Shown one piece after another: positions 1 to 64,000 of a DNA stretch of 64,000 nucleotides. Within the stretch, counting starts at the first letter, position 1. The number at the start of each line of letters is the position of its first letter. Under the pieces are notes generated by a model, which was not told the DNA's origin, did no database searches, and saw nothing but the letters and a program-made list of their open reading frames with translations. The stretch is from an uncultured Anaerolineales bacterium. Its GTDB lineage: Bacteria; Planctomycetota; Phycisphaerae; FEN-1346. The position numbers were made by a program, and so were the translations under genes. The stretch spans positions 322 to 64,321 of the forward strand of contig CAYNLG010000005.1 of the NCBI GenBank assembly GCA_964397995.1, read 5' to 3'.

Positions 1-1242
1 GTCGTCATTGCCGCCCTCCTCGGCGCCGAGGAGTTCGGCTTCGGCACGACCGTCCTGGTGTGCCTCGGCTGCGTCATGATGCGCAAGTGCCACCTGAACA
101 CGTGCCCCGTGGGCGTCGCGACGCAGGACCCGCGGCTGCGGGCCCGCTTCGCCGGCAAGCCGGAGCACGTCGTCCGGTTCTTCCGGTTCATGGCCGAGGA
201 GATCCGCGAACTGATGGCCGAGCTGGGTTTCCGCACCCTCGACGAAATGGTCGGCCGCGTCGACCGCCTGAACGTCGCCCCGGCCATCGCCCACTGGAAG
301 GCGCGCGGCCTGGACTTCTCGCGCATCCTGGCCCCGGCGACGGACGAGCCGGGCGCGGCCCTGCGATGCACCCGGAAGCAGGACCACGACCTGGCCGGCC
401 GCCTCGACGACGACCTCATCCGCGAGGCGAAGGCGGCCCTCGAGGACGGCACGCCCGTCACCATCGAGCGGCCCATCCGGAACATCCACCGCACGGTCGG
501 CGCGACCCTGAGCGGGGAAATCGTCACGCGCCGCGGCGCCGAGGGCCTGCCCCCGGAGACGATCCGCCTCCGGTTCCGCGGCTCGGCCGGCCAGAGCCTC
601 GGGGCCTTCCTCGCCCCCGGCATCGACCTCCGCGTCGAGGGCGACGCCAACGACTACCTCGCCAAGGGCATGAGCGGCGGCCGCGTCGTCGTCGTCCCTC
701 CGAAGGGCGTCCGCTTCCCGCCCCATGACAACATCATCGTCGGCAACGTTGTCCTCTACGGGGCGACCGGTGGCGAGGTCTACCTGGCCGGCCTCGCCGG
801 CGAACGCTTCGCCGTCCGCAACTCCGGCGCCACCGCCGTCGTCGAGGGCGTCGGCGACCACGGCTGCGAGTACATGACCGGCGGCACGGTGGTCGTGCTC
901 GGTCCCGTCGGCTACAACTTTGCCGCCGGCATGAGCGGCGGCGTCGCCTACGTCTACGACGAGGCCGAACTCTTCGGCACCCGCTGCAACCTCGCCATGG
1001 TCGACCTCGAAAGCGTCTGGACCGACGAGGACCGCACCCGCCTCCGCGCCCTCATCGAGACCCATCACCGGTTGACCGGGAGCCCCCGGGCCGCCGAACT
1101 CCTCGACGACTGGGAGGCCCGCGTGCCCCTGTTCGTCAAGGTCATGCCCATCGAGTATCGCCAGGTGCTCGAACGCCTCCGCCAACGGGCCGACCGCGAC
1201 GCCGAGACCGTCTCCGCCACCGAGGAGGTCTACCATGGGTGA
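1..1242 (+). CDS. gltB: glutamate synthase large subunit, C-terminal GXGXG domain (5'-partial, continues upstream of window)
   Basis: Translation contains [21 protein letters not shown] and the GXGXG-type repeats ([27 protein letters not shown]) typical of the GltB C-terminus. The stop overlaps the gltD start by 8 nt. Confidence 0.9.
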
Positions 1243-2680
1243 GCCGACCGGCTTCCTCCAGCACGTCCGCCAGGACCCGCCGAAGCGGCCCGTCGAGGAG
1301 CGCGTCGGCGACTGGCGCGAGATCGCGCGCCCCTTGGCCCCCGACCACCTCAAGACCCAGGCCGCCCGCTGCATGGACTGCGGCATCCCGTTCTGCCACG
1401 CCTTCGGCTGCCCCGTCGCCAACCGCGTCCCGGAGTTCAACGACCTGGTGTACCGCGGCCACTGGCGTGCGGCCCTGGAGGTGCTGCACGAGACGAACAA
1501 CTTCCCGGAGATCACCGGCCGCGTCTGCCCCGCCCCCTGCGAGGCCGCCTGTACCCTCGCGATCAACGCCGAGCCCGTGACCATCCGGCAGATCGAGCTG
1601 CAGTTGGTGGAGCGCGGCTGGCGGGAAGGGTGGATCACGCCGGAGCCGCCCGCCGAGCGCACCGGCCGTCGCGTCGCCGTCATCGGCAGCGGCCCGGCCG
1701 GCCTGGCGGCCGCCCAGGCCCTCGCCCGCGCGGGCCACGAGGTGGTCGTCTTCGAGAAGGCCGACCGCGTCGGCGGCATCCTGCGATACGGCATCCCGGA
1801 CTTCAAGCTCGAGAAGTGGGTCCTCGACCGCCGCCTGGAGCAGATGCGGGCCGAGGGGGTCGCCTTCGAGACCGGCGTCACCGTCGGCGTCGACATCAGC
1901 TACAAGTACCTCCGCCAGAAGTTCGGCGCCGTTGTCCTTGCCATCGGCGCCGAGGTCCCCCGCGACCTCAAGGTGCCCGGGCGCGGCTACGAGGGCATCC
2001 ACGTGGCCATGGACTACCTCATCCAGCAGAACCGCCGCAACGCCGGCGACACCGTCCCCCACGACGAGGCGATTGTGGCGCGCGGCAAGGACGTGGTCGT
2101 CATCGGCGGCGGCGACACCGGCTCCGACTGCGTCGGCACCGCCCGACGCCAAGGCGCCCGCAGCATCACCCAGATCGAACTCCTCCCCGAGCCGCCCACC
2201 GACCGGACGCCCGCGAACCCGTGGCCGACCTGGCCCCAGACCCTCCGCGCCAGCACCAGCCACGAGGAAGGCTGCACGCGGCTTTGGAGCGTCCTGACGA
2301 AGGCCTTCCTCGGCACGGGCGTGCGGGTGCGCGGCCTGCGGGCCGTGCAAATCGCGTGGTCCGAGCCGGAGGGCGGCAGCCGGCCGACCTTCGAGGAAGT
2401 CCCGGGCTCGGAGTTCGAGCGCCCCGCCCAGCTCGTCCTCCTGGCGATGGGCTTCGTCCACGCCGAACCGGGCCCGCTCGTGGCCGACGCGGGGCTGGCG
2501 CTGGACGGGCGCGGCAACCTGAAGGTGGACGCGCGGTACGCCACGAGCGAGCCGGGCGTCTTCGCCTGCGCCGACTGCACGACCGGGGCGTCGCTCGTGG
2601 TCCGCGCCATCACCCACGGCCGCCAGGCGGCCAGGGCGGTGGACGACTGGCTGGCCGAGGACGGGGAAACCGGGGCGTAG
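1235..2680 (+). CDS. gltD: glutamate synthase small subunit (NADPH), FeS plus FAD/NAD-binding
   Basis: Cys cluster [10 protein letters not shown]...CPAPCEAAC, Rossmann motifs [14 protein letters not shown] and [13 protein letters not shown]. Translationally coupled to gltB. Confidence 0.9.
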
Positions 2681-2830
2681 GGCGCCTTGGCGCGGGGGCT
2701 AGCCCCGCGGCGAAAAGCGCCGGCCGGCCTGCGTCTTGCTCTTTCTTCGCCTCTTTGCGGCCCTGCCGTTTTGCTGTCTTGCCGGTCTGTCGTGTGCTGT
2801 TCTGGCGCCTTGGCCGTTCTGCCCAGTCAC

Positions 2831-4279
2831 CTAGTCACCTGTCGTTACTCTATCAAACTGGTGCTTCGAAAACGTCTCCGGCACGGCCGTCGCATACGCC
2901 CCCGTGAAGCACGCCGTGCACATCGCCTCCGGCGTCGGCACCACCGAGAGCAGCCCCTCCACCGACAGGTACCGCAGCGAATCCGCCCCCAGGAAGTCGC
3001 GGATCTCCTCCACCGACGACGCCGACGCAATCAGCTCCTCCCGCGTGGACATGTCGATCCCGTAGAAGCACGGGCACCGGATCGGCGGGCTCGATACCCG
3101 GACGTGCACCTCCGCCGCCCCCGCCCCGCGGACCATCCGGATCAGGTTCCGCAGCGTCGTCCCGCGCACGATGCTGTCCTCGACCACCACCACGCGCTTG
3201 CCGCGCAGCACCCCCGTCACGGGGTTGAACTTGACGCGGACGTCCACGTCGCGCTCGTGCTGGTGCGGGGCGATGAAGGTGCGGCCCACGTAGTGGTTGC
3301 GGATCAGGCCGATCTCGAACCGCAGGCCCGACGCCTCCGCGTACCCCAGGGCCGCCGTGTTCGCCGAGTCCGGCACCGCGATGACGATGTCCGCCTCGGC
3401 CGGCGCCTCCGCCGCCAGCCGCCGACCGAACCCGCGGCGGACCTTGTCCACCTTCTGCCCGTAGATCCAGCTGTCCGGCCGCGCAAAGTAAATGTACTCG
3501 AAGATGCAGAGCGCGTGCCGGTCGGCCTCCGGCAACCGGTGCCAGTGCTCCCCCTCGGCGTCGACCACAAGCATCTCGCCCGGTTCGAACGAGCGGTCGT
3601 AGGCGGCCCCGACGATGTCCAGGGCGCACGATTCGCTCGCGACGTAGACGGCCCCGTCCTTGCGGCCGAGGCAGAGCGGCCGGAACCCCGCCGGGTCGCG
3701 CACCGCCACCATCCGGTCCGGCGCCAGGAACAGGAAACAATACGCCCCGACGACCTGGCCCAGGGCCTCGCGGATCGCCTCGGCCAGCTCCGCCTCCCGC
3801 GACCGGGCCACCAGGTGAAGCACCACCTCGGAGTCGGTCGTGGTCTGGAAGATCGACCCGTCGTCCTCCATCCGCGTCCGCAGCTCGGCCGCGCTGACCA
3901 GGTTCCCGTTATGGGCCGCCGCCAGCTGGCCGCGCTTGCACTCGATCAGGATCGGCTGGACGTTGCGGACGTTGGAGCTGCCGGTGGTGGAGTAGCGGTT
4001 GTGGCCGACGGCGACGGCCCCCGGCAACCGCTCCAGCGTTCCGCGCGCGCCGAAGACGCCGCTGACGAGGCCCGTCCCGCGGACGGTGCGCAGCAAACGC
4101 CCGTCGCTGGCGGCGATGCCGGCGGCCTCCTGGCCCCGGTGCTGCAGGGCGTAGAGGCCGAAGTAGGTGTCGCGCGCGGCCTCCGGGGACCCCCAGACGC
4201 CGAACAGGCCGCAGTACTCGCGCGGCCGGTCGGGGCGCGCACGGTCCACCGGTCCGCCGGTCGGTCGGCGGTGCGTCAT
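2831..4279 (-). CDS. purF: amidophosphoribosyltransferase (glutamine PRPP amidotransferase)
   Basis: N-terminal nucleophile motif CGLFGVWG, YFGLYALQHRGQEAAGIA, and a PRTase motif VVVVEDSIVRGTT. The N-terminal propeptide length is uncertain. Confidence 0.9.
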   Translation of the reverse strand: MTHRRPTGGPVDRARPDRPREYCGLFGVWGSPEAARDTYFGLYALQHRGQEAAGIAASDGRLLRTVRGTGLVSGVFGARGTLERLPGAVAVGHNRYSTTGSSNVRNVQPILIECKRGQLAAAHNGNLVSAAELRTRMEDDGSIFQTTTDSEVVLHLVARSREAELAEAIREALGQVVGAYCFLFLAPDRMVAVRDPAGFRPLCLGRKDGAVYVASESCALDIVGAAYDRSFEPGEMLVVDAEGEHWHRLPEADRHALCIFEYIYFARPDSWIYGQKVDKVRRGFGRRLAAEAPAEADIVIAVPDSANTAALGYAEASGLRFEIGLIRNHYVGRTFIAPHQHERDVDVRVKFNPVTGVLRGKRVVVVEDSIVRGTTLRNLIRMVRGAGAAEVHVRVSSPPIRCPCFYGIDMSTREELIASASSVEEIRDFLGADSLRYLSVEGLLSVVPTPEAMCTACFTGAYATAVPETFSKHQFDRVTTGD

Positions 4280-4840
4280 GATCGGAATCCTCTCGCCCGT
4301 GTGCCCGTCTTGCGTGGGAGGACCGGACTGCGGAGCGCCGCACGGCCCGGCCCCATTCTAGGGCCGCCGCGCGACAGGTTCAAGGACATGGGGGCTGTCG
4401 CAGACGTCCGTGCAAAGTGCGGGGCGTAACGATGGTCACGCCACCGAAACGCCCAAGCAATAGTAAGTCTTGGTTACCTGTTACAAGGAAGTCCACACCG
4501 CCGCCCAGCGCCGTGCCAAGGACGGGTAGGTCGCTGGCATCACGGCACGCCGCGGTCGGCCGCGCGGCCTTCGGGGGCTTCTCCGGTCGCCCTCCGGGCT
4601 CCCCGCGAAGCCCCCGAAGGCCTGGGTTCCATCTTCGCCATCGTGACACTCCTTTCCGTTCGGGCCTGCTCATTCTATCCGACGCAAAGGAGTGTCCAAG
4701 CTATCCCCGGGGCGGGAGCATCGAATCCTACCCAAGCCCGCGCCCGTTCGGTATAGTACCCGGGGCGCCGGGGTGCGCGGGGCGCGGCGTAGCGGCTGCG
4801 CGGCACCGGCGCGCTTCCGCGACCCCAGGCAAGGGCAGCC

Positions 4841-7486
4841 ATGGCACAGGTCAGTCCGGCCCTCAGCACGGGCCTTCCGGGGCTGGATCACGTTCTGCGC
4901 GGCCTGATTCCGGGCGACAACGTCGTCTGGGAGGTCCGCGACGTCGAGGACTACCGGCCCTTCGTCACCCCGTACGTCGAGGCGTCCCGCCGCCTCGGCC
5001 AGCCGCTGGTCTACTTCCGCTTCGCCCGCCACGAGCCGCTGGTCGGGCCGGAGGCGGGGGCCCGGGTCGTTGCGCTCGACCCGCAGGCGGGGTTCGAGGC
5101 CTTCCTCTCGGGCATCCACCGCACCATCGAGGAGACCGGCCACGGCGGGTACTACGTCTTCGACTGCCTCTCGGACCTGGCCGTGGACTGGTACAGCGAC
5201 CAGATGCTCGGGAACTTCTTCCGGCTGACGTGCCCGTACCTCTTTGACGTGCAGGCCCTGGCGTACTTCGCGGTGCTCCGCCACTACCACGCCGGCGAGG
5301 CCGTCGAGGCCATCTCCGGCACGACGCAGATCTTCCTCGACGTCTACCGCCACGACGGCCGCCTGTACCTGCACCCCGTGAAGGTCCAGCAGCGGTACTC
5401 GCCGACGATGTACATGCTGCACGAGTGGGACGAGGCGTCGGGGGCGTTCACGCCGGTCAAGCAGAGCGCCGAGACGAGCGAGGTCCTGACGAGCGACCCC
5501 GGCACGGGGCCGGGGTCCGACGCCCTGCGCATCGGCCTCTGGGGTCGCACCTTCGTCCAGGCCGAGGAGGTTTTGGCCGAGGCCGTCGATCCGGAGAGCA
5601 GCACGCCGAAGGCCGGTCGCCTGCGCGAGCGCCTGCTCCGCATGGCCGTCAGCCGCGACGAGCCCGTCCTGGCCCTGGCCGAGAAGTACCTGACGCTCGA
5701 GGACGTGGTGGCCGTGCGGAAGCGGATGATCGGCACGGGCCTGATCGGCGGCAAGACGGTCGGCATGCTGCTGGCGCGGGCGATCCTGCGGGCGAGCGAC
5801 CCGAAGTGGGCCGCGCGACTGGAGCCGCACGACTCGTACTACGTCGGCAGCGACGTCTTCTACACCTTCCTGGTCGAGAACGGCATCTGGTGGGTCCGCG
5901 AGCGCCAGAAGGACCCGCAGACGTTCCTGGACGGGTCGGAGCGGGCGCGGCACCGGATGCTGACGGGCGAGTTCCCGCCGGCCATCGTGGACCAGTTCGA
6001 GCGGATGCTCGACTACTTCGGCCAGTCGCCGATCATCGTCCGCAGCTCCAGCCTGCTGGAGGACAACTTCGGCAACTCGTTCGCCGGGAAGTACGAGAGC
6101 GTCTTCTGCGCGAACCAGGGCAGCCGCGACAAGCGCCTGGAGGACTTCCTGTCGGCCGTCCGGACCATCTACGCCAGCGCCATGAGCGAGCGGGCCCTGC
6201 GGTATCGGGCCGCCCGGGGCCTGCTGGACCAGGACGAGCAGATGGCCCTCCTGGTGCAGCGCGTCAGCGGCGCCCTCTACGGGACGCTCTTCTACCCACC
6301 GGTGGCCGGCGTCGGGTTCTCGTTCAACCCGTACGTCTGGGACGAGCGGATCGACCCGGACTCCGGCGTCCTGCGCATCGTCCTCGGCCTGGGGACGCGG
6401 GCGGTCGACCGCAGCGACGACGACTACACGCGCGTCGTCGCGATGAACGCGCCGGACCTGCGGCCGGAGTCGAACGTCGACCAGGCCCGCCAGTACGCCC
6501 AGCGCAAGGTGGACGTGCTGGACCTGGAGGCGAACCAGTTGGTCTCGGCGCGGCTGGCGGACGTGGCGCGGCGCAGCCCGGAGCTGCCGCTGGAGCTGCT
6601 GGCGACGCGGGACGAGGCCCTGGCGCGGCGGGCGGCCGAGGGCGGTGTCGCGGACGTCTTCCCGTGGGTGCTCACCTTCGAGCGGCTCTTCGGCGAGACC
6701 GACTACGTGGCCGACATGCGCGACATGCTCGCGACGCTCCAGGCCGCCTACGACTACCCCGTCGACGTCGAGTTCACCACGAACGCGACCGCCGACGGCC
6801 GGTACCGGATCAACCTCGTCCAGTGCCGCCCCCTGCAGGTCCAGTCCGCCGAGGGCCGGCCGACGGAGGCCCCGCCGGAGGACCTGCCGGAGGCCGACGT
6901 GGTGCTGGAGGCCCGCGGGGCGGTCATCGGCCCAAGCCGCGCCGGCACGGTCGACCGGCTCATCTTCGTCGATCCGGCGGTGTACGGGGAACTGGCGATC
7001 GGCGACCGGTACTCGGTGGCGCGGCTGATTGGGCGTCTGGTGCACGTGCCCAGCCGCGGGCCGGCGCCGGTGGTGCTCCTGGTCGGCCCGGGGCGATGGG
7101 GGACGACCACGCCGTCGCTCGGGGTGCCCGTTTCGTTCGCCGACATCAATGCCGCCTCGGCGGTCTGCGAGGTGGTGGCCATGCGGGACGACCTGGTGCC
7201 GGACGTCTCGCTCGGGACGCACTTCCTGAACGAGCTGGTCGAGATGGACGTGCTGTACTGCGCCCTGTTCCCGGGGCGCGAGGGGAACCGGCTGAACGCG
7301 GACCTCTTGCGGGCCGCGCCCGACCGGCGGCCGGAGTTGACGGACGAGGGCGGCGACTGGGTCCGCGCGGTCCGGGTGATCGACGGCGAGGCGCTGGAGG
7401 ACGGCGCCCGGCTGGTGCTGCACGCGGACACGCGGAAACAGCGGGTGCTCTGCTACCTGGAGCGCGTGGGCGAGAGCGGGGAGTAG
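4841..7486 (+). CDS. PEP/pyruvate-binding (PPDK-N / PEP-synthase-type ATP-grasp) domain protein with an atypical RecA/KaiC-like N-terminal region; no phosphohistidine swivel domain seen
   Basis: Middle region has LIGGKTVGMLLARAIL ... GNSFAGKYESVFC, typical of the pyruvate-phosphate-dikinase N-domain. The N-terminus GLPGLDHVLRGLIPGDNVVWEV resembles a KaiC/RadA loop but lacks the Walker A GxxxxGK[ST]. The GGxxSHxxI swivel motif is not seen. Confidence 0.6.
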   Translation: MAQVSPALSTGLPGLDHVLRGLIPGDNVVWEVRDVEDYRPFVTPYVEASRRLGQPLVYFRFARHEPLVGPEAGARVVALDPQAGFEAFLSGIHRTIEETGHGGYYVFDCLSDLAVDWYSDQMLGNFFRLTCPYLFDVQALAYFAVLRHYHAGEAVEAISGTTQIFLDVYRHDGRLYLHPVKVQQRYSPTMYMLHEWDEASGAFTPVKQSAETSEVLTSDPGTGPGSDALRIGLWGRTFVQAEEVLAEAVDPESSTPKAGRLRERLLRMAVSRDEPVLALAEKYLTLEDVVAVRKRMIGTGLIGGKTVGMLLARAILRASDPKWAARLEPHDSYYVGSDVFYTFLVENGIWWVRERQKDPQTFLDGSERARHRMLTGEFPPAIVDQFERMLDYFGQSPIIVRSSSLLEDNFGNSFAGKYESVFCANQGSRDKRLEDFLSAVRTIYASAMSERALRYRAARGLLDQDEQMALLVQRVSGALYGTLFYPPVAGVGFSFNPYVWDERIDPDSGVLRIVLGLGTRAVDRSDDDYTRVVAMNAPDLRPESNVDQARQYAQRKVDVLDLEANQLVSARLADVARRSPELPLELLATRDEALARRAAEGGVADVFPWVLTFERLFGETDYVADMRDMLATLQAAYDYPVDVEFTTNATADGRYRINLVQCRPLQVQSAEGRPTEAPPEDLPEADVVLEARGAVIGPSRAGTVDRLIFVDPAVYGELAIGDRYSVARLIGRLVHVPSRGPAPVVLLVGPGRWGTTTPSLGVPVSFADINAASAVCEVVAMRDDLVPDVSLGTHFLNELVEMDVLYCALFPGREGNRLNADLLRAAPDRRPELTDEGGDWVRAVRVIDGEALEDGARLVLHADTRKQRVLCYLERVGESGE

Positions 7487-7529
7487 GCCCGATGGCGCGC
7501 CGCACCGGCGATACCCGGGAGATTCCCCC

Positions 7530-7766
7530 GTGAACGTGCTGTACGTGGACCTGGACGCCACGCGGGCCGACCCCCTCGGCTGCTGCGGCCAGGCCCGGCC
7601 CGCGCCCCCGCACCTCGATGCGATTGCCGCCGAGGCCCCCGAGATGACCACCGGCCGCTCCGTCGAACGATACCTGGCCCGGCTCCGCGCGACGGGGCGC
7701 GACGCCGAGGCCGACGTGGTCGCGGCGCGGCTGGCGGCCGCACAGGGCGGGGAGGCGCCACCGTGA
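7530..7766 (+). pseudogene. 78-aa ORF resembling only the extreme N-terminus of an alkaline-phosphatase-superfamily sulfatase (possible gene remnant)
   Basis: MNVLYVDLDATRADPLGCCGQ resembles the sulfatase N-terminal metal/FGly region. The ORF is far too short for a sulfatase. Its stop overlaps the next gene's start. Confidence 0.25.
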
Positions 7767-8713
7767 ACATTGCTGTGCTCGACGGCCACACGCTGAACCC
7801 CGGGGACTTGGACTGGTCGGCCTTCGAGGCGCTGGGCACGGTCCGGGTCTACCCCCGCACGCCGCCGGACGAGACCGTCGCGCGGGCCCGCGATGCCGAC
7901 GCCGTACTGACGAACAAGACGCGCCTGACGGCCGAGGTGCTGGCGGCGATCGACCGGCTCAGGTACGTCGGCGTCCTGGCCACGGGATACGACGTCGTGG
8001 ACCTCGCGGCCGCGCGGCGGCAGGGCGTCACGGTGACGAACGTGCCTGGCTACGCGAGCCGGTCGGTGGTGCAGGCGACCTTTGGCCTGCTGCTGGAACT
8101 GACGAACGCCGTCGGACACCACGCCGGCACGGTCCGCGAGGGTCGCTGGACCGAGGCGCCGGACTTCTGCTACTGGGACCGGCCCCTCGTCGAGCTGGCC
8201 GGCCAGACGATGGGCGTGGTGGGTTACGGGGCCATCGGCCGCGCGGTGGCGGAGGTGGCCCGGGCGTTCGGCATGCACGTGCTCGTCCACAGCGTGCCGG
8301 CCCCGGCGGAGGCCGAGGGGGTGACGCGCGCGGACCTGGAGACGCTCTTTGCCGAGAGCGACGTGGTGAGCCTGCACTGCCCGCTGACGCCGGAGACGGC
8401 CGGGCTTGTCGGCGCCGAGCGGCTGGCGCGGATGAAGCCGACGGCGCTGCTGCTGAACACGGCGCGCGGGGGCCTGGTGGACGAGGCGGCCCTGGCGGCG
8501 GCGCTCCGCGAGGGGCGGCTGGCGGGGGCGGGGCTGGATGTCCTGAGCGCCGAACCGCCGCCCGCCAACCACCCCCTCCTGGCCGTGCCGAACTGCGTCA
8601 TCACGCCGCACCAGGCCTGGGCCGGCACCGGGTCGCGCCGGCGCCTCATGGCCGAGGCCGCGCGGAACCTGCGGGCGTTTCTCGACGGGCGGCCGCGCAA
8701 CGTCGTCACCTGA
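7763..8713 (+). CDS. D-isomer-specific 2-hydroxyacid dehydrogenase (glycerate dehydrogenase / hydroxypyruvate reductase family)
   Basis: NAD-binding GVVGYGAIGRAVA, catalytic-region RGGLVDEAAL, and overall collinearity with the GDH/HPR family. Confidence 0.85.
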   Translation: MNIAVLDGHTLNPGDLDWSAFEALGTVRVYPRTPPDETVARARDADAVLTNKTRLTAEVLAAIDRLRYVGVLATGYDVVDLAAARRQGVTVTNVPGYASRSVVQATFGLLLELTNAVGHHAGTVREGRWTEAPDFCYWDRPLVELAGQTMGVVGYGAIGRAVAEVARAFGMHVLVHSVPAPAEAEGVTRADLETLFAESDVVSLHCPLTPETAGLVGAERLARMKPTALLLNTARGGLVDEAALAAALREGRLAGAGLDVLSAEPPPANHPLLAVPNCVITPHQAWAGTGSRRRLMAEAARNLRAFLDGRPRNVVT

Positions 8714-8727
8714 ACGAAGGAGGTATC

Positions 8728-10128
8728 GTGGACCCTTATCGGTACGAGCGGACGATTCCCGCCGAGGGCGGGTGGGACCTGGTGGTCGCGGGCGGCGGGC
8801 CGGCGGGGACGGCGGCGGCGGTGTGTGCGGCGCGGCTCGGGGCGAAGGTCCTCCTGGCCGAGCAGACCGGGTGCCTGGGCGGCATGGGGACAAGCGGCCT
8901 GGTCTGCGCGTTCGACCCGATGGCCGACGGCGAGCGGACCCTCGTGGGAGGGCTCCAGCTCGAGATCGTCGAGACGCTGTACGCGCGGGGCGAGTTGCCG
9001 CCCCAGGTGACCCCCGCGTACTGGCGGAGCGCGTACCACCGGTGGACGCCGTTCCCGCCGGAGGCGCTGAAGCGGCTCCTGGACGAACTCGTGACGGTCG
9101 CGGGCGTGGAGGTCCGCTTCTTCACGCGTGTCATCGACGCCGACGCCGACGCCGAGGCCGGGCGCGTGCGCGGCGTCGTTCTCGAGAACGTCGAGGGGCT
9201 CCGCTACGTCGAGGCCCCCGCGTTCGTCGACGCGACGGGCGACGCGTGCCTGGCGGACGCGTGCGGCGCGGCCTACCGGCAGGCCGGGCGCGACACCGAG
9301 GCGATCATGCCGCCCACGTTGTGCAGCCTGCACGCGGGCATCGACTGGGACGCGATCCGGGACTTCGAACGGAGCGCCAACTACCGGAGCCAGGTCGAGG
9401 CGTATCACCAGGCCCTGGAAGACGGCCTGTTCAGCCAGTACGACCGGCAGATGTCCGGCGCCCTCAGCCGCGTCGGCCGCACCCTCGGCTACCTCAACTC
9501 CGGTCACGTCTTCGGCACGGACGCGACGAACTGCGGCAGTGTCACGGCGGCGATGATGCATGGGCGGCGGCTGGTCGGCGAATTCGTCCGGTTCTTCCGC
9601 GAGCGGCTGCCCTGGTGCCGCGAGATGGAACTGGTCGCGACGGCCCCGCGGCTGGGCGTTCGCGAGTCGCGCCGCATCGTCGGCGAGTACGAACTGGCCT
9701 TCGACGACTACCTGGCGCGGCGTCAGTTTCCGGACCAGGTGGGGGTCTTCAACAAGTTCGTCGACATCCACCCGGTCGACTGCTCGGACGCGGAGTGGGA
9801 ACGGTTTCAGGAGGAGAAGGACCGCACCGGCCGCCTCGGGCCCGGCGAGTGCTTCGGCCTCCCCTACGGCATCCTGGTGCCGCGCGGCTGGGCGAACTTG
9901 TGGGTGGCGGGGCGGTGCGCGAGTGCGGACGTGAAGGTGCACGGGTCGATCCGGGTGATGCCGGCGGCGTCGATGATGGGCCAGGCCGCGGGTACGGCTG
10001 CCGTCCAGTCGGTTCGCACGGGTCGCCCGGCGGGGGCGATCGACACCGCGCGCCTGGTGGAAACCCTCCGCGAGCAGGGCGCCTACCTGCCGCAGGCCGA
10101 CCTCCGCCCGACGCTGACGCGGGCCTAG
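8728..10128 (+). CDS. FAD-dependent oxidoreductase (FAD_oxidored-type)
   Basis: N-terminal dinucleotide motif DLVVAGGGPAGTAAAVCAARLGAKVLLAEQ. About 466 aa. This family is often found beside carbohydrate-active genes. Confidence 0.75.
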   Translation: MDPYRYERTIPAEGGWDLVVAGGGPAGTAAAVCAARLGAKVLLAEQTGCLGGMGTSGLVCAFDPMADGERTLVGGLQLEIVETLYARGELPPQVTPAYWRSAYHRWTPFPPEALKRLLDELVTVAGVEVRFFTRVIDADADAEAGRVRGVVLENVEGLRYVEAPAFVDATGDACLADACGAAYRQAGRDTEAIMPPTLCSLHAGIDWDAIRDFERSANYRSQVEAYHQALEDGLFSQYDRQMSGALSRVGRTLGYLNSGHVFGTDATNCGSVTAAMMHGRRLVGEFVRFFRERLPWCREMELVATAPRLGVRESRRIVGEYELAFDDYLARRQFPDQVGVFNKFVDIHPVDCSDAEWERFQEEKDRTGRLGPGECFGLPYGILVPRGWANLWVAGRCASADVKVHGSIRVMPAASMMGQAAGTAAVQSVRTGRPAGAIDTARLVETLREQGAYLPQADLRPTLTRA

Positions 10129-10306
10129 CCCGGGCGCCGGGCCCGCCCCACGGGCCGCTGGTGCGCCGGCGGTTTGGCCGATGCGCGATTCCCCCGAACG
10201 GGTTCAACCGAGCGGCATGACGCTCGGGTTCGAGGGAAAGGTCTGCCCGGGCTCGTGACAGGACGCGAGGCGCGCTCGCCGCCCATGGGACGGGCGCCGG
10301 CCGCGA

Positions 10307-13300
10307 ATGGTTGACAGGAGGTACTGGATGCGCTTGGGCCTGCTGGCCGGGGTCTGCCTGGCCCTGCTGACGGTGTCGGCTTCGGGGTACGACGCCCCGC
10401 CGCCGAACTACATCATGGCCGAGGTGACGTGGCGGGACGCGGAGACCGGGGAGCCCCGGACGGACATCGGGCAACTGTGGTTCCGGGACTGGCCCCGCCG
10501 GAGCAAACAGAGCCGCCACTGCCATTTCGGCTCGCTCGGGTACTACACCGGCATCAAGTGGTTCGTGCCGAAGGAGCCGGGCCAGATCTGGTTCCGGCGG
10601 ATCGAGGGGGCGGACGATCCGCACACGTTCCTCCTGCACGACCACTTCGGCGAGGAGACGGTCGTCTTCGCGTTCGATGGCATCGAAGTGGTCCGCACGC
10701 GGGAGGCCGTCGCGGAAGAGGCCATGGACGCCGGGGACGACCTGTTCGGGCGAGGGCCCACGCCCGGCGACGAGCTGATTGACGACCTCGTTGACGAGAT
10801 CATGGGCGGCGACACGGAGCGGTCCATCGACGACGCGCTGGCCGAGGACAACGCGCAGTCGCGGAAGAAGGGCAAGGATGCCGTCCAGGGAGCGCCCGTG
10901 CGCTTCGCCACGGACGAGGACATCGGGACGGTCGTCATCCCGGTGGACGGGCTCGAGAAGATCGTCTTCCTGGAAGCGTCGGGCGGCATGCAGCGAGAGG
11001 CCTACAAGGGCCGCTTCGTCCAGTACAGCCGCCAGGCCAAGGGCGACAACGGCCGCGTGAAGGTCGAGGCGGCGACCTACTGGGGCGGCCCCGACACGCG
11101 GGAACGGTTCACGTTCGGCGGGTTCCTCGGTGACGAGGCCATCCTGCTGGCCGGCAACTTCCTGGACCTCGGCTTCGTCCAGGGGTGCCGCGTCGAAGTC
11201 CTGGGCGAGGACCCGCCGACGGACGCCTACCCGGCGACCGAAGAGGTCGACAGGCGGGGGCGGCGCTCCGTTACCGAACCGCGGCGCACGGCCACGTTCG
11301 CGCTCTTCTCGGCGGACCTCGAGCGGCTGGAACGCGTGGTGCGCCTGCCCTGGGGCGTCGCGACGCTCCATACGCTTATCCCGAGCGCCGACGGTCGCGG
11401 GCCGGTGTACCTGGCCGGCCGGGTGGGGCCGCACTTCCCCACGTTCGCCCGGTCGGTGAAGGTGACCGAGACGGTCGAGAACCCCGAGGACCCGGCGGCC
11501 AAGCGGAAGCGCGCCCCCGGACCGGACGCCTGCCTCCTCAAGCTGCGGCCGGACTTCTCGGGCATCGACTGGTGCGTCGTTTTCAGAGAGTCGGGCATCA
11601 ATGCCTTCCTCCGGCCGGACGGGAGCCTCCTGGTGCGGCGCGGCAACGAGCTCTTCTTCGTCGGGGCCGACGGGTCCGTGACGAAGGGCCCCGCCCTCGA
11701 GATCACCGAGAGCGCGATGGCGGTCGATCCGCACACCGGCGAGGTCTACTTCGGCGGCGCCTACCGCTCCGGCACGGGTCTCGAGCCCTACGTCAACCCG
11801 TGTCTCTACAAGCTCGACACCAACGGGCAGATCGTCTGGACCGCGTACGGCTGGAGCGGGCCGATCACGGGCGTGGAGCAGCACCGGCTGGTGTCCGATT
11901 CCTCGGTCTCCAGGATCCGCGTCGGTGCGGACGGCCGCCTGGCCGTGAGCGGCTGGTCGGACGGCGGCAACACCGTGCTGTCGCGGCAGCCGTACGACAT
12001 GCGGCTGTTAGCGCCGAAGAGCGGCTTCGCCAGTTCGACCTGGGGCGCGGCCGGGGGCGTCACGGTGCGGATCGCCAACATCATCCACATGGACGCCGAG
12101 ACGATGGAGGTGGACGGGTATACGCAGTACGTGGCGTACCGGCCGACGTCGGACATGCCGACGCTCCTGAACATCTACGACATCGCCTCGATGGCCAACG
12201 GCGAGGTGGCGATTACCGGCGGCGCCTGGCAGGGCTTCATCGAGACGCACGACGCTTGGGTCACGCCCTGGATCGTCGAGTCGAGGGAGAACGCGTTCGC
12301 CGAGGCCAAGGGCGGCCCGTTCTTCACCCTGTTCCGGCCCGACTTCAGCCTGCCCCGGATGAGCACGATTACCCCGGGCGCGAGCGGGCTCCACATCGCG
12401 ACGCGCGGGCGGCGGCTGCTGCTCTTCGGCGGGGGGACGGCGGTGCCGCCCCCGGACGACCCGCGCAACACGCGCCGCCGCCTCCAGCCGGTCATCAAGA
12501 GCGCCCTCCAGCCGGAGAACGGCGGCGGCTTGGACGGCTACGCGATCCTGGTGGACACGCAGGGCGAGCCGTATTCGCCGCCCGAGCCGCGGCCGCCGAA
12601 GGAAGCCAAGCGGTCGCGCCGGCGGGACACGCCCGACCAGGCCCCGGTGCTCAACCAGGCGGCGCGGCTGACCCTGACCACGTACGGGAAGGGGACGTTC
12701 GACATGAGCCGACAGCCCCGTCCCCACGTGGTCTTCCTGATCCTGGACCAGGACGGGAACCGCTACCCCAGCTTCTGGTGCGGGCGGAACCGGGAGGGCA
12801 GCGTGGTGCTGAACGCCTCCGAGGATACCCTCGCGCAGCGCGTGAAGCTGGAGCCCGAGGGCGCCTTCACGCTGGAGGTCAACCGGGCCGCGCACAAGCA
12901 CGGGATGCACGACACGCTCCCCGGCGGCGTGTGGATTGCCGACCTCGGCGAGCAGCCGATCCTCATCACGATCGACGCCATCACGGACGCGGTCTTCGCC
13001 GGGTCGAAGGAGCAGGAGCTGATCACCGGCAAGGGGCTGACCCGGCGCGGCGAGAGCGTCTTCTTCGACGTGACCGTCAGCGGCTCGTTTGCCGCCGGCG
13101 GGCGCGAGGCCCCGTTCACCGGCCAAGGCCGCCTCACGATGCTGGGCGGCGCGCCGGCGTTCACGCTGCGGGTGACGTTCCCGGTGCCCGGCCACGCGCT
13201 CGGCCTGGCAGGGGCCAAGGGCGAGGGCATCACGGCCACGCTGCACACGGCGTCGGCGGTGGCGGACCTGACGGCCAGCCTGCCCAGGCCGGAGCCTGTC

Positions 13301-13324
13301 GGCGAACTGGACTTGGTGGATTGA
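10307..13324 (+). CDS. large secreted hypothetical protein (1005 aa) with N-terminal signal peptide
   Basis: Hydrophobic N-terminus MRLGLLAGVCLALLTVSASG followed by a long uninterrupted ORF with ordinary composition. No recognisable catalytic motif. Confidence 0.6.
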   Translation: MVDRRYWMRLGLLAGVCLALLTVSASGYDAPPPNYIMAEVTWRDAETGEPRTDIGQLWFRDWPRRSKQSRHCHFGSLGYYTGIKWFVPKEPGQIWFRRIEGADDPHTFLLHDHFGEETVVFAFDGIEVVRTREAVAEEAMDAGDDLFGRGPTPGDELIDDLVDEIMGGDTERSIDDALAEDNAQSRKKGKDAVQGAPVRFATDEDIGTVVIPVDGLEKIVFLEASGGMQREAYKGRFVQYSRQAKGDNGRVKVEAATYWGGPDTRERFTFGGFLGDEAILLAGNFLDLGFVQGCRVEVLGEDPPTDAYPATEEVDRRGRRSVTEPRRTATFALFSADLERLERVVRLPWGVATLHTLIPSADGRGPVYLAGRVGPHFPTFARSVKVTETVENPEDPAAKRKRAPGPDACLLKLRPDFSGIDWCVVFRESGINAFLRPDGSLLVRRGNELFFVGADGSVTKGPALEITESAMAVDPHTGEVYFGGAYRSGTGLEPYVNPCLYKLDTNGQIVWTAYGWSGPITGVEQHRLVSDSSVSRIRVGADGRLAVSGWSDGGNTVLSRQPYDMRLLAPKSGFASSTWGAAGGVTVRIANIIHMDAETMEVDGYTQYVAYRPTSDMPTLLNIYDIASMANGEVAITGGAWQGFIETHDAWVTPWIVESRENAFAEAKGGPFFTLFRPDFSLPRMSTITPGASGLHIATRGRRLLLFGGGTAVPPPDDPRNTRRRLQPVIKSALQPENGGGLDGYAILVDTQGEPYSPPEPRPPKEAKRSRRRDTPDQAPVLNQAARLTLTTYGKGTFDMSRQPRPHVVFLILDQDGNRYPSFWCGRNREGSVVLNASEDTLAQRVKLEPEGAFTLEVNRAAHKHGMHDTLPGGVWIADLGEQPILITIDAITDAVFAGSKEQELITGKGLTRRGESVFFDVTVSGSFAAGGREAPFTGQGRLTMLGGAPAFTLRVTFPVPGHALGLAGAKGEGITATLHTASAVADLTASLPRPEPVGELDLVD

Positions 13325-13334
13325 CCGGAGGCGC

Positions 13335-13904
13335 GTGCCCGGCCGGGGACAGCGGCTGTACACCGGGCGCCACCCGGAGCAGGCGACCGTCGCGACGTGG
13401 ATCGTCGACGCCGACTCCGGTGCGGTCGTGGCGAAGGTGCCGATTGACACGGTCCCCCACGTGGGCATGACGGGCGGCCTGCGGGAGTGCATCGGCTTCG
13501 AGTCGGGCGGGCGGCACTTCTGGGGCGAAGCCTCCGGCGAGCGCCACATGCTCCGCTACGACAACACGACCGACCCGCCGACGCTCGTCACCGTCGTTGA
13601 CGAGGCGGACCTGAAGGCCAGGCACGGGTACCGGTCGATGGGCCACGGCCACGCCATGGTCTCGGCCGCCGGGGACTACGTCTGGTTCTCCAACGGCGTC
13701 GTCCTCGAGGCGACCCGCGGTCGCTACGTCTGCCAGTGGACGGCCGAGGACCGCCGGCCCCTTCAGGCGGCCAAGTTCCTGGAGATCAACTTCCTGGACG
13801 GCGAGGTCCTCTGGGCCGGCCAGGACGAGGGGCACGGTTTCCTCTACAACGACTATCCCCTTGAGAGGGTGCGGCCGCTGCTCGAAGCCAACAAGAGAAT
13901 ATGA
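13335..13904 (+). CDS. hypothetical protein (189 aa)
   Basis: ORF directly downstream of the 1005-aa gene on the same strand. Composition is protein-like (W, Y, H, F rich). No known motif. Confidence 0.45.
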   Translation: MPGRGQRLYTGRHPEQATVATWIVDADSGAVVAKVPIDTVPHVGMTGGLRECIGFESGGRHFWGEASGERHMLRYDNTTDPPTLVTVVDEADLKARHGYRSMGHGHAMVSAAGDYVWFSNGVVLEATRGRYVCQWTAEDRRPLQAAKFLEINFLDGEVLWAGQDEGHGFLYNDYPLERVRPLLEANKRI

Positions 13905-14242
13905 AACAGGGCTGAGTCGGGAAGGCGCTTCCTCGGGGCGGGGCCGTTCGCGAACCACTTCATCCCCCTCTTCCAGGCGCATCCGGGCGTCGCGGCGGTG
14001 TCGCTCGCGGAGCGGATGGCCGAGCGCCGCGAGGACGCCGCGGCCCGGCGCGACGGCGAGACGCTGGCCGTGCCGGATTTCGGGTCGCCGCCCGCGGGCG
14101 CGGCCCCGGCGTGAACCCCGGCTTCGCCGGCGCAGCGGGCATTTCGGGTGGACGAACGGGCCGGCGGACCGTACAATCCGACCCACCGCCGGCAGGCAGG
14201 GCAGACGCCAGCGCCCCCGCGGCCCCGGCGGCAACGGCATCG

Positions 14243-14333
<91 letters not shown>

Positions 14334-14701
14334 GAATGCGGCAGAATAGCGGTCTCGGCCGAGATCGCCGATTCCCCCGTCTTGTCGCGAAACGTGTCGC
14401 GTTTGCTTGAGCAGCACCCCGATCTGGAGGCCGTCGTGGCCTCGGGGCCCGACCTTCCCCCGGCGGTAAAGGCGGGCATCGTCGCGATGGTGCGGGCGCC
14501 GGGCGGCGCCTCATCCGGCGCGATGGCGCGTTCGCGGACCTGTTCGCCAAGGTGGCGGCGTCTTCACGGGTCTAACCCTGGCGCGGCGGGGGTGGGTGCG
14601 GCGGAATCGGTGGCGTGCCGGTCCGGATTTGCCTCACAGCCGGCCGCAAATGCGGTATCATAGGCACATGGGAAACCATACTCCCATGCGGAGGCGGAGC
14701 C

Positions 14702-14956
14702 ATGGTGGCCGACGACAGGAAGACGCGCCGCGTTGACCGGGTGATGGCGCTCAACGGGGTGCTGCCCATCGCCGGGGGCTTGGTGGCGCTGGTCATCTGC
14801 CTCGGCCAGAACGCGCCGTGGTACGGGTACGCCACGCCGGTCCTCTTCCTTGGCGGTGGCGCGGGGCTGCTGGTCTGGCGGCCGCATTACCGGTACCCCT
14901 TCGGGCGTAAGGCCCCCGAAGCCGCCGCTACTTGTATTGCCACGTCTCCGGATTGA
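14702..14956 (+). CDS. small putative membrane protein
   Basis: Two hydrophobic stretches (VLPIAGGLVALVICLG; VLFLGGGAGLLVW). Short ORF, weak evidence. Confidence 0.3.
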   Translation: MVADDRKTRRVDRVMALNGVLPIAGGLVALVICLGQNAPWYGYATPVLFLGGGAGLLVWRPHYRYPFGRKAPEAAATCIATSPD

Positions 14957-16568
14957 CGGTTGCGCCCGGACGGTCCGGGTCGGCCACGGGCCGGTCGTCG
15001 CTCTCGCGCGCGGCCTCGTCGAAGCCCGTGTTGTCCTCGACCACGGCGTTGGCCGCGTTGATGACCGTGCCGCGCCCCTCGCCGACGTACCGGTTGCCGC
15101 GCACCACGTTGCCCTCGGCGGGCGTGCCGGCAACGAGGATGTCGCCCGAGACGGTGTTGTCGAGGACGCGGACGTTGCGGCAGAGGTGGCGGTCCCAGTT
15201 GCGGTCGCTGTTGAGGTAGAGGGCGGCGATGCGTGTGTCGGTGCCGGTGCCGCGCGGCCGGATATCGTTGCCCTTGACGAGGAGGCCGTCGATGCCGGCG
15301 GTCTTGTAGATGCTCAGGTAGGCGTTGCCGGTGTTGCCGACGATCTTGGCGTCCTTGACGATGCAGTTGGCGTGGCCTTCGTGCATGAGGCCCTCCCCGT
15401 CGTTGATGAAGTAGGGCGAGTCGCCGACGCGGTTCCGGTAGACGCGGTAGTCGTTGCGGCTGACGGTGTAGCGCCACCCGGAGAGGATCATCGCGCGGTT
15501 CGAGTTTGTGCTGCCGCCCCCCGCCAGGCCGCGCCCCGTGTGCGTGTGCCGGTGGACGTCCTCGGCCATGCGGATGACGTTGCCGTCGACGAGGGTACCG
15601 TCGCCGGAGAAGTGGATGCAGGTCCGGCCGGTTGACCAGACGTAGCAGTCGCGGATCGCGCTGCCCTTGCGGAAGCCATGCGGCAGCGTCTCGGGCGTGC
15701 CTTTCGGGTCGCGCCCGCCGCGCCCCCCGAGCGGGTAGGCGTTCACCTTGATGCCGGGGCGGTTGTCGTAGTCGAAGACGACGGTTTGCCGCACGGTGCC
15801 CCCGCGGCGGTCGCGAAGGACGTAGCCGGGCATCGGGAAGTTCGCGTCGGACTTGGCGACGCGGCACCTGGCCACAAGGGCGTTCTCGCCCGAGTAGACA
15901 TGGATGGCCGCCAGCGACCGGCTGGGGAACCGTTGCCACGCGTGCTGGCCGAGGTCGGCGTCCGGCACCCGCGGGTCGAGCCGCGCCGCGTTCGTGAGCA
16001 GGCAGCCGAGGACGAACCGGTTGCGGCCGGCGCGGTGCCCGTCGGTGTCGGCGAAGTGGATGTGCCCGTGGTCGAGGGCGACGTTCACGACGCCGACGTT
16101 CTCGGCCCCCGCCGGGTCCGCGAGCGTGATACCCATGAAGGCGGCCTTCGGGTCGGAGCCCTCGCCGGTAACCTTGGCCCCGTAGGCGGGCAAGACCAGG
16201 CGCGTCGGCGGGGCGACGCCGTCCTCGCGGGCGCCGGTCGGGCCGGTCGGCTCGGCGCCGCACAGGACCACGCCGCTTCCGAGCGCGATGCCGCGCGCGA
16301 GCGTCAGCCGGCCGGCCGGCAGCTGCACCACGCCGCCCGCATCGCCCAGCCGCTCCTGGGCGGCCGCGAGGCGCGCCTCGGCCGTGTCGCCGGGCATCGC
16401 CTCCAGCCGCACGGCGCGGTCCCAGCGTACTTCGGCCAGCCAGGGGTGATCCTTCACGTAGTGCCGGACGATGGCGGGCGCCCCGGCCGACGGTACGGCC
16501 GCACGCGTGGTGGGCGCGGCGCAGGAGGGCAGGAGCAGGGCGAGCATCAGAACAGCGCGGCGAGGCAT
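14928..16568 (-). CDS. secreted right-handed parallel beta-helix (pectin-lyase-fold) protein
   Basis: Signal/lipobox-like N-terminus MPRRAVLMLALLLPSCAAP. Repeated G-rich beta-helix turns and NxxGxG-type segments. The start was chosen at the internal Met, 246 nt inside the tracked ORF. Confidence 0.65.
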   Translation of the reverse strand: MPRRAVLMLALLLPSCAAPTTRAAVPSAGAPAIVRHYVKDHPWLAEVRWDRAVRLEAMPGDTAEARLAAAQERLGDAGGVVQLPAGRLTLARGIALGSGVVLCGAEPTGPTGAREDGVAPPTRLVLPAYGAKVTGEGSDPKAAFMGITLADPAGAENVGVVNVALDHGHIHFADTDGHRAGRNRFVLGCLLTNAARLDPRVPDADLGQHAWQRFPSRSLAAIHVYSGENALVARCRVAKSDANFPMPGYVLRDRRGGTVRQTVVFDYDNRPGIKVNAYPLGGRGGRDPKGTPETLPHGFRKGSAIRDCYVWSTGRTCIHFSGDGTLVDGNVIRMAEDVHRHTHTGRGLAGGGSTNSNRAMILSGWRYTVSRNDYRVYRNRVGDSPYFINDGEGLMHEGHANCIVKDAKIVGNTGNAYLSIYKTAGIDGLLVKGNDIRPRGTGTDTRIAALYLNSDRNWDRHLCRNVRVLDNTVSGDILVAGTPAEGNVVRGNRYVGEGRGTVINAANAVVEDNTGFDEAARESDDRPVADPDRPGATVNPETWQYK

Positions 16569-16812
16569 GGCGTCCTCCGAGAACCGAATCTCGTCCCGCA
16601 TTATAGCCGTTGAATGGTCGAGGGCCAGGGATGCTGAGGAGGGTTCGGCCGAGGGACGCGCGCGTTCCGTCCCCCCTCCCCCCCGTTCCGCGAGAATTGG
16701 TCGCATCCTTCCGGTGGCATCCGCCGATTCCGCGGCTATACTTCCAGCGGGTGTCGCCTGCTGCGCCGGGCCGCGAGTGCCGTCTCGGCCGCGCGGGCCG
16801 AAAGGGACCGCC

Positions 16813-17793
16813 ATGCGTCTGATCGATACGGTTCGGGAAAGCCCGCGGCGGCTGGTTGTGCCGCTGGCGGGGTATCCGGGGATTCAGCTCACCGGCTCGA
16901 CAATCAAGCAGAACGAGTTCAACGCCGAGCTCCAGGCCCGGACGCTGTACAAGCTGGCCGAGCGGGTCCAGCCGGACGCCCTGTTCACGATGATGGACCT
17001 TTCGGTCGAGGCGGGGGCCCTGGGGATGCAGGTCAGGTTCCCGCTGCAGGAGTCGGCGACCGTCGAGTTCCATCCCGTGCGGACCGTGGACGACCTCGAC
17101 CAGTACAAGGTGGTCGACCCGCTTTACGACGGCCGCATCTGGGTCTTCACCGAGACGGTGCGTCTGCTGAAGCAGAAGCTCTCGATTCCGGTCGGGGCGT
17201 ACGTCATCGGGCCGTTCACGCTGGCGGGGCTGATGATGGGCGCGACCGAGGTGGCGGTGGCGACCCTCGACATCCCCCAAGTGGTGCTGGCGGCCGTGAA
17301 CTTCTGCGAGGACTCCGTCATCAGCGTCGCCCGGGCCCTGGAGGGCGCCGGGGCCGACCTGCTCTGCATCCTCGACCCGACGGCCAGCATCCTGTCGCCG
17401 ACGGCCTACGCCCGGTTCGCGGGGCCGGCGGTCGCGCACATCGTGCGCCGGCTCGATATGCGGACGATTCTGCATATCTGCGGCAACGTGACGCACCTCG
17501 TGCCGGAGATGGCCGCCACCGGCGTCCAGGGCCTCAGCCTCGGGCCGCTTGTGGACCTGGACTGGGCCATGGCCGCCGTCCCGGACGACATCGTCGTCCT
17601 CGGCAACGTCGATCCCGTCGCGACGATCCTCCACGGCGACCGCGAGCGCGTGCGGCACGACGTCGAGGCGCTGCTGGAGCGCATCGCCGCCTGGCCGAAC
17701 TTCATCGTCGCCACCGGGTGCGACGTGCCCGCCGAGGCGCCCCTGGAGAACCTGGAAGAGATGGTCCGGACGGTCAAGGCCCACGGCGCCTAG
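16813..17793 (+). CDS. uroporphyrinogen-decarboxylase (URO-D) family protein, likely a cobamide-dependent methyltransferase (MtaA-like)
   Basis: About 326 aa with URO-D-like layout (PVWLMRQAGR-equivalent region absent, but ILHICGN ... ATGCDVP is typical of the URO-D/MtaA family). Start taken at the ATG preceded by a GC-rich SD. Confidence 0.7.
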   Translation: MRLIDTVRESPRRLVVPLAGYPGIQLTGSTIKQNEFNAELQARTLYKLAERVQPDALFTMMDLSVEAGALGMQVRFPLQESATVEFHPVRTVDDLDQYKVVDPLYDGRIWVFTETVRLLKQKLSIPVGAYVIGPFTLAGLMMGATEVAVATLDIPQVVLAAVNFCEDSVISVARALEGAGADLLCILDPTASILSPTAYARFAGPAVAHIVRRLDMRTILHICGNVTHLVPEMAATGVQGLSLGPLVDLDWAMAAVPDDIVVLGNVDPVATILHGDRERVRHDVEALLERIAAWPNFIVATGCDVPAEAPLENLEEMVRTVKAHGA

Positions 17794-17950
17794 ACCTGCC
17801 GTCGGCGGCTGCCCGCGCCCGGCGTGGTGTGGCGGCGCACCCGCCCCCTGCAACGGGTGCGCCCCCGTGCTTGCGTGCCATGTGGCCGCCCGGGTCCGCC
17901 TGGCCCGCGGGGGCCATCCCCCCTTGGCGGACCCGGGCAGGCCGTCACCT

Positions 17951-18967
17951 CTACTGGTCCGCGCCTGGCCGCTCGCCGTCGTGGTGCCGGCGGCGGCGCG
18001 ACGGCGGTTCCAGGCCATGCTCGGGGCGCGGCCCATCGTCGTAGCCGCGCGCGTGCTCATCCGGGAAGAGGCTCAGGTGGACGCACGCGCCGTCGGCGAC
18101 CAGGGCCTTGCCGACGAGGCCCTTGCCCTCCAGGCGCCAGTCCTCGCCCACGCCCACTGAGGGGCACGGGGTGCACGGTGCCTCGGCGGCCGCCGCCAGG
18201 ACGCCGGCTGCGTCGACCTCCGGCGCGGGGCCGCCCGGCGTCCGGGTCGCCAGGGCGTCCAGGGCGTAGCCGGTGACGAGGCGCGGCCAGAGCTTCTGCA
18301 GGGTCTCGGCCCGGTCGAACAGATCGAGGGCCGCCAGGCGCCCGCCGATGGCGGCCAGCACGCCCCGCGCCCCTGCCGGCCAGGGCAGGGCGGCCACGAC
18401 GTCGCTTAGGCGGTCGCGGTGCCGCTCGCGGGCGGCCTTCATTGCTCCCGTCGGCGATGATGCCGCGTGGGCTTCCAGGTGCTTGGCAACGCTGTCCCAG
18501 ACGCGCCCCTGATCGGCGTCCGCACGGTGACGCCGGCGCAGGTTCGCGCTGACGTCGGGGGCGGCGTCGGCCCGTACGTGCGGCGGGGCATGGCCGTCGC
18601 TCCGGAACCCTCGCGACGCGGGCCGCCACCGGCCCTGCTCGACGCACGAGACGGGGATCGCCGTCACAGACTTCGGGGGCAGGAGCACCGTGGTGTTCAG
18701 GATGCGGTTCTGCATCGCTCCGACGAGTTCCTCGCCGTCGAGGAGCAGCACGCGGACGAACCCGGTGTTGCGGGCCGTTAGTTCCGGCACGGTCGCGCCG
18801 TCATCGGCTTCGGTCACCTGCAGCGTTCCGGCGTCCATCGCCTCGGATGCCAGCGCGTACGGCGGGCCGCCGGCGTCAGGGCCGGTCAGGGGGACCAGCG
18901 TCAGGGCTCCGTGGGTGAGGGGCGGGGCCAGTGTCACGTTGGTCAGGTGGTCGAGGAGTGTCGGCAT
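17951..18967 (-). CDS. conserved hypothetical protein (338 aa), motif VSCVEQGRW
   Basis: Protein-like composition. From memory it resembles the uncharacterised ARPP-1-type family; this is unverified. It is last in an apparent three-gene minus-strand operon headed by a WYL regulator. Confidence 0.5.
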   Translation of the reverse strand: MPTLLDHLTNVTLAPPLTHGALTLVPLTGPDAGGPPYALASEAMDAGTLQVTEADDGATVPELTARNTGFVRVLLLDGEELVGAMQNRILNTTVLLPPKSVTAIPVSCVEQGRWRPASRGFRSDGHAPPHVRADAAPDVSANLRRRHRADADQGRVWDSVAKHLEAHAASSPTGAMKAARERHRDRLSDVVAALPWPAGARGVLAAIGGRLAALDLFDRAETLQKLWPRLVTGYALDALATRTPGGPAPEVDAAGVLAAAAEAPCTPCPSVGVGEDWRLEGKGLVGKALVADGACVHLSLFPDEHARGYDDGPRPEHGLEPPSRRRRHHDGERPGADQ

Positions 18968-19382
18968 CGGGGTGCCTCCTTTCGTGCCGGGTCGGGCCGG
19001 CTCCCGTGCGTGCCCCCCCTGGGTCGTGCACGTCGGCGGCGGGGTCCTCGTCGTGTGGGTCGGTCGCGTCCTCCTTCCTCTCGGTTCGCTGCGGGTGCTC
19101 GCCGGCGGCCGCGGCGGCGCGGGCCACGTCCAGCGTGGCGGCGAAGCGGCAGTCGGCGTCGTCGTACAGGGCGGCCGCGCCCGCCCGGCTGCAGGCGAAT
19201 ACGCCGCCCGCCCCGTCGGGCGGCAGGGGCGTCTCGAGGGTGAAGTAGACGTTGCCGGGCAGGCCGTAGAGGATCCACCGGGTCCCGGCCTCGCGGTCGC
19301 GTCCGCGGCAGAGGGGGACGGCGTGGTTCATCGCCGCCAGCACCCGCTGCCAGTGCCTGTGGTTGTCCCGTGCCATGGTCAC
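18876..19382 (-). CDS. small hypothetical protein; its 3' end overlaps the next ORF, boundaries uncertain
   Basis: The first ~100 aa look protein-like (NHRHWQRVLAAMNHAVPLCRG ... YFTLETPLPPDG). The C-terminal part is Pro/Asp/Arg-rich and overlaps the 17951-18967 ORF by ~90 nt. Confidence 0.35.
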   Translation of the reverse strand: MTMARDNHRHWQRVLAAMNHAVPLCRGRDREAGTRWILYGLPGNVYFTLETPLPPDGAGGVFACSRAGAAALYDDADCRFAATLDVARAAAAAGEHPQRTERKEDATDPHDEDPAADVHDPGGARTGAGPTRHERRHPDADTPRPPDQRDTGPAPHPRSPDAGPPDRP

Positions 19383-19613
19383 CTCCGCTTCCCCGTGAAT
19401 GCGTCTCGCCCGTACCAGTCTACGCGGAAGGGGTGACAGGCATGGTCATAGCGGGATGCGTGTTAGGCGTTTGGTAGGGATGACGGGCGTGGTCGCACCC
19501 CCAGCATCCGGGGCCGCACGGGGGGGCCGGCCGTCTCGGTGGGGGAAAGAAGAATTGTGGAATGCGGCAGGAATTCCGTGAAGAGGCCCCGGCCGCACAG
19601 GGCTCGCGGGGGA

Positions 19614-20654
19614 TCAGCCCGGCCGCACGGCCGGCCCATGCGGCCGGCGGGCGCACGCGGCGGCGTCCTTGCCGGCGTAGGTGTCGCATGCGGTACAGAT
19701 CTCGTCACGCATCTCCAGGCGGAAGACCGCCGGCTTCAGCACCACCGCGTGCCGCCCGTACCCGAGCAGCCACCGCTTGAATTCCCGCGTGTCGGAGAGG
19801 CGGAACCGGGCCGTGACCGCCTTGCCCGTGTCCGTCACGATCTCCTGGCTCGGGTGCCACCGGTGCTCGCGGACGTTTGTCGCGGCCCATCCCGTGAAGC
19901 GGATCTCCAGCGTTTGCAGCGCCCCGGCCGCGAAGACCCCGAAGCTCCCGTCCACGTACGCCTGGAGCGAGAAGTCCGCCGGCCGCTCGAACCGCCGGTC
20001 CGTCGCCTGCACGGCCTGGACGCGCGAGACCTTCAGCGTCCGCACCTCCTCGTACGGCTCCAGGTATCCGACCGCGTACAGGTTCGTCCCGAAGTGCACG
20101 AGGCCGTAGGGGTGGAACGCGGCCGTCCACTCGCGGCCCTTGCTGGCGGAGTGGTAGCGGACGCGGCAGACGCGCCCGGCGAGGATGGCCTGGTTGAGCG
20201 CCCGGATTTCGGCGGCCACGCCCGAGTAGTCCGGGTGGGCCACGCTCTTGACGTGCAGCGTCTCTTCGAGGTCCTCGAAGTGGACGAGGGCGTCCTTGGG
20301 GAGCATCGCGCGGATCTTCTCGACGGCTTCGCCGGCCCCGTCGCCGAAGGGCGTTCCGGCCAAAGGCGCGAGCAACTCGCGCGCCAGGTACAGGCTGACC
20401 ATCTCGGTCGGCGAGAGCATCAGTTCGCCCCGCTCCAGGAAGTGCGGCGCGAGCGTCCAGAACCGCTTGCCGTAGGCCCGGTCCTGGTGGGTGATCGGGA
20501 AGCCGACGTTCTGCAGGACGCGGAGGTCGCGCTGGACCTGGCGCTTGGAGCACCCGAGCCGGTCGGCGAGGTCGTCGGCGTGCAGGCCGCGCCGGTGGGT
20601 CTGGAGGGCCATCAGCAGGTTCCACTGGCGGACGAGCGGGCTGCCTCGGGGCAT
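19614..20654 (-). CDS. HTH plus WYL-domain transcriptional regulator (YafY/PafBC-like)
   Basis: N-terminal DeoR-type HTH (LVRQWNLLMALQTHRRGLHADDLADRLGCSKRQVQRDLRVLQNVGFPI), followed by a WYL-type region (YHSASKGREWTAAFHPYGLVHFGTNLYAVGYL). Confidence 0.75.
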   Translation of the reverse strand: MPRGSPLVRQWNLLMALQTHRRGLHADDLADRLGCSKRQVQRDLRVLQNVGFPITHQDRAYGKRFWTLAPHFLERGELMLSPTEMVSLYLARELLAPLAGTPFGDGAGEAVEKIRAMLPKDALVHFEDLEETLHVKSVAHPDYSGVAAEIRALNQAILAGRVCRVRYHSASKGREWTAAFHPYGLVHFGTNLYAVGYLEPYEEVRTLKVSRVQAVQATDRRFERPADFSLQAYVDGSFGVFAAGALQTLEIRFTGWAATNVREHRWHPSQEIVTDTGKAVTARFRLSDTREFKRWLLGYGRHAVVLKPAVFRLEMRDEICTACDTYAGKDAAACARRPHGPAVRPG

Positions 20655-20936
20655 GCGGGGCTCCTTCGTGACGGGCGCGGCGCCGCGTTGCCTCGCGCCG
20701 CACAAAGTCCGATGCATATGAGACTGGATTCCTGCCCGCGGGGCAAGGGGATTCCACAGTCGGCCGGGGGACCGCTAGGGCCCGCTGCGCCCTTTTCACT
20801 TGACTTCGTCGTCGTCTGTGTTACCTTTTGGCGAGACGTGCCACATTGGGGGCACGCATCCGGGGGAGTTCGAGGGGGCCGCAAGAAGTCCGCACGGGGG
20901 CACCGGCGGGACGGGCGGCCACGTGGAGGGGATTCA

Positions 20937-22466
20937 ATGCGCCGTGCCTGCCTGTTTTCCACGAGTTGTCCGGCCGTCGTCGCGGCCGCCGCTGTCGTTA
21001 CATGGGCCCTTGCGGTTGCCGCACCGGCCGCGGTCCATGACGTCGCCATCTGGGACCTGAACGCGGTCGACGCCGACGGACGGGGGACGCACCCGCTCGT
21101 CGGGACCGAGGAGCAGGTCCGGTTCACGGGCGTCGTCCTGAACGCCCCGGCCGACATGCTGAACCCGGGCGCGCCCGGACCGATGGGGGCCGACGCCTGG
21201 CAGGTCTACGTGCAGGCCCTGCCCGAGGCGGGCCAGCCGCAGCCCGGCGGCATTGCCGTCTTTGCCGCGTCACCCTACTATGCCGGGACGCCCTATTCCT
21301 GGCCGCGCTACCCGACGGACTTCGCCCCCGGCGACGTCGTCGAGGTCGTCGGCTACGTCGGCGACTACAACGGCAAGGTCAACCTGAACGAGCGGCACGA
21401 CCCGTGGTACGGGTTCCAGGTCACGCACGTCGAGGACGGCGGCGTGCCGGTGAACGTCGGGTTGCCCGCGCCCTTCGAGCTTCCCGACGTGGCGGCGTGC
21501 ATCGCGTTCGACCCGACCCGCGCGGCGGGCGGCGAGCGGTATCAGGGCCAGTGGTGCACGCTCCGCGGGGTGCATATCGCGGGCGGCACGTGGGGCGACG
21601 GCCAGACGGTCGCCCTGGCCGACGGCTCGACCTTGCCCGGGGGCGGCCAGGCCACGATCGATTGCGTCCTTGGCTACAGCGGCTTCTTCGGCACCGGGGC
21701 CGCCGGCGACTTCAGCCAGTACGCGGCCCCGACCGGCCTCTTCAACGTTACCGCTCTCTTCGACCAGGAAGATGTCGACGGCGACGGCGACGGTGTCTAC
21801 GACGCTGGCTACCGGGTGTGGCCGCTTCAGCGGAGCCAGCTCCAGCTCTGGGGTGATGCCAACCTTGATATGTACGTCGACCTCGTGGACGTCGGCACCG
21901 TCTACGACCGCTACACCGGCGCCGACACGCCTCCGGCGCGCGCCTGGGCCGACGGCGATTTCGACGGAGACGCCGACGTTGATCTCGTTGACGTGGGCGC
22001 GCTTCTGGCCAACTGGACCGGCGCCCCGACCGCCGTCCAGGCCCTGGCGGCGGCGGACCCGGGGGCGGCATGCGGCACGTACGACGCGGTGACCGGCGAG
22101 GTCGTCCTGAGCGCCGCCGGCATCGAGTACCTGCGCATCGACGGCCCGGGCCTCCTGACCGGCGACGCCCCCGCCTGGGACGCCGTCCTCACGGGCGGCT
22201 ACTACGCCGACGGCTGCGACGACTGGACGGGCTTCTGGGCCCTGAACAACGCACAGACCTTTACCGACGCGGCCGTGGGTGCTATCGCGGTGCCGGGCCT
22301 GACCGAGGGGGACCTGGTGCTCGTCTACCAGGCGGGGCTGGCCACCGGCCAGGTCACGGTGCCGCTTGCCGTTGTCCCGGAACCCGCGACGGCGGTGCTG
22401 GCCGCGCTCGGGGCCGCGGCGCTCGTCCGCCGGCGCACCGCTCGGCCGCACGCAAGAGGAGCCTGA
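20937..22466 (+). CDS. secreted PEP-CTERM protein with two dockerin-like Ca-binding repeats
   Basis: Signal peptide, dockerin-like DVDGDGDGVYD and ADGDFDGDADVDLVDVGALLANW, and a C-terminal PEP-CTERM tail (VPEPATAVLAALGAAALVRRRTA). Confidence 0.7.
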   Translation: MRRACLFSTSCPAVVAAAAVVTWALAVAAPAAVHDVAIWDLNAVDADGRGTHPLVGTEEQVRFTGVVLNAPADMLNPGAPGPMGADAWQVYVQALPEAGQPQPGGIAVFAASPYYAGTPYSWPRYPTDFAPGDVVEVVGYVGDYNGKVNLNERHDPWYGFQVTHVEDGGVPVNVGLPAPFELPDVAACIAFDPTRAAGGERYQGQWCTLRGVHIAGGTWGDGQTVALADGSTLPGGGQATIDCVLGYSGFFGTGAAGDFSQYAAPTGLFNVTALFDQEDVDGDGDGVYDAGYRVWPLQRSQLQLWGDANLDMYVDLVDVGTVYDRYTGADTPPARAWADGDFDGDADVDLVDVGALLANWTGAPTAVQALAAADPGAACGTYDAVTGEVVLSAAGIEYLRIDGPGLLTGDAPAWDAVLTGGYYADGCDDWTGFWALNNAQTFTDAAVGAIAVPGLTEGDLVLVYQAGLATGQVTVPLAVVPEPATAVLAALGAAALVRRRTARPHARGA

Positions 22467-22467
22467 C

Positions 22468-22815
22468 GTGACCGATTCCGTCTCCGACGTCGGCCCGCGC
22501 CGCCTCTCGTACCTCGGCGAGGGCCTCCACATCCCGTTGCTCGAAGGGCCTCCCGGGACACGCGGCATGCGAAGCGGCCGCGTCGAACTGAAAGCCGGGG
22601 AGGACTGCGGCGAGCACACGACCGGGGCCCACGAGGAGATCGTCATCGTCCTCGAAGGCCGGGGCCAGGCGGTGGCCGCCGGGCGCGACCCGCTCCCCCT
22701 GGAGGCCGGCCAGGCCGTCTACGTTCCGCCGCACACGACCCACAACATGCGGAACGTCGACGCGCCCGTCTTCCGGTACATTTATGTGGTCGCGCCGGTG
22801 GCCGAGGCGGACTGA
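22468..22815 (+). CDS. cupin-domain protein
   Basis: Cupin motifs GxHxH(x)nE-like (GEHTTGAHEEIVIVLEG) and PxGxxH (YVPPHTTHNMRN). GTG start 1 nt after the preceding stop. Confidence 0.7.
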   Translation: MTDSVSDVGPRRLSYLGEGLHIPLLEGPPGTRGMRSGRVELKAGEDCGEHTTGAHEEIVIVLEGRGQAVAAGRDPLPLEAGQAVYVPPHTTHNMRNVDAPVFRYIYVVAPVAEAD

Positions 22816-22817
22816 TC

Positions 22818-23471
22818 ATGGGCCGCGCGGCCACAGGACCGAGGGCGCTCTGCCCGGGGCGGCCGGCCCGGGGCGGCTTCACGCTGCCGGAGTTGCTCGT
22901 GGTGGCGGCCATCGTGCTGGTGCTGCTGGCGCTCAGCGCCTCGGCCCTGAACAACGCGATTCTGACGGCCCAGATCACCGAGGCCCGCCACGACCTCCGC
23001 CAGGTGCAACTCGGCCTCTACGACTATTGGTGCTTCCACCAAGCCTACCCGCCGACGCGGAAGTACTGCCTGACGGCGAAGCGGGCCCTCGATTGCTGCC
23101 TCCCGCCGGAACTGTGGGAGGAGGGGTTCCTGGAGGGGCCCGTCTACGACGTCTTCAACGAGGGGCAGACGTACCGGTACACGGCCATCGGGCCGTACCG
23201 GTTCAACGACGGCCCGCCCGGCGGCATGCTGCGGTACTACGTGCCGGCGGACTTTCCGAAGCCGACGGGGGCCCTGGTCGGCACGGTCGACCCGAAGACG
23301 GCACCGGCCAGCGTGTTCCTGTGGAGCGCGGGGCCGGGCGGGCCGCCCGTCACGGTCTGCTACAGCGCCGACGGGGTGCGGCCGGAGAACCCGGCCCACT
23401 GGTACCCGGCGCAGGCGAACGGGATTCTCTGCTACTACTTCGGCGACGGGGCCTGGCGGTATTCCTACTGA
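22818..23471 (+). CDS. prepilin-type N-terminal cleavage/methylation domain protein (type II secretion / type IV pilin-like, DUF1559-like)
   Basis: Class-III signal GFTLPELLVVAAIVLVLLAL. This family is massively expanded in Planctomycetes. Confidence 0.65.
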   Translation: MGRAATGPRALCPGRPARGGFTLPELLVVAAIVLVLLALSASALNNAILTAQITEARHDLRQVQLGLYDYWCFHQAYPPTRKYCLTAKRALDCCLPPELWEEGFLEGPVYDVFNEGQTYRYTAIGPYRFNDGPPGGMLRYYVPADFPKPTGALVGTVDPKTAPASVFLWSAGPGGPPVTVCYSADGVRPENPAHWYPAQANGILCYYFGDGAWRYSY

Positions 23472-23481
23472 GCCGCCCGGC

Positions 23482-24312
23482 TCAGTCCGCGGCCGGCCGC
23501 CGCCGCAGCCGCGCGACCCCCGCGGCCCCCCCCACCAAGGCTGAGCTGAGGATGACGATCATCGCGCCGGTCGGGAGGTCGAAGAGGGCGGCGATGAGGA
23601 ACCCGCCGACGCCGGAGACCGCGCCGAGCCCGGCCGAGAGGGCGAGGGCGCGGCCGTGGCCGCGCACGAGCTGGAACGCTGCCGCCGCCGGGTTCACCAT
23701 CAGGCTGTAGATCATCAGGCCGCCCACCGTCTGGAAGTTGACCGTAAGGACGGCACTGGTAAGGAGCAGGAAGGCGGTCCAGACGGCCGTAACGTGGATG
23801 CCGGCCGCCTCGGCATGGGCCCGCGAGAAGAGGATCGCCCGCATCTCCTTGGCGAAGAGGGCGAGGAAGGCGACCGTCGCCGCCGCCACCGCCGCCATCA
23901 GGGCCACGTCGCTCCAGCGGCAGAAGTTGAGGCTGCCCCAAAGGAGGTTCCGGACAGCGTTGTCGCTGCGGCCCAGGACCGGGTACAGGCCGATACCGAG
24001 GAACGCCAGGCCCATGCTCAGGCCGAAGAGGACGCCGATCAGGACGTTCGTATCGGCGCGGAGCCGTTCGGGGTCCATCAGGCCGAGTGCCAGGGCCGTC
24101 GCGCCGGCCCCCGCGAGCGCCGGCGCCAGCAGGGCCGCGCCCTCGAGCCCCGCCAGCCCGCCGAAGACGGCCCCGGCCAGGGCCGCGTGCGCGACGCATA
24201 CCCCCAGGAACGGAATCCGCATGCCGACGACATAGGTGCCAAGGAGCCCCGTCGAGGCCCCGGCGATCGCGCCGCCTACCATGACCGGGGCGAAGTAGGC
24301 TAGGTCGATCAC
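23482..24312 (-). CDS. znuB: metal (Zn/Mn) ABC transporter permease
   Basis: Multi-TM ZnuB/MntB-type permease sequence (VGMRIPFLGVCVAHAAL, LLWGSLNF). GTG start, with a 4-nt overlap onto the ATPase stop. Confidence 0.8.
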   Translation of the reverse strand: MIDLAYFAPVMVGGAIAGASTGLLGTYVVGMRIPFLGVCVAHAALAGAVFGGLAGLEGAALLAPALAGAGATALALGLMDPERLRADTNVLIGVLFGLSMGLAFLGIGLYPVLGRSDNAVRNLLWGSLNFCRWSDVALMAAVAAATVAFLALFAKEMRAILFSRAHAEAAGIHVTAVWTAFLLLTSAVLTVNFQTVGGLMIYSLMVNPAAAAFQLVRGHGRALALSAGLGAVSGVGGFLIAALFDLPTGAMIVILSSALVGGAAGVARLRRRPAAD

Positions 24313-25115
24313 GCCCCGACCTCCCCGCCGCCCGGCACCACCGCCAGGCGGCCACCCCGGCGGACGACGTCGAGCCCCGGGCCGTAGAGCGACGCCACGC
24401 GCTCGGGCGTGAGCACCTGGGCCGGGGGGCCGTCGGCAAGCGGGCGCCCGTCGGCCAGGAGCAGCACCCGTCGGCACGCGGGCGGCAGGGCCGCCAGTTC
24501 GTGGCACACGAGGAGCACCGTGACGTCGGTCTCGCGGAACAGGGTCTCCAGGAGGGCGACGAGCCGTTCCCGCCACCCTAGGTCCAGATTGGCCGTCGGC
24601 TCGTCCAGCGCGAGCAGCTCCGGTTCCTGGACCATGGCCCGGGCGAGAAGGGTCTTGCGTTGCTCGCCGCCCGAGAGGTCGCCGTAAGCGGCCCGCGCGA
24701 GCGGTTCGAGGCCCAGCCGCTCGATCCAGGCGTCCACCCGGCGCCAGTCCTCTCGCCGAAGCGGCCGGAGCAGTCCGGCGAGGCCCGTCCGCCCGATGGC
24801 CACCACCTCGCGGACTGTCAGGGGCATCTCGGTCCGCGCGGCAAGCCCCTGGGGCACGTACCCGATTCGCCGCCGCCACCGGGCCCGGGCGCCCGGCCCG
24901 AGCGTTGACGGGGTGCTCCCCAGCACGGTGGCGCGGCCCGCCGCCGGCCGCATCTTGCCCAGGCAGGCCCGGAGCAGTGTGCTCTTGCCGGCGCCGTTGG
25001 GGCCGAGGATGGCCGCAACCTCGCCGGGGGCGACGCACCAGCGGTCGAGAGCGAGGATCGTGCGCCCTCCGGCCTCCACGCGCAGCCCCGCAACGTCGAC
25101 GGCCGCCTTGGTCAT
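24309..25115 (-). CDS. znuC: metal ABC transporter ATP-binding protein
   Basis: Walker A GPNGAGKST, ABC signature LSGGEQ, Walker B LLALDEP. Confidence 0.85.
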   Translation of the reverse strand: MTKAAVDVAGLRVEAGGRTILALDRWCVAPGEVAAILGPNGAGKSTLLRACLGKMRPAAGRATVLGSTPSTLGPGARARWRRRIGYVPQGLAARTEMPLTVREVVAIGRTGLAGLLRPLRREDWRRVDAWIERLGLEPLARAAYGDLSGGEQRKTLLARAMVQEPELLALDEPTANLDLGWRERLVALLETLFRETDVTVLLVCHELAALPPACRRVLLLADGRPLADGPPAQVLTPERVASLYGPGLDVVRRGGRLAVVPGGGEVGA

Positions 25116-25942
25116 GGGGCCGCCTCGACCAAAGCCCGGACGTTGGCCCGGACCATGGCGTCGAAGCCGGAGGCGGCCGCCTCGGCCGGGAAGTTGTCGA
25201 GCACCGCCACCCGGGCGTTCAGGCGGTCGGCCAGGGCGTCGGCGACGCGCCGCCCCTCCGGCCGGTTCGCAACGATGAGTGTGGCCGCGGCCTTCTCGCC
25301 GGCGGCGATGGCGCGGCTGATGTCGGCCGCCGTCGTGGTGTCCGACGCCGTGAAGGTGGTGGCCACCTCCAAGCCGAGCCAGCGGCAGAAGGCTGCCTGG
25401 TGTTCACTCGCGACGACCCCCCGCCCGGCGAGACGCCCCGCGCGGGCTTCGTTACGGGCGTCAAAGCCAAGGCGCGCCATCCGCTCCCGGATGGCGCGGA
25501 GCCGGGCGTTTACGTCGAACGCTTCGGCCGGGCCCGTCTCGGCGAGGGCCGCGGCCGTTTGCTCGCAGACGCCGACGTAGGTTGCCGGCAGGGCCATGCC
25601 CTCGGCCACTGTCACGGCGCGGATCGCCGGCCCGCCCTCGGCGGCGCCGCCGATCTTGGCGTCGAGCGATTCCTGGAAGCCGAACCGCAGGAGAAGCCGG
25701 CAACGGCGGAGCGCCTGGACCTGGCTCGGACGCAGGTCGAAATGTCCCGGGCACATGCCGGGCGGGGCGAGGGCCAGGACGGGCGTGGCGTCGCCCGCCA
25801 CATCCTTGACCGCGCACGCCAAGTACGTACTGGTGACGGCGACGTCCGGGGCCGCGGCCGGCGGCTCGGGTTCGCCGCCGCACCCGGCTGCCAGTGCGGC
25901 CAGCGCCACAAGCCCGGCGCGCCATCGCCGGATGGGATGCAT
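25112..25942 (-). CDS. znuA: metal ABC transporter substrate-binding lipoprotein (ZnuA/TroA family)
   Basis: Lipobox LAALAAGCGG, cluster-9 SBP-like sequence. First gene of a three-gene operon, 4-nt overlap with the ATPase. Confidence 0.75.
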   Translation of the reverse strand: MHPIRRWRAGLVALAALAAGCGGEPEPPAAAPDVAVTSTYLACAVKDVAGDATPVLALAPPGMCPGHFDLRPSQVQALRRCRLLLRFGFQESLDAKIGGAAEGGPAIRAVTVAEGMALPATYVGVCEQTAAALAETGPAEAFDVNARLRAIRERMARLGFDARNEARAGRLAGRGVVASEHQAAFCRWLGLEVATTFTASDTTTAADISRAIAAGEKAAATLIVANRPEGRRVADALADRLNARVAVLDNFPAEAAASGFDAMVRANVRALVEAAP

Positions 25943-25983
25943 GGGCCACCTCCGCTGATGGGTAGCACGGAACCGGGAAACGT

Positions 25984-26057
25984 ACTACCGCGCCGCACGC
26001 GCCGAAGAAAGGAGAAACCGTCTACCGCGCCGCACGCGCCGAAGAAAGGAGAAACCG
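25984..26057. repeat. perfect tandem duplication, 2 x 37 bp (ctaccgcgccgcacgcgccgaagaaaggagaaaccgt)
   Basis: Read directly in the sequence: copy 1 is 25984-26020, copy 2 is 26021-26057, and a partial third copy precedes them. It lies in the divergent region between the znuA-like and PQQ-repeat genes. Confidence 0.9.
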
Positions 26058-26164
26058 TCGGTCGCCCCGTTACCTGGTGTCAAGATGGGCGGCCCGTTTC
26101 CCCGAAGCGCACCGGCATCGGGGTGGTTCAAGGGACGGGCCTACTCGAACCGGAGGGATGCCGC

Positions 26165-27793
26165 ATGCGACGCGCAATCGTCCTCACGCTGGCTGCATCT
26201 GCCGCCGCATGGTTCGTGATACCGGCCGTGCCGACGCTGGCGGCCGACTGGCCATGTTACCTCGGCCCGACGGGCAATCACGCGGCCGCGCCGTTCGACG
26301 GGCCGATGGTGGAGCGGTGGGCCGACGCCCGCGTCGCGTGGGTCAGCGACGAACCGATTCCCGACGGCATGTCCGGCGACGGACGCGGGCCGCGCGGCGG
26401 GCGGTTCGCCGTCTCGGGTGGCTACGGCAGTCCCGTCATTGCCGCCGGCCGCGTCTACCTCCAGTACACCCTTCCGAGCGGCGACGTCGCCTCTGAGGAG
26501 CATGTCGCGAAGTACGGTGAGGCGACGCGGCCCAAGTTCCTGGTCGAGGCCGACGACGTCGTCCACGCCTTCGACGTTGCCACGGGGAAGACCGCTTGGA
26601 AGGCCGTCCGCCCGCGGACCGCGATGAACATGCAGGGCTTCACGAAGGGGGGTCCGTCGCTGACGTGCTGCGTGGCCGGCGGGCGCATCTTCGCCCACTC
26701 GTGCGGCGGGCGGGTCTTCGCCTTCGACGCGAAGACGGGCGACCTGGTCTGGGAGACGAAGACCGACCGGTACCCCTTCCAGGAGACGCTTCGCGCCTGG
26801 GCCGTCGAGCGGAAGCGCATCCCCGCGTACAACCGCGACTTCAAGACCAGCCCGGCCGTCATCGGCGGCGTCCTCGTGCTGAACGACCACCGCTACCACA
26901 AGACGATGGCCGCGAGCGGCTGGGAGTATTTCTATGACGAACCCTCGAACCTCCTGGCCCTCGACCCCGCGACGGGCGAGGAGCTGTGGCGGTTGCCGGG
27001 CGGCCTCTCGAACGGCGCGAATCCCGTCCCCTGGAAGGCCGGCGACACGTGGTGCGTCATCGCCAACGGCGGCTCCGGCGGCGGTATCCGGTGCATCGAG
27101 GTTCGCACCGGCCGCGTCCGCTGGACCGCTGCCTCGGGCGGCGGGCGGACGGTCTGCGTGGGTGGCGACATCCTTGTGGCCGACGGGGGCGAGGGCAAGA
27201 GCCGCTATCATGTCGGCTACCGCATGGCGCCTGACGGGGCGGAGGAAATCTGGCGACTGCCCGGCACCTACGGCAGCCCGTCGCACGCGTCGCCGGCCGT
27301 CGCGGGCGACCACTGGATCAGTGAGACGAAGCCGCGCGGCAAGCTGCTCTGGGTCGAACTCGCCACCGGCCGCATTGCCGACACCGCCCCGGCCGAGAAG
27401 GAGGGGCACTTCGGCTACTTCCCCCGCGTCATGGGCACGCGCGTCGTCTGCGGCGGGGCGGATACCGACCAGTTGCACCTCTACGCGGTCGGCCCGGACG
27501 GGCTGCGGCTGCTGGACGACGCCCGTATCCCGAACGCCTGGGGCTACGAGACAGGGGTGCTGCCGGCCCTGGCCGACGGGCGGATGGTTTTCCGCACGCA
27601 CGACCGGCTCGTTTGCCTCGATCTGCGGAAGGGCGCGACCGCGGGGACACCTCTCGGCGAGACCGATCTGATGGCGAAGCCGGGCGAGGCGGAGGCCGCC
27701 GCCGAAGCGAAGCGCGGGACCGAACCGAAGGCCGGGCCGACGGCCGAGCCCGGCATGCCGAAGCTCGATGACATCGGCGTGGAGCTCCGGTGA
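26165..27793 (+). CDS. PQQ-like beta-propeller repeat protein (BamB-like fold), secreted
   Basis: Signal peptide, N-terminal DWPCYLGP, and repeated AFD..TGK..W / ALD..TGE..W blade motifs. Confidence 0.7.
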   Translation: MRRAIVLTLAASAAAWFVIPAVPTLAADWPCYLGPTGNHAAAPFDGPMVERWADARVAWVSDEPIPDGMSGDGRGPRGGRFAVSGGYGSPVIAAGRVYLQYTLPSGDVASEEHVAKYGEATRPKFLVEADDVVHAFDVATGKTAWKAVRPRTAMNMQGFTKGGPSLTCCVAGGRIFAHSCGGRVFAFDAKTGDLVWETKTDRYPFQETLRAWAVERKRIPAYNRDFKTSPAVIGGVLVLNDHRYHKTMAASGWEYFYDEPSNLLALDPATGEELWRLPGGLSNGANPVPWKAGDTWCVIANGGSGGGIRCIEVRTGRVRWTAASGGGRTVCVGGDILVADGGEGKSRYHVGYRMAPDGAEEIWRLPGTYGSPSHASPAVAGDHWISETKPRGKLLWVELATGRIADTAPAEKEGHFGYFPRVMGTRVVCGGADTDQLHLYAVGPDGLRLLDDARIPNAWGYETGVLPALADGRMVFRTHDRLVCLDLRKGATAGTPLGETDLMAKPGEAEAAAEAKRGTEPKAGPTAEPGMPKLDDIGVELR

Positions 27794-29161
27794 GACGGGA
27801 GGCGGACGCCATGCGAACGCGCGGGGCAGGGGCCGTGAGGGGCGTGGTGGTCCTCGCGCTCGTCATGCTTGCGGCCGCACCCGCCCGGACCGACGGCGTC
27901 GGCGAGGCCTTCCGCGCGATGGCCGAAGACCTGGCCGGCCTGCGCCGGGTGCGCAACGCGTGGGCCAAGCGTCTGCCGCCGGCCCGCCGTCGGGCCGGCG
28001 CCGGACCGACACCCCGGGCGGCGAGCGGCTGCCTCTTCCTCGGGGAAGGCGACGGTCAGCCTGCCCGCGAAGGTGTCGTCGCCCCCGCCCCCCTGGTCAA
28101 GCGTGATGTCAAACCATTCCGGGTACTCCGGCACGAAAGCCAGGGCTTTGACGATCGTGCCTCCCTGCCGGTCGAGATGGATCCGCAGGTCCTGCTTGCC
28201 CTCGACGGCCCGGACCAGGTCGACGGCAAAGACGGCGTTGGCGCGGCTTGCGGCCGGGCCGCCCTCGGCCACGCCGCTCAGCGTGGTTTCCTGATCATAC
28301 GGCTGTCCGTTACGGGTCGAGCGGATGGTGCCTTGGAGGATGTTGTGCTCGACGGCCGCGTCGATCGTGAAGGCGTACGTCCCCGCGAACGTGCCGCCGC
28401 CCGAGCCCTCCGTCTTGAAGGTGACGGTGCCGCTCAGCTTCGTGCCGTCGAACGCCAAGTCGTGCTCCACGCCCGTTGCCGTCCACCCGGCCCGTGCCCC
28501 GTGTTTGGGCGCGAGCGTCAATTCGGTCACGGTTCCGTCCCTGACCGTGGCCTCCAAGGTCACGTACCGCTGCCAGCTCGAGTGGCCTTCCATCAGGTGC
28601 CGCGTCCACAGCGTCAGGTGGGCCTTCTCCTTCGAGGCCGGGGCGAGGGCGCGGCACATGGCCTTGCCGGTGAGTTCCTGGCCGTAGTGGAAGAGTGACG
28701 CCTCGCCGGGCTGGACGCGGAGGTCGTCGGTCGTGTAGAGGAGGGTGTCGGTCAGGGTGCTGAAACGGCTGCTGAAGCGGCCCGTGACCGTGCCGCCTGA
28801 CACCTTCGCATCGAGGTCCAGCAGGCAGACGTAGGTCTGCGGCAACGTGTCGAGGTTGACCCAGGCCCGCACCCGGCCCTCAAGCTTGCCATCGGCCAGC
28901 GCGAGGTTCCTCCGGTCGAAGAGCTCGGCGATCTTCAGGGTGCCGGGTACCTCGCCCCACGCCTGCAGGCACATGCCGTCGTGGAAGCCCAGGTGCAGCA
29001 CCAGGTCTTTGCCCTCGGGCATGGCGCCGGGCAGACGGAGCGCGTAGCGCTCGTACGACCGCGGCACGACGAGTTGCCCCTCGGCTACGGGCTCAACCGC
29101 CTCGGCCGCGACAGCCATGGCCAGCAGGACGGGTGTCAGGGCAAGCACGCCGGATAGCATA
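27544..29161 (-). CDS. secreted hypothetical protein; C-terminal extent uncertain
   Basis: Signal peptide MLSGVLALTPVLLAMAVAAEA and a beta-rich body (~380 aa). Beyond about residue 390 the frame becomes Arg/Pro/Gly-rich. It continues without a stop and would overlap the convergent PQQ gene by ~250 bp. Confidence 0.4.
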
Positions 29162-29201
29162 GCAGTCTCCTTCTGAGTCGGATGCACGGGACATTGCGGC
29201 C

Positions 29202-30299
29202 TCAGGTGTCCACGCCGGTCTTCAGCGGCACCACGCCGCTCCAGGTCCGCACGACGCCCGTGAAGCCGCCCTTCGACGGCTCGCCGTCGGCCATGGCCGC
29301 CACCAGGTGCGTCGGCGTGCCGCCCTCGATCAGGAGGAACGGCCGCTCCAGGTTCGCGAGTTCGCGCGTGCTGCCGTCGTCGAAGCGGAGGCGGCGGCTG
29401 TAGGCCTTCGGCCGTGGGGCGGGCGTCCACGCGAAGCCGTCCGGCGAGAGCAGGTGGGCGCCGGCGTGCCACTCGCCCGTCGTCGCGCCGGTCAGATCCT
29501 TGGCGATCATTTCGAAATGCCCGCCCGCCTCCCAGACGAACGGGTCCTCCAGCGACTCGCCTTCGGTGTCGAAGAGCGGGGCGTCGCTCCGCCACGCGGG
29601 CTCGCCCCCGAGGGCGGCCGGGTCATCGTAGACCGCCAGGCCCAGACGGCAGCCGCGCTCCTTGATGTAGCTGCGGTAGTAGAGGAGCAGGCGGCCGTCG
29701 GAGGCGGCGCACGGCGACGGATTCGTCACCACGTGGGCGTCCCACATCCCCGGCCGCGCCACGAGCAGCGGTCGGTCCGGCCGCTCCCACGGCCCCGCGG
29801 GGTCGTCGGCGACGGCCACGCCGATGCGAATCTGCCGGTACCACGGGTAGAACGCCGGCCCCGCTTCGAGCTCGTCGGCCGTCGGCTTCGGGCCCTCGAA
29901 CGTGGTGCCGATGTAGAAGAGGGTGTAGCGGCCCCGCCAGCGGACGATGACCGGGTTGTGGGTCATGCGGCCGTCCCAGTACGCCGGGCCGCGGTCGCCG
30001 AGGACGACTTCCTCGAACGTGTAGGGCCCTTCGGGCTCGTCGGCGGTCGCACGCACGATCTCCGAGTAGCTCTGGTACGCCGGCAGGAACCGCAGTTCGT
30101 GCGGCCACCGGGCCGCAAAGAGATGGTACCGCCCGTCGCCGCCTTGGACGACGGATCCGCACCAGACCCACCAGCCCTCCTGGCGGAAGCCGCCTTTCGT
30201 GCAGGCTGGAAGCAGGCGGTCGGCAAACGGGACGTGGTCGGGGACAGGCATGGCACCTCCTTCGCTGACGGCCCCATCGTAGCACGGGGGGCTTGTCAA
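29202..30299 (-). CDS. glycoside-hydrolase-like five-bladed beta-propeller protein (GH43/GH32 clan-like)
   Basis: The N-terminus after a likely internal start (MPVPD...) and W/D-rich blade motifs (YHLFAARW, DPFVW) suggest the GH-J/GH-F propeller clan. No precise family assignment. Confidence 0.5.
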   Translation of the reverse strand: MTSPPCYDGAVSEGGAMPVPDHVPFADRLLPACTKGGFRQEGWWVWCGSVVQGGDGRYHLFAARWPHELRFLPAYQSYSEIVRATADEPEGPYTFEEVVLGDRGPAYWDGRMTHNPVIVRWRGRYTLFYIGTTFEGPKPTADELEAGPAFYPWYRQIRIGVAVADDPAGPWERPDRPLLVARPGMWDAHVVTNPSPCAASDGRLLLYYRSYIKERGCRLGLAVYDDPAALGGEPAWRSDAPLFDTEGESLEDPFVWEAGGHFEMIAKDLTGATTGEWHAGAHLLSPDGFAWTPAPRPKAYSRRLRFDDGSTRELANLERPFLLIEGGTPTHLVAAMADGEPSKGGFTGVVRTWSGVVPLKTGVDT

Positions 30300-30328
30300 A
30301 AGATAGCGCCTGATTTACACTGCGTAGC

Positions 30329-31180
30329 ATGTCCCGCCCCCGGTCAGCGTTGCCCCACTCGTTTGCTCGTGCCTGGTACGGGACCTGCCTCAAGGTCCGG
30401 TGGGCGGACTGGCGGGACGCCCACCACAAGCAGCACGCGGCGCGCGACCACTATTCGCTGGCGGGCGTTCTGGCCGGTCGACTGGCCCTGCGTTCCTACA
30501 AGTTCAACCTCGTCCTGGCCGCTGGCGAGGCGGCCATCCTCCCGCCGGGCTTTGGGCACACCGCGGAGGCGGCCCTCGTCGATGGAGCCTGCCGGGTCCT
30601 CGAGGTGGGCTTCTCCGTGGAGGCCGCCGACGGCATGGCCGACGCCCTGGCCGGCCTGCCGCTTCCGTGTGCCGTGCGGTTCTCCGGCACGAGGCCGTGG
30701 CGGGTATGGGGGGAGCGGCTGACGCGGGCCCTGAGCGGGCGCGCCGTGACGGACCGCCTCCGGGCGCGACCCCACCTTGACCAGTTGCTTGCGGACTACC
30801 TGGCATGTGGTTTCGAGCAGGGGGTGCTCCGGGAGTGGCCCCACCGTCCCATGCCGGAGTGGCTTCAGGCCGCCGAGCAGGTGATTGTCCGCGAGTACCG
30901 GTCGCCGCAGTTCGATTTGGCCCGGCTGGCGCAGATACTCGGGGTGTCTCTGGGTCACCTGAAACGGGCGTTTCGCGACGCGTTCGGTACGCCCCCGGGC
31001 GCACGCCTCCGTTCGGTACGTCTCGAGAACGCGTCCAGGATGTTGCGCTCCAACCCCGAGCTCAGCATTGGCGAAGTGGCGGGCCGGTGCGGCTACGCCC
31101 GCCTGACGTCATTCGACCGGGCCTTCGTCCGACATTACGGCGTGCCGCCGAGCGCCCTGCGCAGCCGGCGGCAGCCGTAG
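30329..31180 (+). CDS. AraC-family transcriptional regulator
   Basis: C-terminal double HTH: LAQILGVSLGHLKRAFRDAFG ... IGEVAGRCGYARLTSFDRAFVRHYGVPPSALR. Confidence 0.8.
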   Translation: MSRPRSALPHSFARAWYGTCLKVRWADWRDAHHKQHAARDHYSLAGVLAGRLALRSYKFNLVLAAGEAAILPPGFGHTAEAALVDGACRVLEVGFSVEAADGMADALAGLPLPCAVRFSGTRPWRVWGERLTRALSGRAVTDRLRARPHLDQLLADYLACGFEQGVLREWPHRPMPEWLQAAEQVIVREYRSPQFDLARLAQILGVSLGHLKRAFRDAFGTPPGARLRSVRLENASRMLRSNPELSIGEVAGRCGYARLTSFDRAFVRHYGVPPSALRSRRQP

Positions 31181-31332
31181 AGCCGTGGCCGCCGTGTGGG
31201 GCCGCCTTGGCGTCGTGATCCCGTTCGGTTGTCCCGGTTGCTCCGGGCCGTCGCTCAGTCGTATAGTCTGGGAGAGGGGTGCCTGGCGGAGATGCGGCTG
31301 CCGGGATTGCCACGTTTTTCGAAAGGACCACG

Positions 31333-32241
31333 ATGCGACGATTCCTTCTGGTGGGCGGCACCGCGCTGGCCGCCGTGTGCGGTTGGGCGGTCGCCGCTTG
31401 GGCCGCCGACGACTTCAATCCGCCGTCCTGGGTCGATACCGACGGCAACGGCAAGCGCGACAACCGGGACGCGCACTTTCTGGAGCCCGGTGAGTTGCTC
31501 GTGATCGGTGTGAACCCGGACTGGGACCCACCGGCGCACTCGACCTCGTACCATTGGCACTGGTGGCCGACGCAGCCGTCCTTTGCTGCTCAAGGCTACT
31601 ACGAAGAGTACGACGCCTTCGTCTCAGACACATGGTACATGCCCGACCACCAGCAGAACCTCTGGAAGCAGGACGGGGCGGGGGGGCCGTGGGTGGAGCA
31701 CTCGCCCGCCCCCATGCCGCGCGCCTGGGCTCACGTGACGCCCCCCGTCGACACCCCGCGTTGGGAGGGGCAGTCCGTGCCGGCCGGGATGCCCCGCGGC
31801 CAGATTCTCAGCGGGGTGCATGGCGGCGTGACCTGGAGCGCGGACGAGCCGAACGGGACATACGGCGGGGTATTCGAGATGCCGCTCTGGATGGGGCTGG
31901 CCCTGCCCGAGACGCGGGTGCGGCTGCAGTACGGCGGCGGGTATGGGTCCTATGGTGACTACACGTACTGGACGACCACCCTCGAGGGGTTCGCCGACGG
32001 CTCAACGGTGGCCAACGTGCCCGTGGTGCGGACCTACCGGAGCCCGGTGGATGGGACGATCTACTACGAGGACTGGACGTTTGCCGGGTGTCCCGACTGG
32101 ATGCGGCTGACCATCGACTTCACGGGGACGGGGCCGGTCGATCAGGTGCTGATCGATACGATCGCGGTGCCAGAGCCGACGACCCTTGCGCTGGTCGGCC
32201 TCGGGCTGGCGAGGCTGGTTCGACGGCGCCGGGCCGCGTGA
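31333..32241 (+). CDS. secreted PEP-CTERM protein
   Basis: Signal peptide MRRFLLVGGTALAAVCGWAVAAWA and a C-terminal IAVPEPTTLALVGLGLARLVRRRRAA. Confidence 0.65.
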   Translation: MRRFLLVGGTALAAVCGWAVAAWAADDFNPPSWVDTDGNGKRDNRDAHFLEPGELLVIGVNPDWDPPAHSTSYHWHWWPTQPSFAAQGYYEEYDAFVSDTWYMPDHQQNLWKQDGAGGPWVEHSPAPMPRAWAHVTPPVDTPRWEGQSVPAGMPRGQILSGVHGGVTWSADEPNGTYGGVFEMPLWMGLALPETRVRLQYGGGYGSYGDYTYWTTTLEGFADGSTVANVPVVRTYRSPVDGTIYYEDWTFAGCPDWMRLTIDFTGTGPVDQVLIDTIAVPEPTTLALVGLGLARLVRRRRAA

Positions 32242-32272
32242 CTGTCGGCCCCGCGCCGTTGCGGTGTGCCGT

Positions 32273-33850
32273 TCACGGCCGCGACGCCCGCAGGTCGTAG
32301 CACGCCACGCCTCCCTTGCGGTGGACGACCAGCCGCCCGTCGGCCAGGGCCGGCGTCGTGCACCGGTAGACGCCGAGGCGGTCCTTCCCGAGCTCACTGA
32401 ACGCCTTCGGGTCGGCGGCCAGCAGCAGCGTCGTCTTGCCGCCCGAGACGGTGGCGACGACCTTCCCGTCGGCCGCCACCGCGGAGGTCACGTCCACCTT
32501 CGGGGCCGCCTCGTTCCAGGCGATCTTGCCGGTCTTGGCCTCGACGCAGACCGCCCGGCCGTCGACGACGGCATAGACGTGTCCGCCCATCATGACGGGG
32601 CTGGCGCCGCGCGTCTTGACGGGCACGCTCCAGAGCTGCGTGGCCGCCTCCGGCGTCAGGCGATAGGCCACAAGGCCGAGGTCGTCGCGGTCGGTCGTGA
32701 CGGCCGCGATGTTGCCCGCGACGGCCGGCGTCGACCACTTGCCGCCGGGCACCCGCCATGCCACCGCGCCGGTCTTCAGGTCGACGCAGCACAGGTCCTT
32801 CTCGGTGTTCGCGAGCACGTACGCCTGGGCTCCCGGCCGCCAGAGGACGGGCGAGCCGTGCCTGCCCTTGACCTCGGGCTGTTCCCAGCGGACCTCGCCG
32901 GTGGCCGCGTCGAGCGCCCGGAGATGGCCAGCCATGACGACGACCAGCCCGTCGGCCGCCAGTGGCGAGGTCGTGATGTCGCCGCCTCCGACCTTCGCCT
33001 CCCATCGTTTCTCGCCCGACGCCAGATCCAGGGCCCAGACCTGGCCGTCGGAGCCGGTGGCGTATGCGATGTCGCCCGCGACGCAGGGCGTGCCGGACGC
33101 GCGGCCGCTCGGGCGCCCGGCGAAGGTTGCCTGCCAGAGGGTGCGGCCGTCGCCCAAGGCGAGACAGAGGACGACGTCCTTCGCCTCCTTCCGTTCGGTG
33201 GGAATCTCCCGCGCGACGGCCTTCTGCACGTCCTCGTCCAAGCCCTTCTCGGCGAACCAGGCGTCGAGAGCGTCTTGCGTCGGGAACGTCCGGTCGGCGA
33301 TCTCGGCCAGCGTCTCCAGCGTGGCCAGGTCGAGGGCCTTCCGGCCGCGCTTGAGGCGGTCCTTGACGTCGCGGCCGTGGGCCTCGCGCTGGGCCTCCGT
33401 CAGGTGCTTCTCGCCCCAGGCATCGATCCAGGCGTCGCGCTCCTTGCCGTCGAGAGCCTCGCGTTCGTCGCTGGTGCGGGCGGCCTCGACCTTGGCGGCC
33501 ACGTCGGGCGGCAGGGGCGTCTTCGGCCGGCCGAGCCTCTCCAGGGCCTTCGCGGTCAGCGTCCGCTCGGGGAACGGCACGGCGTAGTTGTGCGCCATGT
33601 ACATAATCACCCGGTCGCCCGCCACCGTGGGGCTCGCATAGCCGCCCTCCGGGACGTCGGTTCGGTCCCAGGCGAGCGGCGGCCCGTCCTCCGGCCACGC
33701 GGCCAAGAGGGCGGGGCTGTCGGAGGCCGCGCCCGTCCCGGCGGCGTCCCCACGCCAGCACGGCCAGTCGCCGGCGGTTGCGGCTGACGCCAGGCCGGCC
33801 AGAAGGAACAGAACGGTCATTGCGGTCGAGGGCGCGGGCGGGCGAGTCAT
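32273..33850 (-). CDS. PQQ-like beta-propeller repeat protein (paralog of the 26165-27793 gene)
   Basis: Shares the N-terminal DWPCWRGD motif and ALD..TGE..W blade repeats. Has an inserted charged helical segment. Confidence 0.7.
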   Translation of the reverse strand: MTRPPAPSTAMTVLFLLAGLASAATAGDWPCWRGDAAGTGAASDSPALLAAWPEDGPPLAWDRTDVPEGGYASPTVAGDRVIMYMAHNYAVPFPERTLTAKALERLGRPKTPLPPDVAAKVEAARTSDEREALDGKERDAWIDAWGEKHLTEAQREAHGRDVKDRLKRGRKALDLATLETLAEIADRTFPTQDALDAWFAEKGLDEDVQKAVAREIPTERKEAKDVVLCLALGDGRTLWQATFAGRPSGRASGTPCVAGDIAYATGSDGQVWALDLASGEKRWEAKVGGGDITTSPLAADGLVVVMAGHLRALDAATGEVRWEQPEVKGRHGSPVLWRPGAQAYVLANTEKDLCCVDLKTGAVAWRVPGGKWSTPAVAGNIAAVTTDRDDLGLVAYRLTPEAATQLWSVPVKTRGASPVMMGGHVYAVVDGRAVCVEAKTGKIAWNEAAPKVDVTSAVAADGKVVATVSGGKTTLLLAADPKAFSELGKDRLGVYRCTTPALADGRLVVHRKGGVACYDLRASRP

Positions 33851-34077
33851 TGGCGGCTCCGGAGTATCACTGGGGCTCTTGCGTCACGGGCACGGTGTCC
33901 GTGATGCCGTATAGTAGGCGCCTGCCGCCGCACGTCCAGGGGCTTGGGCGGGGCTCCTCCCACGGTGCGGACGCGAGCCCTCCTCCTCGCGGATCGGTTT
34001 TCCGGTAGCCCCCGCGGGTCCGTGTGGCCTACAATAGCCGTCACGGTTCCTGACCTGAACCCACGAGGAGGCGGCGC

Positions 34078-34581
34078 ATGACGCTCAGTGAGAAGCTTTG
34101 CGGCATTTTGAAGATGGGCATCGAGAAGGAGCAGGCGGCCCACGACTTCTACCTGCGGGCGGCCGACAATACCGACAACGTGCTCGGCAAGCAGATGTTC
34201 GAACGGTTGGCGGGCGAGGAGGCCAATCACGAGACGCTGCTCCGGGACTGGTCGACCGAGGGCGAGTGCCCGGTCGAGGCCACCTTCGAGCCGCCCGACA
34301 AGGAACTCCTGGAGCGCGGCTACACGCAGGTGGACAAGACGGTCCAGCCGACGTCCGACGATCTGGAGGCCATCGAACTCGGCCGCAAGATGGAACGCAA
34401 GGCCATCGACTTCTACCAGGCCGCCGCCGCCGACGCCGACGACGAGGAATCGAAGAACCTGTTGATGCGGCTGAAGGCCGAGGAGGATCGGCACCTGGCG
34501 CTGTTGACCGACCTCTACGATTACATGAAGGATCCGAACCTCTGGAGTGTCCGGGACGAGGGCGCCCACTTCGACTCCTAG
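34078..34581 (+). CDS. ferritin-like / rubrerythrin-family protein
   Basis: Paired EExH-type helices (AGEEANHE ... AEEDRHLA), typical of diiron ferritin-like domains. Confidence 0.7.
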   Translation: MTLSEKLCGILKMGIEKEQAAHDFYLRAADNTDNVLGKQMFERLAGEEANHETLLRDWSTEGECPVEATFEPPDKELLERGYTQVDKTVQPTSDDLEAIELGRKMERKAIDFYQAAAADADDEESKNLLMRLKAEEDRHLALLTDLYDYMKDPNLWSVRDEGAHFDS

Positions 34582-34817
34582 GCGGCTCGGGACGCTCCGG
34601 ATCGCCCACGGCCGCGCGGCACGCCAAAGTCATCGAACACTTGCATGGCCATGCCGCCGCGGTATACTGGATGTCCGGCCAAAGGGCGGGAGAGGCGACC
34701 GGCGTTGCCGGTCGGCCGCGTCCCGCCGTCTCGGAAACGGTTGCCGACGCGCGGCGCGCGTGCGCCGGGGTACGGCAGGCGTGGACACGAAAGGCAGAAC
34801 GCCGAAAGGAGGCGGGG

Positions 34818-35048
34818 ATGAAGGGGCTCGCGTACTGGTTGCTGGTGGCGCTCGTGGCAATGCCGGTGATGCTCGTCGGTTGCGCTGAGGATGACACCGG
34901 CGAGGACGTGGAAGAGGCGTTGGAGGAGGCCGGCGAGGCCGCCGAGGAGGGCCTGGAAGAGGCCGGCGAAGGCATGGAAGAGGCTCCCGAAGCGACCGAA
35001 GAGGCTCTTGAGGAGGCGGCCGAGGAGACCGAAGAGGCCGTCGAGTAG
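34818..35048 (+). CDS. small acidic lipoprotein
   Basis: AAGGAGG SD, signal with lipobox LVGC, then an extremely acidic low-complexity tail (EEALEEAGEAAEEGLEEAGEGMEE...). Confidence 0.5.
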   Translation: MKGLAYWLLVALVAMPVMLVGCAEDDTGEDVEEALEEAGEAAEEGLEEAGEGMEEAPEATEEALEEAAEETEEAVE

Positions 35049-35089
35049 ACGCGCCGCCGCGAACCAGGAAAGGTGCATACGGAAGGAAG

Positions 35090-35401
35090 GTGCCCATGAC
35101 ACGTCTGACGATGCTGCTGGCGGCGATGTGGGTTGTGGCCGGGCTTGTCGCGGCCGGGTGCAGCGGCAGCGCCCCGGAGGAAGAGCCGACGGTGGGCGAC
35201 CACCTGGAGCGGGCCGCCGAGGAACTCGGCAAGGCCACCCAGAAGGCCGGCGACAATGTCGAGGAAAGAGCCGCCGAACTTCGGGATGCCGCCGAAGAGG
35301 TCTATGAGGAGGTCTCCGAAGACGCGGCTGACACCGCCGACGAGGCCGCCGACGAGGCCGAAGACGCCGCCGACGAACTCGAAGAGGCCGTTGACGAGTA
35401 A
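35090..35401 (+). CDS. small acidic lipoprotein (paralog of preceding gene)
   Basis: Signal with lipobox LVAAGCSG followed by an acidic tail (DAAEEVYEEVSEDAADTADEAADEAEDAADELEE). Confidence 0.5.
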   Translation: MPMTRLTMLLAAMWVVAGLVAAGCSGSAPEEEPTVGDHLERAAEELGKATQKAGDNVEERAAELRDAAEEVYEEVSEDAADTADEAADEAEDAADELEEAVDE

Positions 35402-35459
35402 CGGCCGCATCACATGACCGATTGACCGGTCGGGCGCCGGCCATGGGGGCGGCGCCCGT

Positions 35460-36494
35460 TTGGCTTTCCGGGGAGAGAGGCCTGTGCCCACCTATGTCGT
35501 GACCGGCGGCGCCGGTTTCATCGGCACCAACTTCGTGCGGCTCGTCCTACGCGAGCGCCCGGACGTCCACGTGGTGAACCTGGACCTGCTCACCTACGCG
35601 GGCAACCTCGCCAACCTGGACGGGTTGCCGGAGGACCGTCACACCTTCCGCCGCGTCGACATCACGCTGCCGGAGGCCGTGGCCGACGCCGTGCCGGAAG
35701 GGGCCGACGCCCTCGTCAACTTCGCCGCCGAAAGCCACGTCGACCGGTCGATCCTCGGCGCGGTCGCGTTCGCCCATACCAACGTGGTCGGCACCCAGGT
35801 GCTCCTCGATGTCGCCCGCCAGAGAGGCGTCAAACGGTATCTCCAGGTCTCGACCGACGAGGTCTACGGCTCGCTCGGGCCGGAGGACACGCCGTTCACC
35901 GAGGCGACGCCGCTCGCCCCGAGCAGCCCCTATGCCGCCAGCAAGGCCGGGGCGGATCACCTGGTCCACGCGGCCGGGCATACGTTCGGCCTGGAGGCCT
36001 GCATCACGCGGTGCGCGAACAACTACGGCCCGTGGCACTTCCCCGAGAAGCTGATTCCCCTGGTCATCACGAACGCCCTGGAGGACGTCGAGATTCCCGT
36101 CTACGGCGACGGTCGCCAAGTCCGCGACTGGATCCACGCCGAGGATCACGCCCGGGCGATCCTGGCGGTTCTGGACGGCGGGAGGCCGGGAGCGGTCTAC
36201 AACGTCGGCGCCCGGTGCGAGCGGTACAACCTCGACGTCGTCAAGATGATTCTGGGCCTGACGGGCAAGCCCGAGTCGCTGATCCGCTACGTCACCGACC
36301 GGCCGGGCCACGACCGGCGGTACGCGATGGACCCGACGCTCCTGGAGACCGAACTCGACTGGAAGCCGCGCATCGACTTCGAGGACGGCCTGGCGGCGAC
36401 GGTCGAGTGGTATCGCCAGCACCGCGCGTGGTGGCAGGCGGTGAAGGACGGGTCGTACCGGCAGTTTTACGAGACATGGTATGGCGGGCGATAG
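35460..36494 (+). CDS. rfbB: dTDP-glucose 4,6-dehydratase
   Basis: TGGAGFIG NAD motif, catalytic YxxxK (YAASKAGADHLV), and a characteristic C-terminus. The true start may be the GTG 24 nt downstream. Confidence 0.85.
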   Translation: MAFRGERPVPTYVVTGGAGFIGTNFVRLVLRERPDVHVVNLDLLTYAGNLANLDGLPEDRHTFRRVDITLPEAVADAVPEGADALVNFAAESHVDRSILGAVAFAHTNVVGTQVLLDVARQRGVKRYLQVSTDEVYGSLGPEDTPFTEATPLAPSSPYAASKAGADHLVHAAGHTFGLEACITRCANNYGPWHFPEKLIPLVITNALEDVEIPVYGDGRQVRDWIHAEDHARAILAVLDGGRPGAVYNVGARCERYNLDVVKMILGLTGKPESLIRYVTDRPGHDRRYAMDPTLLETELDWKPRIDFEDGLAATVEWYRQHRAWWQAVKDGSYRQFYETWYGGR

Positions 36495-36553
36495 GGCCGC
36501 CCCTAACCGAAACCCGGCTTGACATCGGTGCCGCGGCGCCCATCCTGGGGGCC

Positions 36554-37510
36554 ATGCCCCGCGAACGCCCCCGTACCGACCAGGATTTGTCGGCCCCGCC
36601 TGTCCGCCGCTACGCCGGGCCCATCGTCGATTCGCACACCCACACGCGGGACCCGGAGACGGTCCGCCTTCTCATGGAGGCGGCCGACGCCTACGGCATC
36701 GGCATCGTGTGCGGCATCACACACGCCGAGCACATCGCGCCGCTGCAGGCGGCCTTCGGCGACCGGTACCGGCCCATCATTTGGGTCGACTCGACGCACG
36801 TCCGCGACGCGGCGCGCTTTGCCGAGGAGAACGTCCCTCGCATTCGCGAGGCCCGGGCGCGGGGGGCGGTGGCGGCCAAGTTCTGGCAAGCCCCGCGGTT
36901 CTACGCTGAGACGGGCCAGCGGCTCGATGCGCCCGTCTTCACACCCGTCTTCGAGACGCTCAGCGAACTCGGCATGCCCGCCCTCGTGCACATCGCCGAC
37001 CCGGACGCCTGGTTCGAGACGCGGTACCTGGACGCGGCGGTCTACGGGACGAAGGAAGAGCAGTACACGGCCCTGGAGGCGGTGCTTGCCGCGCATCCGG
37101 GCGTGACGCTCGTCGGCGCCCACTTCGGCGGCGACCCGGAGCACCTGGACCACCTGCGGGCGCTGATGGCGGCCTACCCGAACTATTGCGTCGACACGAG
37201 CGCCACCAAGTGGATTGCCCGGGAGATCTCGCGCCGGCCGGAGGCGGCCCGGGCGTTCCTCCGCGACCACGCGGACCGCATCCTTTTCGGCAGCGACATC
37301 GTCACCTTTCCGGACGCGACGTTCGAGGACTACGCCTCGCGGTACTGGGTCCACCGCTGGCTGTGGGAGGGCACCGGCCCGGCCACCTCGCCGATTCCGG
37401 ACCCGCACGCGGCCGATCCGGACCGACCGGGGATTGAGGGCCTGAACCTGCCGGACGACGTCCTGGAGCGGGTTTACCGGGCGAACGTGACCGCCCTCTA
37501 CGGCCTCTGA
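36554..37510 (+). CDS. amidohydrolase-family (TIM-barrel metal-dependent hydrolase) protein
   Basis: Metal-ligand-like HTH near the N-terminus (IVDSHTHT) and a conserved C-terminal aspartate region (FGSDIV). Confidence 0.65.
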   Translation: MPRERPRTDQDLSAPPVRRYAGPIVDSHTHTRDPETVRLLMEAADAYGIGIVCGITHAEHIAPLQAAFGDRYRPIIWVDSTHVRDAARFAEENVPRIREARARGAVAAKFWQAPRFYAETGQRLDAPVFTPVFETLSELGMPALVHIADPDAWFETRYLDAAVYGTKEEQYTALEAVLAAHPGVTLVGAHFGGDPEHLDHLRALMAAYPNYCVDTSATKWIAREISRRPEAARAFLRDHADRILFGSDIVTFPDATFEDYASRYWVHRWLWEGTGPATSPIPDPHAADPDRPGIEGLNLPDDVLERVYRANVTALYGL

Positions 37511-37593
37511 CGCGGGGCGTCGCGGTTTGCCGCCATCGGGGCGCGCCTGCGCTTGACATGCGGCCCGCGGGACGTACACTGGGGCGCTGCCGT

Positions 37594-37669
37594 GGCGGCG
37601 TAGCTCAGGGGCTAGAGCAGGGGATTCATAAGCCCAAGGTCGGTGGTTCGAATCCACCCGCCGCCACCA
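37594..37669 (+). tRNA. tRNA-Met (anticodon CAT; elongator-type G1-C72), CCA encoded
   Basis: Acceptor GGCGGCG/CGCCGCC, D-arm GCTC..GAGC, anticodon loop TTCATAA, T-arm GGTGG-TTCGAAT-CCACC, discriminator A, then CCA. The anticodon stem has only 3 WC pairs (GGG/CCC), so tRNA-Ile2 (lysidine) cannot be excluded. Confidence 0.85.
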
Positions 37670-37925
37670 TCGTCCTTCGCCGGGGCCGCGGCACGGCGGC
37701 GCCGGAGCCCCGCCCACGAACGCGACGCACTTTCATATGCACGCTTCTTGCTACCGCTGTCCGGTTGCTGGGCGCGGGGCGGCGCGCGGGGGCCGGGCGG
37801 CAGGCGGCAGGCCCGGTTGGCGGCGCGCGCCAGAGTGTATAATTGTATCCTGGAGTATCGCGCCGGGCGTACACCGGAGTATACGTTTGTAGCCTATAGT
37901 ATCGCGCCGCCGCCCCGAATTGGCC

Positions 37926-38049
37926 TTTTTTTGGCTTCTTTTGACTTTTTTCATGCCTTTTTTTGGCCTCTGGTGGTTTTTTTTGTGCCCGTTTTGTCTT
38001 TTTTTTGCCTTCGTTTGGCTTTTTTGTGGCGGTTTTTGTCTTTTTTTTC
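37926..38049. promoter_or_regulatory. helically phased T-tracts (about 11 tracts of 4-9 T, mean spacing ~10.6 bp): intrinsically curved AT-rich DNA upstream of the island gene
   Basis: Read directly in the sequence: T-runs centred at ~37929, 37940, 37948, 37961, 37980, 37993, 38003, 38016, 38023, 38036, 38045. Local GC is far below the ~70% background. Confidence 0.5.
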
Positions 38050-38224
38050 TCCGGGTGCCGTCGAGACGGCCGCGCGACCCCTTCAGGCGGCCGGCGCCGT
38101 GAAACGGGGCAAGATGGGCAGTATGGAGAAAATGCGGAGGCCGGAATGCGGAATGCAGGCAACGGCTCACGACCGGGCGCGCGGCGTGCGTGGGAACGAG
38201 GTGACTGGGTGACTGGGCAACTAG

Positions 38225-40336
38225 GTGACTGGGAGGTGGCCGACATCGGTGGAGACTGTATATATAGCCTTGGGGAATAGGAACAGAGTACCGGAGAGGG
38301 CGTTTGAGGACGGAGGCGTTGGCAGTTTCTATTGGGGGCAAGGCGAGAATCTCACTGGCACGGAGTCTGTCGGGGATGTACACTTCTGGGGAATGAGGGC
38401 CTTGGCTGAGGAACCGGCAATGTGCGAGCTTCTTGAGCTTGCCCGGAAGCAGTTTGGGGAGAGTCTGAGTGAGTCCGAAGCCGGTGTCATTAAGGCCGCC
38501 TCCGTGGGGGACGCTTGTGGGTATGGCGGGTGGGCTGATGTGCAAGCACCCTTATGGGAGGCAGAGTCGAAAACGGGCCAAGTTGTCCGGTCGAAAGTCG
38601 TCCGCTGGCTGTGCTCAGATTCTGCGGCGAAGTCGCTTGTTCGCCTGCAGGGACTGATAATCCGCGGGTTTGTGTTCGAGGAATTGCTTGACCTAAGCAT
38701 GGTGCGGGCGCCGTTCCCTCTCGTCCTACAGAATTGTGTCTTGAGACGTGGTATTGTCCTGACCTTCGCAGAACTCGCACTTCTCGATCTATCGCAGAGT
38801 CGAACGGGGCCGGTCCTGGCTAACGGAGTAGAGATTGCGCGAGGACTCTTTCTGAATGGCTTGGAATGTCATGGTTGGCATATTGACGGCCTGGGTGGCA
38901 AATGTTGCATATCATTGCAAAAGGCCATTGTGCGAAGTGAGATGAGTGTGATAGAGGCGCGTTTGGTCGCAGGCGATGGCGTCGCTTTGTGTTTGCGGGG
39001 GGCAACTGTGGAAGGCGGAGTGTCAATGCCGGGGCTTTGGGCAGAGGGAGAGTTGGATTTTCAGGAGATCGCCATCGCCGGGACGCTGGACATGACGGAT
39101 GTGCATGTGGCCAGTCGCGGCCGAGTGGCCGTCACGTTGGACCGGGCGCATGTGGGGAAGGCCCTTGCCATGTGCGGAGACTTCAGGGCCCTTGGACAGG
39201 TTAGGCTCGCCGGCGCTATGGTGAACGATGTATTGCACTGCTCGGGCTGCTGGATCGTTCACGATGGCGACTTCGCCGTGATGGCCGATGCCGTGCGCGT
39301 GGGCAGCCAGGCCGCATTTGATGGCGCGCGCATAGGAGGTGGCGTGCGAATGGCTTTCGCGAGACTTGAGGGGCACTTTGGCTGTACTGCGGCGTTGCTG
39401 GTTTCCGGCTCAAAACCTGCTCTGGATATACAAGTGGCGAGAATTGGCGGCAGTGTCTTCTTGGACGAGGGCTTCTGTGCGCATGGCGAGGTCAGCGTGC
39501 TGGGCGCCATGATCGGCGGGGACCTTGACTGTACGGGCGGGCGCTTTCTGAATGCGGGGGCAAAGGCATTGTCTGCGGATGGCGCGCAGATAGGCAGCAG
39601 GCTGTTGATGCATTCGGGGTTCGAAGTCCGCGGCGAATTGAGGCTGTTTTACGTCAAGGTCCCCGTGCTTAAGGACGAAGTGCAAAGCTGGCCCACGAGA
39701 GGGAACTTGTGCCTGGAAGGCTTCAGTTACGACTTTATGAGGCCGGCGTCCGCAGAGTCGGGCCTAGGCAATCGTCTTCAGTGGATCGAGAGGCAGTACC
39801 CACAAGAGCGAAGCCGATGGCGCGGGAGCTTCTGTCCGCATCCGTACACCGAGTTGGCGCGGGCTTACCGACGAATGGGAATGCCAAGGGAGGCAAGGAA
39901 GGCTCTCATTGGAAAGCACAAGCATGAAAGGCGCCACGGTACCATGAGCCGGCGCCGCAAGGCGGGGGACTGGTTTCTTGGATTCGTTGTAGGGCACGGC
40001 TATGCCATGTGGCGAGTTCTGATCTTTGCCGGCATTCTTTTTGCAGTCACCTGGGCGGCGGTTGCTTGGGGGAATGCTCAAGGCCTAATGGTTCGAAGTG
40101 GAGACTCGGTGGGTCCCCTGCCATTGCTGTACCCCTTCGTCTATGCCTTGGATGCCTTGGTTCCGTTTGTGGACTTGCACCAGGAGAGCAATTGGGTGCC
40201 CGACGCCGCGGAGGGGGCGTGGCACACGGGGTTTCTGCTTCAGGTTCTGATATACGTCAACATTATTTCGGGGTGGGTTCTTTTGACAGCCGCCATAGCC
40301 GGGTTGGCGAACGTCGTGAAGCACGAGTCGGAGTAG
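38225..40336 (+). CDS. orphan 703-aa protein with a repetitive beta-helix/pentapeptide-like middle region and a C-terminal multi-TM domain
   Basis: Periodic G/A/V/L repeats (ARIGGGVRMAFARLEG, ARIGGSVFLDEGF, GAMIGGDLDCTGG, ADGAQIGSRLL) and C-terminal hydrophobic helices (VLIFAGILFAVTWAAVAW; VLIYVNIISGWVLLTAAIAGLA). GTG start embedded in a triple GTGACTGGG repeat. Lower GC than its neighbours. Confidence 0.6.
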   Translation: MTGRWPTSVETVYIALGNRNRVPERAFEDGGVGSFYWGQGENLTGTESVGDVHFWGMRALAEEPAMCELLELARKQFGESLSESEAGVIKAASVGDACGYGGWADVQAPLWEAESKTGQVVRSKVVRWLCSDSAAKSLVRLQGLIIRGFVFEELLDLSMVRAPFPLVLQNCVLRRGIVLTFAELALLDLSQSRTGPVLANGVEIARGLFLNGLECHGWHIDGLGGKCCISLQKAIVRSEMSVIEARLVAGDGVALCLRGATVEGGVSMPGLWAEGELDFQEIAIAGTLDMTDVHVASRGRVAVTLDRAHVGKALAMCGDFRALGQVRLAGAMVNDVLHCSGCWIVHDGDFAVMADAVRVGSQAAFDGARIGGGVRMAFARLEGHFGCTAALLVSGSKPALDIQVARIGGSVFLDEGFCAHGEVSVLGAMIGGDLDCTGGRFLNAGAKALSADGAQIGSRLLMHSGFEVRGELRLFYVKVPVLKDEVQSWPTRGNLCLEGFSYDFMRPASAESGLGNRLQWIERQYPQERSRWRGSFCPHPYTELARAYRRMGMPREARKALIGKHKHERRHGTMSRRRKAGDWFLGFVVGHGYAMWRVLIFAGILFAVTWAAVAWGNAQGLMVRSGDSVGPLPLLYPFVYALDALVPFVDLHQESNWVPDAAEGAWHTGFLLQVLIYVNIISGWVLLTAAIAGLANVVKHESE

Positions 40337-40630
40337 CCCTCGCTGGCAGGCGGGCCCGTGGAGTGCGGCTCGGGGGCGCCTGGCAAGGTGGCTATAACAT
40401 CAGCATCCATGGCGGTGCCGCTCCCATCGTAGTCCACAGGAAACGCCAAATGGCGCAACACCGAGAACGGCAGCGACTCCGTCGCCACGACAAGGCGCTG
40501 ATCCGTCAGCACACTCCATGTGACGGCCACTGCCGCGCGGGACCGGGGCGGGGACGGACCGCGTGACCGCGAGCTTCCGCTCGGGGCCCGAAACGGCCCG
40601 GCCGCCCCGGCGATGCGAAGACGGCACGGC

Positions 40631-41848
40631 CTACCGGCGGCTGAGGAGGCGTTTGGCGTAGTCGGCGGCCAGGTCAAGTACGGCCTTCGGCGCGCCCGCC
40701 CCCGCGACCGGTTCGGTCGCCACGGGCTTGAGGAAGACCAACCCCTTACCCGCCTCGCCGGTGGTGCGGGCGTCGCGGAGATTCGGGACCACGGCCGACG
40801 GGTCGGCGGCCAGGCGAGCGGCGGCGGCCTTGCCGACGTAGACGTTGGCGAAGCGGTAGCTGTCCTTCTGGTCGCACCAGATGTCGAAACCGGCATTGCC
40901 GCAGACGTTGCTGTCGCGCATCTCTGGGATGCCGCGGTCGGACATGGTGTTGCCGGCAAACCCGCCACCCTGGTTCGCGGTGATCTCGCACAGGCTGATA
41001 TGCGGAAAACTCTTGTGGTCGCACTGGTAGCCAACACCCCGGCATGCTTTGATGGTAACCCGGGCCACGGGCGTGCTTTCGTCGAAACCGTTGATCCCAT
41101 GTCCCAAGCTGTAGAGCACGGCTGTGTCGGAGATCTGCGTGTCGGTTGAATGGATCCAAACGCCCAGTCGGTTGCCCACGAGCGCGCAATGCGAGACATT
41201 CGCCCCGCCTTTGTGGATCTCCAGCCCCTTCTCCGCCAGGGCGATGACGCACCACGCGAGCGTGCTGCCGGGGGCCTGGATGCGGATGCCTGCCCAGCCG
41301 CGCCGCTTGTTGGCGGGGACGAAGGCGATCGGGTTGGTCTCGGTGCCCTCGGCGAGGAGGCGGCCCGAGACGACGAGGCCCGCCTCCGGGGCCGCCTCCA
41401 GGCGCGTGCCCGGGCGCACCGTCAGCGTGACGCCGGTCGGGACGGCCAGCTGGCCCACGACGTGGACCACGGCGCCCGGGCCGCCGACCGTGCGGTCGGC
41501 CGTCAGGGCGGCGGGCAACGTGGACTCGGTGCGACGGGGATCGGCCTCGCCGACACCGGGGCGGCGGTCGGCCGGGGGCTTGTCGGGCGCCGCCAGAGCC
41601 GCCTTGGCGGCCGCGTGGTCCGGGTCGATGCGGAGGACGGCCTGCCAGCAGGCCCTGGCGTCAGCGGCGCGGCCGGCGCGGGCGGCGGCCTCGGCGAAGC
41701 GGGTGAGTTTGGCGACGGCCTCGGCATCGGCGCGGGCGACGGCGGCGGCCCGCTCCTGCTCGATGGCCTGGACCCGGTCGTCGGTGCCTGCGGCCGCAGC
41801 TGGGGCGGCCACCAGGGCGAGAAGCACGAGCGGCGCGGCGCGAAACAT
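40631..41848 (-). CDS. secreted right-handed beta-helix repeat protein (pectin-lyase-fold, PbH1-like)
   Basis: Signal MFRAAPLVLLALVAAPAAAAG, then repeated beta-helix turns (NVSHCALVGNRLGVWIH, NVCGNAGFDIW, CEITANQGGGFAGN). Confidence 0.65.
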   Translation of the reverse strand: MFRAAPLVLLALVAAPAAAAGTDDRVQAIEQERAAAVARADAEAVAKLTRFAEAAARAGRAADARACWQAVLRIDPDHAAAKAALAAPDKPPADRRPGVGEADPRRTESTLPAALTADRTVGGPGAVVHVVGQLAVPTGVTLTVRPGTRLEAAPEAGLVVSGRLLAEGTETNPIAFVPANKRRGWAGIRIQAPGSTLAWCVIALAEKGLEIHKGGANVSHCALVGNRLGVWIHSTDTQISDTAVLYSLGHGINGFDESTPVARVTIKACRGVGYQCDHKSFPHISLCEITANQGGGFAGNTMSDRGIPEMRDSNVCGNAGFDIWCDQKDSYRFANVYVGKAAAARLAADPSAVVPNLRDARTTGEAGKGLVFLKPVATEPVAGAGAPKAVLDLAADYAKRLLSRR

Positions 41849-42429
41849 GACAGTCCCCCTTTCGATGATGATCCGACGCGTGAGAGAGGCAGACGCCGCG
41901 ATCTTTCGGGCCATTGTGGCGCGAAAGGGCCGGGGACGCAAGGGGGCGTTTGTTGGTCTCGAAGAAGAGGCGAACGCGAGGGAAGAAGAAGGCGGCGGGG
42001 GCTGGGGAAGAAGACACGCAAAAGGGCCAAGACTGGGTGCCCGGGGGAAGAAGAATACGGCCAGGGCAAAACGTCAGACGGCAGCCAAAGCGGCGTCGAG
42101 GCCGCCGCAGTCCATAGAGCGGCGACGGCAAACGACACGCGTGGGGGCGAGCCCCGCGGCGAAAAGGGCAAAGCAGAACTCACGGGCAGGATGCCCGTGC
42201 TACGGGGAAACGGCGATGGCAAGACGGCGAACGGCAGCCAAAGCGGTGCCGGTGGCACCGCAGTCCAAGGTCCGGCTGCGCCGGACATGGAAGACGGCAG
42301 CGGCCACGGCGCGCGGCAATCGCGGGGAAACCCGGCCGGGGTCGGCTGGTTCAATCCCTCGGAACGCGACGGGCTTGGCTGCGCCCTCGGGCCGGGCGGG
42401 CGGCCCGGGCTGAGACTGAGGGACTCCGC

Positions 42430-45270
42430 ATGAGGCAGTGGACGCTGATGATTCTGGTTGCCGCGTGGGCGGCGCTTGCGGGCGCGGGGGCGGCCGGGGC
42501 CGACGCCGAGACGGCGGTGTTGACCGTGGAGACGCCGTGGCGGTTTTACGTGGTGCCGAAACCGGGGGCCGGGCGGCCGAAGGCGGCGCCGGCGGCGGAG
42601 TGGGCGGCGCGCCCCTTCGACGACTCCGCCTGGCCCAGCCACACGGGGCCGGTGTTCGGCGGGTACGGGTACGACCGGATGGCGGACCAGGTGGGGGTGT
42701 TGCTGGTGCAGGGGCGGTTCCGGGTGGCGGACCCGCGTGGGGTGCGGCGGCTGGCGCTCGTGGTGGTGTATCGCGGCGGGGTGGTGGTGGCGGTGAACGG
42801 GCGAGAGATCGGGCGCGGCCATTTGCCGCGGGGCCCGCTCGGGCCGCTGTCGGAGGCGGCGGGGTATCCGCGAGAGGCGTACGTGCGTCCGGACGCGGAC
42901 GTGTTGCTTCCGAACTACGGCAGCCGCACCCCGCCGGAGGAGGTGCGCGGGCGGTACGAGGGGCGTCTGCGGCGGTTGCGTGTGGAGGTGCCGCCGGAGG
43001 TGCTGCGGGCGGGGGTGAACGTGCTGGCGCTCCGGATTCATCACGCGGCCGAGCCGGTGGGGTTGCCCGAGGGCCGCGCGACCCTGCGGTGGGGGACGGC
43101 GGGGCTGGTGGACCTGACCTTGAGGGGCGAGCCGGAGGCGGCCTTCCGCGGGGGGGCGGCGGCGCGCGCGGGGGGCGTGCGGCTGTGGAACGCCGAGGCG
43201 TGCCAGGCGATCGACCCCGAGGCGCCGGGGGCCAGCCGCCTGGAGCAGGTGCGGCCGATTCGCCTCGATGTGCCGCGCGGCGGGGTGGCCAGCGGGCAGG
43301 TGGTGGCCGAGGGGGACGGGCCGCTGGCGGGGTTGGCGGCGGAGGTCGGGCCGCTGGTGGGGCCGGGGGGGGCGACGTTGCCGGCGTCGGCGGTGCGGGT
43401 GCGGTATGCGCGGCTGGGGGGGAAGTACGTGGGCCTGTTCGACCGGCCGCAGCAGGGGGCCCGGGTGCAGCCGGTGTGGGTGACGGTGGAGCCGGCGGCA
43501 GACGCGGCGCCCGGGGCGTATGCGGGGACGCTGAGGGTGCGGACGGCGGGCGGGGTGCGGGAGGTGCCGCTGGAGGTGCGGGTGCACGGGTGGCAGGCGG
43601 GGCCGCCGTCGGCGTGGGCGACGTGTATCAACGTGCTGCAGTCGCCGGAGTCGGTGGCGGGGCATTACGGGGTGGGGCTGTGGTCGGACCGGCACTTTGA
43701 GCTGATGGCGGCGTCGATGCGGCTGATGGGGGAGCTGGGCAACGACGTGCTGGGGGTGGGGGCGGTCGGGAAGAGCGTCTTCGGCGACGACCCGCTGGTG
43801 GTCTTTCGGCGCGAGGGGGGGCGGTTGGAGCCGGACTTCCGGTTCCTGGACCGGTACCTGGCGCTGTACGACCGGCACGCCCACGCGCCGCGGTTCCTGT
43901 CGGTGCACGTGTGGAACTATGGCATGTACTACAAGGGGTACGGGCGCGACGGCAAGGCCGGGCGCGACGTCCCGGACGGCGCGGCGCAGCGGGCGGAGAC
44001 GATTCCGATTCAGGTGCTGGAGGGGGGCCGGGTGCGGGCGGCGGAGATGCCGATTTTCGGCGAGCCGGGGACGGAGGCCGTGTGGAAGGCCGTGCTGGAC
44101 GGCGTGCGGGCGCGGGTGAAGGCGCTGGGGTGGACGGAGACGCGGATGTTGCTTGGGACGTCGGGGGACACGTGGCCGTCGGCGGAGACGGTGGCGTTCT
44201 TCCAGGGATTCGCGCCGGAGGTGGAGTGGCGGGTGCTGACGCATGGATGCGGGTGTCCGCACTGGGGGCGGACGCGGTTCGAGCGGACGCAGCCGAACGG
44301 GATGGTGGTGGGGTACCTGGAGATTGCGCGGCGGGTGGGCAACAGCCGGCCGCCCCTGGCGGACCACCCGGTGCCCTGCAACTGCCGCGACAAGGTGGGG
44401 CACCACGCGTCGACGTATCGCGACCTGGTGCCGCTGACGACGGTGGCGGTGGGGTACGACGGCATCTGCTGGAAGGGCATCGACTACTGGTCGTACGAGA
44501 CGGCCGAGGGGACGCGCCGCAGCGCGCTGAACACGTATGTGCACTTCGGGAACATGGTCGGCGGCACGCCGCGCGCCATGGCCGTGGCCGGGCCGGACGG
44601 GGCGGTGGCGACCGTGCAGACGGAGATGTTCCGCGAGGGGACGCTGGCGTGCGAGGCGGTGCTGGCGGTGCGGCGTGAGCTGGGGCGGCTGTATCCGCGG
44701 CCGATGAAGACGTACGACGCGGCGACGGTCCGGCTGCACGACGCGCTGACGCGGATTCTCGTGGACCGCGAGACGGGCAAGCAGACGGTGGCCGGCCCGC
44801 GGGCGCTGGACCTGACGCTCCGGTACGCGGACGGCCGGGTCCAGCCGCCGGTCGACGGCAAGTCGCCGACGTTCAACACGGCCCGCCACACCGGCACGGC
44901 CACGCCCGCCGGCGACGGGGCCATCGACCTGGCCGTCGAGGTCAACGACGACGCCTGGGTCAAGGGCGGCACGGGGACGTACCGCGTGACGCTCCGCCGC
45001 GAGGGCCGCACCCTCACGGGCACGTACACCGGGCGGTTCACCGACCGCCAGGGCCGGACCGCCGACGTCCGGGGCAAGGTGACGGGCGTCTTTGAGGCCG
45101 GCGTTCTGACCGAGCCGGCCGGCCCGCCGCCGCCCAAGGACGACCGCTACCGCGAGGCGGAGGCGGCCGTAGAGGCCCTCATCGCGTGCGTGGAGAAGGG
45201 CGGCGACTGGGCGGGGTCGGTGGCGCGGCTGTACGAGGTGGCGGGGGACCTGGCCGCCGCCGAGAAGTAG
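42430..45270 (+). CDS. large secreted protein (946 aa), possibly glycoside-hydrolase-like (DUF4091-type)
   Basis: Signal peptide, an N-terminal beta-sandwich-like region, and a central W/Y/H-rich region (HVWNYGMYYKGYG; GICWKGIDYWSYE). Assignment from memory only. Confidence 0.5.
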   Translation: MRQWTLMILVAAWAALAGAGAAGADAETAVLTVETPWRFYVVPKPGAGRPKAAPAAEWAARPFDDSAWPSHTGPVFGGYGYDRMADQVGVLLVQGRFRVADPRGVRRLALVVVYRGGVVVAVNGREIGRGHLPRGPLGPLSEAAGYPREAYVRPDADVLLPNYGSRTPPEEVRGRYEGRLRRLRVEVPPEVLRAGVNVLALRIHHAAEPVGLPEGRATLRWGTAGLVDLTLRGEPEAAFRGGAAARAGGVRLWNAEACQAIDPEAPGASRLEQVRPIRLDVPRGGVASGQVVAEGDGPLAGLAAEVGPLVGPGGATLPASAVRVRYARLGGKYVGLFDRPQQGARVQPVWVTVEPAADAAPGAYAGTLRVRTAGGVREVPLEVRVHGWQAGPPSAWATCINVLQSPESVAGHYGVGLWSDRHFELMAASMRLMGELGNDVLGVGAVGKSVFGDDPLVVFRREGGRLEPDFRFLDRYLALYDRHAHAPRFLSVHVWNYGMYYKGYGRDGKAGRDVPDGAAQRAETIPIQVLEGGRVRAAEMPIFGEPGTEAVWKAVLDGVRARVKALGWTETRMLLGTSGDTWPSAETVAFFQGFAPEVEWRVLTHGCGCPHWGRTRFERTQPNGMVVGYLEIARRVGNSRPPLADHPVPCNCRDKVGHHASTYRDLVPLTTVAVGYDGICWKGIDYWSYETAEGTRRSALNTYVHFGNMVGGTPRAMAVAGPDGAVATVQTEMFREGTLACEAVLAVRRELGRLYPRPMKTYDAATVRLHDALTRILVDRETGKQTVAGPRALDLTLRYADGRVQPPVDGKSPTFNTARHTGTATPAGDGAIDLAVEVNDDAWVKGGTGTYRVTLRREGRTLTGTYTGRFTDRQGRTADVRGKVTGVFEAGVLTEPAGPPPPKDDRYREAEAAVEALIACVEKGGDWAGSVARLYEVAGDLAAAEK

Positions 45271-45484
45271 GGCCGCGCCGCGGGCCACCGCGGCCGAGAC
45301 GCGCCCCGCCGGGCCGGGCGAGGTCCGGCCGCATTTCTCTGTGACACCGACCGCGCCCGCGGTACAACCATCTTGGGCGGAACCCGGGGGCCGCCGGCCG
45401 CGTCTATCCTCGTATCCGGCTTCGGGTCGGCGGGCCCCCGTCGGGGGCGCGCCCCCGTTCGAACCCTGGTCCGAGGGCACACGA

Positions 45485-48400
45485 ATGACGCGTTACGGAA
45501 CCTGGCTGTGGCTGGCGGCGGTGATCGGGCTCTGCGGGACCGGGACGTGGGCAGCCGCCGCGGCGGCGCCTCCCGAGGCCGCGCCCGCGGCCCCGGCGGC
45601 CGACGACGACGCCCCGCTCAAAGAGCAGACGATCTACATCCCGTACGAGAAGTTGCGGGAGGTGTTCGAGGCGCAGGGGCGCGGCGTCTTTCTGCCGTAC
45701 GAGCGGTTCCAGGAGCTGTGGAAGGCCGCACGCGAGGCCCGGACGCGTCCGCCCGAGGCCGCGCCGCCCATCGAGACGCTCATCGCCGAGGCCGCCTACG
45801 TCGCGACCGTGGCCAAGGACGTGGTCACGGTCGACGGCACGCTCCGCATCGAGGTCCTGAAGGAGGGGTGGAACGAGATACCGCTCGGCCTTCCCCACGC
45901 CGCCATCACCCGGGCCGCTCTCGGCGACGAGCCGGCGCGGATCGTGTCGCGCGGCGAGGCGGGGTACGCGTTGCTGGTGGAGAACGCGGCCGACGCGCCG
46001 CAGGTGCTGGAGCTGGCGCTGACCTTCGCCAAGGCCTACACGAAGGCGCCCGGCCAGAACAGCGTGACGTTCCAGGCGCCGCGGTCGCCGGTCAGCCGCT
46101 GGGACGTCCGCATCCCCGAGTCGGGCGTCAAGGTCAACATCCAGCCCCTCCTGGCCGCCACCGAGGTGCCGGACGAGGCGGGCGCCGACCAGACGCGGGT
46201 CCTGGCGTTCGTCGGGGCCGCCCCCCAGGTCCGGATCGACTGGACCCCCAAGGCCGAGGGCGCCAAGGGTCTGGAGGCCCTGGCCACCGTCCAGTGCCGC
46301 CAGCAGGTCACCATCGACGAGGGCGTGACACGCACCCGGGCCGAACTCGCCTACGAAATCAGCCGCGCCGAACTCCCGCGCCTCGTCGTCGACGTCCCCC
46401 TGGACCAGAAGGTCGTCAACGTCTTCGACCCGAACGTGCGCGAGTGGTCGGTCGAGCAGGTGGCGGCCGACGAAGTCCGGCGGATCGAGGTCCAGCTCTT
46501 CGAGCCCGCCAAGGGGAGCCAGGACCTGGTGGTCGAGCTGGAGAAGTTCGCCAGCGACACGTTGGTGGCCGTGCCCGTCGTCCGGGCCCGCAACGTCGGC
46601 CGCCAGCAGGGCTGGGTCGTCGTGGGCGTCGCCGACGGCCTCCGGGCCGAGGCCGTCCGCCGCGAGGGCCTCCTTCAGGTCGACGCCACCGAGCTGCCCG
46701 CGCCCCTGCGCGGCAAGCGGTGGGACTTCTCGTACCGGTACGCCACGGTGCCTTTCGACCTGGAGCTCCGGGTCGAGACCATCCAGCCGCGCCTGCTGGC
46801 CGAGACGCTCGTCGAGGCCCACCTCGCGCCGGAGGACCTGACGCTTGACGTGCTCGTCGTCTACGATGTCCAGCGGGCCGGCGTCTTCAACCTGGCGGTG
46901 CGCATCCCCGAGGGGTTCGAGGTCCGGAGCGTCGCGGGCGTCCAGGCGGGCGGGGCCCAGCCCGTGGTGGTTGACGCCCACCACGTCGAGGCCCAGCCCG
47001 AGCGGCGCCTCGTCGTCAACCTCGGCCGCAAGGCCCTCGGCCAGGTGGCCCTGGCGGTCCAGCTCCACCGGCCGCTGCGCGAGCCCGACCTGCTGGCCCC
47101 CACCGGCAAGGCCGCGACCGTCCCCGTCCCCGTGCCGCGCGTCGACCCGGAGACGGTCGAGCGCGAGAGCGGCCGCCTGGTCGTCTACGCCCCGGAGAGC
47201 CTGCGCGTGAACCCGGAGACGGCCGACGGTCTGCGGGCGGTTTCCCACGGCGAGGCCGTCCAAGGCATGCGGAGCACGCGGCGTGGCGGGGAGCGGCCGG
47301 CGCTGGCCTACGCCTACAGCCGCGACGCCGTCGCGCTGGCGCTGGCGGCCGAGCGGCGCAAGCCCCAGGTGACCGTCGGCCAGTTGCTGACGGCCCGCAT
47401 CGAGTCGGGCGTCGTCCAGTTCGAGGCCCGGCTCTTCTACGACATCCTTTACAGCGGCGTCAAAAGCGTCCGCCTGGACATCCCGGCCGAGGTCGCGCCG
47501 GAGCTCCGTGTCACAAGCGGCGACATCCGGCACACCGTGGATGACGACGCCGCCGACCTCGCCGACGGCATGGTGGCCTGGCGCCTGACGGGCGAGACCG
47601 AACTGATGGGCCGCCGCGAGATCCGCCTGAAGTGGGAGCGAACCATCGAGAAGCTCGACCTCGGCAACCCCACCGAGATCGCCATCCCGCGCCTCGTGCC
47701 CCGCGAGGTCGACCGGGCCTGGGGCCAGATCGTCCTCGCGAAGGCCGAGACGATCGACGTCATGCCGGCCGAGATGGAGGAATCGCTCCGGCCGATCGAC
47801 CCGCAGCACGACCTGATGCACGGTGTCCGCATCCCGGACGCGGCCCTGGCCTTCGAGTTCCACGACGCCTGGCACATGACCGTCCAGGCCACCCGCTACG
47901 AGCCGAAGGACATCAAGGCGACCGCCGTCGAGGCCGCCGTCGTCCGCTTCGTCGTGACGCGCGGCGACGTGACGAGCGTCCAGGCGCTATACCGGATGCG
48001 AAGCTTCCGGCAGCGGCTGGTCATCCGTCTGCCCGGCGAGGTCGACTTCGACATCCAGCCGGTCCGCCTGAACGGGCGGCCCGTCTCGCTGGAGCAGGGC
48101 GAGGGCGGCGACTACTTCGTGCCCCTGGTCGGCCAGGAACAGAACACGCCCTTCCTGCTCGAACTCCGCTACACCGTGCGGGGGGGCGGGCTGACCCTGA
48201 GCGGTCCCGAGTTCCCCGAAGAGCCCGCCATCCAGAAGGTCTACGCCGCCGTCTACATCCCCACCGAGTGGGTCTACCTGGGAAAGCGCGGCCAGTGGAC
48301 GCCGGAGCTGGTCTGGCGCCTGCGCGGCTTCGGGGCGGCGCCGGTCGGCATGTACGACAGCGGCTGGCTGCTGCCGTGGGTGACGCGCGGCGTGGACGTG

Positions 48401-48994
48401 GACCAGGCGGTGCTCCAGGACTTCGCGACGGACGGGCGGCGGCTGCTCTTCTCGACGCTGCGGCCCGAGCCGGGCCAGGCGGGGGCCCTGCGGGTCGTCG
48501 CCGTCGACGGCACCCTGTACAAGGGGGTCGCCATTGTCGTCCTGCTGGCGCTGGGCCTGCTGCTCGCGCCGATGCGCTTCGGGCGCAAGGTGCTGGCCGT
48601 GGGCCTGCTCCTGGCGGCGGTGGTGCTGGGGGGGGTGTTCCTGCCGTCGGCGGCCCGGGCGACGGTCTCGACGGCCACCGTGGCCGCCTGCTGCGTCGTC
48701 CTCATTATCTGGACCCTCTGGTACCTGCTGATTACCCGGCCGCGCGACCCGCGCCGGCGCGAGCGGCGCGAGGCGCGCCTGGCGGCCCGGGAGCAGGCGG
48801 CCCAAGGCCGGGCGGGCAGCGCCGTCGAGCCCGTCGAGCAACCGCCCAAGGGCGAGCCGGAGGCCGTCGTCGAGGCGGAACCGGATGCGGCCGACCCCAA
48901 GGCCGACGCCGACCCCGAGGCCGCACCCCCGGACGAGGCGGGCGGCCAGGCCGACGAGGATGACACCCAGCGGGAGGAGGGCGGCCATGCGTAA
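45485..48994 (+). CDS. giant membrane-anchored modular protein A (~1170 aa: signal peptide, ~1000-aa extracytoplasmic beta-rich module, C-terminal 2-3 TM helices, acidic tail)
   Basis: Start chosen at MTRYGTWLWLAAVIGLCGTGTWAAAAA. Conserved N-terminal module motif IYIPYEKL...VFLPYERFQELWKAA. C-terminal TMs VAIVVLLALGLLLAP / VLAVGLLLAAVVLGGVF / VAACCVVLIIWTLWYLLI. Its stop overlaps the next gene's ATG by 8 nt. Confidence 0.7.
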   Translation: MTRYGTWLWLAAVIGLCGTGTWAAAAAAPPEAAPAAPAADDDAPLKEQTIYIPYEKLREVFEAQGRGVFLPYERFQELWKAAREARTRPPEAAPPIETLIAEAAYVATVAKDVVTVDGTLRIEVLKEGWNEIPLGLPHAAITRAALGDEPARIVSRGEAGYALLVENAADAPQVLELALTFAKAYTKAPGQNSVTFQAPRSPVSRWDVRIPESGVKVNIQPLLAATEVPDEAGADQTRVLAFVGAAPQVRIDWTPKAEGAKGLEALATVQCRQQVTIDEGVTRTRAELAYEISRAELPRLVVDVPLDQKVVNVFDPNVREWSVEQVAADEVRRIEVQLFEPAKGSQDLVVELEKFASDTLVAVPVVRARNVGRQQGWVVVGVADGLRAEAVRREGLLQVDATELPAPLRGKRWDFSYRYATVPFDLELRVETIQPRLLAETLVEAHLAPEDLTLDVLVVYDVQRAGVFNLAVRIPEGFEVRSVAGVQAGGAQPVVVDAHHVEAQPERRLVVNLGRKALGQVALAVQLHRPLREPDLLAPTGKAATVPVPVPRVDPETVERESGRLVVYAPESLRVNPETADGLRAVSHGEAVQGMRSTRRGGERPALAYAYSRDAVALALAAERRKPQVTVGQLLTARIESGVVQFEARLFYDILYSGVKSVRLDIPAEVAPELRVTSGDIRHTVDDDAADLADGMVAWRLTGETELMGRREIRLKWERTIEKLDLGNPTEIAIPRLVPREVDRAWGQIVLAKAETIDVMPAEMEESLRPIDPQHDLMHGVRIPDAALAFEFHDAWHMTVQATRYEPKDIKATAVEAAVVRFVVTRGDVTSVQALYRMRSFRQRLVIRLPGEVDFDIQPVRLNGRPVSLEQGEGGDYFVPLVGQEQNTPFLLELRYTVRGGGLTLSGPEFPEEPAIQKVYAAVYIPTEWVYLGKRGQWTPELVWRLRGFGAAPVGMYDSGWLLPWVTRGVDVDQAVLQDFATDGRRLLFSTLRPEPGQAGALRVVAVDGTLYKGVAIVVLLALGLLLAPMRFGRKVLAVGLLLAAVVLGGVFLPSAARATVSTATVAACCVVLIIWTLWYLLITRPRDPRRRERREARLAAREQAAQGRAGSAVEPVEQPPKGEPEAVVEAEPDAADPKADADPEAAPPDEAGGQADEDDTQREEGGHA

Positions 48995-51900
48995 CCTGCG
49001 CCCGCACCTGGCCGGCCTCGCGGCGCTCCTGGCCGTCGCCTCCGCGGCGACGGCGAGCCGCGACGCCCTGCCGCCCCAGCCGCCCGCCGACGAACTGGTC
49101 CGCGAACTGTACGTCCCGATGGAGGACCTGAACGTCCTCCTGCAGGGCGGGTCCCGCCGCGTCCTGCTGCCCCGCGACGAGTACGAGGCGCTTCTGGCGA
49201 AAGCGAAGCGCGAGGAGGAGGCGCGGCCGCCGCTCGCGGCAGCGCCCGTGGCGGCCGAGTACCAGATCGAGGTCGGCCGCGAACGCGCCCGCATCCGCGG
49301 CGCCGTCGAGGTCAACGTCCTGGCCCCCGGCCTCCATGCCGTGCCCCTCTCGGTCGGCCAGGTCGGCCTGGCCGAGGCGACGCTCGACGGCACGAGCGCC
49401 CCGCTGGGGCGCGGCGACGACGGGCGGCTGCATCTGTTCGTCGAGGGCAAGGGCCGGCACCGGCTGGAGTTGGCGGCCGTGGCGCCGCTCGAGACCACCG
49501 CCGCCCGCCAGGTCCTCCGCTTCGAGCTGCCGACGCCGGCGGCCACGCGCGTCCGTCTGACCGTGCCCGGCGACGTCGAGGTCAAGAGCGGCGCCGCCGT
49601 CCTCAGCCGCGCCTTCGACGAGGCCAACGGGGTCACCCGCATCGAACTGCTGCCCACACGCGGACCCACGGTGCTCGTCATGACCCTCAACAGCCGCCTC
49701 AAGCGGCTCGACCGCGTTGTGGTCGCCCAGAGCGTCCTGGTGGCCGAGGTCCGCCAGGCGGTCCAGCGCCTGACGGCGACGGTCTCGCTGGATGTCCTGC
49801 ACCGGGCGGTGGACGCCTTCCGGTTCGTCGTGCCCGCCGGGTACGAGGTGACCGACGTCCTCTCGCCGCAGCTCGCCCGCTGGGCGGTGACCGAGGAGGG
49901 CGGCCGGCGTATCCTGGAGGTCCAGCTCCGCGAGGAGGCCACCGGCACCGTCGTCCTGACCATCGGCACGGTCCGCCACGGCCGGGCCGTCGGGCCCTGG
50001 GCCATGCCGCGCCTCGAGCCCCTCGACGTGGTCGGCCACTCGGCCGTGGTCGGCCTGCTGCTGGAGGACCGGCTGAAGGCCGAGGCCCTCCAGCGCGACG
50101 GCCTCATCGGCATCGACACGCCCATGCTCCTGCGGGCCCTGCCGGCCGTGCCCGGCGCCGAGGTGACCGGGGGGCCGGTGCGGCCGGTGGCGGCGTACTA
50201 TGCGCCGCAGGCGGACTTCACCCTGACGGCCGACATCGCCAAGCCCCCCGCCGAACTGCTCGTGACCTCCAACCTGCTGCTCGTCCTCCAGGACAGCGGC
50301 CTGGAGCTCCAGGGCGGGCTGGCCATGCTCCCGAAGGAGGAGAAGCTCTTCACGTTCGATATCGCCGTGCCCGCCGGCTGGGACGTCCTCAGCGTCTCGG
50401 CCGAGGGCGGCCAGGCCCTGCCGTTCGAGCGCTACGGGCCGCGCGGCGAGGACGGCCGCGTCCACGTCCGCCTGCCCCGCGGTCTGGCCGCCGGCCAGGA
50501 GACCCGCATCTACTTCACCGCCAAGCGCGTCCCGGACGACTGGTTCGGCGCGTGGGAGACGCAGACGGTGGCGTTCCCGGCGTTCGCCGTGGCCGGGGCG
50601 GCCCGCGACACCGGGGCCGTGGCGGTCGACGCCCGCGACGACCTGCGGGTGCGGCCGGAGACGCTCGAGCGCCTGACCCCGCTGGACGAGAACGAGAAGA
50701 GCCAGTACGGCCTCGGCGGCGTCGCGACGAGCCTGGCATACCGCTACGAGGGCCGGCCTTACGAGGCCGAACTCCGCGTCACGCGCATCGAGCCGCGCCT
50801 GACCGCCGAGACGTTCAACTTCTTCCGCGTCGAGCGCGACGCCCGGGTCGCCCACTACGAGCTCATCTACACCGTGGAGCAGGCCCGGGCCCGCGAACTG
50901 CGGCTCGTTCTGCCGGCGTCCACGCCGACGGCCCTGGCGATCCGCGGCCTCGACGGCCTCGGCCTGAAGGAGTACACGAGCCAGGAGACCGACGGCGGCC
51001 GCGTGTGGACCGCCGTCCTCGCCGACGCCCGCAAGGGCACGCTCCGCCTGGCGGTCGACTTCGAGCAGCGGCTCGGCGAGGCCGAGCAGGAGACCCTGGG
51101 CCTGCCGCTCGTGCGGGCCGAGGGCGTCCAGTACCAGAGCGGGTTCGTCGCCGTCGAGGGCAGCCCGGAGCTGGACGTCCGCGTGACGGCCCACCCGCGG
51201 CGCGTCGACGTCGGCGAGCTGGTCGACGCCGACTACCTGCCGGGGCGGCGGCTGCTGGGGGCCTACGGTTTCGTCGGCGAGCCGCCCGCGGTGACGCTGG
51301 CCGTCTCGCGCCACGAGACCTACCCCGTGCCGCCCGCCCTCGTCGAGCGGGCCGAGCTGGCGACCGTCCTCTCGGCCTCCGGCGTCGCCCAGAGTGCCGC
51401 GCGCTTCCTCCTGCGGACCAAGGCCCTGTACCTGGAGGTGCGTCTTCCGGCGGGGGCGACGCTGTGGTCGGCCACGCTGGACGGCCGCCCCGCCAAACCC
51501 CAGCAGGAGGGCGAGCGGATTCTGCTCAGCCTGCCAGCGGGGGCTCCCGGCGCCGTCCGCGACCTGCAGGTGGTCTACGAGATGCTGGCCGATCGGCTCC
51601 TGCTCTGGGACCGGCTGGGCGTCCCCTCGCCGCGCCTCGTCCTCCACGAGACCGCCGCCGACAACGGCCGCCAAGTCCCCGTGACCGACCTGGTCTGGAC
51701 GCTGCAGACGCCGGCGGAGCACCGGGTGGTGGCGGCCGAGGGGAGCGTGGTGGCCGAGGGCATCGAGCCGCCCGCCCCGGCCGGGACGCGCGTGGCCGAG
51801 TGGTTGCTGGCGGCAAGCGGCGGGGTGGACTTCGACCACGGTCTGCTCGCGCTGCTGCTCCAGCCGCTCTCGTGCGCGGTCCAGAGCGGCCGGGCCCTCA

Positions 51901-54900
51901 AGAGCACCGAGTATGCCGATGCCCCCGCTTGGGATGACACCGGCGCCATGCCGTCCGAGCTGCCGACGGACGAGGAGGTGCTCGAGGCGGAGATGCCGCC
52001 CCCGGTGTCCCAGGCGCAGGCCGGGGACGTCGCGGGCGAGGCGGCCGCGACCGAGGGCACGGAACAGGCCGTGCGGCGGCCCGAGGAGCCCACGGCCCGC
52101 GAGGTCAGCAAGTGGGCCCTGGCCGGGGCGCGGAGCCTGAACATCGCCCTGACGCGGACGGACGAGGCGGGGGGCGTGGTGTTCCGGAGCCTCGGCGAAG
52201 AGCCGGCCCTGAACGTGACCATCGTCAGCCGGCGGCGCGTCGAGGCCCTGGCCTGGGGCCTGGCCGTGGCGGTCTTCGTCCTGGGCCTCGCCCTGACGCC
52301 GCGCTCCGCCGGCCGCAAGGCCGCCTACGTCGTCGTGGTGCTGCTGGCGGCGACGGCGTTGCCGGCCGTGCCGGGGTGGCTGGAGCTGGCCCTGGTGACG
52401 AACCCGGCCTTCTATGCCGCCTGCCTGCTGGTGCCGTATTACCTGGCGGCGGCGCTGGTCCGCGGGTTCCTGCGGGGGGTGGGCCTGGGGCCGAAGCCGG
52501 CGGCCGCGGCCGCCGCGGCGGCGCTCGTCGCGGCCGGGGTGCTGGTGGCGGGGGCCGGCGTGGCCGAGGCCACCGAGCCGGCGCCCGACCGGCCGTACGT
52601 CGTCCAGATCGTCCCGCTGCCCGACCCCGTGGACGTGCCGGACGACGCCATCCTCGTCCCCTACGACCCGGCCGCCGGGCCCGCCCGGGCCGGTCGCCTC
52701 CTCATCCCCTACGACCGCTACCGCGCTCTGTGGGAGCAGGCCTATCCGGACGAGCGCCGCGAGGGCGACCCGCCGCCGGCGGCGTATGCGCTGGCGGGCG
52801 CGGCCTACACGGCGCGCCTGGCGGGGGAGGAGTACCTGCTCGTGGAGGGCGGTCTGGACCTGGACGTCTACGAGGACGGCCTCATTGCCGTGCCCCTGCC
52901 GCTGGGGGGCGGCGTCCTGGCCCGGGCCGACCTGGACGGCCGGCCCGCCCGCCTCGGTGTGGGCGGCATGCCGGTGCCCGTGCCGAACGCGCCGCCCGGC
53001 TGGGTGGAGCCGGCGTCGGTCAACCTGAAGCAGCCGGTCCGCCAGGCCCCGGTCCAGCAGGCCGAACAGCAGGCCCGCCCCGGGGCGGCGCTGCTCGTCC
53101 TCTACGTCGAGGGCAAGGGCCGCCATCGCCTCGACCTGGCGGTGCGGATGAAGCTGGAGCGTCGCGGCGGGTGGCGCGTGGCCGAGGGCACCTTGCCGCA
53201 CGCCCCCGCCACGGCCCTCACCCTGACCGTGCCCGAGGCCGAGACCGAGCTGCGCCTGGGCGGCGTGGCCGACCGCCGCACCTACGAGACCAAGCAGCCC
53301 GGCGAGACCATCAGGACGGCCCTCGGGCCGGGGGGCGGCGTGACGGTCCGGTGGCGGCCGAAGGTCAGCGAGGGCCACGTCGATTACAGCCTGACGGCCG
53401 AGAGCGCGGCCCTGCTGGACGTCCAGGAAGACCGTGTGCGCCTGACCTGGGACCTGACGCTCCAGTTCCGGCGCACCGAGCGCGAGTTCTTCACCATCGC
53501 GCTGCCCGCCGGGTACCTGGTCGAGGAGGTGGCCGGGACGAACGTGCGGGGCTGGGAGATCCGCGAGGGCGCGGGGGGGCGGCGGCTGGAGGTGTCGCTG
53601 CTAAAGGCCGCCCGCGACGGCGAGTCGCTGCGCCTGACGCTCTGGCGGCCCGGCCGCGTCGCTGCCGCCGGCCCGGAGACCCTGGCCGTGCCGGTGGTGG
53701 GCGTCGAGGGCGCCGTCCGCCACAGCGGCCGCCTCACCGTCCGCCGCAGCCCCCTGCTGGACGTGCGGACGGTGGCGGCGCGCGGCGTCACGCGGACGGA
53801 CGTCCAGGCCGACGCCTTGCCGCGCACCGGCGCCGACGACAGCCCCCTCGGGACGCGGCCGTACCAGGCGTACGCGTTCGCCTCCGTCCCGTTCACCATC
53901 GAGCTGGGCGTCCAGCCGGTCGACGCCCGCGTCTGGGCCGAGGTCCAGTCCATCCTCCGCGTGGCCGACCGCGAGCGGCTCCTGGAGACGCGGGTCCTTT
54001 ACCACGTCCAGGACCGGCCCATCTACCGGGCGAGGCTGGCGATTCCGGACGACCTGGAGATCCGCGAGGTGACCGTGCCCGGGTCGTTCGAGTGGGCCGT
54101 CACGCGCGAGGCCGGGCGGAGGGTTCTGACGGTCTACTTCGGCAGCGGCGTCCTCGGCGACGTCCCGGTGGTCGTCCGTGGCAAGCTCGGCCAGGACGGG
54201 CCGGTCGAGGCCGTCCCCCTGCCGCGCCTGGCCGCCCTCGATGTCGACCGCCAGGAAGCCGACCTCGTCGTCCAGGTCGACCCGGCGTTCGACGTCCGGG
54301 CCCGCGACCTCGACGGCGTCGAGGTGGTCCTGCTGAAGCGGGTCCAGGGGTGGCTGAGCGGCGGGCAGCGCCAGCTCGCGCGCCTGGCGTTCCACATGCG
54401 CGAGCCGGTGTACGGCGGCCGCCTGGAGCTCTCGCCGCGGCAGCCGGACGTGAGCGGCTACACCGTCTCGAACGTCCGTGTCACGAGCCGCGCCCTGGAG
54501 GAAACGATCCTCCTCGTCTTCGACATCCGCCGCGCCGGCGTCCGCCAGGTCGTCTTCCGCCTGCCGGCCTACATGGCCGACGCGCGGATCAGTGTGCCGC
54601 TGCTGCGGCAGAAGACGGTGGAGCCGGTCGAGGGCACGGACCAGGTCCGCGTGACGCTGGACCTGCAGGACGAGGTGATGGACGAGTTGCGGGTGCTGGT
54701 GGAGCGGGACCGGCTGCTGACGCCCCAGGTCCACGAGGCGCCGGTCCCGGTCGTCGAGACCGGGCGCACCGACCGCCGGTACGTCGCCCTGGAAAGCGCC
54801 GGGCGCGACGAGGTCGTCGTCGAGGCGACCGAGGGCCTCGAACCCCTCAGCCGCCAGCAGAAGGAGTGGCGGACGGTGGCCGGCCTGCTCCAGGGCGGCC

Positions 54901-56777
54901 TGATGCAGGTCTACCTGGTCCGGGCCGACGCCGAGCCGCACCTGGCGTTCCGGACCAAGCAGCGGACGGCCGTGGAGACGGCCGGGGCCCGCATCGGGCT
55001 GGCCCGCACGGTCCTGATGATGGACGCCTCCGGGGCGTATCGCGGCGTGCAGACCTACCAGGTCGACAACAGCACCGAGCAGGTGCTGGCGGTGCGGCTG
55101 CCGGCGACGGCGCGGCTGTGGACGGCCCGGGTGGCCGGAGCCCTGGTCAAGCCGGCCGAGGCGGAGGGCGGCGACGCGAGCCTGGTGCGCATCCCGCTCG
55201 TAAAGACCGCCGCCGGCGACCTCGACTATCCAGTCGTCCTGAAGTACGGCGGCAAGCGGCCGCCCCCCGGCGAGGCCGGCCGCGTCGCGTTCCCCCTGAT
55301 CCGCACCGAGAACATCAACGTCGAGCTCAGCCAGGTCGAACTCCGCCTGCCGCGCACCCACCGCTGGGTCCACTTCGACGGCACCCTCGGCCGCGTCACC
55401 CGGGAGGGCGAGTTCGAGGCCGGCGTCCTGGCCTACCAGGGCAAGGTGCTGAAGCGGCTCGTCTCCACGCTCCAGTACGACAACGCCTTCGCCAAGGGCC
55501 GCGCCTTCACCAACCTCCGGCAGTTCCAGAAGGGGCTCAAGCAGACCCAGACGTACTACGCTGACCTGGCCGACCAGGAGGGCAACGAGCGGCTTCAGGA
55601 AGAGGTCCGCAACGCCGCCTCCCTCCTTCGCGAGGCCGACCGCCAGCTCGGCCTCCAGACGACCGAGACCGGCGAGCTCCGCCTCGGCGACGAGGGCCAG
55701 GTCTCCATCGACAACCGCGAGCGCCTCAACGACGCCTACGTGGGGCAGACCAACAAGCTCGCCCGCAACCAGGTCCAGGACGTCGGCGCCAACTGGTCCG
55801 GCGCCCTGAACGAGGCCGACGGCAAGGCCCAGTGGCGCTTCGTCAACCCGAACAACTTCAACTCCGGCTGGTTCGACGCCAACGGCCTGGTCGTCCAGGC
55901 CACCCGGGACGAGGCGGTCTCGGGCAAGGCCGCTGACCTCGACAAGAGCCGCGTCCTGTCCGAGTTCCAGATGCTGGATCAGCGCACGAAGCAGCTCAAG
56001 GCCCCCGCCATCCCCATGCAGAAGGGCGGCAAGGGCAAGGCCGACGCAGATGGCGACCGGCGCGATGAACGGTACCGCGAGGCTCGCCGTCGGGGCGGCC
56101 AGGCCGAAGCCGCCCAGCGCTACGTCCGCAAGCTCGAGGAGCAGCAACAGCAGCTCCAGGTCATCTCGGAGGCGGAAGAGGCCCTGCAGCGGCTGAACGT
56201 GACCGGCGGCGACCCCACGACCATCAACGACATCGTCACCCAGCACGAAGACGGCCTCCAGGCCGGGCGGGGGATCACGGTCTCCCTGGGGGGGGGCGCG
56301 GGCCAGGCCGTTGACTTCAGCGGTGGCCCCATCGCCGCCTTCGAGCACGGCCGCACACACGCCCTCGTCCGCCAGGGCGGCGAAGGCCGCACCGGCCTCG
56401 TCAGCCTGGACGTCGACCTGCCCGCCTTCGACGCGAGCCGCTGGCAACGCGTCCGCTTCACCACGCCGCGCGGCGACGTGCGGCTTGACGGCTGGGCCGC
56501 CTCCCGGTCGATGGTCGAAGGCCTGGAGCGGCTGGGCGTGGTGGTGGCGTCCGTGGCGGTGGTGCTGCTGGTTCGGGCCGTCGCCCGCCGCGCCCGCACC
56601 CGGGCGCTGCACGGGCTCCTCTCGACGGCGCTGATCGTCCTCGGGGCGCTCGGCGTGCTGTTCGGCGTCCTGCCGGTGGCCGGGTTGCTGGCCCTGCTGG
56701 CCGGCATCGTCTGGAAGATCGCGCGGGTCGTGGGGCGGCGGATCGGCGGAGCGGAAGTTTCGGGGACAGGATACTAA
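48987..56777 (+). CDS. giant modular protein B (~2596 aa): two tandem copies of the protein-A-type module, each ending in a multi-TM anchor
   Basis: ATG with GGGAGGAGG SD. Module 1 starts LYVPMEDL...VLLPRDEYEALLAKA and ends with TMs (LAVAVFVLGLAL; YVVVVLLAATALPAV; AFYAACLLVPYYLAAALV). Module 2 restarts after an internal signal-like helix with VVQIVPLPDP...LLIPYDRYRALWEQAY and ends with TMs (VVVASVAVVLLV; ALIVLGALGVLFGVLPVAGLLALLAGIV). The stop lies inside a palindromic repeat. Confidence 0.7.
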   Translation: MRNLRPHLAGLAALLAVASAATASRDALPPQPPADELVRELYVPMEDLNVLLQGGSRRVLLPRDEYEALLAKAKREEEARPPLAAAPVAAEYQIEVGRERARIRGAVEVNVLAPGLHAVPLSVGQVGLAEATLDGTSAPLGRGDDGRLHLFVEGKGRHRLELAAVAPLETTAARQVLRFELPTPAATRVRLTVPGDVEVKSGAAVLSRAFDEANGVTRIELLPTRGPTVLVMTLNSRLKRLDRVVVAQSVLVAEVRQAVQRLTATVSLDVLHRAVDAFRFVVPAGYEVTDVLSPQLARWAVTEEGGRRILEVQLREEATGTVVLTIGTVRHGRAVGPWAMPRLEPLDVVGHSAVVGLLLEDRLKAEALQRDGLIGIDTPMLLRALPAVPGAEVTGGPVRPVAAYYAPQADFTLTADIAKPPAELLVTSNLLLVLQDSGLELQGGLAMLPKEEKLFTFDIAVPAGWDVLSVSAEGGQALPFERYGPRGEDGRVHVRLPRGLAAGQETRIYFTAKRVPDDWFGAWETQTVAFPAFAVAGAARDTGAVAVDARDDLRVRPETLERLTPLDENEKSQYGLGGVATSLAYRYEGRPYEAELRVTRIEPRLTAETFNFFRVERDARVAHYELIYTVEQARARELRLVLPASTPTALAIRGLDGLGLKEYTSQETDGGRVWTAVLADARKGTLRLAVDFEQRLGEAEQETLGLPLVRAEGVQYQSGFVAVEGSPELDVRVTAHPRRVDVGELVDADYLPGRRLLGAYGFVGEPPAVTLAVSRHETYPVPPALVERAELATVLSASGVAQSAARFLLRTKALYLEVRLPAGATLWSATLDGRPAKPQQEGERILLSLPAGAPGAVRDLQVVYEMLADRLLLWDRLGVPSPRLVLHETAADNGRQVPVTDLVWTLQTPAEHRVVAAEGSVVAEGIEPPAPAGTRVAEWLLAASGGVDFDHGLLALLLQPLSCAVQSGRALKSTEYADAPAWDDTGAMPSELPTDEEVLEAEMPPPVSQAQAGDVAGEAAATEGTEQAVRRPEEPTAREVSKWALAGARSLNIALTRTDEAGGVVFRSLGEEPALNVTIVSRRRVEALAWGLAVAVFVLGLALTPRSAGRKAAYVVVVLLAATALPAVPGWLELALVTNPAFYAACLLVPYYLAAALVRGFLRGVGLGPKPAAAAAAAALVAAGVLVAGAGVAEATEPAPDRPYVVQIVPLPDPVDVPDDAILVPYDPAAGPARAGRLLIPYDRYRALWEQAYPDERREGDPPPAAYALAGAAYTARLAGEEYLLVEGGLDLDVYEDGLIAVPLPLGGGVLARADLDGRPARLGVGGMPVPVPNAPPGWVEPASVNLKQPVRQAPVQQAEQQARPGAALLVLYVEGKGRHRLDLAVRMKLERRGGWRVAEGTLPHAPATALTLTVPEAETELRLGGVADRRTYETKQPGETIRTALGPGGGVTVRWRPKVSEGHVDYSLTAESAALLDVQEDRVRLTWDLTLQFRRTEREFFTIALPAGYLVEEVAGTNVRGWEIREGAGGRRLEVSLLKAARDGESLRLTLWRPGRVAAAGPETLAVPVVGVEGAVRHSGRLTVRRSPLLDVRTVAARGVTRTDVQADALPRTGADDSPLGTRPYQAYAFASVPFTIELGVQPVDARVWAEVQSILRVADRERLLETRVLYHVQDRPIYRARLAIPDDLEIREVTVPGSFEWAVTREAGRRVLTVYFGSGVLGDVPVVVRGKLGQDGPVEAVPLPRLAALDVDRQEADLVVQVDPAFDVRARDLDGVEVVLLKRVQGWLSGGQRQLARLAFHMREPVYGGRLELSPRQPDVSGYTVSNVRVTSRALEETILLVFDIRRAGVRQVVFRLPAYMADARISVPLLRQKTVEPVEGTDQVRVTLDLQDEVMDELRVLVERDRLLTPQVHEAPVPVVETGRTDRRYVALESAGRDEVVVEATEGLEPLSRQQKEWRTVAGLLQGGLMQVYLVRADAEPHLAFRTKQRTAVETAGARIGLARTVLMMDASGAYRGVQTYQVDNSTEQVLAVRLPATARLWTARVAGALVKPAEAEGGDASLVRIPLVKTAAGDLDYPVVLKYGGKRPPPGEAGRVAFPLIRTENINVELSQVELRLPRTHRWVHFDGTLGRVTREGEFEAGVLAYQGKVLKRLVSTLQYDNAFAKGRAFTNLRQFQKGLKQTQTYYADLADQEGNERLQEEVRNAASLLREADRQLGLQTTETGELRLGDEGQVSIDNRERLNDAYVGQTNKLARNQVQDVGANWSGALNEADGKAQWRFVNPNNFNSGWFDANGLVVQATRDEAVSGKAADLDKSRVLSEFQMLDQRTKQLKAPAIPMQKGGKGKADADGDRRDERYREARRRGGQAEAAQRYVRKLEEQQQQLQVISEAEEALQRLNVTGGDPTTINDIVTQHEDGLQAGRGITVSLGGGAGQAVDFSGGPIAAFEHGRTHALVRQGGEGRTGLVSLDVDLPAFDASRWQRVRFTTPRGDVRLDGWAASRSMVEGLERLGVVVASVAVVLLVRAVARRARTRALHGLLSTALIVLGALGVLFGVLPVAGLLALLAGIVWKIARVVGRRIGGAEVSGTGY

Positions 56778-56838
56778 ACTCCCCCCGCTCGGGTCATGCG
56801 GCGTCGCCGTGACAGTTAAGTATCCTGTCCCCGAAACT
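56756..56838. repeat. palindromic REP/MITE-like element, copy 1 (25-bp inverted arms, 1 mismatch, 33-nt spacer)
   Basis: Left arm agtttcggggacaggatactaaact is 56756-56780. Right arm agttaagtatcctgtccccgaaact is 56814-56838. The spacer contains gcgtcgccgtgac. It encodes the last codons and the stop of the upstream giant gene. Confidence 0.85.
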
Positions 56839-56882
56839 CACGGCCGCTTGCTGCCCGCGAGGGCAGGGCGTATCCTGGGGCC

Positions 56883-57680
56883 ATGGCTCCAGACGACGCC
56901 CTGCCTTTCGCGCGCGCCGGCGGCACCGAAGGGGACCGGTACGCGCGGCACCGGGTGTTGGCGGGGGTCGGCCCGGCGGGGCAGGCGCGGCTGGCGGCCG
57001 CCTCGGCCCTGGTCGTCGGGGCGGGCGGCCTCGGGTCCGGGGCGCTGCCGTATCTGGCGGCCTTGGGCGTCGGCCGCCTCGGCCTCTCGGACGGCGAGAC
57101 GGTCGAGCCGTCGAACCTGAACCGCCAGGTCCTCTACGGCCCGGCCGACGTCGGCCGCGTCAAGGTCGAGGCCGCCGCCGAGCGCCTGGCCGCCGTCAAT
57201 CCCGACGTGCGGCTGGAGACGTTTGCCGCGCGCGTGACGGCCGAGACAGCCCGCGCCCGCGTGGCCGGGTGGGACGTGGTGCTCGACTGCACGGACAACT
57301 TCCCGGCCCGGTTCGCGGTGGCGGACGCCTGCTGGGCCGAGGGGGTGCCGCTCGTCTCGGCCGCCGCCGTCCGGTTCGAGGGCCTGCTGCTGGCGGTCCT
57401 GCCGGAGGCGGGGAGCCCGTGCTACCGGTGCCTCGTGCCGGAGGCCCCGCCGCGCGCCGACGAACCGCGGGCCCTGGAGGTCGGCGTCTTCGGGCCGGTG
57501 CCGGGGGTTCTCGGGACGCTCCAGGCGCTGGAGGCGGGGAAGGTGCTGCTCGGCCTCGGGGGGACGCTCGCGGACCGGCTGCTGGTCGTCGACGGCCTGG
57601 CCGGGACGATGCGGACCGTGCGGCGGACGCGTGACCCGGCGTGCCCGGTCTGCGGCGTAGTTTCGGGGACAGGATACTAA
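56883..57680 (+). CDS. ThiF/MoeB/HesA-family E1-like adenylyltransferase
   Basis: Nucleotide-binding LVVGAGGLGSGALPYLAALGVGRLGLSDGETVEPSNLNRQ. Paired CxxC motifs (CYRC ... CPVC). Its stop lies inside repeat copy 2. Confidence 0.8.
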   Translation: MAPDDALPFARAGGTEGDRYARHRVLAGVGPAGQARLAAASALVVGAGGLGSGALPYLAALGVGRLGLSDGETVEPSNLNRQVLYGPADVGRVKVEAAAERLAAVNPDVRLETFAARVTAETARARVAGWDVVLDCTDNFPARFAVADACWAEGVPLVSAAAVRFEGLLLAVLPEAGSPCYRCLVPEAPPRADEPRALEVGVFGPVPGVLGTLQALEAGKVLLGLGGTLADRLLVVDGLAGTMRTVRRTRDPACPVCGVVSGTGY

Positions 57681-57766
57681 ACTCCAGGACACGAAACTCT
57701 CCGCCCGGGGTCGCACTGCGTCGCCGTGACTCGCGAGCAGGAGTTTAGTATCCTGTCCCCGAAACT
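57659..57766. repeat. palindromic REP/MITE-like element, copy 2 (perfect 27-bp inverted arms, 54-nt spacer)
   Basis: Left arm agtttcggggacaggatactaaactcc is 57659-57685. Right arm ggagtttagtatcctgtccccgaaact is 57740-57766. The spacer shares gcgtcgccgtgac with copy 1. The minus-strand gene's stop abuts the right arm. Confidence 0.85.
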
Positions 57767-57767
57767 C

Positions 57768-58202
57768 TTACGGCAGGGCGTTGACGATCCGCCGCCAGTA
57801 CTTCAGCGTGGCCCGTTTGGCGTACCCCTTGGGCCCGCCGTTCCAGATGCGGGCGAAGACCTGGTCGGTGGGGTCGCGGCCGGTGGTGCGGCGATAGGCG
57901 TCGCCGTAATGGTCGAGGTACAGGGCCCAGATGCGGCGGCTCTTGGCGACGTTGTACCGGTCGGCCAGGGCGAACCGCTCGCTGAGGCCGCGGAGGCGGG
58001 CGATGCGGTTGACGTCGGCGAGGCAGGTCGGCCGGATCTGGACGATGCCGGCGGCCTTCTCGCGCCGGTTGTAGGCCCGGGCGTCGCCGCCCGATTCCAC
58101 GCGGGTCATCGCGGTCCAGAGGTTGTCGGACGGCGCGGCCGAGGCGGTGGTCGCGAGGCCGGCCACGGCCAACACGCCGGCGGCCAGGGTCTGCTTCAGC
58201 AT
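57768..58202 (-). CDS. secreted lysozyme-like / lytic-transglycosylase-like protein
   Basis: Signal MLKQTLAAGVLAVAGLATTASA. VESGGDARAYNRREKAAGIVQI resembles the SLT-domain ES...GxxQ catalytic region. Weak similarity. Confidence 0.4.
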   Translation of the reverse strand: MLKQTLAAGVLAVAGLATTASAAPSDNLWTAMTRVESGGDARAYNRREKAAGIVQIRPTCLADVNRIARLRGLSERFALADRYNVAKSRRIWALYLDHYGDAYRRTTGRDPTDQVFARIWNGGPKGYAKRATLKYWRRIVNALP

Positions 58203-58583
58203 CGGTTCGGTTCTCCGTGGCTTGGGCGGAGCCCCCGCCGGACGGCACGGCGGCCGCACGGGGCAGGGGGGATCGACGCGCGCGGCGGCTCAGGGACGGA
58301 GCGCCATCGCGGGCTCGGTCGGTTCATGGAATCGCGCCGGGAGACGGTACAGGGTGGTCCAACGGCGAGGAAGCGGCCGGCGCGGACGCCGCGTCCCCCA
58401 AGACGCGGCGCGTGGCGTCGATCAGGTCTCCGTCTTCAATGCCCCCTTGTGGCAGTGCGAAAGACACGCGGTGGCGAGCCCGAGCCCGTCACCGCCGCTC
58501 CTTAGTGTAGCGCACGTTTCGCGGGCGGTCAACCGACTTGTGCCCTCGGCGCGCCGTCAGGCCGCCGGCCCCCGCCCGTGCTG

Positions 58584-61214
<2,631 letters not shown>

Positions 61215-61367
61215 GTCGGCCTCCTTCGTCGGGTGGTCACCGTGAGGGCGCGGCCGGGCCGCGCCTCCAGCATAAGCACCAATGCAAAGCCCATGCCACC
61301 GGCGAGGCCATCAAAAGGGGCCTGAACGGCAGGCAACCGGGCGTTTCCGGGGCTCCGCGGGGTGCGG

Positions 61368-61386
61368 GACTGCCATTTTGGCAGTC
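61368..61386. promoter_or_regulatory. perfect palindrome GACTGCCA-TTT-TGGCAGTC in the clpB / GH42 divergent intergenic region (candidate operator)
   Basis: Read directly: 8-bp arms with a 3-nt spacer, ~150 bp upstream of clpB and ~100 bp upstream of the GH42-like gene. Confidence 0.4.
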
Positions 61387-61485
61387 TCTGGGGCCGCACG
61401 GGGGGCCGGAAACGGGCTTTTCGATTGACTTCCCTCCCTGGCGCGGCAAGGTGGCGGGTCGACCCTCGCACAGGAGACCCGTGCC

Positions 61486-63681
61486 GTGACCGATTCGAAG
61501 CCTCTCACGCCCGACGAGCGGGCCGCCGCCCGGCGCGGCTGGCGCGACGCCCACCTGACCGACCGCCAGCGCGGCCTGGCCGAGGCCCGCGCCTGGTTCG
61601 TCTCCGCCGTCTACTGGAGCCCTGGCGACTACGACCGCGGGAGGCTCGTCGCCGAGCTCAAGCGCATGCGCGACTTGGGCATCACGTCCGTGCGCTATCA
61701 CACGCACCGGCCCGAGGAGACCGAGCCCGGCGTTTACGACTTCACCCGGACCGACGACTGGATGGACGCCGCCTCCGAGGCCGGCATCCAGGTCGTCTAC
61801 CACCTGGGGCACACCCCGAGCGACGCGCTGCTGGCGGCCCACGGCATCCCGCGCGAGGCCTACGAGGGCGCGATCCTGGCCGAGCCCGAGATGCAGGTCC
61901 TCATGGAGGCCTGCATCGGCCCGGAGATCGCCCGGTACCGCGGCCACCCGGCCCTCGACCACTGGCACGGCTTCGGCGAGCCGAACGCCGGCGGCAAGAA
62001 CCTGGAGCGCGAGGCGGACCGCGCCGGCTTTGCCGCCTGGCTCCGCGCCCGCTACGGCACCGTCGAGGCCCTCGACGCCGCCTGGAACCTGTACCCCGTG
62101 GCGGGGCGGCCGATCGTGACCTCGTTCGAGGACGCGTGCGGCCTGACCGAGGCCGCCGAGCGCCGGCCCGGCCAGACCGAGGCCCTGGTCCAGGGCGGGC
62201 CGTTCGGCAAACGCCTGTACGGGGCCAACCGCGACCTGCTCCGGTACCTGACGGAGAAGGCCATCGCCCGGACCCGGGCGTGGGTCGACCTGGCCCACCG
62301 GCTGGACCCGGACCACCCGTTCATGGTCGGGGCGCACCAGCTCTTCGCCAACCAGCCGTACTTCCGCTGGGACGTCCCCACGTGGGCGCGCACAGGCGAC
62401 GCCTTCGGCACCAGCATCCACCTGTCGTGGCACTTCGAGCCGGTGCGCGGCGAAGTGGACCGGCCGGTCTACCTCCAGGCCCGCCTCACGCGCGACGCCC
62501 TCAAGGAGGGCCTCACGAGCGCCTTCGAGACCACCGGCGGCGCCGCCCAGTACAGCGGCGGGTACCCGAACGCGATGACCGCCGGCCTCATGCGCCGCCT
62601 CGTCTGCTCGTATCTGGCGGCCGGCAACCTTGCCCTGGCGTTCTGGACGTGGAACCATCGGCCGGGCGGCTGGGAGGCCGGCGAGTACGGCATGACCACG
62701 TGGTCCGGGCGCCTGACGCCCTGGGCGGAGGTGGTCGGCGCGGCGGCGCGGGGCCTGGAGGCGCACGCCGAGGAGCTGTGGGAGGCCGACCCGGAGACGC
62801 GTGTCGGCGTGCTGACGTCGTGGGAGACCGACGCCATCCTCCTGCAGGAGCCCGAGTCGCACCTGCTGCAGGACGCCCCGACGTTCGCCTTCACCGGCAC
62901 CAAGATGCAGGGCGTCCGCGCCCGCATCGGCGCCGGCCGCGCGCTGGTCAACCACCGCGTCCCTTTCGAGTACGTGACCGAGGCCGAGGTGCTCGAAGGC
63001 CTCTGCGAGGCGTACCCGGTGATCTACGCCCCGCACTGCCGGGCGCTCTCGGACGAGGTGGTGGCGCGGCTGGCGGCGTACGTGGCGGCGGGGGGCCGCC
63101 TTGTCGCCGACGTCCAGTTCGCCATGCTCCGGCCGACCGGCAAGATGCCCCCCGTGGGCGACGGCACGCCCGCCGAGCGCCTCTTCGGGGCGTTCGTCGA
63201 TATGATCCACCACACGCGGACCGCCGAGATGGCCCTCGACGATATCCCGCTGGACGGCTTCTTCGGCGACCTGGTCGTCACCGAGGCCGACGTCCTGGCC
63301 CGTTTCGCCGACGGGCGGCCCGCCGTCACGGAGCACCGCGTGGGGCGCGGCGCGGCCGTGCTCGTCGCCTTCGACCCCGCCTGGATGTGCCGCGCCCCGG
63401 GACGCGACGACCTCGAGACCTGGCTCGCGGGCCTGGTGGCGGGGGACTGGGAGCCGGGGTGGTCGGCGTCGGGGGCGCCGCTGGCGGTGCGCCTGGCGGC
63501 CCCGGGGGCGGACCACGTCTTCCTGATGAACGACGGGCCGGAGGCCGTGGAGGTGGCGGTCGAGGCGGCCGACCGGCGGTATGCCTCGGCCGTCGAGGTG
63601 CTCTCGGGCGAGACGGTCGACCCGGCCAAGGTGCCGCTTAAGGGCGCTTCGGCCGCCTGGCTCCGCCTGGAGAAGGCCTGA
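61486..63681 (+). CDS. glycoside hydrolase family 42-like beta-galactosidase
   Basis: N-terminal TIM-barrel segment VRYHTHRPEETEPGVYDF..DDWMD..GIQVVYHLG and size (~730 aa) fit the GH42 layout (catalytic, trimerisation-like and C-terminal beta domains). Confidence 0.6.
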   Translation: MTDSKPLTPDERAAARRGWRDAHLTDRQRGLAEARAWFVSAVYWSPGDYDRGRLVAELKRMRDLGITSVRYHTHRPEETEPGVYDFTRTDDWMDAASEAGIQVVYHLGHTPSDALLAAHGIPREAYEGAILAEPEMQVLMEACIGPEIARYRGHPALDHWHGFGEPNAGGKNLEREADRAGFAAWLRARYGTVEALDAAWNLYPVAGRPIVTSFEDACGLTEAAERRPGQTEALVQGGPFGKRLYGANRDLLRYLTEKAIARTRAWVDLAHRLDPDHPFMVGAHQLFANQPYFRWDVPTWARTGDAFGTSIHLSWHFEPVRGEVDRPVYLQARLTRDALKEGLTSAFETTGGAAQYSGGYPNAMTAGLMRRLVCSYLAAGNLALAFWTWNHRPGGWEAGEYGMTTWSGRLTPWAEVVGAAARGLEAHAEELWEADPETRVGVLTSWETDAILLQEPESHLLQDAPTFAFTGTKMQGVRARIGAGRALVNHRVPFEYVTEAEVLEGLCEAYPVIYAPHCRALSDEVVARLAAYVAAGGRLVADVQFAMLRPTGKMPPVGDGTPAERLFGAFVDMIHHTRTAEMALDDIPLDGFFGDLVVTEADVLARFADGRPAVTEHRVGRGAAVLVAFDPAWMCRAPGRDDLETWLAGLVAGDWEPGWSASGAPLAVRLAAPGADHVFLMNDGPEAVEVAVEAADRRYASAVEVLSGETVDPAKVPLKGASAAWLRLEKA

Positions 63682-63748
63682 GGCCGAACTCGCGTGCCGC
63701 CGTTGACCGGCGGCGCGGCCGTGCGTGCGAAAGGCATCGCGCATCGAG

Positions 63749-63768
63749 CCCGCCGCGGAAGCGGCGGG
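63749..63768 (+). terminator. GC-rich hairpin cccgccgc-GGAA-gcggcggg after the GH42-like gene (possible intrinsic terminator without U-tract)
   Basis: 8-bp perfect stem with a GNRA-like GGAA loop, 68 nt after the stop. No T-run follows, as is common in high-GC genomes. Confidence 0.35.
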
Positions 63769-63901
63769 TCACGCCGTCCGTCCCCGGCGTGCGAGTGCGC
63801 CCTCGCCAGACAGGCCCGTCGTTGACCGGACTCGCGGCCGGTTCTACAATGCGGCCGTCGGGGCTGCGGTGTGCCTGTGGCGCGGCTCCCCTCTGGTGTT
63901 C

Positions 63902-64000
63902 ATGGCCGACGGCCAGACGATAGCCATCCCGGCAGCAGGGCAGCGGCTTGTCGAGGCCTTTGCCCGCCAGGAGGTCACCGACCTGGTCCGCCAGACCCTC
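63902..64000 (+). CDS. 5' end of an ORF running off the window (MADGQTIAIPAAGQRLVEAFARQEVTDLVRQTL...)
   Basis: ATG followed by a protein-like translation to the window edge. No assignment possible. Confidence 0.3.
   Translation, partial: MADGQTIAIPAAGQRLVEAFARQEVTDLVRQTL

What the first reader, a model, noticed from the sequence alone, without database searches (positions are those of the whole stretch)
37594..40340. Low-GC islet inserted 3' of tRNA-Met carrying one orphan repeat/membrane protein
Immediately downstream of tRNA-Met(CAT), GC content drops sharply for ~2.7 kb. The segment contains a single 703-aa gene that is lower in GC than its neighbours. It has a beta-helix/pentapeptide-like repeat core and a C-terminal multi-TM domain, and its GTG start sits in a GTGACTGGG x3 micro-repeat. 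A tRNA 3' end is the canonical integration site for genomic islands. However, no integrase, direct repeat of the tRNA 3' end, or other mobility gene is visible. This is therefore either a decayed islet or a horizontally acquired gene.
Basis: partly seen in the sequence, partly recalled or inferred. Interest (0 to 1): 0.6.

Follow-up and report, generated by a model that had tools for sequence, protein, structure and literature searches.

The report
Foreign membrane-protein gene beside tRNA-Met
A 2.5-kb stretch of clearly foreign, low-GC DNA next to a tRNA-Met gene in a very GC-rich planctomycete genome carries one gene of a large, widespread but unstudied family of membrane-anchored beta-helix proteins; this is an ordinary case of horizontal gene acquisition, and nothing shows it to be a classical tRNA-integrated island.

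Summary
tRNA-Met(CAT) lies at 37594-37669. From about 37830 to 40340 GC falls to 56-60% in a 72% GC window. The single gene has GC3 0.665 against 0.926±0.031 in 30 neighbouring genes (z -8.5).

Three details are wrong:
- The dip starts about 160 nt after the tRNA, behind a 79% GC spacer.
- The real start is probably ATG 38420 or 38393, not the GTG at 38225 in the micro-repeat.
- The protein is not an orphan. It has 8,549 cluster representatives at E≤1e-3, some named "membrane-associated oxidoreductase" in RefSeq, a name nothing here supports.

No integrase, transposase or repeat of the tRNA 3' end exists in the window. Five relatives keep rubrerythrin–dehydratase–amidohydrolase–tRNA-Met. Four of them then continue into miaA–DnaJ–rnpA. 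None has this gene.

The AlphaFold2 model (pLDDT 91) shows an N-terminal helical cap, a cytoplasmic beta-helix with 22/26-27-residue coils, a basic helical linker, and a TM–re-entrant loop–TM module. Family members sit on plasmids, beside transposases, and once on a true tRNA-Phe/integrase island.

Verdict: a recent single-gene horizontal acquisition at a variable tRNA-adjacent spot. Function is unknown. A membrane-effector role is only inferred. A phased T-tract array upstream is unexplained.

The parts
37553..37580 (+). Sigma-70-like promoter of the tRNA-Met gene (TTGACA-16-TACACT)
   Evidence: The hexamers are conserved in L003, L004 and L005.
37594..37669 (+). tRNA-Met(CAT) with encoded CCA. 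G1:C72 marks it as not an initiator type.
   Evidence: ARAGORN and Rfam tRNA at 62 bits. It sits in the same position after the amidohydrolase gene in L003, L004, L005, L021 and L022.
37670..37829 (.). GC-rich (79%) spacer between the tRNA and the low-GC block. It is taken as host DNA on composition alone.
   Evidence: It is not alignable to relatives. Logan contig L020 runs through it to 37856.
37822..37909 (+). Two tandem 44-nt direct repeats (75% identical) at the left edge of the low-GC block. The first contains TATAAT.
   Evidence: family D2.
37920..38050 (+). Phased T-tract array: 57% T, tracts spaced about 10-11 or 21 nt. Function unknown.
   Evidence: It holds all 7 A/T runs of ≥6 nt in the 64-kb window. 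It is absent upstream of 9 homologues.
38196..38233 (+). GGTGACTGGG micro-repeat (3 copies). It probably lies in the 5' leader or promoter region, not at the start codon.
38420..40336 (+). Coding sequence of the beta-helix/2-TM family protein, 638 aa from ATG 38420. Alternative starts are ATG 38393 (647 aa), GTG 38249 (695 aa, as called in the databases) and GTG 38225 (703 aa, the maximal ORF).
38393..38635 (+). N-terminal helical cap domain (model residues 1-81)
   Evidence: AlphaFold2. It aligns to homologue N-termini.
38654..39739 (+). Cytoplasmic beta-helix (model residues 88-449), with coils alternating 22 and 26-27 residues. Net charge is -8.
39740..40006 (+). Basic (+13) cytoplasmic helical linker. 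It contains the family motifs R-x-x-W-L/I-x-R-Q and P-Y-x-x-L-A.
40007..40333 (+). Membrane module: TM helix, re-entrant loop with a short helix carrying Y-x-L-D-x-x-x-P-x-V-D-L-x-Q-x-x-x-W, then a long TM helix. Both ends are predicted to be cytoplasmic.
   Evidence: Weak channel-like fold hits.
40337..40630 (.). 3' intergenic spacer where GC returns to 71%. This is the right edge of the foreign block.
   Evidence: Logan contigs L001 and L002 span it.
40631..41941 (-). Convergent neighbour gene with a right-handed beta-helix domain and host-like composition (GC3 0.88). It is not part of the islet.
   Evidence: It has no homologue but itself.

Best explanation
A block of about 2.5 kb (roughly 37830-40340) is recently acquired foreign DNA. 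It lies in a variable, rearrangement-prone intergenic spot downstream of tRNA-Met in a 72% GC Planctomycetota (Phycisphaerae-like) genome.

The block brings one gene and its own AT-rich upstream region: two 44-nt repeats, a phased T-tract array and a GGTGACTGGG micro-repeat. There is no sign that a tRNA-targeting integrase put it there. The route of insertion is unknown; illegitimate recombination or a lost vehicle are possibilities.

The gene encodes a member of a very large, horizontally mobile, experimentally uncharacterised protein family. The protein lacks a signal peptide. Its N-terminal cap, long beta-helix and basic helical linker are predicted to be cytoplasmic. It is anchored by a conserved C-terminal TM–re-entrant loop–TM module.

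Inferred, not shown: the beta-helix is a variable-length binding or sensing scaffold, and the conserved membrane module is the working part. That part might be an oligomeric pore or permeability effector of the kind found in accessory or conflict genes. My confidence is about 0.85 for the acquisition, about 0.6 for 'not an integrase-type tRNA island', and about 0.2-0.25 for the membrane-effector mechanism.
For: Composition:
- GC is 0.589 against 0.724±0.019 (z -7.3).
- GC3 is 0.665 against 0.926±0.031 (z -8.5), and the CAI-like index is 0.284 against 0.729±0.071 (z -6.3).
- In other hosts the family gene mostly matches local GC, so low GC is not a family trait: L009, L011, L012, L016, L018 and L023.

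Absence in relatives:
- L003, L004, L005, L021 and L022 keep dehydratase–amidohydrolase–tRNA-Met. The four longer loci also keep rubrerythrin upstream.
- L003, L005, L021 and L022 then continue into miaA–DnaJ–MerR–rnpA. L004 ends about 2.4 kb after the tRNA.
- None has a family member or a GC dip at this site.
- The tRNA-to-miaA spacer varies from 546 to 1992 nt, so the spot is variable.

Not an assembly artefact:
- Independent Logan contigs cover 34109-37856 and 38109-42117 at 100% identity.

No mobility signature:
-.

Family size and mobility:
- There are 8,549 representatives.
- 31 plasmid records carry a member.
- Members lie next to transposases (L009, L014, L025), Prim-Pol (L011), a relaxase and SIR2 (L016), and a tRNA-Phe plus integrase (L013).

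Architecture:
- The full-length AlphaFold2 model has pLDDT 91.2 and pTM 0.84. The C-terminal module alone has pLDDT 85.7.
- Charge distribution fits an N-in, C-in topology.
- The cap/linker and membrane module are the best conserved parts, and family length ranges from 429 to 1278 aa through repeat number.
- The closest named relative is from a Phycisphaerae MAG, 35% identical overall and clearly higher over the C-terminal 220 residues.
Against: - No empty-site relative exists. The nearest relatives share only 59-63% identity in the flanking amidohydrolase, and their synteny with the window is broken on both sides of a 3.6-kb block. The synteny break at the tRNA is therefore not specific to the islet.
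- No donor was found. The best hits share 35-46% identity.
- The 252 nt from 37857 to 38108 that join the two independent contigs are present only in the MAG assembly.
- That the 160-nt GC-rich spacer belongs to the host rests on composition only.
- On function, no fold or sequence match is significant. The best PDB Foldseek hit for the C-terminal module has E = 0.56, and hhalign against KcsA gives a probability of 0.6%.
- PADLOC, PHROGs, Pfam and NCBIfam find nothing beyond one chance-level PHROG match (E 0.14).
- No partner gene is conserved, and several family members sit among housekeeping or transport genes (L012, L018, L023).
Confidence: 0.6

Rival explanations
1. It is the decayed remnant of a classical tRNA-integrated genomic island. 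A tyrosine integrase once inserted an element into the 3' end of tRNA-Met. The integrase, the att repeats and the other cargo were later lost, leaving one gene.
For: - The block lies on the 3' side of a tRNA.
- Its composition is foreign.
- A family member rides on exactly such an element elsewhere: L013 has tRNA-Phe, then an integrase with Arm-DNA-bind_3/Phage_integrase domains, then a 1071-aa member.
- The spacer after this tRNA varies in length among relatives.
Against: - There is no integrase or fragment of one in the flanking ORFs.
- The best match to the tRNA's last 45 nt anywhere in 64 kb is 24/45. No match of ≥12 nt to the tRNA gene lies within 20 kb of the block, on either side.
- The low-GC DNA begins about 160 nt past the tRNA, behind 79% GC sequence.
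- The gene shows little amelioration (GC3 0.665). That argues for a recent arrival, which fits poorly with complete decay of everything else.
Confidence: 0.2
2. It is a native gene. Its low GC and odd codon usage would reflect functional constraints, such as repeat structure, expression level or membrane insertion, and not horizontal transfer.
For: - The family occurs in Phycisphaerae MAGs.
- No mobility genes are nearby.
Against: - In the Phycisphaerae relative the gene has GC 0.679 and GC3 0.83 in a 0.68-0.70 locus. Elsewhere the gene also tracks host GC.
- The 560-nt non-coding upstream region is also low in GC, at 55.6%.
- The gene is absent from this locus in five relatives.
Confidence: 0.05
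3. It is an assembly or binning chimera. The low-GC block would belong to another organism and was joined to this contig across the low-complexity T-tract region.
For: - The independent Logan assemblies covering the left flank stop at or before 37856 (L020 at 37856; L019 ends at 37623). Two others start at 38109.
- The joining 252 nt are seen only in the MAG contig.
Against: - The left contig L020 already runs 26 nt into the low-GC block.
- The right contig L001 runs from inside the block, through the gene, for 1.8 kb into 71-80% GC host-type DNA at 100% identity.
- Both composition boundaries therefore lie inside single independent contigs from the same sample.
Confidence: 0.05
4. On function: the protein is a pentapeptide-repeat-type DNA mimic, like Qnr, MfpA or AlbG, that binds topoisomerases or other DNA-binding proteins and is tethered to the membrane. 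Alternatively it is a true membrane-associated oxidoreductase, as named in RefSeq.
For: - Relatives carry faint PF13576 Pentapeptide_3 hits.
- The best PDB fold hits for the beta-helix are the pentapeptide repeat proteins HetL, QnrB1 and AlbG, with E from 2.4e-3 to 1.3e-2.
- The RefSeq names appear on Streptomyces homologues.
Against: - No Pfam pentapeptide model hits the query at E≤1.
- The coils are 22 and 26-27 residues, not 20.
- The net charge of the beta-helix is only -8 over 362 residues.
- TM-scores to pentapeptide repeat proteins are 0.10-0.25.
- For the oxidoreductase name, there is no cofactor-binding domain or motif, no NCBIfam model behind the name, and no paper in the searchable library.
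Confidence: 0.1

Closest known systems
tRNA-linked genomic islands (integrase-mediated, e.g. P4-like or ICE-type islands)
   Same: Compositionally foreign DNA lies on the 3' side of a tRNA gene. It is absent from relatives at that site. The cargo family is seen on a real island of this kind (L013).
   Different: There is no integrase and no direct repeat of the tRNA 3' end. The foreign DNA starts about 160 nt past the tRNA. It carries only one gene in 2.5 kb.
Pentapeptide repeat proteins (Pfam clan of PF00805/PF13599/PF13576; Qnr, MfpA, AlbG, HetL)
   Same: The core is a beta-solenoid built from short repeats. Relatives show faint PF13576 hits. These proteins are the top, though non-significant, PDB fold neighbours.
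   Different: The coil length is 22 and 26-27 residues, arranged as a 48-49-residue double unit, instead of 20. No Pfam hit is found for this protein. It has an N-terminal helical cap and a C-terminal membrane module that those proteins lack. It is only mildly acidic.
RefSeq proteins named 'membrane-associated oxidoreductase' or 'oxidoreductase' in Streptomyces and other Actinomycetota
   Same: They are homologous over about 90% of their length, at 23-25% identity with E from 1e-17 to 6e-19 by tblastn. They share the same architecture and C-terminal motifs.
   Different: They are distant relatives. The window protein belongs to a subgroup shared with Phycisphaerae MAGs. The name implies an activity for which no evidence was found.
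Two-TM P-loop cation channels (KcsA, Kir, and the pore domains of Kv, CNG and TRP channels)
   Same: The predicted topology is the same: N-in, TM helix, short re-entrant helix and loop, long TM helix, C-in. Pore domains of these channels dominate the top of the Foldseek list for the C-terminal module.
   Different: All hits are non-significant, with E ≥ 0.56 and TM-scores of 0.2-0.33. The re-entrant loop has no selectivity-filter signature. hhalign against KcsA gives a probability of 0.6%. The oligomeric state is unknown.
Pepco/Trypco1–protease defence modules (Kaur et al. 2020, PMC7159879; bioRxiv 10.1101/2025.11.14.688446)
   Same: On Acaryochloris plasmid pMB04 a family member starts 4 nt inside the end of a Trypco1/Pepco gene. 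That locus also holds caspase–STAND and caspase genes.
   Different: This was seen in only one of about 13 contexts examined. There is no Trypco1, protease or STAND gene near the window gene. The association may be mere neighbourhood.

Membership tests
tRNA-integrated genomic island | A tyrosine or serine integrase gene at the tRNA-proximal end | tested here: not met
   The block has one long ORF and no other credible gene. The short flanking ORFs give no Pfam hit. Nothing is similar to phage or plasmid DNA.
tRNA-integrated genomic island | A direct repeat of the tRNA 3' end (attL/attR) bounding the island | tested here: not met
   The 25-mer search with ≤3 mismatches finds only the tRNA itself. 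A k-mer and ungapped scan of the whole window finds no more than chance-level matches. The repeat finder on 37400-41000 finds none.
tRNA-integrated genomic island | Foreign DNA begins inside or at the 3' end of the tRNA gene | tested here: not met
   37670-37829 is 79% GC, and the low-GC DNA starts near 37830. This rests on composition only, because the spacer is not alignable to relatives.
tRNA-integrated genomic island | Atypical composition and absence from related genomes at the same tRNA | tested here: met
   for composition. for five relatives that lack the gene.
Pentapeptide repeat proteins (PF00805, PF13599, PF13576) | Sequence match to a Pfam pentapeptide model above threshold | tested here: not met
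   The query matches 0 Pfam families at E≤1. Relatives have only faint PF13576 hits.
Pentapeptide repeat proteins (PF00805, PF13599, PF13576) | A quadrilateral beta-helix with 20 residues (4 x 5) per coil | tested here: not met
   Coils in the AlphaFold2 model alternate 22 and 26-27 residues. Foldseek against HetL, Qnr and AlbG gives E ≥ 2.4e-3 and TM-scores ≤ 0.25.
'Membrane-associated oxidoreductase'-named family (beta-helix + C-terminal TM module) | Full-length homology and the shared motifs: DDxxxWP cap, RxxWLxRQ, QPYxQLA, GYGYRP-like, YxLDxxxPxVxLxQxxxW, GW...RR | tested here: met
'Membrane-associated oxidoreductase'-named family (beta-helix + C-terminal TM module) | Oxidoreductase activity or a cofactor-binding domain | tested here: not met
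   No Pfam or NCBIfam domain is found. The model contains only the helical cap, the beta-helix, helices and TM segments. Enzymatic activity itself cannot be tested here.
Two-TM P-loop cation channels | TM1 – pore helix – selectivity filter – TM2 fold with a significant structural match | tested here: inconclusive
Two-TM P-loop cation channels | A filter signature (e.g. TVGYG) in the re-entrant loop, and tetrameric assembly | tested here: not met
   The loop motif is YxLDxxxPxVDLxQxxxW. The family's GYGY motif lies on the cytoplasmic side before TM1. hhalign against KcsA gives a probability of 0.6%. Oligomeric state cannot be tested here.
Known anti-phage defence systems (PADLOC-DB v2) | Match to a defence-protein HMM | tested here: not met
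   0 families at E≤1.

The most novel reading that the evidence does not exclude
The family could be an unrecognised class of stand-alone, horizontally mobile membrane effectors. A cytoplasmic beta-solenoid of variable length would sense or bind a target and gate a P-loop-channel-like TM–re-entrant loop–TM pore, giving an abortive-infection or exclusion-type function. This would fit its presence on plasmids, in IS-rich regions, on a tRNA/integrase island and next to a Pepco–caspase locus. In this window it would have arrived with its own curved-DNA (phased T-tract) control region.
Probability: 0.12. Interest if true: 0.65.

Novelty: new member of a known kind. Interest (0 to 1): 0.3.

Why it matters
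As a genomic event this is routine: one horizontally acquired accessory gene at a variable tRNA-adjacent spot.

Its wider value is as a pointer to a very large protein family (thousands of 50%-identity clusters across Actinomycetota, Proteobacteria, Cyanobacteria, Acidobacteria and Planctomycetota). That family:
- has no Pfam or NCBIfam model;
- carries a misleading RefSeq name;
- has a confidently predicted and unusual architecture, a cytoplasmic beta-solenoid joined to a conserved two-TM re-entrant module;
- has no known function.

If the membrane module proved to be a pore or an effector, the family would add a new type of mobile membrane-acting gene. The phased T-tract array in a 72% GC genome is a small separate curiosity. 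It might act as a promoter-upstream curved element or as a target for nucleoid proteins on foreign DNA.

Tried and rejected
**Searches on the protein**
- Pfam, NCBIfam and PADLOC gave no hit. PHROGs gave one chance-level hit at E 0.14.
- PDB sequence searches with the protein and with family profiles gave nothing meaningful. The only faint signal was a PPR/TPR-like match to the cytoplasmic helical hairpin at E 0.006.
- The NCBIfam origin of the name 'membrane-associated oxidoreductase' was sought. No model hits four family members.
- The literature hit for that phrase concerns DoxX and is unrelated.

**Structure comparisons**
- Foldseek against the PDB and BFVD returned only generic beta-helix hits and non-significant channel hits.
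- hhalign of the C-terminal profile against KcsA aligned the family's 'TVGYGYRP + TM1' to 'TVGYGD + TM2' at a probability of 0.6%. I rejected this as coincidence.

**Searches for a source, relatives or an att site**
- The att-site search was negative. Inverted repeats flanking the block (I2 and I4) are 13-16 nt at 81-92% in GC-rich DNA, and I judged them to be chance.
- The islet has no DNA similarity to plasmids or phages. The protein has no match in phage records.
- An empty-site search through the downstream neighbour failed. That protein has no homologue except itself.
- Exact-match scans of JGI metagenome contigs for the host flank and for the T-tract array found nothing.

**Other features**
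- Rfam found only the tRNA in 37000-41000.
- The minus-strand lysine-rich ORF across the T-tracts (37626-38246) has no Pfam hit and runs antisense through the tRNA. I rejected it as a gene.
- In one alignment about 40 nt after the tRNA looked conserved with L003. This was not reproduced with more sequences and I dropped it.

Full report
**1. The observation**

ARAGORN and Rfam place a tRNA-Met(CAT) at 37594-37669 on the + strand. A TTGACA-16-TACACT promoter lies at 37553-37580.

The window as a whole is 71.8% GC. Between about 37750 and 40500, 500-nt windows read 0.56-0.62, while the surroundings read 0.67-0.80. Finer measurements give:
- 37670-37829: 79% GC
- 37830-38392: 55.6%
- the ORF 38225-40336: 58.9% (z = -7.3 against all 2-kb windows outside the region)
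- 40337-40630: 71%

So the dip is real and large. It starts about 160 nt after the tRNA, not at its 3' end.

The only long ORF is 38225-40336. Measured from ATG 38420, its GC3 is 0.665 against 0.926±0.031 in 30 other genes of the window (z -8.5). A CAI-like index trained on those genes gives 0.284 against 0.729±0.071 (z -6.3).

GTGACTGGG does occur three times, at 38201, 38209 and 38225. The whole window has 4 matches against 0.64 expected.

**2. Start codon**

The GTG at 38225 directly follows an in-frame TAG and simply opens the maximal ORF. Homologue N-termini align to the residues that follow ATG 38420 (MCELLELARKQF...), as seen. That ATG has GAGGA 7 nt upstream. ATG 38393 is also possible. 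Database gene callers chose GTG 38249. The micro-repeat is therefore most likely in the leader or promoter region, about 190 nt upstream of the coding sequence.

**3. No island machinery**

Nothing in the window repeats the tRNA 3' end:
- A 25-mer search allowing 3 mismatches finds only the tRNA.
- k-mer and ungapped scans give chance-level matches only.
- The repeat finder on 37400-41000 finds no bounding repeat.

The short ORFs in the flanks have no Pfam hit. The block has no DNA similarity to plasmid or phage records.

**4. Is it an assembly artefact?**

The identical protein and its flanks occur in independent Logan assemblies:
- L020 (SRR7048219) equals window 34109-37856.
- L019 (SRR7048224) equals 31437-37623.
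- L001 (SRR7048219) equals 38109-42117.
- L002 (SRR7048228) equals 38109-40547.

All four are 100% identical to the window. Both composition boundaries thus lie inside single independent contigs. Only 37857-38108, which holds the repeats and T-tracts, rests on the MAG contig alone.

**5. Relatives and synteny**

The flanking amidohydrolase (36554-37510) finds relatives at 59-63% identity. Those that carry a name are labelled Phycisphaerae or Planctomycetes MAGs; two of the genome hits are labelled Anaerolineales.

L003, L005, L021 and L022 share this gene order: B12-binding, pseudouridine synthase, rubrerythrin, dehydratase, amidohydrolase, tRNA-Met(CAT), a 0.5-2 kb variable spacer, then miaA, DnaJ, MerR and rnpA. 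L021 and L022 also carry an Fe-ADH gene and an ECF sigma factor gene between miaA and DnaJ. L004 is a short contig that keeps only the dehydratase, the amidohydrolase and the tRNA.

The window keeps only rubrerythrin through tRNA-Met (34078-37669). It contains none of the other genes in its 64 kb. No relative has a family member or a GC dip after the tRNA.

At this divergence, however, synteny is broken on both sides of the conserved block. The break at the tRNA is thus not specific evidence for insertion.

The downstream neighbour (40631-41941, a right-handed beta-helix protein) has no homologue but itself among 5.8 billion proteins. No empty-site comparison is therefore possible.

**6. The protein is not an orphan**

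A full HMMER scan of 1.84 billion cluster representatives finds 8,549 at E≤1e-3 and 1,837 at E≤1e-30. The word-indexed search finds hits in Acidobacteria, Geodermatophilus, Burkholderiaceae, Rhodosalinus and Streptomyces. The Streptomyces hit is named 'membrane-associated oxidoreductase'. tblastn finds the family on 31 plasmids: 19 from Streptomyces, 5 from Rhodococcus, 2 from Rhizobium, Acaryochloris and others. It finds none in phage records.

The closest named relative is from a Phycisphaerae MAG (HUU09139.1). It is 35% identical overall and clearly more similar over the C-terminal 220 residues. There the gene has GC 0.679 in a 0.68-0.70 locus. Elsewhere the gene also mostly tracks host GC, apart from L014 (0.49 against 0.61), which sits among transposase fragments. 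Low GC is therefore a property of this copy and not of the family.

**7. Architecture**

The AlphaFold2 model built on 27 family sequences has mean pLDDT 91.2 and pTM 0.84. It shows:
- a helical cap, residues 1-81;
- a beta-helix, residues 88-449, with coils alternating 22 and 26-27 residues as a 48-49-residue double unit;
- a cap motif DDxxxWP;
- a basic helical linker, residues 450-538, with net charge +13;
- a TM helix (539-562), a loop with a short helix carrying the conserved YxLDxxxPxVDLxQxxxW motif, and a long TM helix (610-646).

There is no signal peptide, and positive charge lies before TM1 and after TM2. The bulk of the protein should therefore be cytoplasmic.

Family length runs from 429 to 1278 aa through repeat number. 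The cap/linker and membrane parts are the best conserved.

No Pfam, NCBIfam, PADLOC or PDB sequence match exists, and the single PHROG match is chance-level at E 0.14. By fold, the beta-helix is nearest to pentapeptide repeat proteins, but not significantly (HetL at E 2.4e-3). The C-terminal module, modelled alone (pLDDT 85.7), draws a list dominated by pore domains of tetrameric cation channels. All of these are non-significant, with E ≥ 0.56 and TM-scores of 0.2-0.33. hhalign against KcsA gives a probability of 0.6%. The channel resemblance is a lead and not a result.

**8. Genomic contexts of the family**

No partner gene is conserved. The contexts seen were:
- a DDE transposase, YqaJ and IstB (L009);
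- Prim-Pol (L011);
- TonB/ExbD and a transglutaminase (L012);
- tRNA-Phe, a tyrosine integrase and a family member (L013);
- transposase fragments and toxin-antitoxin genes (L014);
- a relaxase, YaaC and SIR2 (L016);
- a RES toxin (L017);
- an Mnh antiporter and an SLC13 permease (L018);
- an IS1182 transposase (L025);
- a ferredoxin, a Crp-type regulator and a Xer-like recombinase (L023).

On Acaryochloris pMB04 the member overlaps the end of a Trypco1/Pepco gene, beside caspase–STAND and caspase genes. Pepco is described as a protease-activated death effector (bioRxiv 10.1101/2025.11.14.688446; Kaur et al. 2020, PMC7159879). This association was seen only once.

**9. The upstream region**

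The low-GC block opens with two 44-nt direct repeats at 37822-37909. A 130-nt array of T-tracts spaced about 10-11 or 21 nt follows at 37920-38050. It is 57% T and holds all seven A/T runs of ≥6 nt in the window. The array is not a family feature and has no exact match in JGI metagenome contigs. Its spacing suggests intrinsically curved DNA. This was not tested.

**10. Verdict**

The finding is a real and strong compositional islet. It carries one recently acquired gene of a large, mobile, uncharacterised family. The tRNA-island interpretation lacks every mechanistic hallmark but cannot be formally excluded.

The function is unknown. The best-supported inference is a cytoplasmic beta-solenoid scaffold anchored by a conserved two-TM re-entrant module that may act on the membrane. 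My confidence in that mechanism is about 0.2-0.25.

As a genomic event it is ordinary. The family itself and the T-tract array are modestly interesting.

Noticed in passing
window 37920-38050: A phased T-tract array, 57% T with tracts about 10-11 or 21 nt apart, holds all seven A/T homopolymer runs of ≥6 nt in the 64-kb, 72% GC window. It may be curved DNA or an iteron-like element. It is absent upstream of homologues and has no exact match in JGI metagenome contigs.
   Followed up: partly
window 37857-38108: The Logan assemblies that reach the block from the left stop at 37856, and two restart at exactly 38109. The 252 nt between them are present only in the MAG contig. The cause could be a coverage drop or microheterogeneity at the repeats and T-tracts.
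   Followed up: partly
L015 (Acaryochloris plasmid pMB04, NZ_CP071721.1) 2427-12056: A family member, split into two CDS, starts 4 nt inside the end of a Trypco1/Pepco gene. That gene is divergent from a caspase–nSTAND1–pentapeptide protein. A second Pepco plus caspase pair, an ISKra4 transposase and a tyrosine recombinase lie nearby, so this is a conflict-system neighbourhood.
   Followed up: partly
L013 3234-8308: This is a textbook tRNA island: tRNA-Phe, then a tyrosine integrase (Arm-DNA-bind_3/Phage_integrase), then a 1071-aa member of the same family as cargo.
   Followed up: partly
L014 8001-9998: Another family member is 12 GC points below its flanks (0.49 against 0.61). It sits among transposase fragments and toxin-antitoxin genes, so it is a second compositionally foreign copy.
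   Followed up: no
window 34630-35401: Two small, extremely acidic low-complexity ORFs (runs of E, A and D) lie between the rubrerythrin and dehydratase genes. Small genes are called at the same position in the Logan contigs and in relatives.
   Followed up: no
window 45341-56777: Two very large ORFs (1217 aa and 2630 aa) with host-like GC3. The 1217-aa protein has no Pfam hit. The 2630-aa protein was not examined.
   Followed up: no
L021 19478-20410: A reverse transcriptase (RVT_1) gene lies next to rnpA/yidD in the closest relative's conserved block. It is absent from L022.
   Followed up: no
L021 11184-13176 and L003 11140-12606: The spacer between tRNA-Met and miaA is 1.5-2 kb in these two relatives, against about 0.55-0.63 kb in L005 and L022. 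The extra ORFs have no Pfam hit. The spot downstream of this tRNA is variable across the clade.
   Followed up: partly

What the first reader, a model, noticed from the sequence alone, without database searches (positions are those of the whole stretch)
45485..56777. Translationally coupled giant gene pair built from three copies of a ~1100-aa membrane-anchored module
Protein A (45485-48994) and the two halves of protein B (48987-~52500 and ~52550-56777) share a common architecture. Each has a signal or signal-like helix, a conserved N-terminal motif, ~1000 aa of beta-rich extracytoplasmic sequence, 2-3 TM helices, and a charged tail. The N-terminal motifs are IYIPYEKL..VFLPYERFQELWKAA (A), LYVPMEDL..VLLPRDEYEALLAKA (B module 1) and VVQIVPLPDP..LLIPYDRYRALWEQAY (B module 2). 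So B looks like a fusion of two A-like genes. The A stop overlaps the B start by 8 nt. Together they encode about 3770 aa of one repeated surface-protein module. I cannot place the module in any family I know: there is no thioester CxEQ, no vWA, and no catalytic motif. That makes it a candidate new cell-surface or envelope system, perhaps adhesin-, S-layer- or barrier-like. It is also a clear case of module duplication and fusion.
Basis: partly seen in the sequence, partly recalled or inferred. Interest (0 to 1): 0.75.

Follow-up and report, generated by a model that had tools for sequence, protein, structure and literature searches.

The report
Undescribed giant periplasmic scaffold gene pair
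Two overlapping giant genes encode three copies of a ~1,000-residue, membrane-anchored, all-beta periplasmic module. The pair is strongly conserved across uncultured Planctomycetota, Kiritimatiellia and Lentisphaeria, matches no described protein family, and has no known function.

Summary
A (45485-48994, 1169 aa) and B (48987-56777, 2596 aa) are real genes (GC3 0.95). They contain three co-linear homologous modules (BLASTP E 1e-17 to 1e-25; profile-profile E 6.5e-40 over 858 columns; 23-27% identity).

Each module has a Sec signal, a double "hhhP[YM][ED]" motif, five large beta-sandwich domains, a beta-hairpin and three TM helices. In B module 2 the signal is retained as a fourth TM helix. 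D2-D4 are internal repeats.

The positive-inside rule puts all beta-rich parts in the periplasm, on the cytoplasmic membrane. That argues against an adhesin or S-layer.

The A-then-B pair is present in every one of about 80 related loci with enough downstream DNA: Phycisphaerae, Pirellulales, Thermoguttaceae, Kiritimatiellia, Victivallales/Lentisphaeria and one Omnitrophota. At least 60 of 76 loci keep the exact 8-nt ATGNNNTAR overlap. No flanking gene is conserved.

Orthologues are 50-63% identical across phyla, and all named ones are MAG "hypothetical proteins". Pfam, NCBIfam, PADLOC, PHROGs and PDB sequences give no hit. Fold searches give only domain-level similarity (M1-aminopeptidase N-domain, ribophorin I/OST1, integrin legs).

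Best reading: a non-catalytic heteromeric periplasmic scaffold specific to the PVC superphylum. Its exact role is unresolved.

The parts
45312..45330 (+). Terminator-like GC hairpin plus T-rich tail after the upstream GH123-like gene. It suggests the A-B pair is its own transcription unit.
   Evidence: The pattern scan found 2 such sites against 2.1 expected by chance, so this is weak evidence on its own.
45485..48994 (+). Gene A, 1169 aa: one module.
   Evidence: GC3 0.954. Identical to database gene call P0001. 928 homologues, the top 120 of them full-length at 50-63% identity.
45485..45562 (+). A signal peptide (aa 1-26; hydrophobic core LWLAAVIGLCGT, TWA|A cleavage-like site; no lipobox).
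   Evidence: AF2 helix 7-17.
45617..45754 (+). A N-terminal motif (aa 45-90): IYIPYEKL...GVFLPYERFQELWKAA. It is the best conserved segment of A, at 68% mean identity.
   Evidence: AF2 gives two helices with low confidence (pLDDT 50-68).
45767..48508 (+). A periplasmic beta-sandwich chain (aa 95-1008): domains D1 95-262, D2 263-432, D3 433-625, D4 626-808, D5 809-955, a short linker, and the final beta-hairpin 984-1008.
48509..48736 (+). A membrane anchor: three TM helices (aa ~1014-1032, 1036-1054, 1065-1083).
   Evidence: Hydropathy scan. AF2 helices 1009-1084. K/R-rich loop 1 and tail. 37% mean identity and no conserved charged residue.
48737..48991 (+). A cytoplasmic tail: basic at the start (RPRDPRRRERRE), then acidic and low in complexity. 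Poorly conserved (22%).
48972..48994 (+). Coupling junction: GGGAGGAGG (48972-48980), then the B start ATG 48987 overlapping the A stop TAA 48992-48994 (ATGCGTAA).
   Evidence: The same 8-nt overlap occurs in at least 60 of 76 related loci.
48987..56777 (+). Gene B, 2596 aa: two fused modules.
   Evidence: GC3 0.959. Identical to P0121. 374 homologues, the listed ones 2238-3504 aa (mostly ~2500-2900) at 42-62% identity over the aligned part.
48987..49055 (+). B signal peptide (aa 1-23).
49095..49226 (+). B module-1 N-terminal motif (aa 37-80): LYVPMEDL...VLLPRDEYEALLAKA.
49239..51761 (+). B module-1 periplasmic beta region (aa 85-925), co-linear with A 31-871.
   Evidence: 56% mean identity among orthologues.
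51762..52106 (+). B module-1 variable acidic linker (aa 926-1040). In longer orthologues this is where the 400-900-aa accessory inserts sit.
   Evidence: 20% identity. Insert mapping. Insert content.
52107..52481 (+). B module-1 pre-membrane beta-hairpin motif (aa 1041-1080) and TM helices 1-3 (aa ~1085-1160).
52482..52571 (+). B TM helix 4 (aa ~1174-1192): the former signal peptide of module 2, retained as a transmembrane segment.
   Evidence: Hydropathy. A K/R-rich loop lies before it and an acidic segment after it. It aligns with the signal peptides of A and B1.
52584..52772 (+). B module-2 N-terminal motif (aa 1200-1262): ILVPYDP...LLIPYDRYRALWEQAY.
52773..55391 (+). B module-2 periplasmic beta region (aa 1263-2135), co-linear with A 49-952.
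   Evidence: hhalign E 6.5e-40. The AF2 model of B 1400-2596 is beta up to model residue 733. Foldseek returns largely the same top hit list as for A.
55404..56396 (+). Module-2-specific insert (aa 2140-2470): three long helices (B ~2142-2230), a small conserved Asn/Trp-rich piece, disordered stretches and a 48-residue helix (B ~2356-2403).
   Evidence: 15-32% identity.
56397..56741 (+). B module-2 pre-membrane beta-hairpin (aa 2471-2508; consensus GLASLDV.LP.RG..YRFTTPRGE) and TM helices 5-7 (aa ~2515-2582).

Best explanation
A and B are the two subunits of one complex that sits on the periplasmic face of the cytoplasmic membrane. It is found in members of the PVC superphylum (Planctomycetota, Kiritimatiellia, Lentisphaeria) and one Omnitrophota genome.

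Shown:
- The complex is built from three paralogous ~1,000-aa modules. Each has a Sec signal, a duplicated short N-terminal motif, five 150-200-aa beta-sandwich domains (the middle three are internal repeats), a beta-hairpin and a three-helix membrane anchor.
- All beta-rich parts face the periplasm.
- Selection acts on the periplasmic parts. The anchors and cytoplasmic tails are weakly conserved.
- The gene order and the 8-nt stop/start overlap are conserved across phyla.
- Fusion states differ between lineages: A + B1B2 is usual, and an A-B1 fusion occurs once.

Inferred:
- The overlap and the fusions enforce fixed module stoichiometry, so the modules assemble with each other.
- The N-terminal motif is the best conserved segment but is poorly ordered in the monomer model. 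It may be an inter-module clasp.
- There is no catalytic, transport or energy-coupling motif, no conserved partner gene and no conserved polar residue in the TM helices. The domains resemble non-catalytic docking domains (M1-aminopeptidase N-domain, ribophorin I, PIG-T, integrin legs). The complex therefore most likely acts as a passive structural platform or spacer in the periplasm. It would organise or dock other envelope components.
- In some lineages extra interaction domains (STN/secretin-N-like, alpha/alpha-toroid) are plugged into the module-1 linker.
For: - Coding and homology.
- Topology: hydropathy, AF2 helices, positive-inside counts.
- All-beta multi-domain models with pLDDT 83.8 and 77.9. 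Internal repeats D2-D4.
- The DUF4424 paper proposes that this fold builds large multi-component complexes (PMC3848476).
- Pair conserved and flanks not conserved.
- 8-nt overlap in at least 60 of 76 loci.
- Fusion variant P0314.
- Conservation by region: beta regions 55-61%, N-motif 68%, TM 37%, tail 22%.
- The A tree roughly follows taxonomy.
- No motif for thioester, MIDAS, zincin, lipobox or sortase (one chance LPRTG, see the Against line).
- No hit in Pfam, NCBIfam, PADLOC, PHROGs, PDB sequences or plasmids.
Against: - No experiment, localisation or expression data exist.
- The A-B interaction is inferred from gene structure only. No multimer prediction could be run.
- "Scaffold" is partly an argument from absence of catalytic signatures. 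An unrecognised enzymatic or ligand-binding site is possible, for example the invariant D743/Q748/K753/E755/D772/D776 cluster and the ten invariant Trp residues in A.
- A two-module variant (P0314) weakens a strict three-module, pseudo-trimeric picture.
- pTM of 0.44-0.47 means the overall shape is not predicted.
- AlphaFold-database fold libraries were unavailable, so a described distant relative could have been missed.
- One LPRTG at B aa 1611 is mid-protein, with no adjacent C-terminal hydrophobic anchor, and is taken as a chance match.
Confidence: 0.5

Rival explanations
1. Cell-surface adhesin or S-layer-like coat. The beta-sandwich chains would be displayed outside the cell and mediate attachment or form a lattice.
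Against: - C-terminal alpha-helical TM anchors and basic cytoplasmic loops place the proteins in the cytoplasmic membrane of diderm bacteria.
- There is no outer-membrane export signal, no functional sorting motif and no RTX or autotransporter domain.
- 50-63% identity between phyla is far above what adhesins or S-layer proteins keep.
- The pair appears to be single-copy in most genomes; one Victivallales MAG has two loci.
Confidence: 0.05
2. Alpha-2-macroglobulin-like periplasmic protease trap or defensive barrier. An inner-membrane-anchored beta-sandwich chain would capture invading proteases or other attackers, as E. coli ECAM/YfhM does.
For: - Same compartment and the same general build: a periplasmic chain of beta-sandwiches tethered to the cytoplasmic membrane.
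- One orthologue (P0199) has a prenyltransferase/TED-like alpha/alpha toroid inserted after the fifth sandwich (33.1 bits). This recalls the TED insertion of A2M.
Against: - No MG, A2M or TED Pfam hit in A, B or 15 distant or atypical A-type relatives.
- No CxEQ thioester in A or B. By eye, none in the P0199 insert either.
- No lipobox, and no adjacent PBP1c-type gene.
- The best fold matches are to LTA4H-N/ribophorin-type sandwiches. MG domains score lower. The ECAM match has probability 0.28 and TM-score 0.05.
- PADLOC gives no hit.
Confidence: 0.05
3. Periplasmic glycan-binding or retention platform. The sandwiches would bind imported polysaccharide chains and hold them at the cytoplasmic membrane for degradation and uptake in these polysaccharide-degrading lineages.
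For: - The carrier lineages (Phycisphaerae, Pirellulales, Kiritimatiellia, Lentisphaeria) are known glycan degraders (background knowledge).
- In this window the pair lies between GH123-like and GH42-like genes.
- Ten invariant Trp residues in A.
- A weak, non-significant profile match of D5 to the fucosidase C-terminal sandwich (E 0.5).
Against: - No CBM family hit.
- Glycoside hydrolase neighbours are not conserved in other genomes.
- The CBM-like fold matches are generic for beta-sandwiches.
- Uniform 55-61% conservation over about 900 aa per module fits protein-protein packing better than a few sugar sites.
Confidence: 0.12
4. Ribophorin-I/PIG-T-like accessory subunit. The modules would dock client proteins or lipid-linked substrates to a catalytic membrane enzyme encoded elsewhere in the genome.
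For: - PIG-T also matches.
- Same topology in each case: an exoplasmic N-terminal sandwich chain, a C-terminal TM anchor and a cytoplasmic tail.
Against: - TM-scores are 0.30 or less.
- No sequence signal to PDB chains.
- No glycosyltransferase or transamidase is conserved nearby.
Confidence: 0.1
5. Artefact: long GC-rich open frames that are not genes, or similarity between the modules caused by composition.
For: The window is 72% GC and full of long shadow ORFs.
Against: - GC3 of 0.95, against 0.77-0.80 for the overlapping antisense frames.
- Hundreds of full-length orthologues at 42-63% identity.
- High-confidence AF2 folds.
- The shuffle control gave at most 27.7 bits against 99.8 observed.
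Confidence: 0.01

Closest known systems
N-terminal beta-sandwich domain of M1 aminopeptidases / leukotriene A4 hydrolase, and the related DUF4424 domain (lpg2210, PDB 4g2a)
   Different: - 5-13% identity and no sequence or HMM signal.
- No peptidase domain and no HExxH.
- Here the domain occurs about five times per module, and the protein is membrane-anchored.
Ribophorin I / OST1 (and PIG-T): lumenal scaffold subunits of eukaryotic ER membrane enzyme complexes
   Different: - TM-score 0.30 or less, about 10% identity, no sequence homology.
- One TM helix there, three here.
- No catalytic partner is linked to the pair.
- Each module is more than twice as long as the lumenal part of ribophorin I (chains of 432-580 residues), and there are three modules.
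Bacterial alpha-2-macroglobulin (ECAM/YfhM)
   Same: A giant periplasmic chain of beta-sandwiches tethered to the cytoplasmic membrane. It is encoded in a small conserved operon.
   Different: - No MG, A2M or TED domains, no thioester, no lipobox and no PBP1c partner.
- Fold match only at probability 0.28 and TM-score 0.05.
BatD / DUF4139-DUF4140 / TIGR02226-type envelope proteins
   Same: Signal peptide, beta-rich exoplasmic part and C-terminal TM anchor. They occur in related phyla.
   Different: No hit to any of these models in Pfam or NCBIfam at E <= 0.1-1 for A, B or eight distant relatives. There are no MoxR, DUF58 or vWA neighbours.

Membership tests
Alpha-2-macroglobulin / thioester-containing proteins | MG / A2M / A2M_TED domains detectable by HMM | tested here: not met
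   Pfam gave 0 families for A and B at E <= 0.1. Eight distant and seven atypical-length A-type relatives also gave none.
Alpha-2-macroglobulin / thioester-containing proteins | CxEQ thioester motif | tested here: not met
   A regex search found none in A or B. A has 4 Cys and B has 2.
Alpha-2-macroglobulin / thioester-containing proteins | Lipoprotein anchor (lipobox) and an adjacent pbpC-type gene in bacteria | tested here: not met
   No lipobox. No flanking family is shared by more than 5 of 81 loci.
Ribophorin I / OST1 | Sequence or HMM similarity to the Ribophorin_I family | tested here: not met
   No Pfam hit. No PDB sequence hit with a single sequence or with a profile.
Ribophorin I / OST1 | Two-domain lumenal beta-sandwich fold with a C-terminal TM anchor | tested here: inconclusive
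Ribophorin I / OST1 | Association with an STT3-type oligosaccharyltransferase | not testable with these tools
   None is encoded next to the pair in any locus. Whole genomes could not be profiled.
BatD / Bat aerotolerance operon proteins | BatD-type HMM hit and MoxR-DUF58-vWA neighbours | tested here: not met
   No Pfam or NCBIfam hit. The neighbours differ in every lineage and include no MoxR or vWA gene.
DUF4139/DUF4140 (TIGR02231, MuiA-like) | HMM hit to PF13598/PF13600 or TIGR02231 | tested here: not met
   none, even at E <= 1.
vWA / VIT-vWA envelope proteins | vWA domain with a DxSxS MIDAS motif | tested here: not met
Adhesins / S-layer proteins | Export beyond the outer membrane or a cell-wall sorting signal, together with fast sequence divergence | tested here: not met
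   Alpha-helical inner-membrane anchors. No functional sorting motif and no adhesin or S-layer Pfam domain. 50-63% identity between phyla.
Known anti-phage defence or phage proteins | HMM hit in PADLOC or PHROGs | tested here: not met
   none.

The most novel reading that the evidence does not exclude
The A-B complex is a PVC-specific periplasmic "exoskeleton" or spacer. A lattice or ring of the three-module assembly on the outer face of the cytoplasmic membrane would set periplasm width or shape the membrane invaginations typical of the PVC cell plan. It would connect to outer-membrane channels through the module-1 linker, where some lineages carry STN/secretin-N-like domains. This would be the first dedicated structural determinant of that cell plan.
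Probability: 0.08. Interest if true: 0.85.

Novelty: categorically new. Interest (0 to 1): 0.58.

Why it matters
This is a large protein family: 5,413 clusters at 50% identity match the A profile, 1,592 of them at E <= 1e-30. It consists of very big, strongly conserved envelope proteins, yet no family library or solved structure covers it. Every homologue that carries an organism name comes from a metagenome-assembled genome.

Cross-phylum conservation of about 3,765 aa of sequence, of the gene order and of the 8-nt junction points to strong purifying selection. It suggests an important, still unknown envelope function in environmentally abundant PVC bacteria.

The family is also a clear worked example of module triplication with fusion. 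A signal peptide has been recycled as a transmembrane helix, and a second fusion state (A-B1) acts as Rosetta-stone evidence for a complex.

Defining the family would allow annotation of thousands of "hypothetical" giant genes and give cryo-ET and proteomics a concrete target.

Tried and rejected
- **Family and sequence searches with no result.**
  - Pfam and NCBIfam on A, B and neighbours: nothing for A or B.
  - Pfam at E <= 1 on eight distant A relatives and at E <= 0.01 on seven atypical-length ones: nothing.
  - PDB sequence searches with single sequences and with the family profile: nothing significant.
  - PADLOC, PHROGs and plasmid tblastn: nothing.
- **Conserved partner genes.** All-against-all clustering of flank ORFs from 81 loci found no flank family shared by more than 5 loci.
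- **Cultured carriers.** A third homologue search started from a "Blastopirellula" MAG orthologue, together with a cluster look-up. All named hits are MAG proteins called hypothetical.
- **Literature.** Searches on PVC conserved hypotheticals, giant genes, crateriform structures and AlphaFold-based DUF studies found nothing about this family. The only useful paper concerns the fold.
- **Technical failures.**
It was redone with full-length homologues.
  - A Pfam scan of the whole alignment A1 exceeded the size limit.
- **Ideas rejected.**
  - Horizontal mobility as the reason for the high identity. The A tree roughly follows taxonomy, the context is housekeeping, and there is no plasmid or phage signal.
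  - A channel or transporter role for the TM helices. They have no conserved polar residues and only 37% identity.
Full report
**1. Are the genes real?**

The window is 72% GC and full of long shadow ORFs. The two + strand frames stand out: GC3 is 0.954 for 45485-48994 and 0.959 for 48987-56777. The antisense ORFs that overlap them have GC3 of 0.77-0.80 and inverted codon-position patterns.

The database holds identical gene products of exactly 1169 aa (P0001) and 2596 aa (P0121).

A ends ...GGC CAT GCG TAA, and B starts at the ATG inside it (ATGCGTAA, 48987-48994). GGGAGGAGG ends six bases upstream of that ATG.

A terminator-like hairpin at 45312-45330 follows the upstream GH123-like gene. 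The scan found no more such sites than chance predicts, so this is weak evidence.

**2. Are there three homologous modules?**

Yes.

- BLASTP gives A 41-671 vs B 1213-1864 (E 1e-24, 24% identity), A 31-871 vs B 26-840 (E 1e-17, 23%) and B 58-474 vs B 1237-1699 (E 5e-20, 27%).
- 187 scored shuffles of B2 reach at most 27.7 bits, against 99.8 observed.
- A MAFFT alignment of the three pieces is co-linear from the N-terminal motif to the last sandwich.
- hhalign of the A-family alignment against the B-family alignment gives 100% probability, E 6.5e-40, over 858 columns (A 49-952 against B 1232-2150).

**3. Anatomy**

AlphaFold2 with 54 orthologues gives a confident model of A (mean pLDDT 83.8, 661 residues at 90 or above). 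Residues 98-1008 are all-beta. Four TM-length helices (1009-1084) and a fifth in the cytoplasmic tail follow.

The model of B 1400-2596 (pLDDT 77.9) has the same beta chain. It is followed by three long helices, disordered stretches, a 48-residue helix, a beta-hairpin and three TM helices.

I split the A ectodomain into five domains. Local hhalign on slices of the family alignment shows that D2, D3 and D4 are repeats of one unit (probability 95.5, 96.7 and 85). D1 and D5 are not detectably related to them.

Hydropathy and the positive-inside rule give a consistent topology:

- A has a signal peptide, about 960 periplasmic residues, three TM helices with a K/R-rich first loop, and a basic-then-acidic cytoplasmic tail.
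- B has a signal peptide, about 1,060 periplasmic residues and three TM helices.
- A K/R-rich loop follows, then a fourth helix (aa 1174-1192). This helix aligns with the signal peptides of A and B1 and returns the chain to the periplasm.
- About 1,300 further periplasmic residues follow, then three TM helices.

B is therefore a fusion of two A-like units in which the second signal peptide became a transmembrane segment.

Neither protein has a CxEQ, DxSxS, HExxH or lipobox motif. The single LPRTG, at B aa 1611, lies mid-protein.

**4. Conservation and distribution**

- A has 928 homologues at E <= 0.001 in the 90%-clustered database. The best 120 are full-length and 50-63% identical.
- B has 374 homologues. 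The listed ones are 2238-3504 aa (mostly about 2500-2900) and 42-62% identical over the aligned part.
- None has a Pfam domain over the core. Every name given is "hypothetical protein".
- A profile search of 1.84 billion cluster representatives finds 5,413 clusters at E <= 0.001 and 1,592 at E <= 1e-30.
- A scan of one genome per GTDB species finds 334 species through two exact peptide patterns. The 80 best loci come from Phycisphaerae, Pirellulales, Thermoguttaceae, Planctomycetaceae-labelled MAGs, Kiritimatiellia, Victivallales/Lentisphaeria, Verrucomicrobiota and one Omnitrophota. Some "Anaerolineales" labels on binchicken MAGs look like placeholders.
- Every named hit in three homologue searches and one cluster look-up is a MAG or metagenome protein. 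No listed hit shows UniRef among its sources. This probably explains why Pfam has no model for the family.
- A neighbour-joining tree of A roughly follows taxonomy, so inheritance is mainly vertical.

**5. Gene context**

In every locus with enough downstream DNA, A is followed by B on the same strand.

In 60 of 76 loci the junction is the same 8-nt overlap, ATGNNNTAR, mostly ATGCGTAA or ATGCGTAG. Several more loci contain it, but my script picked a nearer alternative start.

No flanking gene family is shared by more than 5 of 81 loci. Neighbours range from SecA, Lnt and RF-1 in a Kiritimatiellia genome to two-component regulators in a Phycisphaerae-like genome. In this window they are a GH123-like gene, ThiF/MoeB, ClpB and a GH42-like gene. 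The pair is therefore a self-contained cassette in ordinary chromosomal context.

One divergent complete gene, P0314 (2372 aa, L088 10001-17119), fuses an A-like module (37% identity) to a B1-like module (31% identity). No third module lies next to it. That fusion argues that the modules work together. It also shows that three modules in one operon is not obligatory.

**6. Where selection acts**

| Region | Mean identity to the window protein |
|---|---|
| A N-terminal motif | 68% |
| A domains D1-D5 | 55-61% |
| A TM helices | 37% |
| A cytoplasmic tail | 22% |
| B beta regions | 55-56% |
| B module-1 linker | 20% |
| B module-2 helical and disordered insert | 15-32% |

The TM helices carry no conserved charged residue. 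The functional core is therefore periplasmic, and the helices look like anchors. They do not look like a channel or motor.

**7. Comparison with known families**

- Pfam, NCBIfam, PADLOC, PHROGs, PDB sequences (single sequence and profile) and plasmid tblastn give nothing.
- Foldseek aligns long stretches with integrin alpha legs, OST1/ribophorin I and PIG-T, but TM-scores are 0.30 or less.
- The common feature of these matches is a non-catalytic sandwich that docks other proteins. The DUF4424 paper makes the same suggestion for this fold (PMC3848476).
- No defining feature of A2M/TEP, ribophorin I, BatD, DUF4139/4140, vWA proteins, adhesins or defence systems was met (see the membership table).

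**8. Accessory inserts**

All long B variants (2930-3504 aa) carry their extra 400-900 aa at a single site. That site is the linker between module-1 D5 and its pre-membrane hairpin, about aa 980-1040 in the window's B.

- The P0199 insert contains a prenyltransferase/squalene-cyclase-like alpha/alpha toroid above the Pfam cut-off (33.1 bits against 26.1), plus weak FecR_C and STN signals.
- The P0186, P0187 and P0208 inserts contain two tandem copies of a unit with STN, Secretin_N and FecR_C signals, all below cut-off.

These inserts are hints that the linker is a docking site for periplasmic partners. They do not prove it.

**9. Interpretation**

Shown:

- A conserved two-gene, three-module complex candidate anchored in the cytoplasmic membrane and facing the periplasm.
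- Its module stoichiometry is fixed by gene fusion and a conserved overlapping stop/start.

Inferred:

- The modules assemble with each other, possibly through the N-terminal motif. That motif is the best conserved segment and is poorly ordered in the monomer model.
- The assembly serves as a passive scaffold, platform or spacer in the periplasm.

I put about 0.5 on this general picture. The specific versions are each much less likely:

| Reading | Confidence |
|---|---|
| Glycan-retention platform | 0.12 |
| Ribophorin-like accessory subunit | 0.10 |
| Periplasm-shaping exoskeleton | 0.08 |
| A2M-like trap | 0.05 |
| Adhesin or S-layer | 0.05 |

**10. Verdict**

The surface, adhesin or S-layer guess is not.

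I rate the family as undescribed. The fold of its domains is ordinary, but the module, the architecture and the cassette match nothing catalogued.

Interest is moderate to high. It rests on size, conservation and the absence of any annotation. No mechanism has been demonstrated.

Noticed in passing
window 37594-40336: tRNA-Met (CAT) at 37594-37669 is followed by a stretch of much lower GC (0.595 at 38-40 kb against 0.72 for the window; GC skew +0.24). The stretch holds a 703-aa ORF (38225-40336, GC3 0.66) with no Pfam, NCBIfam or PADLOC hit. It may be foreign DNA integrated next to a tRNA.
   Followed up: partly
window ~51925-52106 (B aa ~980-1040); P0186, P0187, P0208, P0199, P0198, P0233: The acidic, poorly conserved linker after module-1 D5 is the single place where longer orthologues carry 400-900-aa inserts. 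One insert has a squalene-cyclase/prenyltransferase-like alpha/alpha toroid (above the Pfam cut-off). Others have tandem STN/Secretin_N/FecR_C-like units (below cut-off).
   Followed up: partly
L088 10001-17119 (P0314, GCA_051651625.1): A divergent complete gene of 2372 aa fuses an A-like module to a B1-like module, and no third module lies next to it. This is a different fusion state of the same family.
   Followed up: partly
window 48987-48994 and 76 related loci: The stop/start overlap is conserved at the nucleotide level (mostly ATGCGTAA or ATGCGTAG) from Phycisphaerae to Kiritimatiellia and Omnitrophota. A nearly always ends ...(H/x)A* and B nearly always begins MR.
   Followed up: yes
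L019 and L029 (contigs CAZJYI010000010 and CAZJYI010000118): One Victivallales MAG carries two separate A-B loci, so the cassette can be duplicated within a genome. Alternatively the bin is mixed.
   Followed up: no
window 42430-45270, 56883-57680, 58584-61214, 61486-63681, 34054-34581: The neighbours are a GH123-like protein (weak hit), a ThiF/MoeB-type adenylyltransferase, ClpB, a GH42-like protein and a rubrerythrin, which suggests an anaerobe. ThiF is also downstream of the pair in one close relative (L003), but the flanks are otherwise not conserved.
   Followed up: partly
A aa 743-776 (window ~47711-47812): A has an invariant cluster of charged and polar residues, D743, Q748, K753, E755, D772 and D776, in the motif VDRAWGQIVLAKAETIDV...RPIDPQHDLM, in the later part of D4 (aa 626-808). 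It could be an interface or an unrecognised ligand site.
   Followed up: no

Follow-up and report, generated by a model that had tools for sequence, protein, structure and literature searches.

The two palindromes that bracket a ThiF/MoeB-family gene in the window, the whole 64-kb stretch of DNA analysed here, are probably head-to-head dimers of a ~ 25-nt TIRYT-type unit, REPIN-like elements that were mobilised by a transposase and inserted at two gene ends (rough probability 0.8). They are a known kind of bacterial repeat, and the biology is not new in kind. This reading draws on the anatomy of the two elements, the distribution of the unit across its family, its linkage to transposase genes and its absence from a syntenic relative. 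The genes and repeat parts concerned are the following.

48885..56777, forward strand: giant ORF of 2630 aa with no Pfam domain; last six codons and stop from copy 1
56756..56782, forward strand: copy 1 left repeat unit, AGTTTCGGGGACAGGATACTAAACTCC; TAA at 56775-56777 is the giant ORF stop
56783..56813, no strand: copy 1 spacer; block 56791-56813 common with copy 2
56814..56838, reverse strand: copy 1 right repeat unit, inverted; one mismatch (TTAAGT for TTTAGT)
56883..57680, forward strand: ThiF/MoeB-family gene of 265 aa; Pfam ThiF E = 1e-69, full-length; last six codons and stop from copy 2
57659..57685, forward strand: copy 2 left repeat unit, the same as that of copy 1; TAA at 57678-57680 is the ThiF stop
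57686..57739, no strand: copy 2 spacer; degenerate partial arm end ccaggacacgaaactc at 57684-57699 and common block at 57708-57730
57740..57766, reverse strand: copy 2 right repeat unit, perfect complement of the copy 2 left unit
57768..58259, reverse strand: convergent ORF of 163 aa; weak SLT match below threshold

Both palindromes were found where the initial annotation had placed them, at 56756-56838 and 57659-57766, with the sequences, the arms of 25-27 nt and the related spacers that it had described. The arms of copy 1 (83 bp) lie at 56756-56780 and 56814-56838, are 25 nt each and 96% complementary, and enclose a spacer of 33 nt, while those of copy 2 (108 bp) lie at 57659-57685 and 57740-57766 and pair perfectly over 27 nt or, if extended to 36 nt, at 89%. 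The two left arms agree at all of 27 nt, identity between the two right arms is 96%, and the spacers have in common a 23-nt block of 83% identity (56791-56813 versus 57708-57730) that includes GCGTCGCCGTGAC, so that the two copies can be aligned end to end with two indels. When the arm 24-mer was searched with up to three mismatches, the only matches in 64 kb were the four arms themselves, and 0 of 100 shuffles contained a match, which excludes chance. The two copies are the longest local inverted repeats across the whole window, and their arms have a G+C content of 44% (direct count) versus 72% for the window. The stable stem expected on RNA folding was also obtained, with computed energies of -52.9 kcal/mol for copy 1 (z = -6.5) and -65.7 kcal/mol for copy 2 (z = -7.3). 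Rfam gave for the two elements a chance miRNA hairpin model as its sole match (E = 0.24, far below the gathering score), and over the whole window two tRNAs only and nothing relevant. Target-site duplications were absent, the flanks being GCGGA/CACGG for copy 1 and GGCGT/CTTAC for copy 2. Both Logan contigs are interrupted within the copy 1 left arm.

The donation of stop codons to both forward ORFs is real. The giant ORF terminates in RRIGGAEVSGTGY and the ThiF protein in CPVCGVVSGTGY, and in each case the shared tail VSGTGY is followed by a TAA at arm position +18. The tails are identical because only insertion in the frame GTT TCG GGG ACA GGA TAC TAA restores a stop at once, and two unrelated proteins that share this ending therefore carry repeat-encoded C termini, a point of use for annotation. 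REP termini often supply stop codons to adjoining ORFs (PMC3733652). The convergent ORF keeps its own TAA, located 5 nt outside the core of the copy 2 right arm and 1 nt past the arm end at 57766; the position of this stop beside the arm was correctly described, while the label 'lysozyme-like' corresponds to a subthreshold SLT match only (E = 8.8e-4, 19.3 bits against a cut-off of 21.3). At 23 scorable gene ends in the family, the stop was placed 3-9 nt before the unit in 10 and inside the unit in 5, and the convergent ORF belongs to the commoner arrangement, in which a gene keeps its own stop at a distance of 3-9 nt from the unit core.

The elements are missing from a syntenic relative, the contig L080, in which the giant gene is again followed by ThiF but no repeat is present across 20.8 kb, even when the unit was searched with up to four mismatches. 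The giant gene of this contig encodes 2666 aa, is orthologous to the giant ORF of the window and has a normal end, and both it and its ThiF neighbour have their own stops; the two giant proteins align up to 11-14 residues from their C termini. The suggestion that the elements had captured or delimited the E1-like gene was consequently abandoned: since the gene order exists without repeats, ThiF was not captured and the elements landed on existing gene ends. In the ThiF homologues, moreover, CPxCG is always followed by just a short tail of variable sequence, and the gene in the window is, judged by its sequence, an ordinary full-length family member. Named ThiF homologues suggest that the source of the window is probably Planctomycetota/Phycisphaerae-like, whereas the MAG that holds L080 is labelled Anaerolineales; another contig of this MAG (L005) carries a window-type dimer.

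The initial annotation had treated confinement of the 27-mer to these two sites as an argument against a mobile element. Instead, the arm core extends well beyond both. The 18-mer GTTTCGGGGACAGGATAC was found in 68 contigs from metagenomes, mainly of sediments, as well as in several MAGs, whose labels are Phycisphaerae, Anaerolineales, Caulobacteraceae and Sumerlaeota, and it adjoins unrelated genes in many organisms. The 126 non-redundant units comprise 57 singles, 47 members of hairpin dimers (50-175 nt) and 22 in tandem, and several contigs (e.g. L010, L030, L035, L039 and L066) hold several dispersed copies. Copy number appears low beside that of classical REPs or REPINs, at two dimers in 64 kb and one to three exact-core loci per MAG, a count to be read with the collapse of repeats in assemblies in mind. 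A position-specific profile of 121 units showed conservation from -2 to +24 that then ends, matching the arm length in the window. Each of the four arms in the window contains the motif GGGGACAG, which is invariant in the 121 units, although the units were gathered by exact-match search, which biases the apparent invariance at positions 0-17. A GTAG tag had been suspected from a few flanks (gcGTAGtttc) and was rejected, as positions -4 to -1 of the profile contain no GTAG signal, their one trend being towards purines at -2 and -1. A single unit, read from the sequence, is self-complementary over no more than 4-5 bp. Tandem partial 'stutter' copies are common, and their nested 5' junctions always restart at GTTTCG.

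Other candidates were set aside. About a dozen low-G+C exact-match loci (e.g. L002, L012, L017, L058, L032, L077 and L053) look like chance or coding-sequence matches and were left out of the evidence. A CRISPR-like reading of the GTTTC...GAAAC repeats was rejected in view of irregular spacing (62-93 nt in L074), inverted pairs and identical 'spacers'. A distant blastn search of plasmids and a scan of viral contigs gave no match, so no vector of horizontal spread was identified. In the searchable literature the unit GTTTCGGGGACAGGATAC was not found, and the one full-text match, to a 13-mer core, came from a human paper with no bearing on it.

A Y1/HUH transposase gene is the only one found enclosed by the window-type repeats. 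In one contig (L039), a 226-aa ORF at 7693-8370 on the minus strand has the unit on both sides, inverted, and its stop lies inside a unit. The protein matches Pfam Y1_Tnp (E = 6e-13), and its best NCBIfam match is REP_Tyr_transpos, the REP-associated tyrosine transposases (E = 1.7e-18), with a score of 66.9 bits that is under the curated cut-off of 80. A homologue with 86% identity (L090/L091) is bounded by GTTTAGGGGACAGGATACGAAATAG and its inverse, the proteins being 224-226 aa in length. The HUH motif (NHxH), Y119-x3-NP and a C-terminal TGRP...LE...R..P are invariant; the C terminus gave no match to the Pfam models Bac_DnaA_C, HTH_23 and HTH_28 at E values up to 5. A protein-side search recovered six further homologues at 54-66% identity (L083, L084, L086, L088, L092 and L093), all with a repeat containing GGGGACAG upstream, the 3' parts of which are lineage-specific (GTCATCG, ACTACG, CAACCG, GTTAT, GTTAA). 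In five of the six, where the repeats are sister types of the GGATAC type seen in L039 and L090/L091, an inverted copy is found at or beside the 3' end of the transposase gene; the exception, L093, has no inverted 3' copy and carries a separate dimer ~ 160 nt downstream. A more distant transposase (L062, 40% identity) has the unit beside its stop in a non-canonical orientation, and this adjacency may be an ordinary insertion, not cognate linkage. When six diverse queries were run by tblastn against the 64-kb window, no transposase gene was detected. The arm in many unrelated contexts and the flanking of Y1/HUH transposase genes uphold the original view of a small mobile palindromic element family, REP/MITE-like in kind.

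Three other explanations were weighed. Host-evolved regulatory hairpins, non-mobile and merely alike, acting as bidirectional terminators or as stabilisers of mRNA 3' ends, would account for the high stability of the two folds and for their location at the 3' ends of genes, in one case with a convergent neighbour. A canonical bidirectional intrinsic terminator is, however, not supported, in view of the missing T-tract after either stem (tails CACGGCC and CTTACGG) and of an intrinsic terminator scan of 56000-58600 that returned 0 sites. Native stop codons were overwritten, the hairpins are absent from the syntenic relative, and an 18-25-nt unit that recurs beside unrelated genes in many organisms and also flanks transposase genes is not what such hairpins predict; we consider them improbable. 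A different origin, as classical MITEs derived by internal deletion from DDE-transposase IS copies and moved by cut-and-paste through their terminal inverted repeats, is suggested by the dimensions, since elements of 83 and 108 bp with 25-27-bp terminal inverted repeats resemble the Correia, RUP and Nezha types. Against it stand the lack of target-site duplication, the bounded gene being of the Y1/HUH and not the DDE kind, and the frequency of single units and 'stutter' copies, which is not MITE behaviour, and this origin is very improbable.

It could also be that the two elements act jointly, as a composite unit or as integron attC-like cassette boundaries that moved ThiF into the site, given that two near-identical palindromes bracket one gene as attC sites do. 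This is hardly credible, as the order of giant gene and ThiF is kept in L080 without any repeat, each element alone is a complete hairpin dimer, ThiF is ordinary and full-length, and the arm end GTTTCGG, read from the sequence, misfits the attC core GTTRRRY.

On the preferred reading, that of transposase-mobilised dimers, a class-2 Y1/HUH transposase (TIRYT, RAYT Group 1, TnpAY1 subclass 2.1) would recognise the ~ 25-nt unit (R)GTTTCGGGGACAGGATAC-NWAWY as its inverted-repeat end. The gene-less dimer would fold into a hairpin in single-stranded DNA, and a transposase encoded elsewhere in the genome would excise or copy it and reinsert it in trans with no target-site duplication. In this way one dimer, in two related copies, would have entered the giant gene and ThiF at their 3' ends, and in each gene the native stop and a few codons before it would have been overwritten. 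Mobilisation through single-stranded DNA is what we infer from the repeats and the linked genes. The modelled hairpins may also have a putative role at the RNA level, either in 3' end protection or stabilisation or through an influence on termination or translation.

A broader proposal, which we regard as doubtful, is that a single repeat family, its 18-nt core essentially invariant, has travelled along with a lineage of Y1 transposases into bacteria labelled as at least four phyla and inserts preferentially on or within a few nucleotides of stop codons. If true, this would be a REPIN-like system that moves horizontally and settles close to stop codons, in contrast to the REPIN-RAYT pairs of gammaproteobacteria, which are inherited vertically, and the 'stutter' junctions that restart at GTTTCG would mark the point of transposase cleavage or joining. 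The conserved unit, its lineage variants and these junctions are concrete substrates for biochemical testing; to our knowledge, no member of the TIRYT class has been shown biochemically to cleave or process its repeats.

Compared with known systems, the window elements resemble bacterial MITEs (Correia/NEMIS, RUP, ERIC) in size, terminal inverted repeats and hairpin RNA at gene ends, and MITEs can also alter ORF termini, but the window elements have no target duplication and the linked enzyme is HUH/Y1 rather than DDE. The GTAG-type REPs and BIMEs of enterobacteria and pseudomonads, which stabilise upstream mRNA, are likewise located at gene 3' ends and between convergent genes, and their termini often donate stops; the window elements differ in sequence, in having no GTAG foot and in the transposase subclass. 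REPIN/RAYT systems have tens to hundreds of copies per genome, whereas copy number here appears low. As in REPINs (Bertels & Rainey 2011), a long hairpin is built from two inverted short repeats and the spacer between them, the element has no means of moving itself, the dimer is copied with its spacer as a unit and the linked Y1 transposase gene is itself repeat-flanked. However, the window unit is not in itself a small palindrome and has no 5' GTAG/GTGG tag, and its core is common to MAGs labelled as different phyla, while the classical REPIN-RAYT systems, Groups 2 and 3, belong to gammaproteobacteria and pass on by vertical inheritance.

The TIR repeats of TIRtrons, linked to TIR-associated tyrosine transposases (TIRYT; Di Nocera et al. 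2013, BMC Genomics 14:522), have the consensus GGGGWSAS and are described as singles, dimers and clusters (PMC3733652; PMC6006769). The class is equivalent to RAYT Group 1 of Bertels et al. (2017) and to TnpAY1 subclass 2.1 of Quentin et al. (2018), and the latter authors failed to detect REP-like secondary structures beside its genes. The C-terminal HTH-type Pfam similarity reported for subclass 2.1 was not reproduced here. Several features are held in common: GGGGACAG of the window unit fits GGGGWSAS; the unit is not self-complementary, has no GTAG tag and, outside the window, flanks a Y1/HUH gene in inverted orientation, overlapping or beside the gene ends; the family consists of singles, dimers and clusters, its copy number being low to moderate; and the linked transposase has the class-2 signature (HuH plus Y-x3-NP) with a conserved C-terminal extension. 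The window family adds a well-defined and widely distributed repeat family to this poorly studied TIRYT / RAYT Group 1 class.

The two palindromic elements of the window and the open reading frames (ORFs) that adjoin them are laid out as follows.

48885-56777, giant ORF: 2630 aa without a Pfam domain, C-terminus ...GGAEVSGTGY*
56756-56780 and 56814-56838, arms of copy 1: 25 nt, 96% complementary, 33-nt spacer
56883-57680, ThiF-family ORF: full-length Pfam ThiF match (E = 1e-69), C-terminus ...CPVCGVVSGTGY*
57659-57685 and 57740-57766, arms of copy 2: 27 nt, perfect, extendable to 36 nt at 89%
57768-58259, minus strand, convergent ORF: SLT match below threshold

The sequence was as the initial annotation had described. 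The left arms of the two copies were identical over 27 nt, and a 23-nt spacer block containing GCGTCGCCGTGAC was shared at 83% identity. End-to-end alignment of the copies required two indels and, since they can be aligned over their whole length, they are two copies of one dimer and not independent hairpins. A search of the 64 kb with a 24-mer arm (up to three mismatches) returned four matches, namely the four arms, and shuffled sequences gave none. The copies ranked as the two longest local inverted repeats of the window, and the proposed folding check returned stable predicted RNA structures of -52.9 and -65.7 kcal/mol (z ~ -6.5 and -7.3), with similar results for the minus strand. Inspection of the flanks revealed no target-site duplication at either copy.

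Two side observations concern the same sequence. A G+C-rich hairpin between ORFs at 4566-4622 (27-nt arms, 85% complementary, 3-nt loop) has no relation to the repeat family and may be an ordinary terminator. Contigs from the Logan assemblies SRR7048219 and SRR7048224 (L078 and L079), which are independent of each other and 100% identical to the window, both have their first base within the left arm of copy 1 (56758); the repeat may have broken the assembly here, or the population may be heterogeneous at the copy 1 insertion.

The relationship between the repeat and the gene ends was then considered. The giant ORF and the ThiF ORF both stop at a TAA at unit position +18, in agreement with the earlier proposal that the palindromes donate these stops. 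The convergent ORF ends at a TAA of its own, which lies 5 nt outside the right-unit core of copy 2 and 1 nt past the arm end. Only one of the three forward frames of the unit contains a stop (GTT TCG GGG ACA GGA TAC TAA), and an insertion destroying a native stop would be tolerable mainly in that frame; the identical tails of the two ORFs are therefore expected and not surprising. Among 23 cases of units abutting codon-biased ORF ends, the stop lay 3-9 nt upstream of the unit in 10 and at +18 to +30 in five. One of these five probably involves a spurious ORF, which lies on the minus strand at 56820 and overlaps the start of ThiF. Such tight spacing between units and stop codons could reflect either target choice or selection. 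Stop codons for adjacent ORFs are often supplied by REP termini (Di Nocera et al. 2013, PMC3733652), and stop donation is thus a known consequence of such repeats.

The suggestion that the elements captured or delimited the E1-like gene was not upheld. Among ThiF homologues on long contigs the closest, P0004 (64% identity), is located in L080, a syntenic locus from another genome, directly after a gene for a 2666-aa protein. The C-termini of that protein and the window giant protein are orthologous: the final 121 aligned residues are 45% identical, and the alignment finishes 11 versus 14 residues short of the stop. No unit with up to four mismatches was present across the 20.8 kb of L080, where the C-termini are ...AIAAAA* (giant gene) and CPLCGPGAA* (ThiF), and 20/20 ThiF homologues end at CP(V/L)CG plus 2-20 variable residues. 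Together these data indicate that the order of giant gene then ThiF is older than the repeats, and that each dimer replaced just the stop of its gene and a few codons before it. A window-type dimer with a partly alignable spacer was found on another contig (L005) of the L080 metagenome-assembled genome (MAG), so the L080 lineage carries the repeat family.

The giant ORF (48885-56777) has a hydrophobic C-terminal segment, its L080 counterpart (1904-9904, in a MAG labelled Anaerolineales) retains synteny with ThiF, and another large domain-less gene precedes it there. The L080/L005 MAG (GCA_964526295.1) was deposited as 'uncultured Anaerolineales bacterium', in conflict with the best named ThiF homologues, which are from Phycisphaerae or Planctomycetota.

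REP hairpins can shield upstream mRNA from 3' exonucleases, and REPs very near a stop codon can lower translation. Since the stop lies inside the 5' arm of the window elements, an effect of these hairpins on translation termination is conceivable. A role as bidirectional terminators was not supported, as no T-tract follows either stem and a terminator scan gave no terminator-like site. No Rfam family matched the elements.

Species-representative genomes were scanned for exact 19-mer matches. MAGs labelled Caulobacteraceae (L001, L007) and Anaerolineales (L005) carried complete hairpin dimers, a Phycisphaerae MAG (L004/L006) carried tandem units, and the copy in a Sumerlaeota MAG (L008) was degenerate; this cross-phylum spread, including the 'Caulobacteraceae' contigs, rests on record labels. 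An 18-mer scan of metagenome contigs added 68 loci, many of them multi-copy. Over all loci 126 non-redundant units were counted (57 single, 47 in hairpin dimers of 50-175 nt, 22 tandem), with ~12 low-G+C single matches set aside as resembling chance or coding matches. A position profile of 121 units showed conservation from -2 (purine bias) to ~+24, a span matching the window arms in length. The way in which loci were retrieved exaggerates conservation at positions 0-17; positions +18 to +24 are free of that bias and still show N-W-A-W-Y. Subfamilies differ 3' of the core (GAAATAG.., GAAATACCGAATTCC.., TAAATA.., TTATCCCC, CTATCCC, TAATTAAG.. and the window type T[ACT]AACTCC). The unit had no match in plasmids or viral contigs, and its 13-mer core was not found in the searchable literature.

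Variant arrays were also observed. In a nested 5' 'stutter', unit prefixes are fused straight to a fresh GTTTCG start, for example GTTTCGG/GTTTCGGGGACAG/GTTTCGGGGACAGGATAC (L022 1180-1310; L025 1-300; L055 150-400; L039 7640-7690 and 8960-9010; L074 10260-10520). Across the 39 non-redundant junctions, prefix lengths peak at 7-8 and 13. The new copy invariably begins at the G of GTTTCG, a constancy that points to slippage or to a defined position of cleavage or joining. In another subfamily the single units are longer (GTTTCGGGGACAGGATACGAAATACCGAATTCCGGGGGGATATAC.., at least 45 nt), and several of them lie on one contig with no inverted partner (L010 228, 746, 1426; L035 4668, 5661; L066 779, 6103; L028; L051; L072); the extended 3' portion of these units may represent a separate structural module. 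At the contig end of L074 (10271-10541) four copies of the unit stand in tandem, each with the same 45-nt extension (TAAATACACGTCTACCTCGAGGAGCGAGTTCGCAGGGATTGC), and are irregularly spaced, 62-93 nt apart; a CRISPR reading was rejected, as the 'spacers' are identical.

A link to Y1/HUH transposases emerged at L039, where a 226-aa ORF (7693-8370, minus strand) has unit arrays in opposite orientation on both sides and a stop codon within a unit. The protein matched Pfam Y1_Tnp (E = 6e-13), was distantly related to ISDra2 TnpA structures, and had REP-associated tyrosine transposase as its best NCBIfam model (E = 1.7e-18; its 66.9 bits fall short of the cut-off of 80). Alignment with five homologues showed invariant NHxH (HuH), Y119-x3-NP and WSS and a conserved C-terminal TGRP...LE...R..P motif. 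The family comprises at least 1746 clusters at E <= 1e-20. To avoid circularity, a protein-first search was run and loci were retrieved for homologues at 54-86% identity. A GGGGACAG-containing repeat was present just upstream of every one, with an inverted copy at or adjoining the 3' end in all except L093, and the remainder of the repeat was lineage-specific.

Flanking repeats of the retrieved homologues (identity to the L039 protein)
L090/L091, 86%: GTTTAGGGGACAGGATACGAAATAG
L088 and L092, 64-66%: GGGGACAGGTTAT
L093, 63%: GGGGACAGGTTAA
L083, 60%: AATCGGGGACAGTCATCG
L086, 56%: GGGGACAGCAACCGTAAG
L084, 54%: AAAAAGGGGACAGACTACGAATTA

Repeat and transposase lineage thus vary together, and the GGATAC type of the window belongs to the L039 clade. 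No Y1 transposase gene of the L039 type was found in the 64-kb window. The original description of a REP/MITE-like mobile palindrome was essentially right, the unit being widespread and linked to Y1 transposase genes.

Beside the complete gene, L039 8380-9060 carries a tandem duplication of the first 50 transposase codons (8465-8614, 84% identity) and repeated unit-plus-promoter-like modules (...GACTTGACAGGAAGCAAGAAAAAGGG...), whose TTGACA-containing leader is kept in L090/L091. At L062 (1-80 and 758-886), a unit in non-canonical orientation directly follows the TGA of a 40%-identical Y1 transposase gene, then an almost loop-less dimer; other short repeats (CCGAAATTGTA and CGTAATTCTGAG, each twice) lie upstream. 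The GGATAC units there may be insertions beside a non-cognate transposase gene.

RAYT-like genes flanked by terminal inverted repeats (TIRs) that share GGGGWSAS, and not by GTAG REPs, have been named 'TIRtrons' and 'TIRYTs', and their repeat families, which are of moderate abundance, are found singly, as dimers or in clusters (Di Nocera et al. 2013, PMC3733652). TIRYTs correspond to TnpAY1 subclass 2.1, equivalent to Bertels' RAYT Group 1, and class 2 has the signature Y---NP (Quentin et al. 2018, PMC6006769). Group 1 has the widest distribution of the RAYT groups, with some members on plasmids, and its flanking 16-mers have ~12 genomic copies (Bertels et al. 2017, PMC5581495). The GGGGACAG of the unit conforms to GGGGWSAS, and both the organisation of the genes and the ways in which the repeats are arranged agree with those of TIRtrons/TIRYTs. 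The window elements are hairpin dimers, the form reportedly termed 'REPIN' by Bertels and Rainey; however, in the 121-unit profile the unit lacks a GTAG foot and is not itself palindromic, and for these reasons it was not filed as a classical REP or REPIN. The window elements are TIRYT-associated TIR-repeat dimers, REPIN-like in form, and belong to an already known class.
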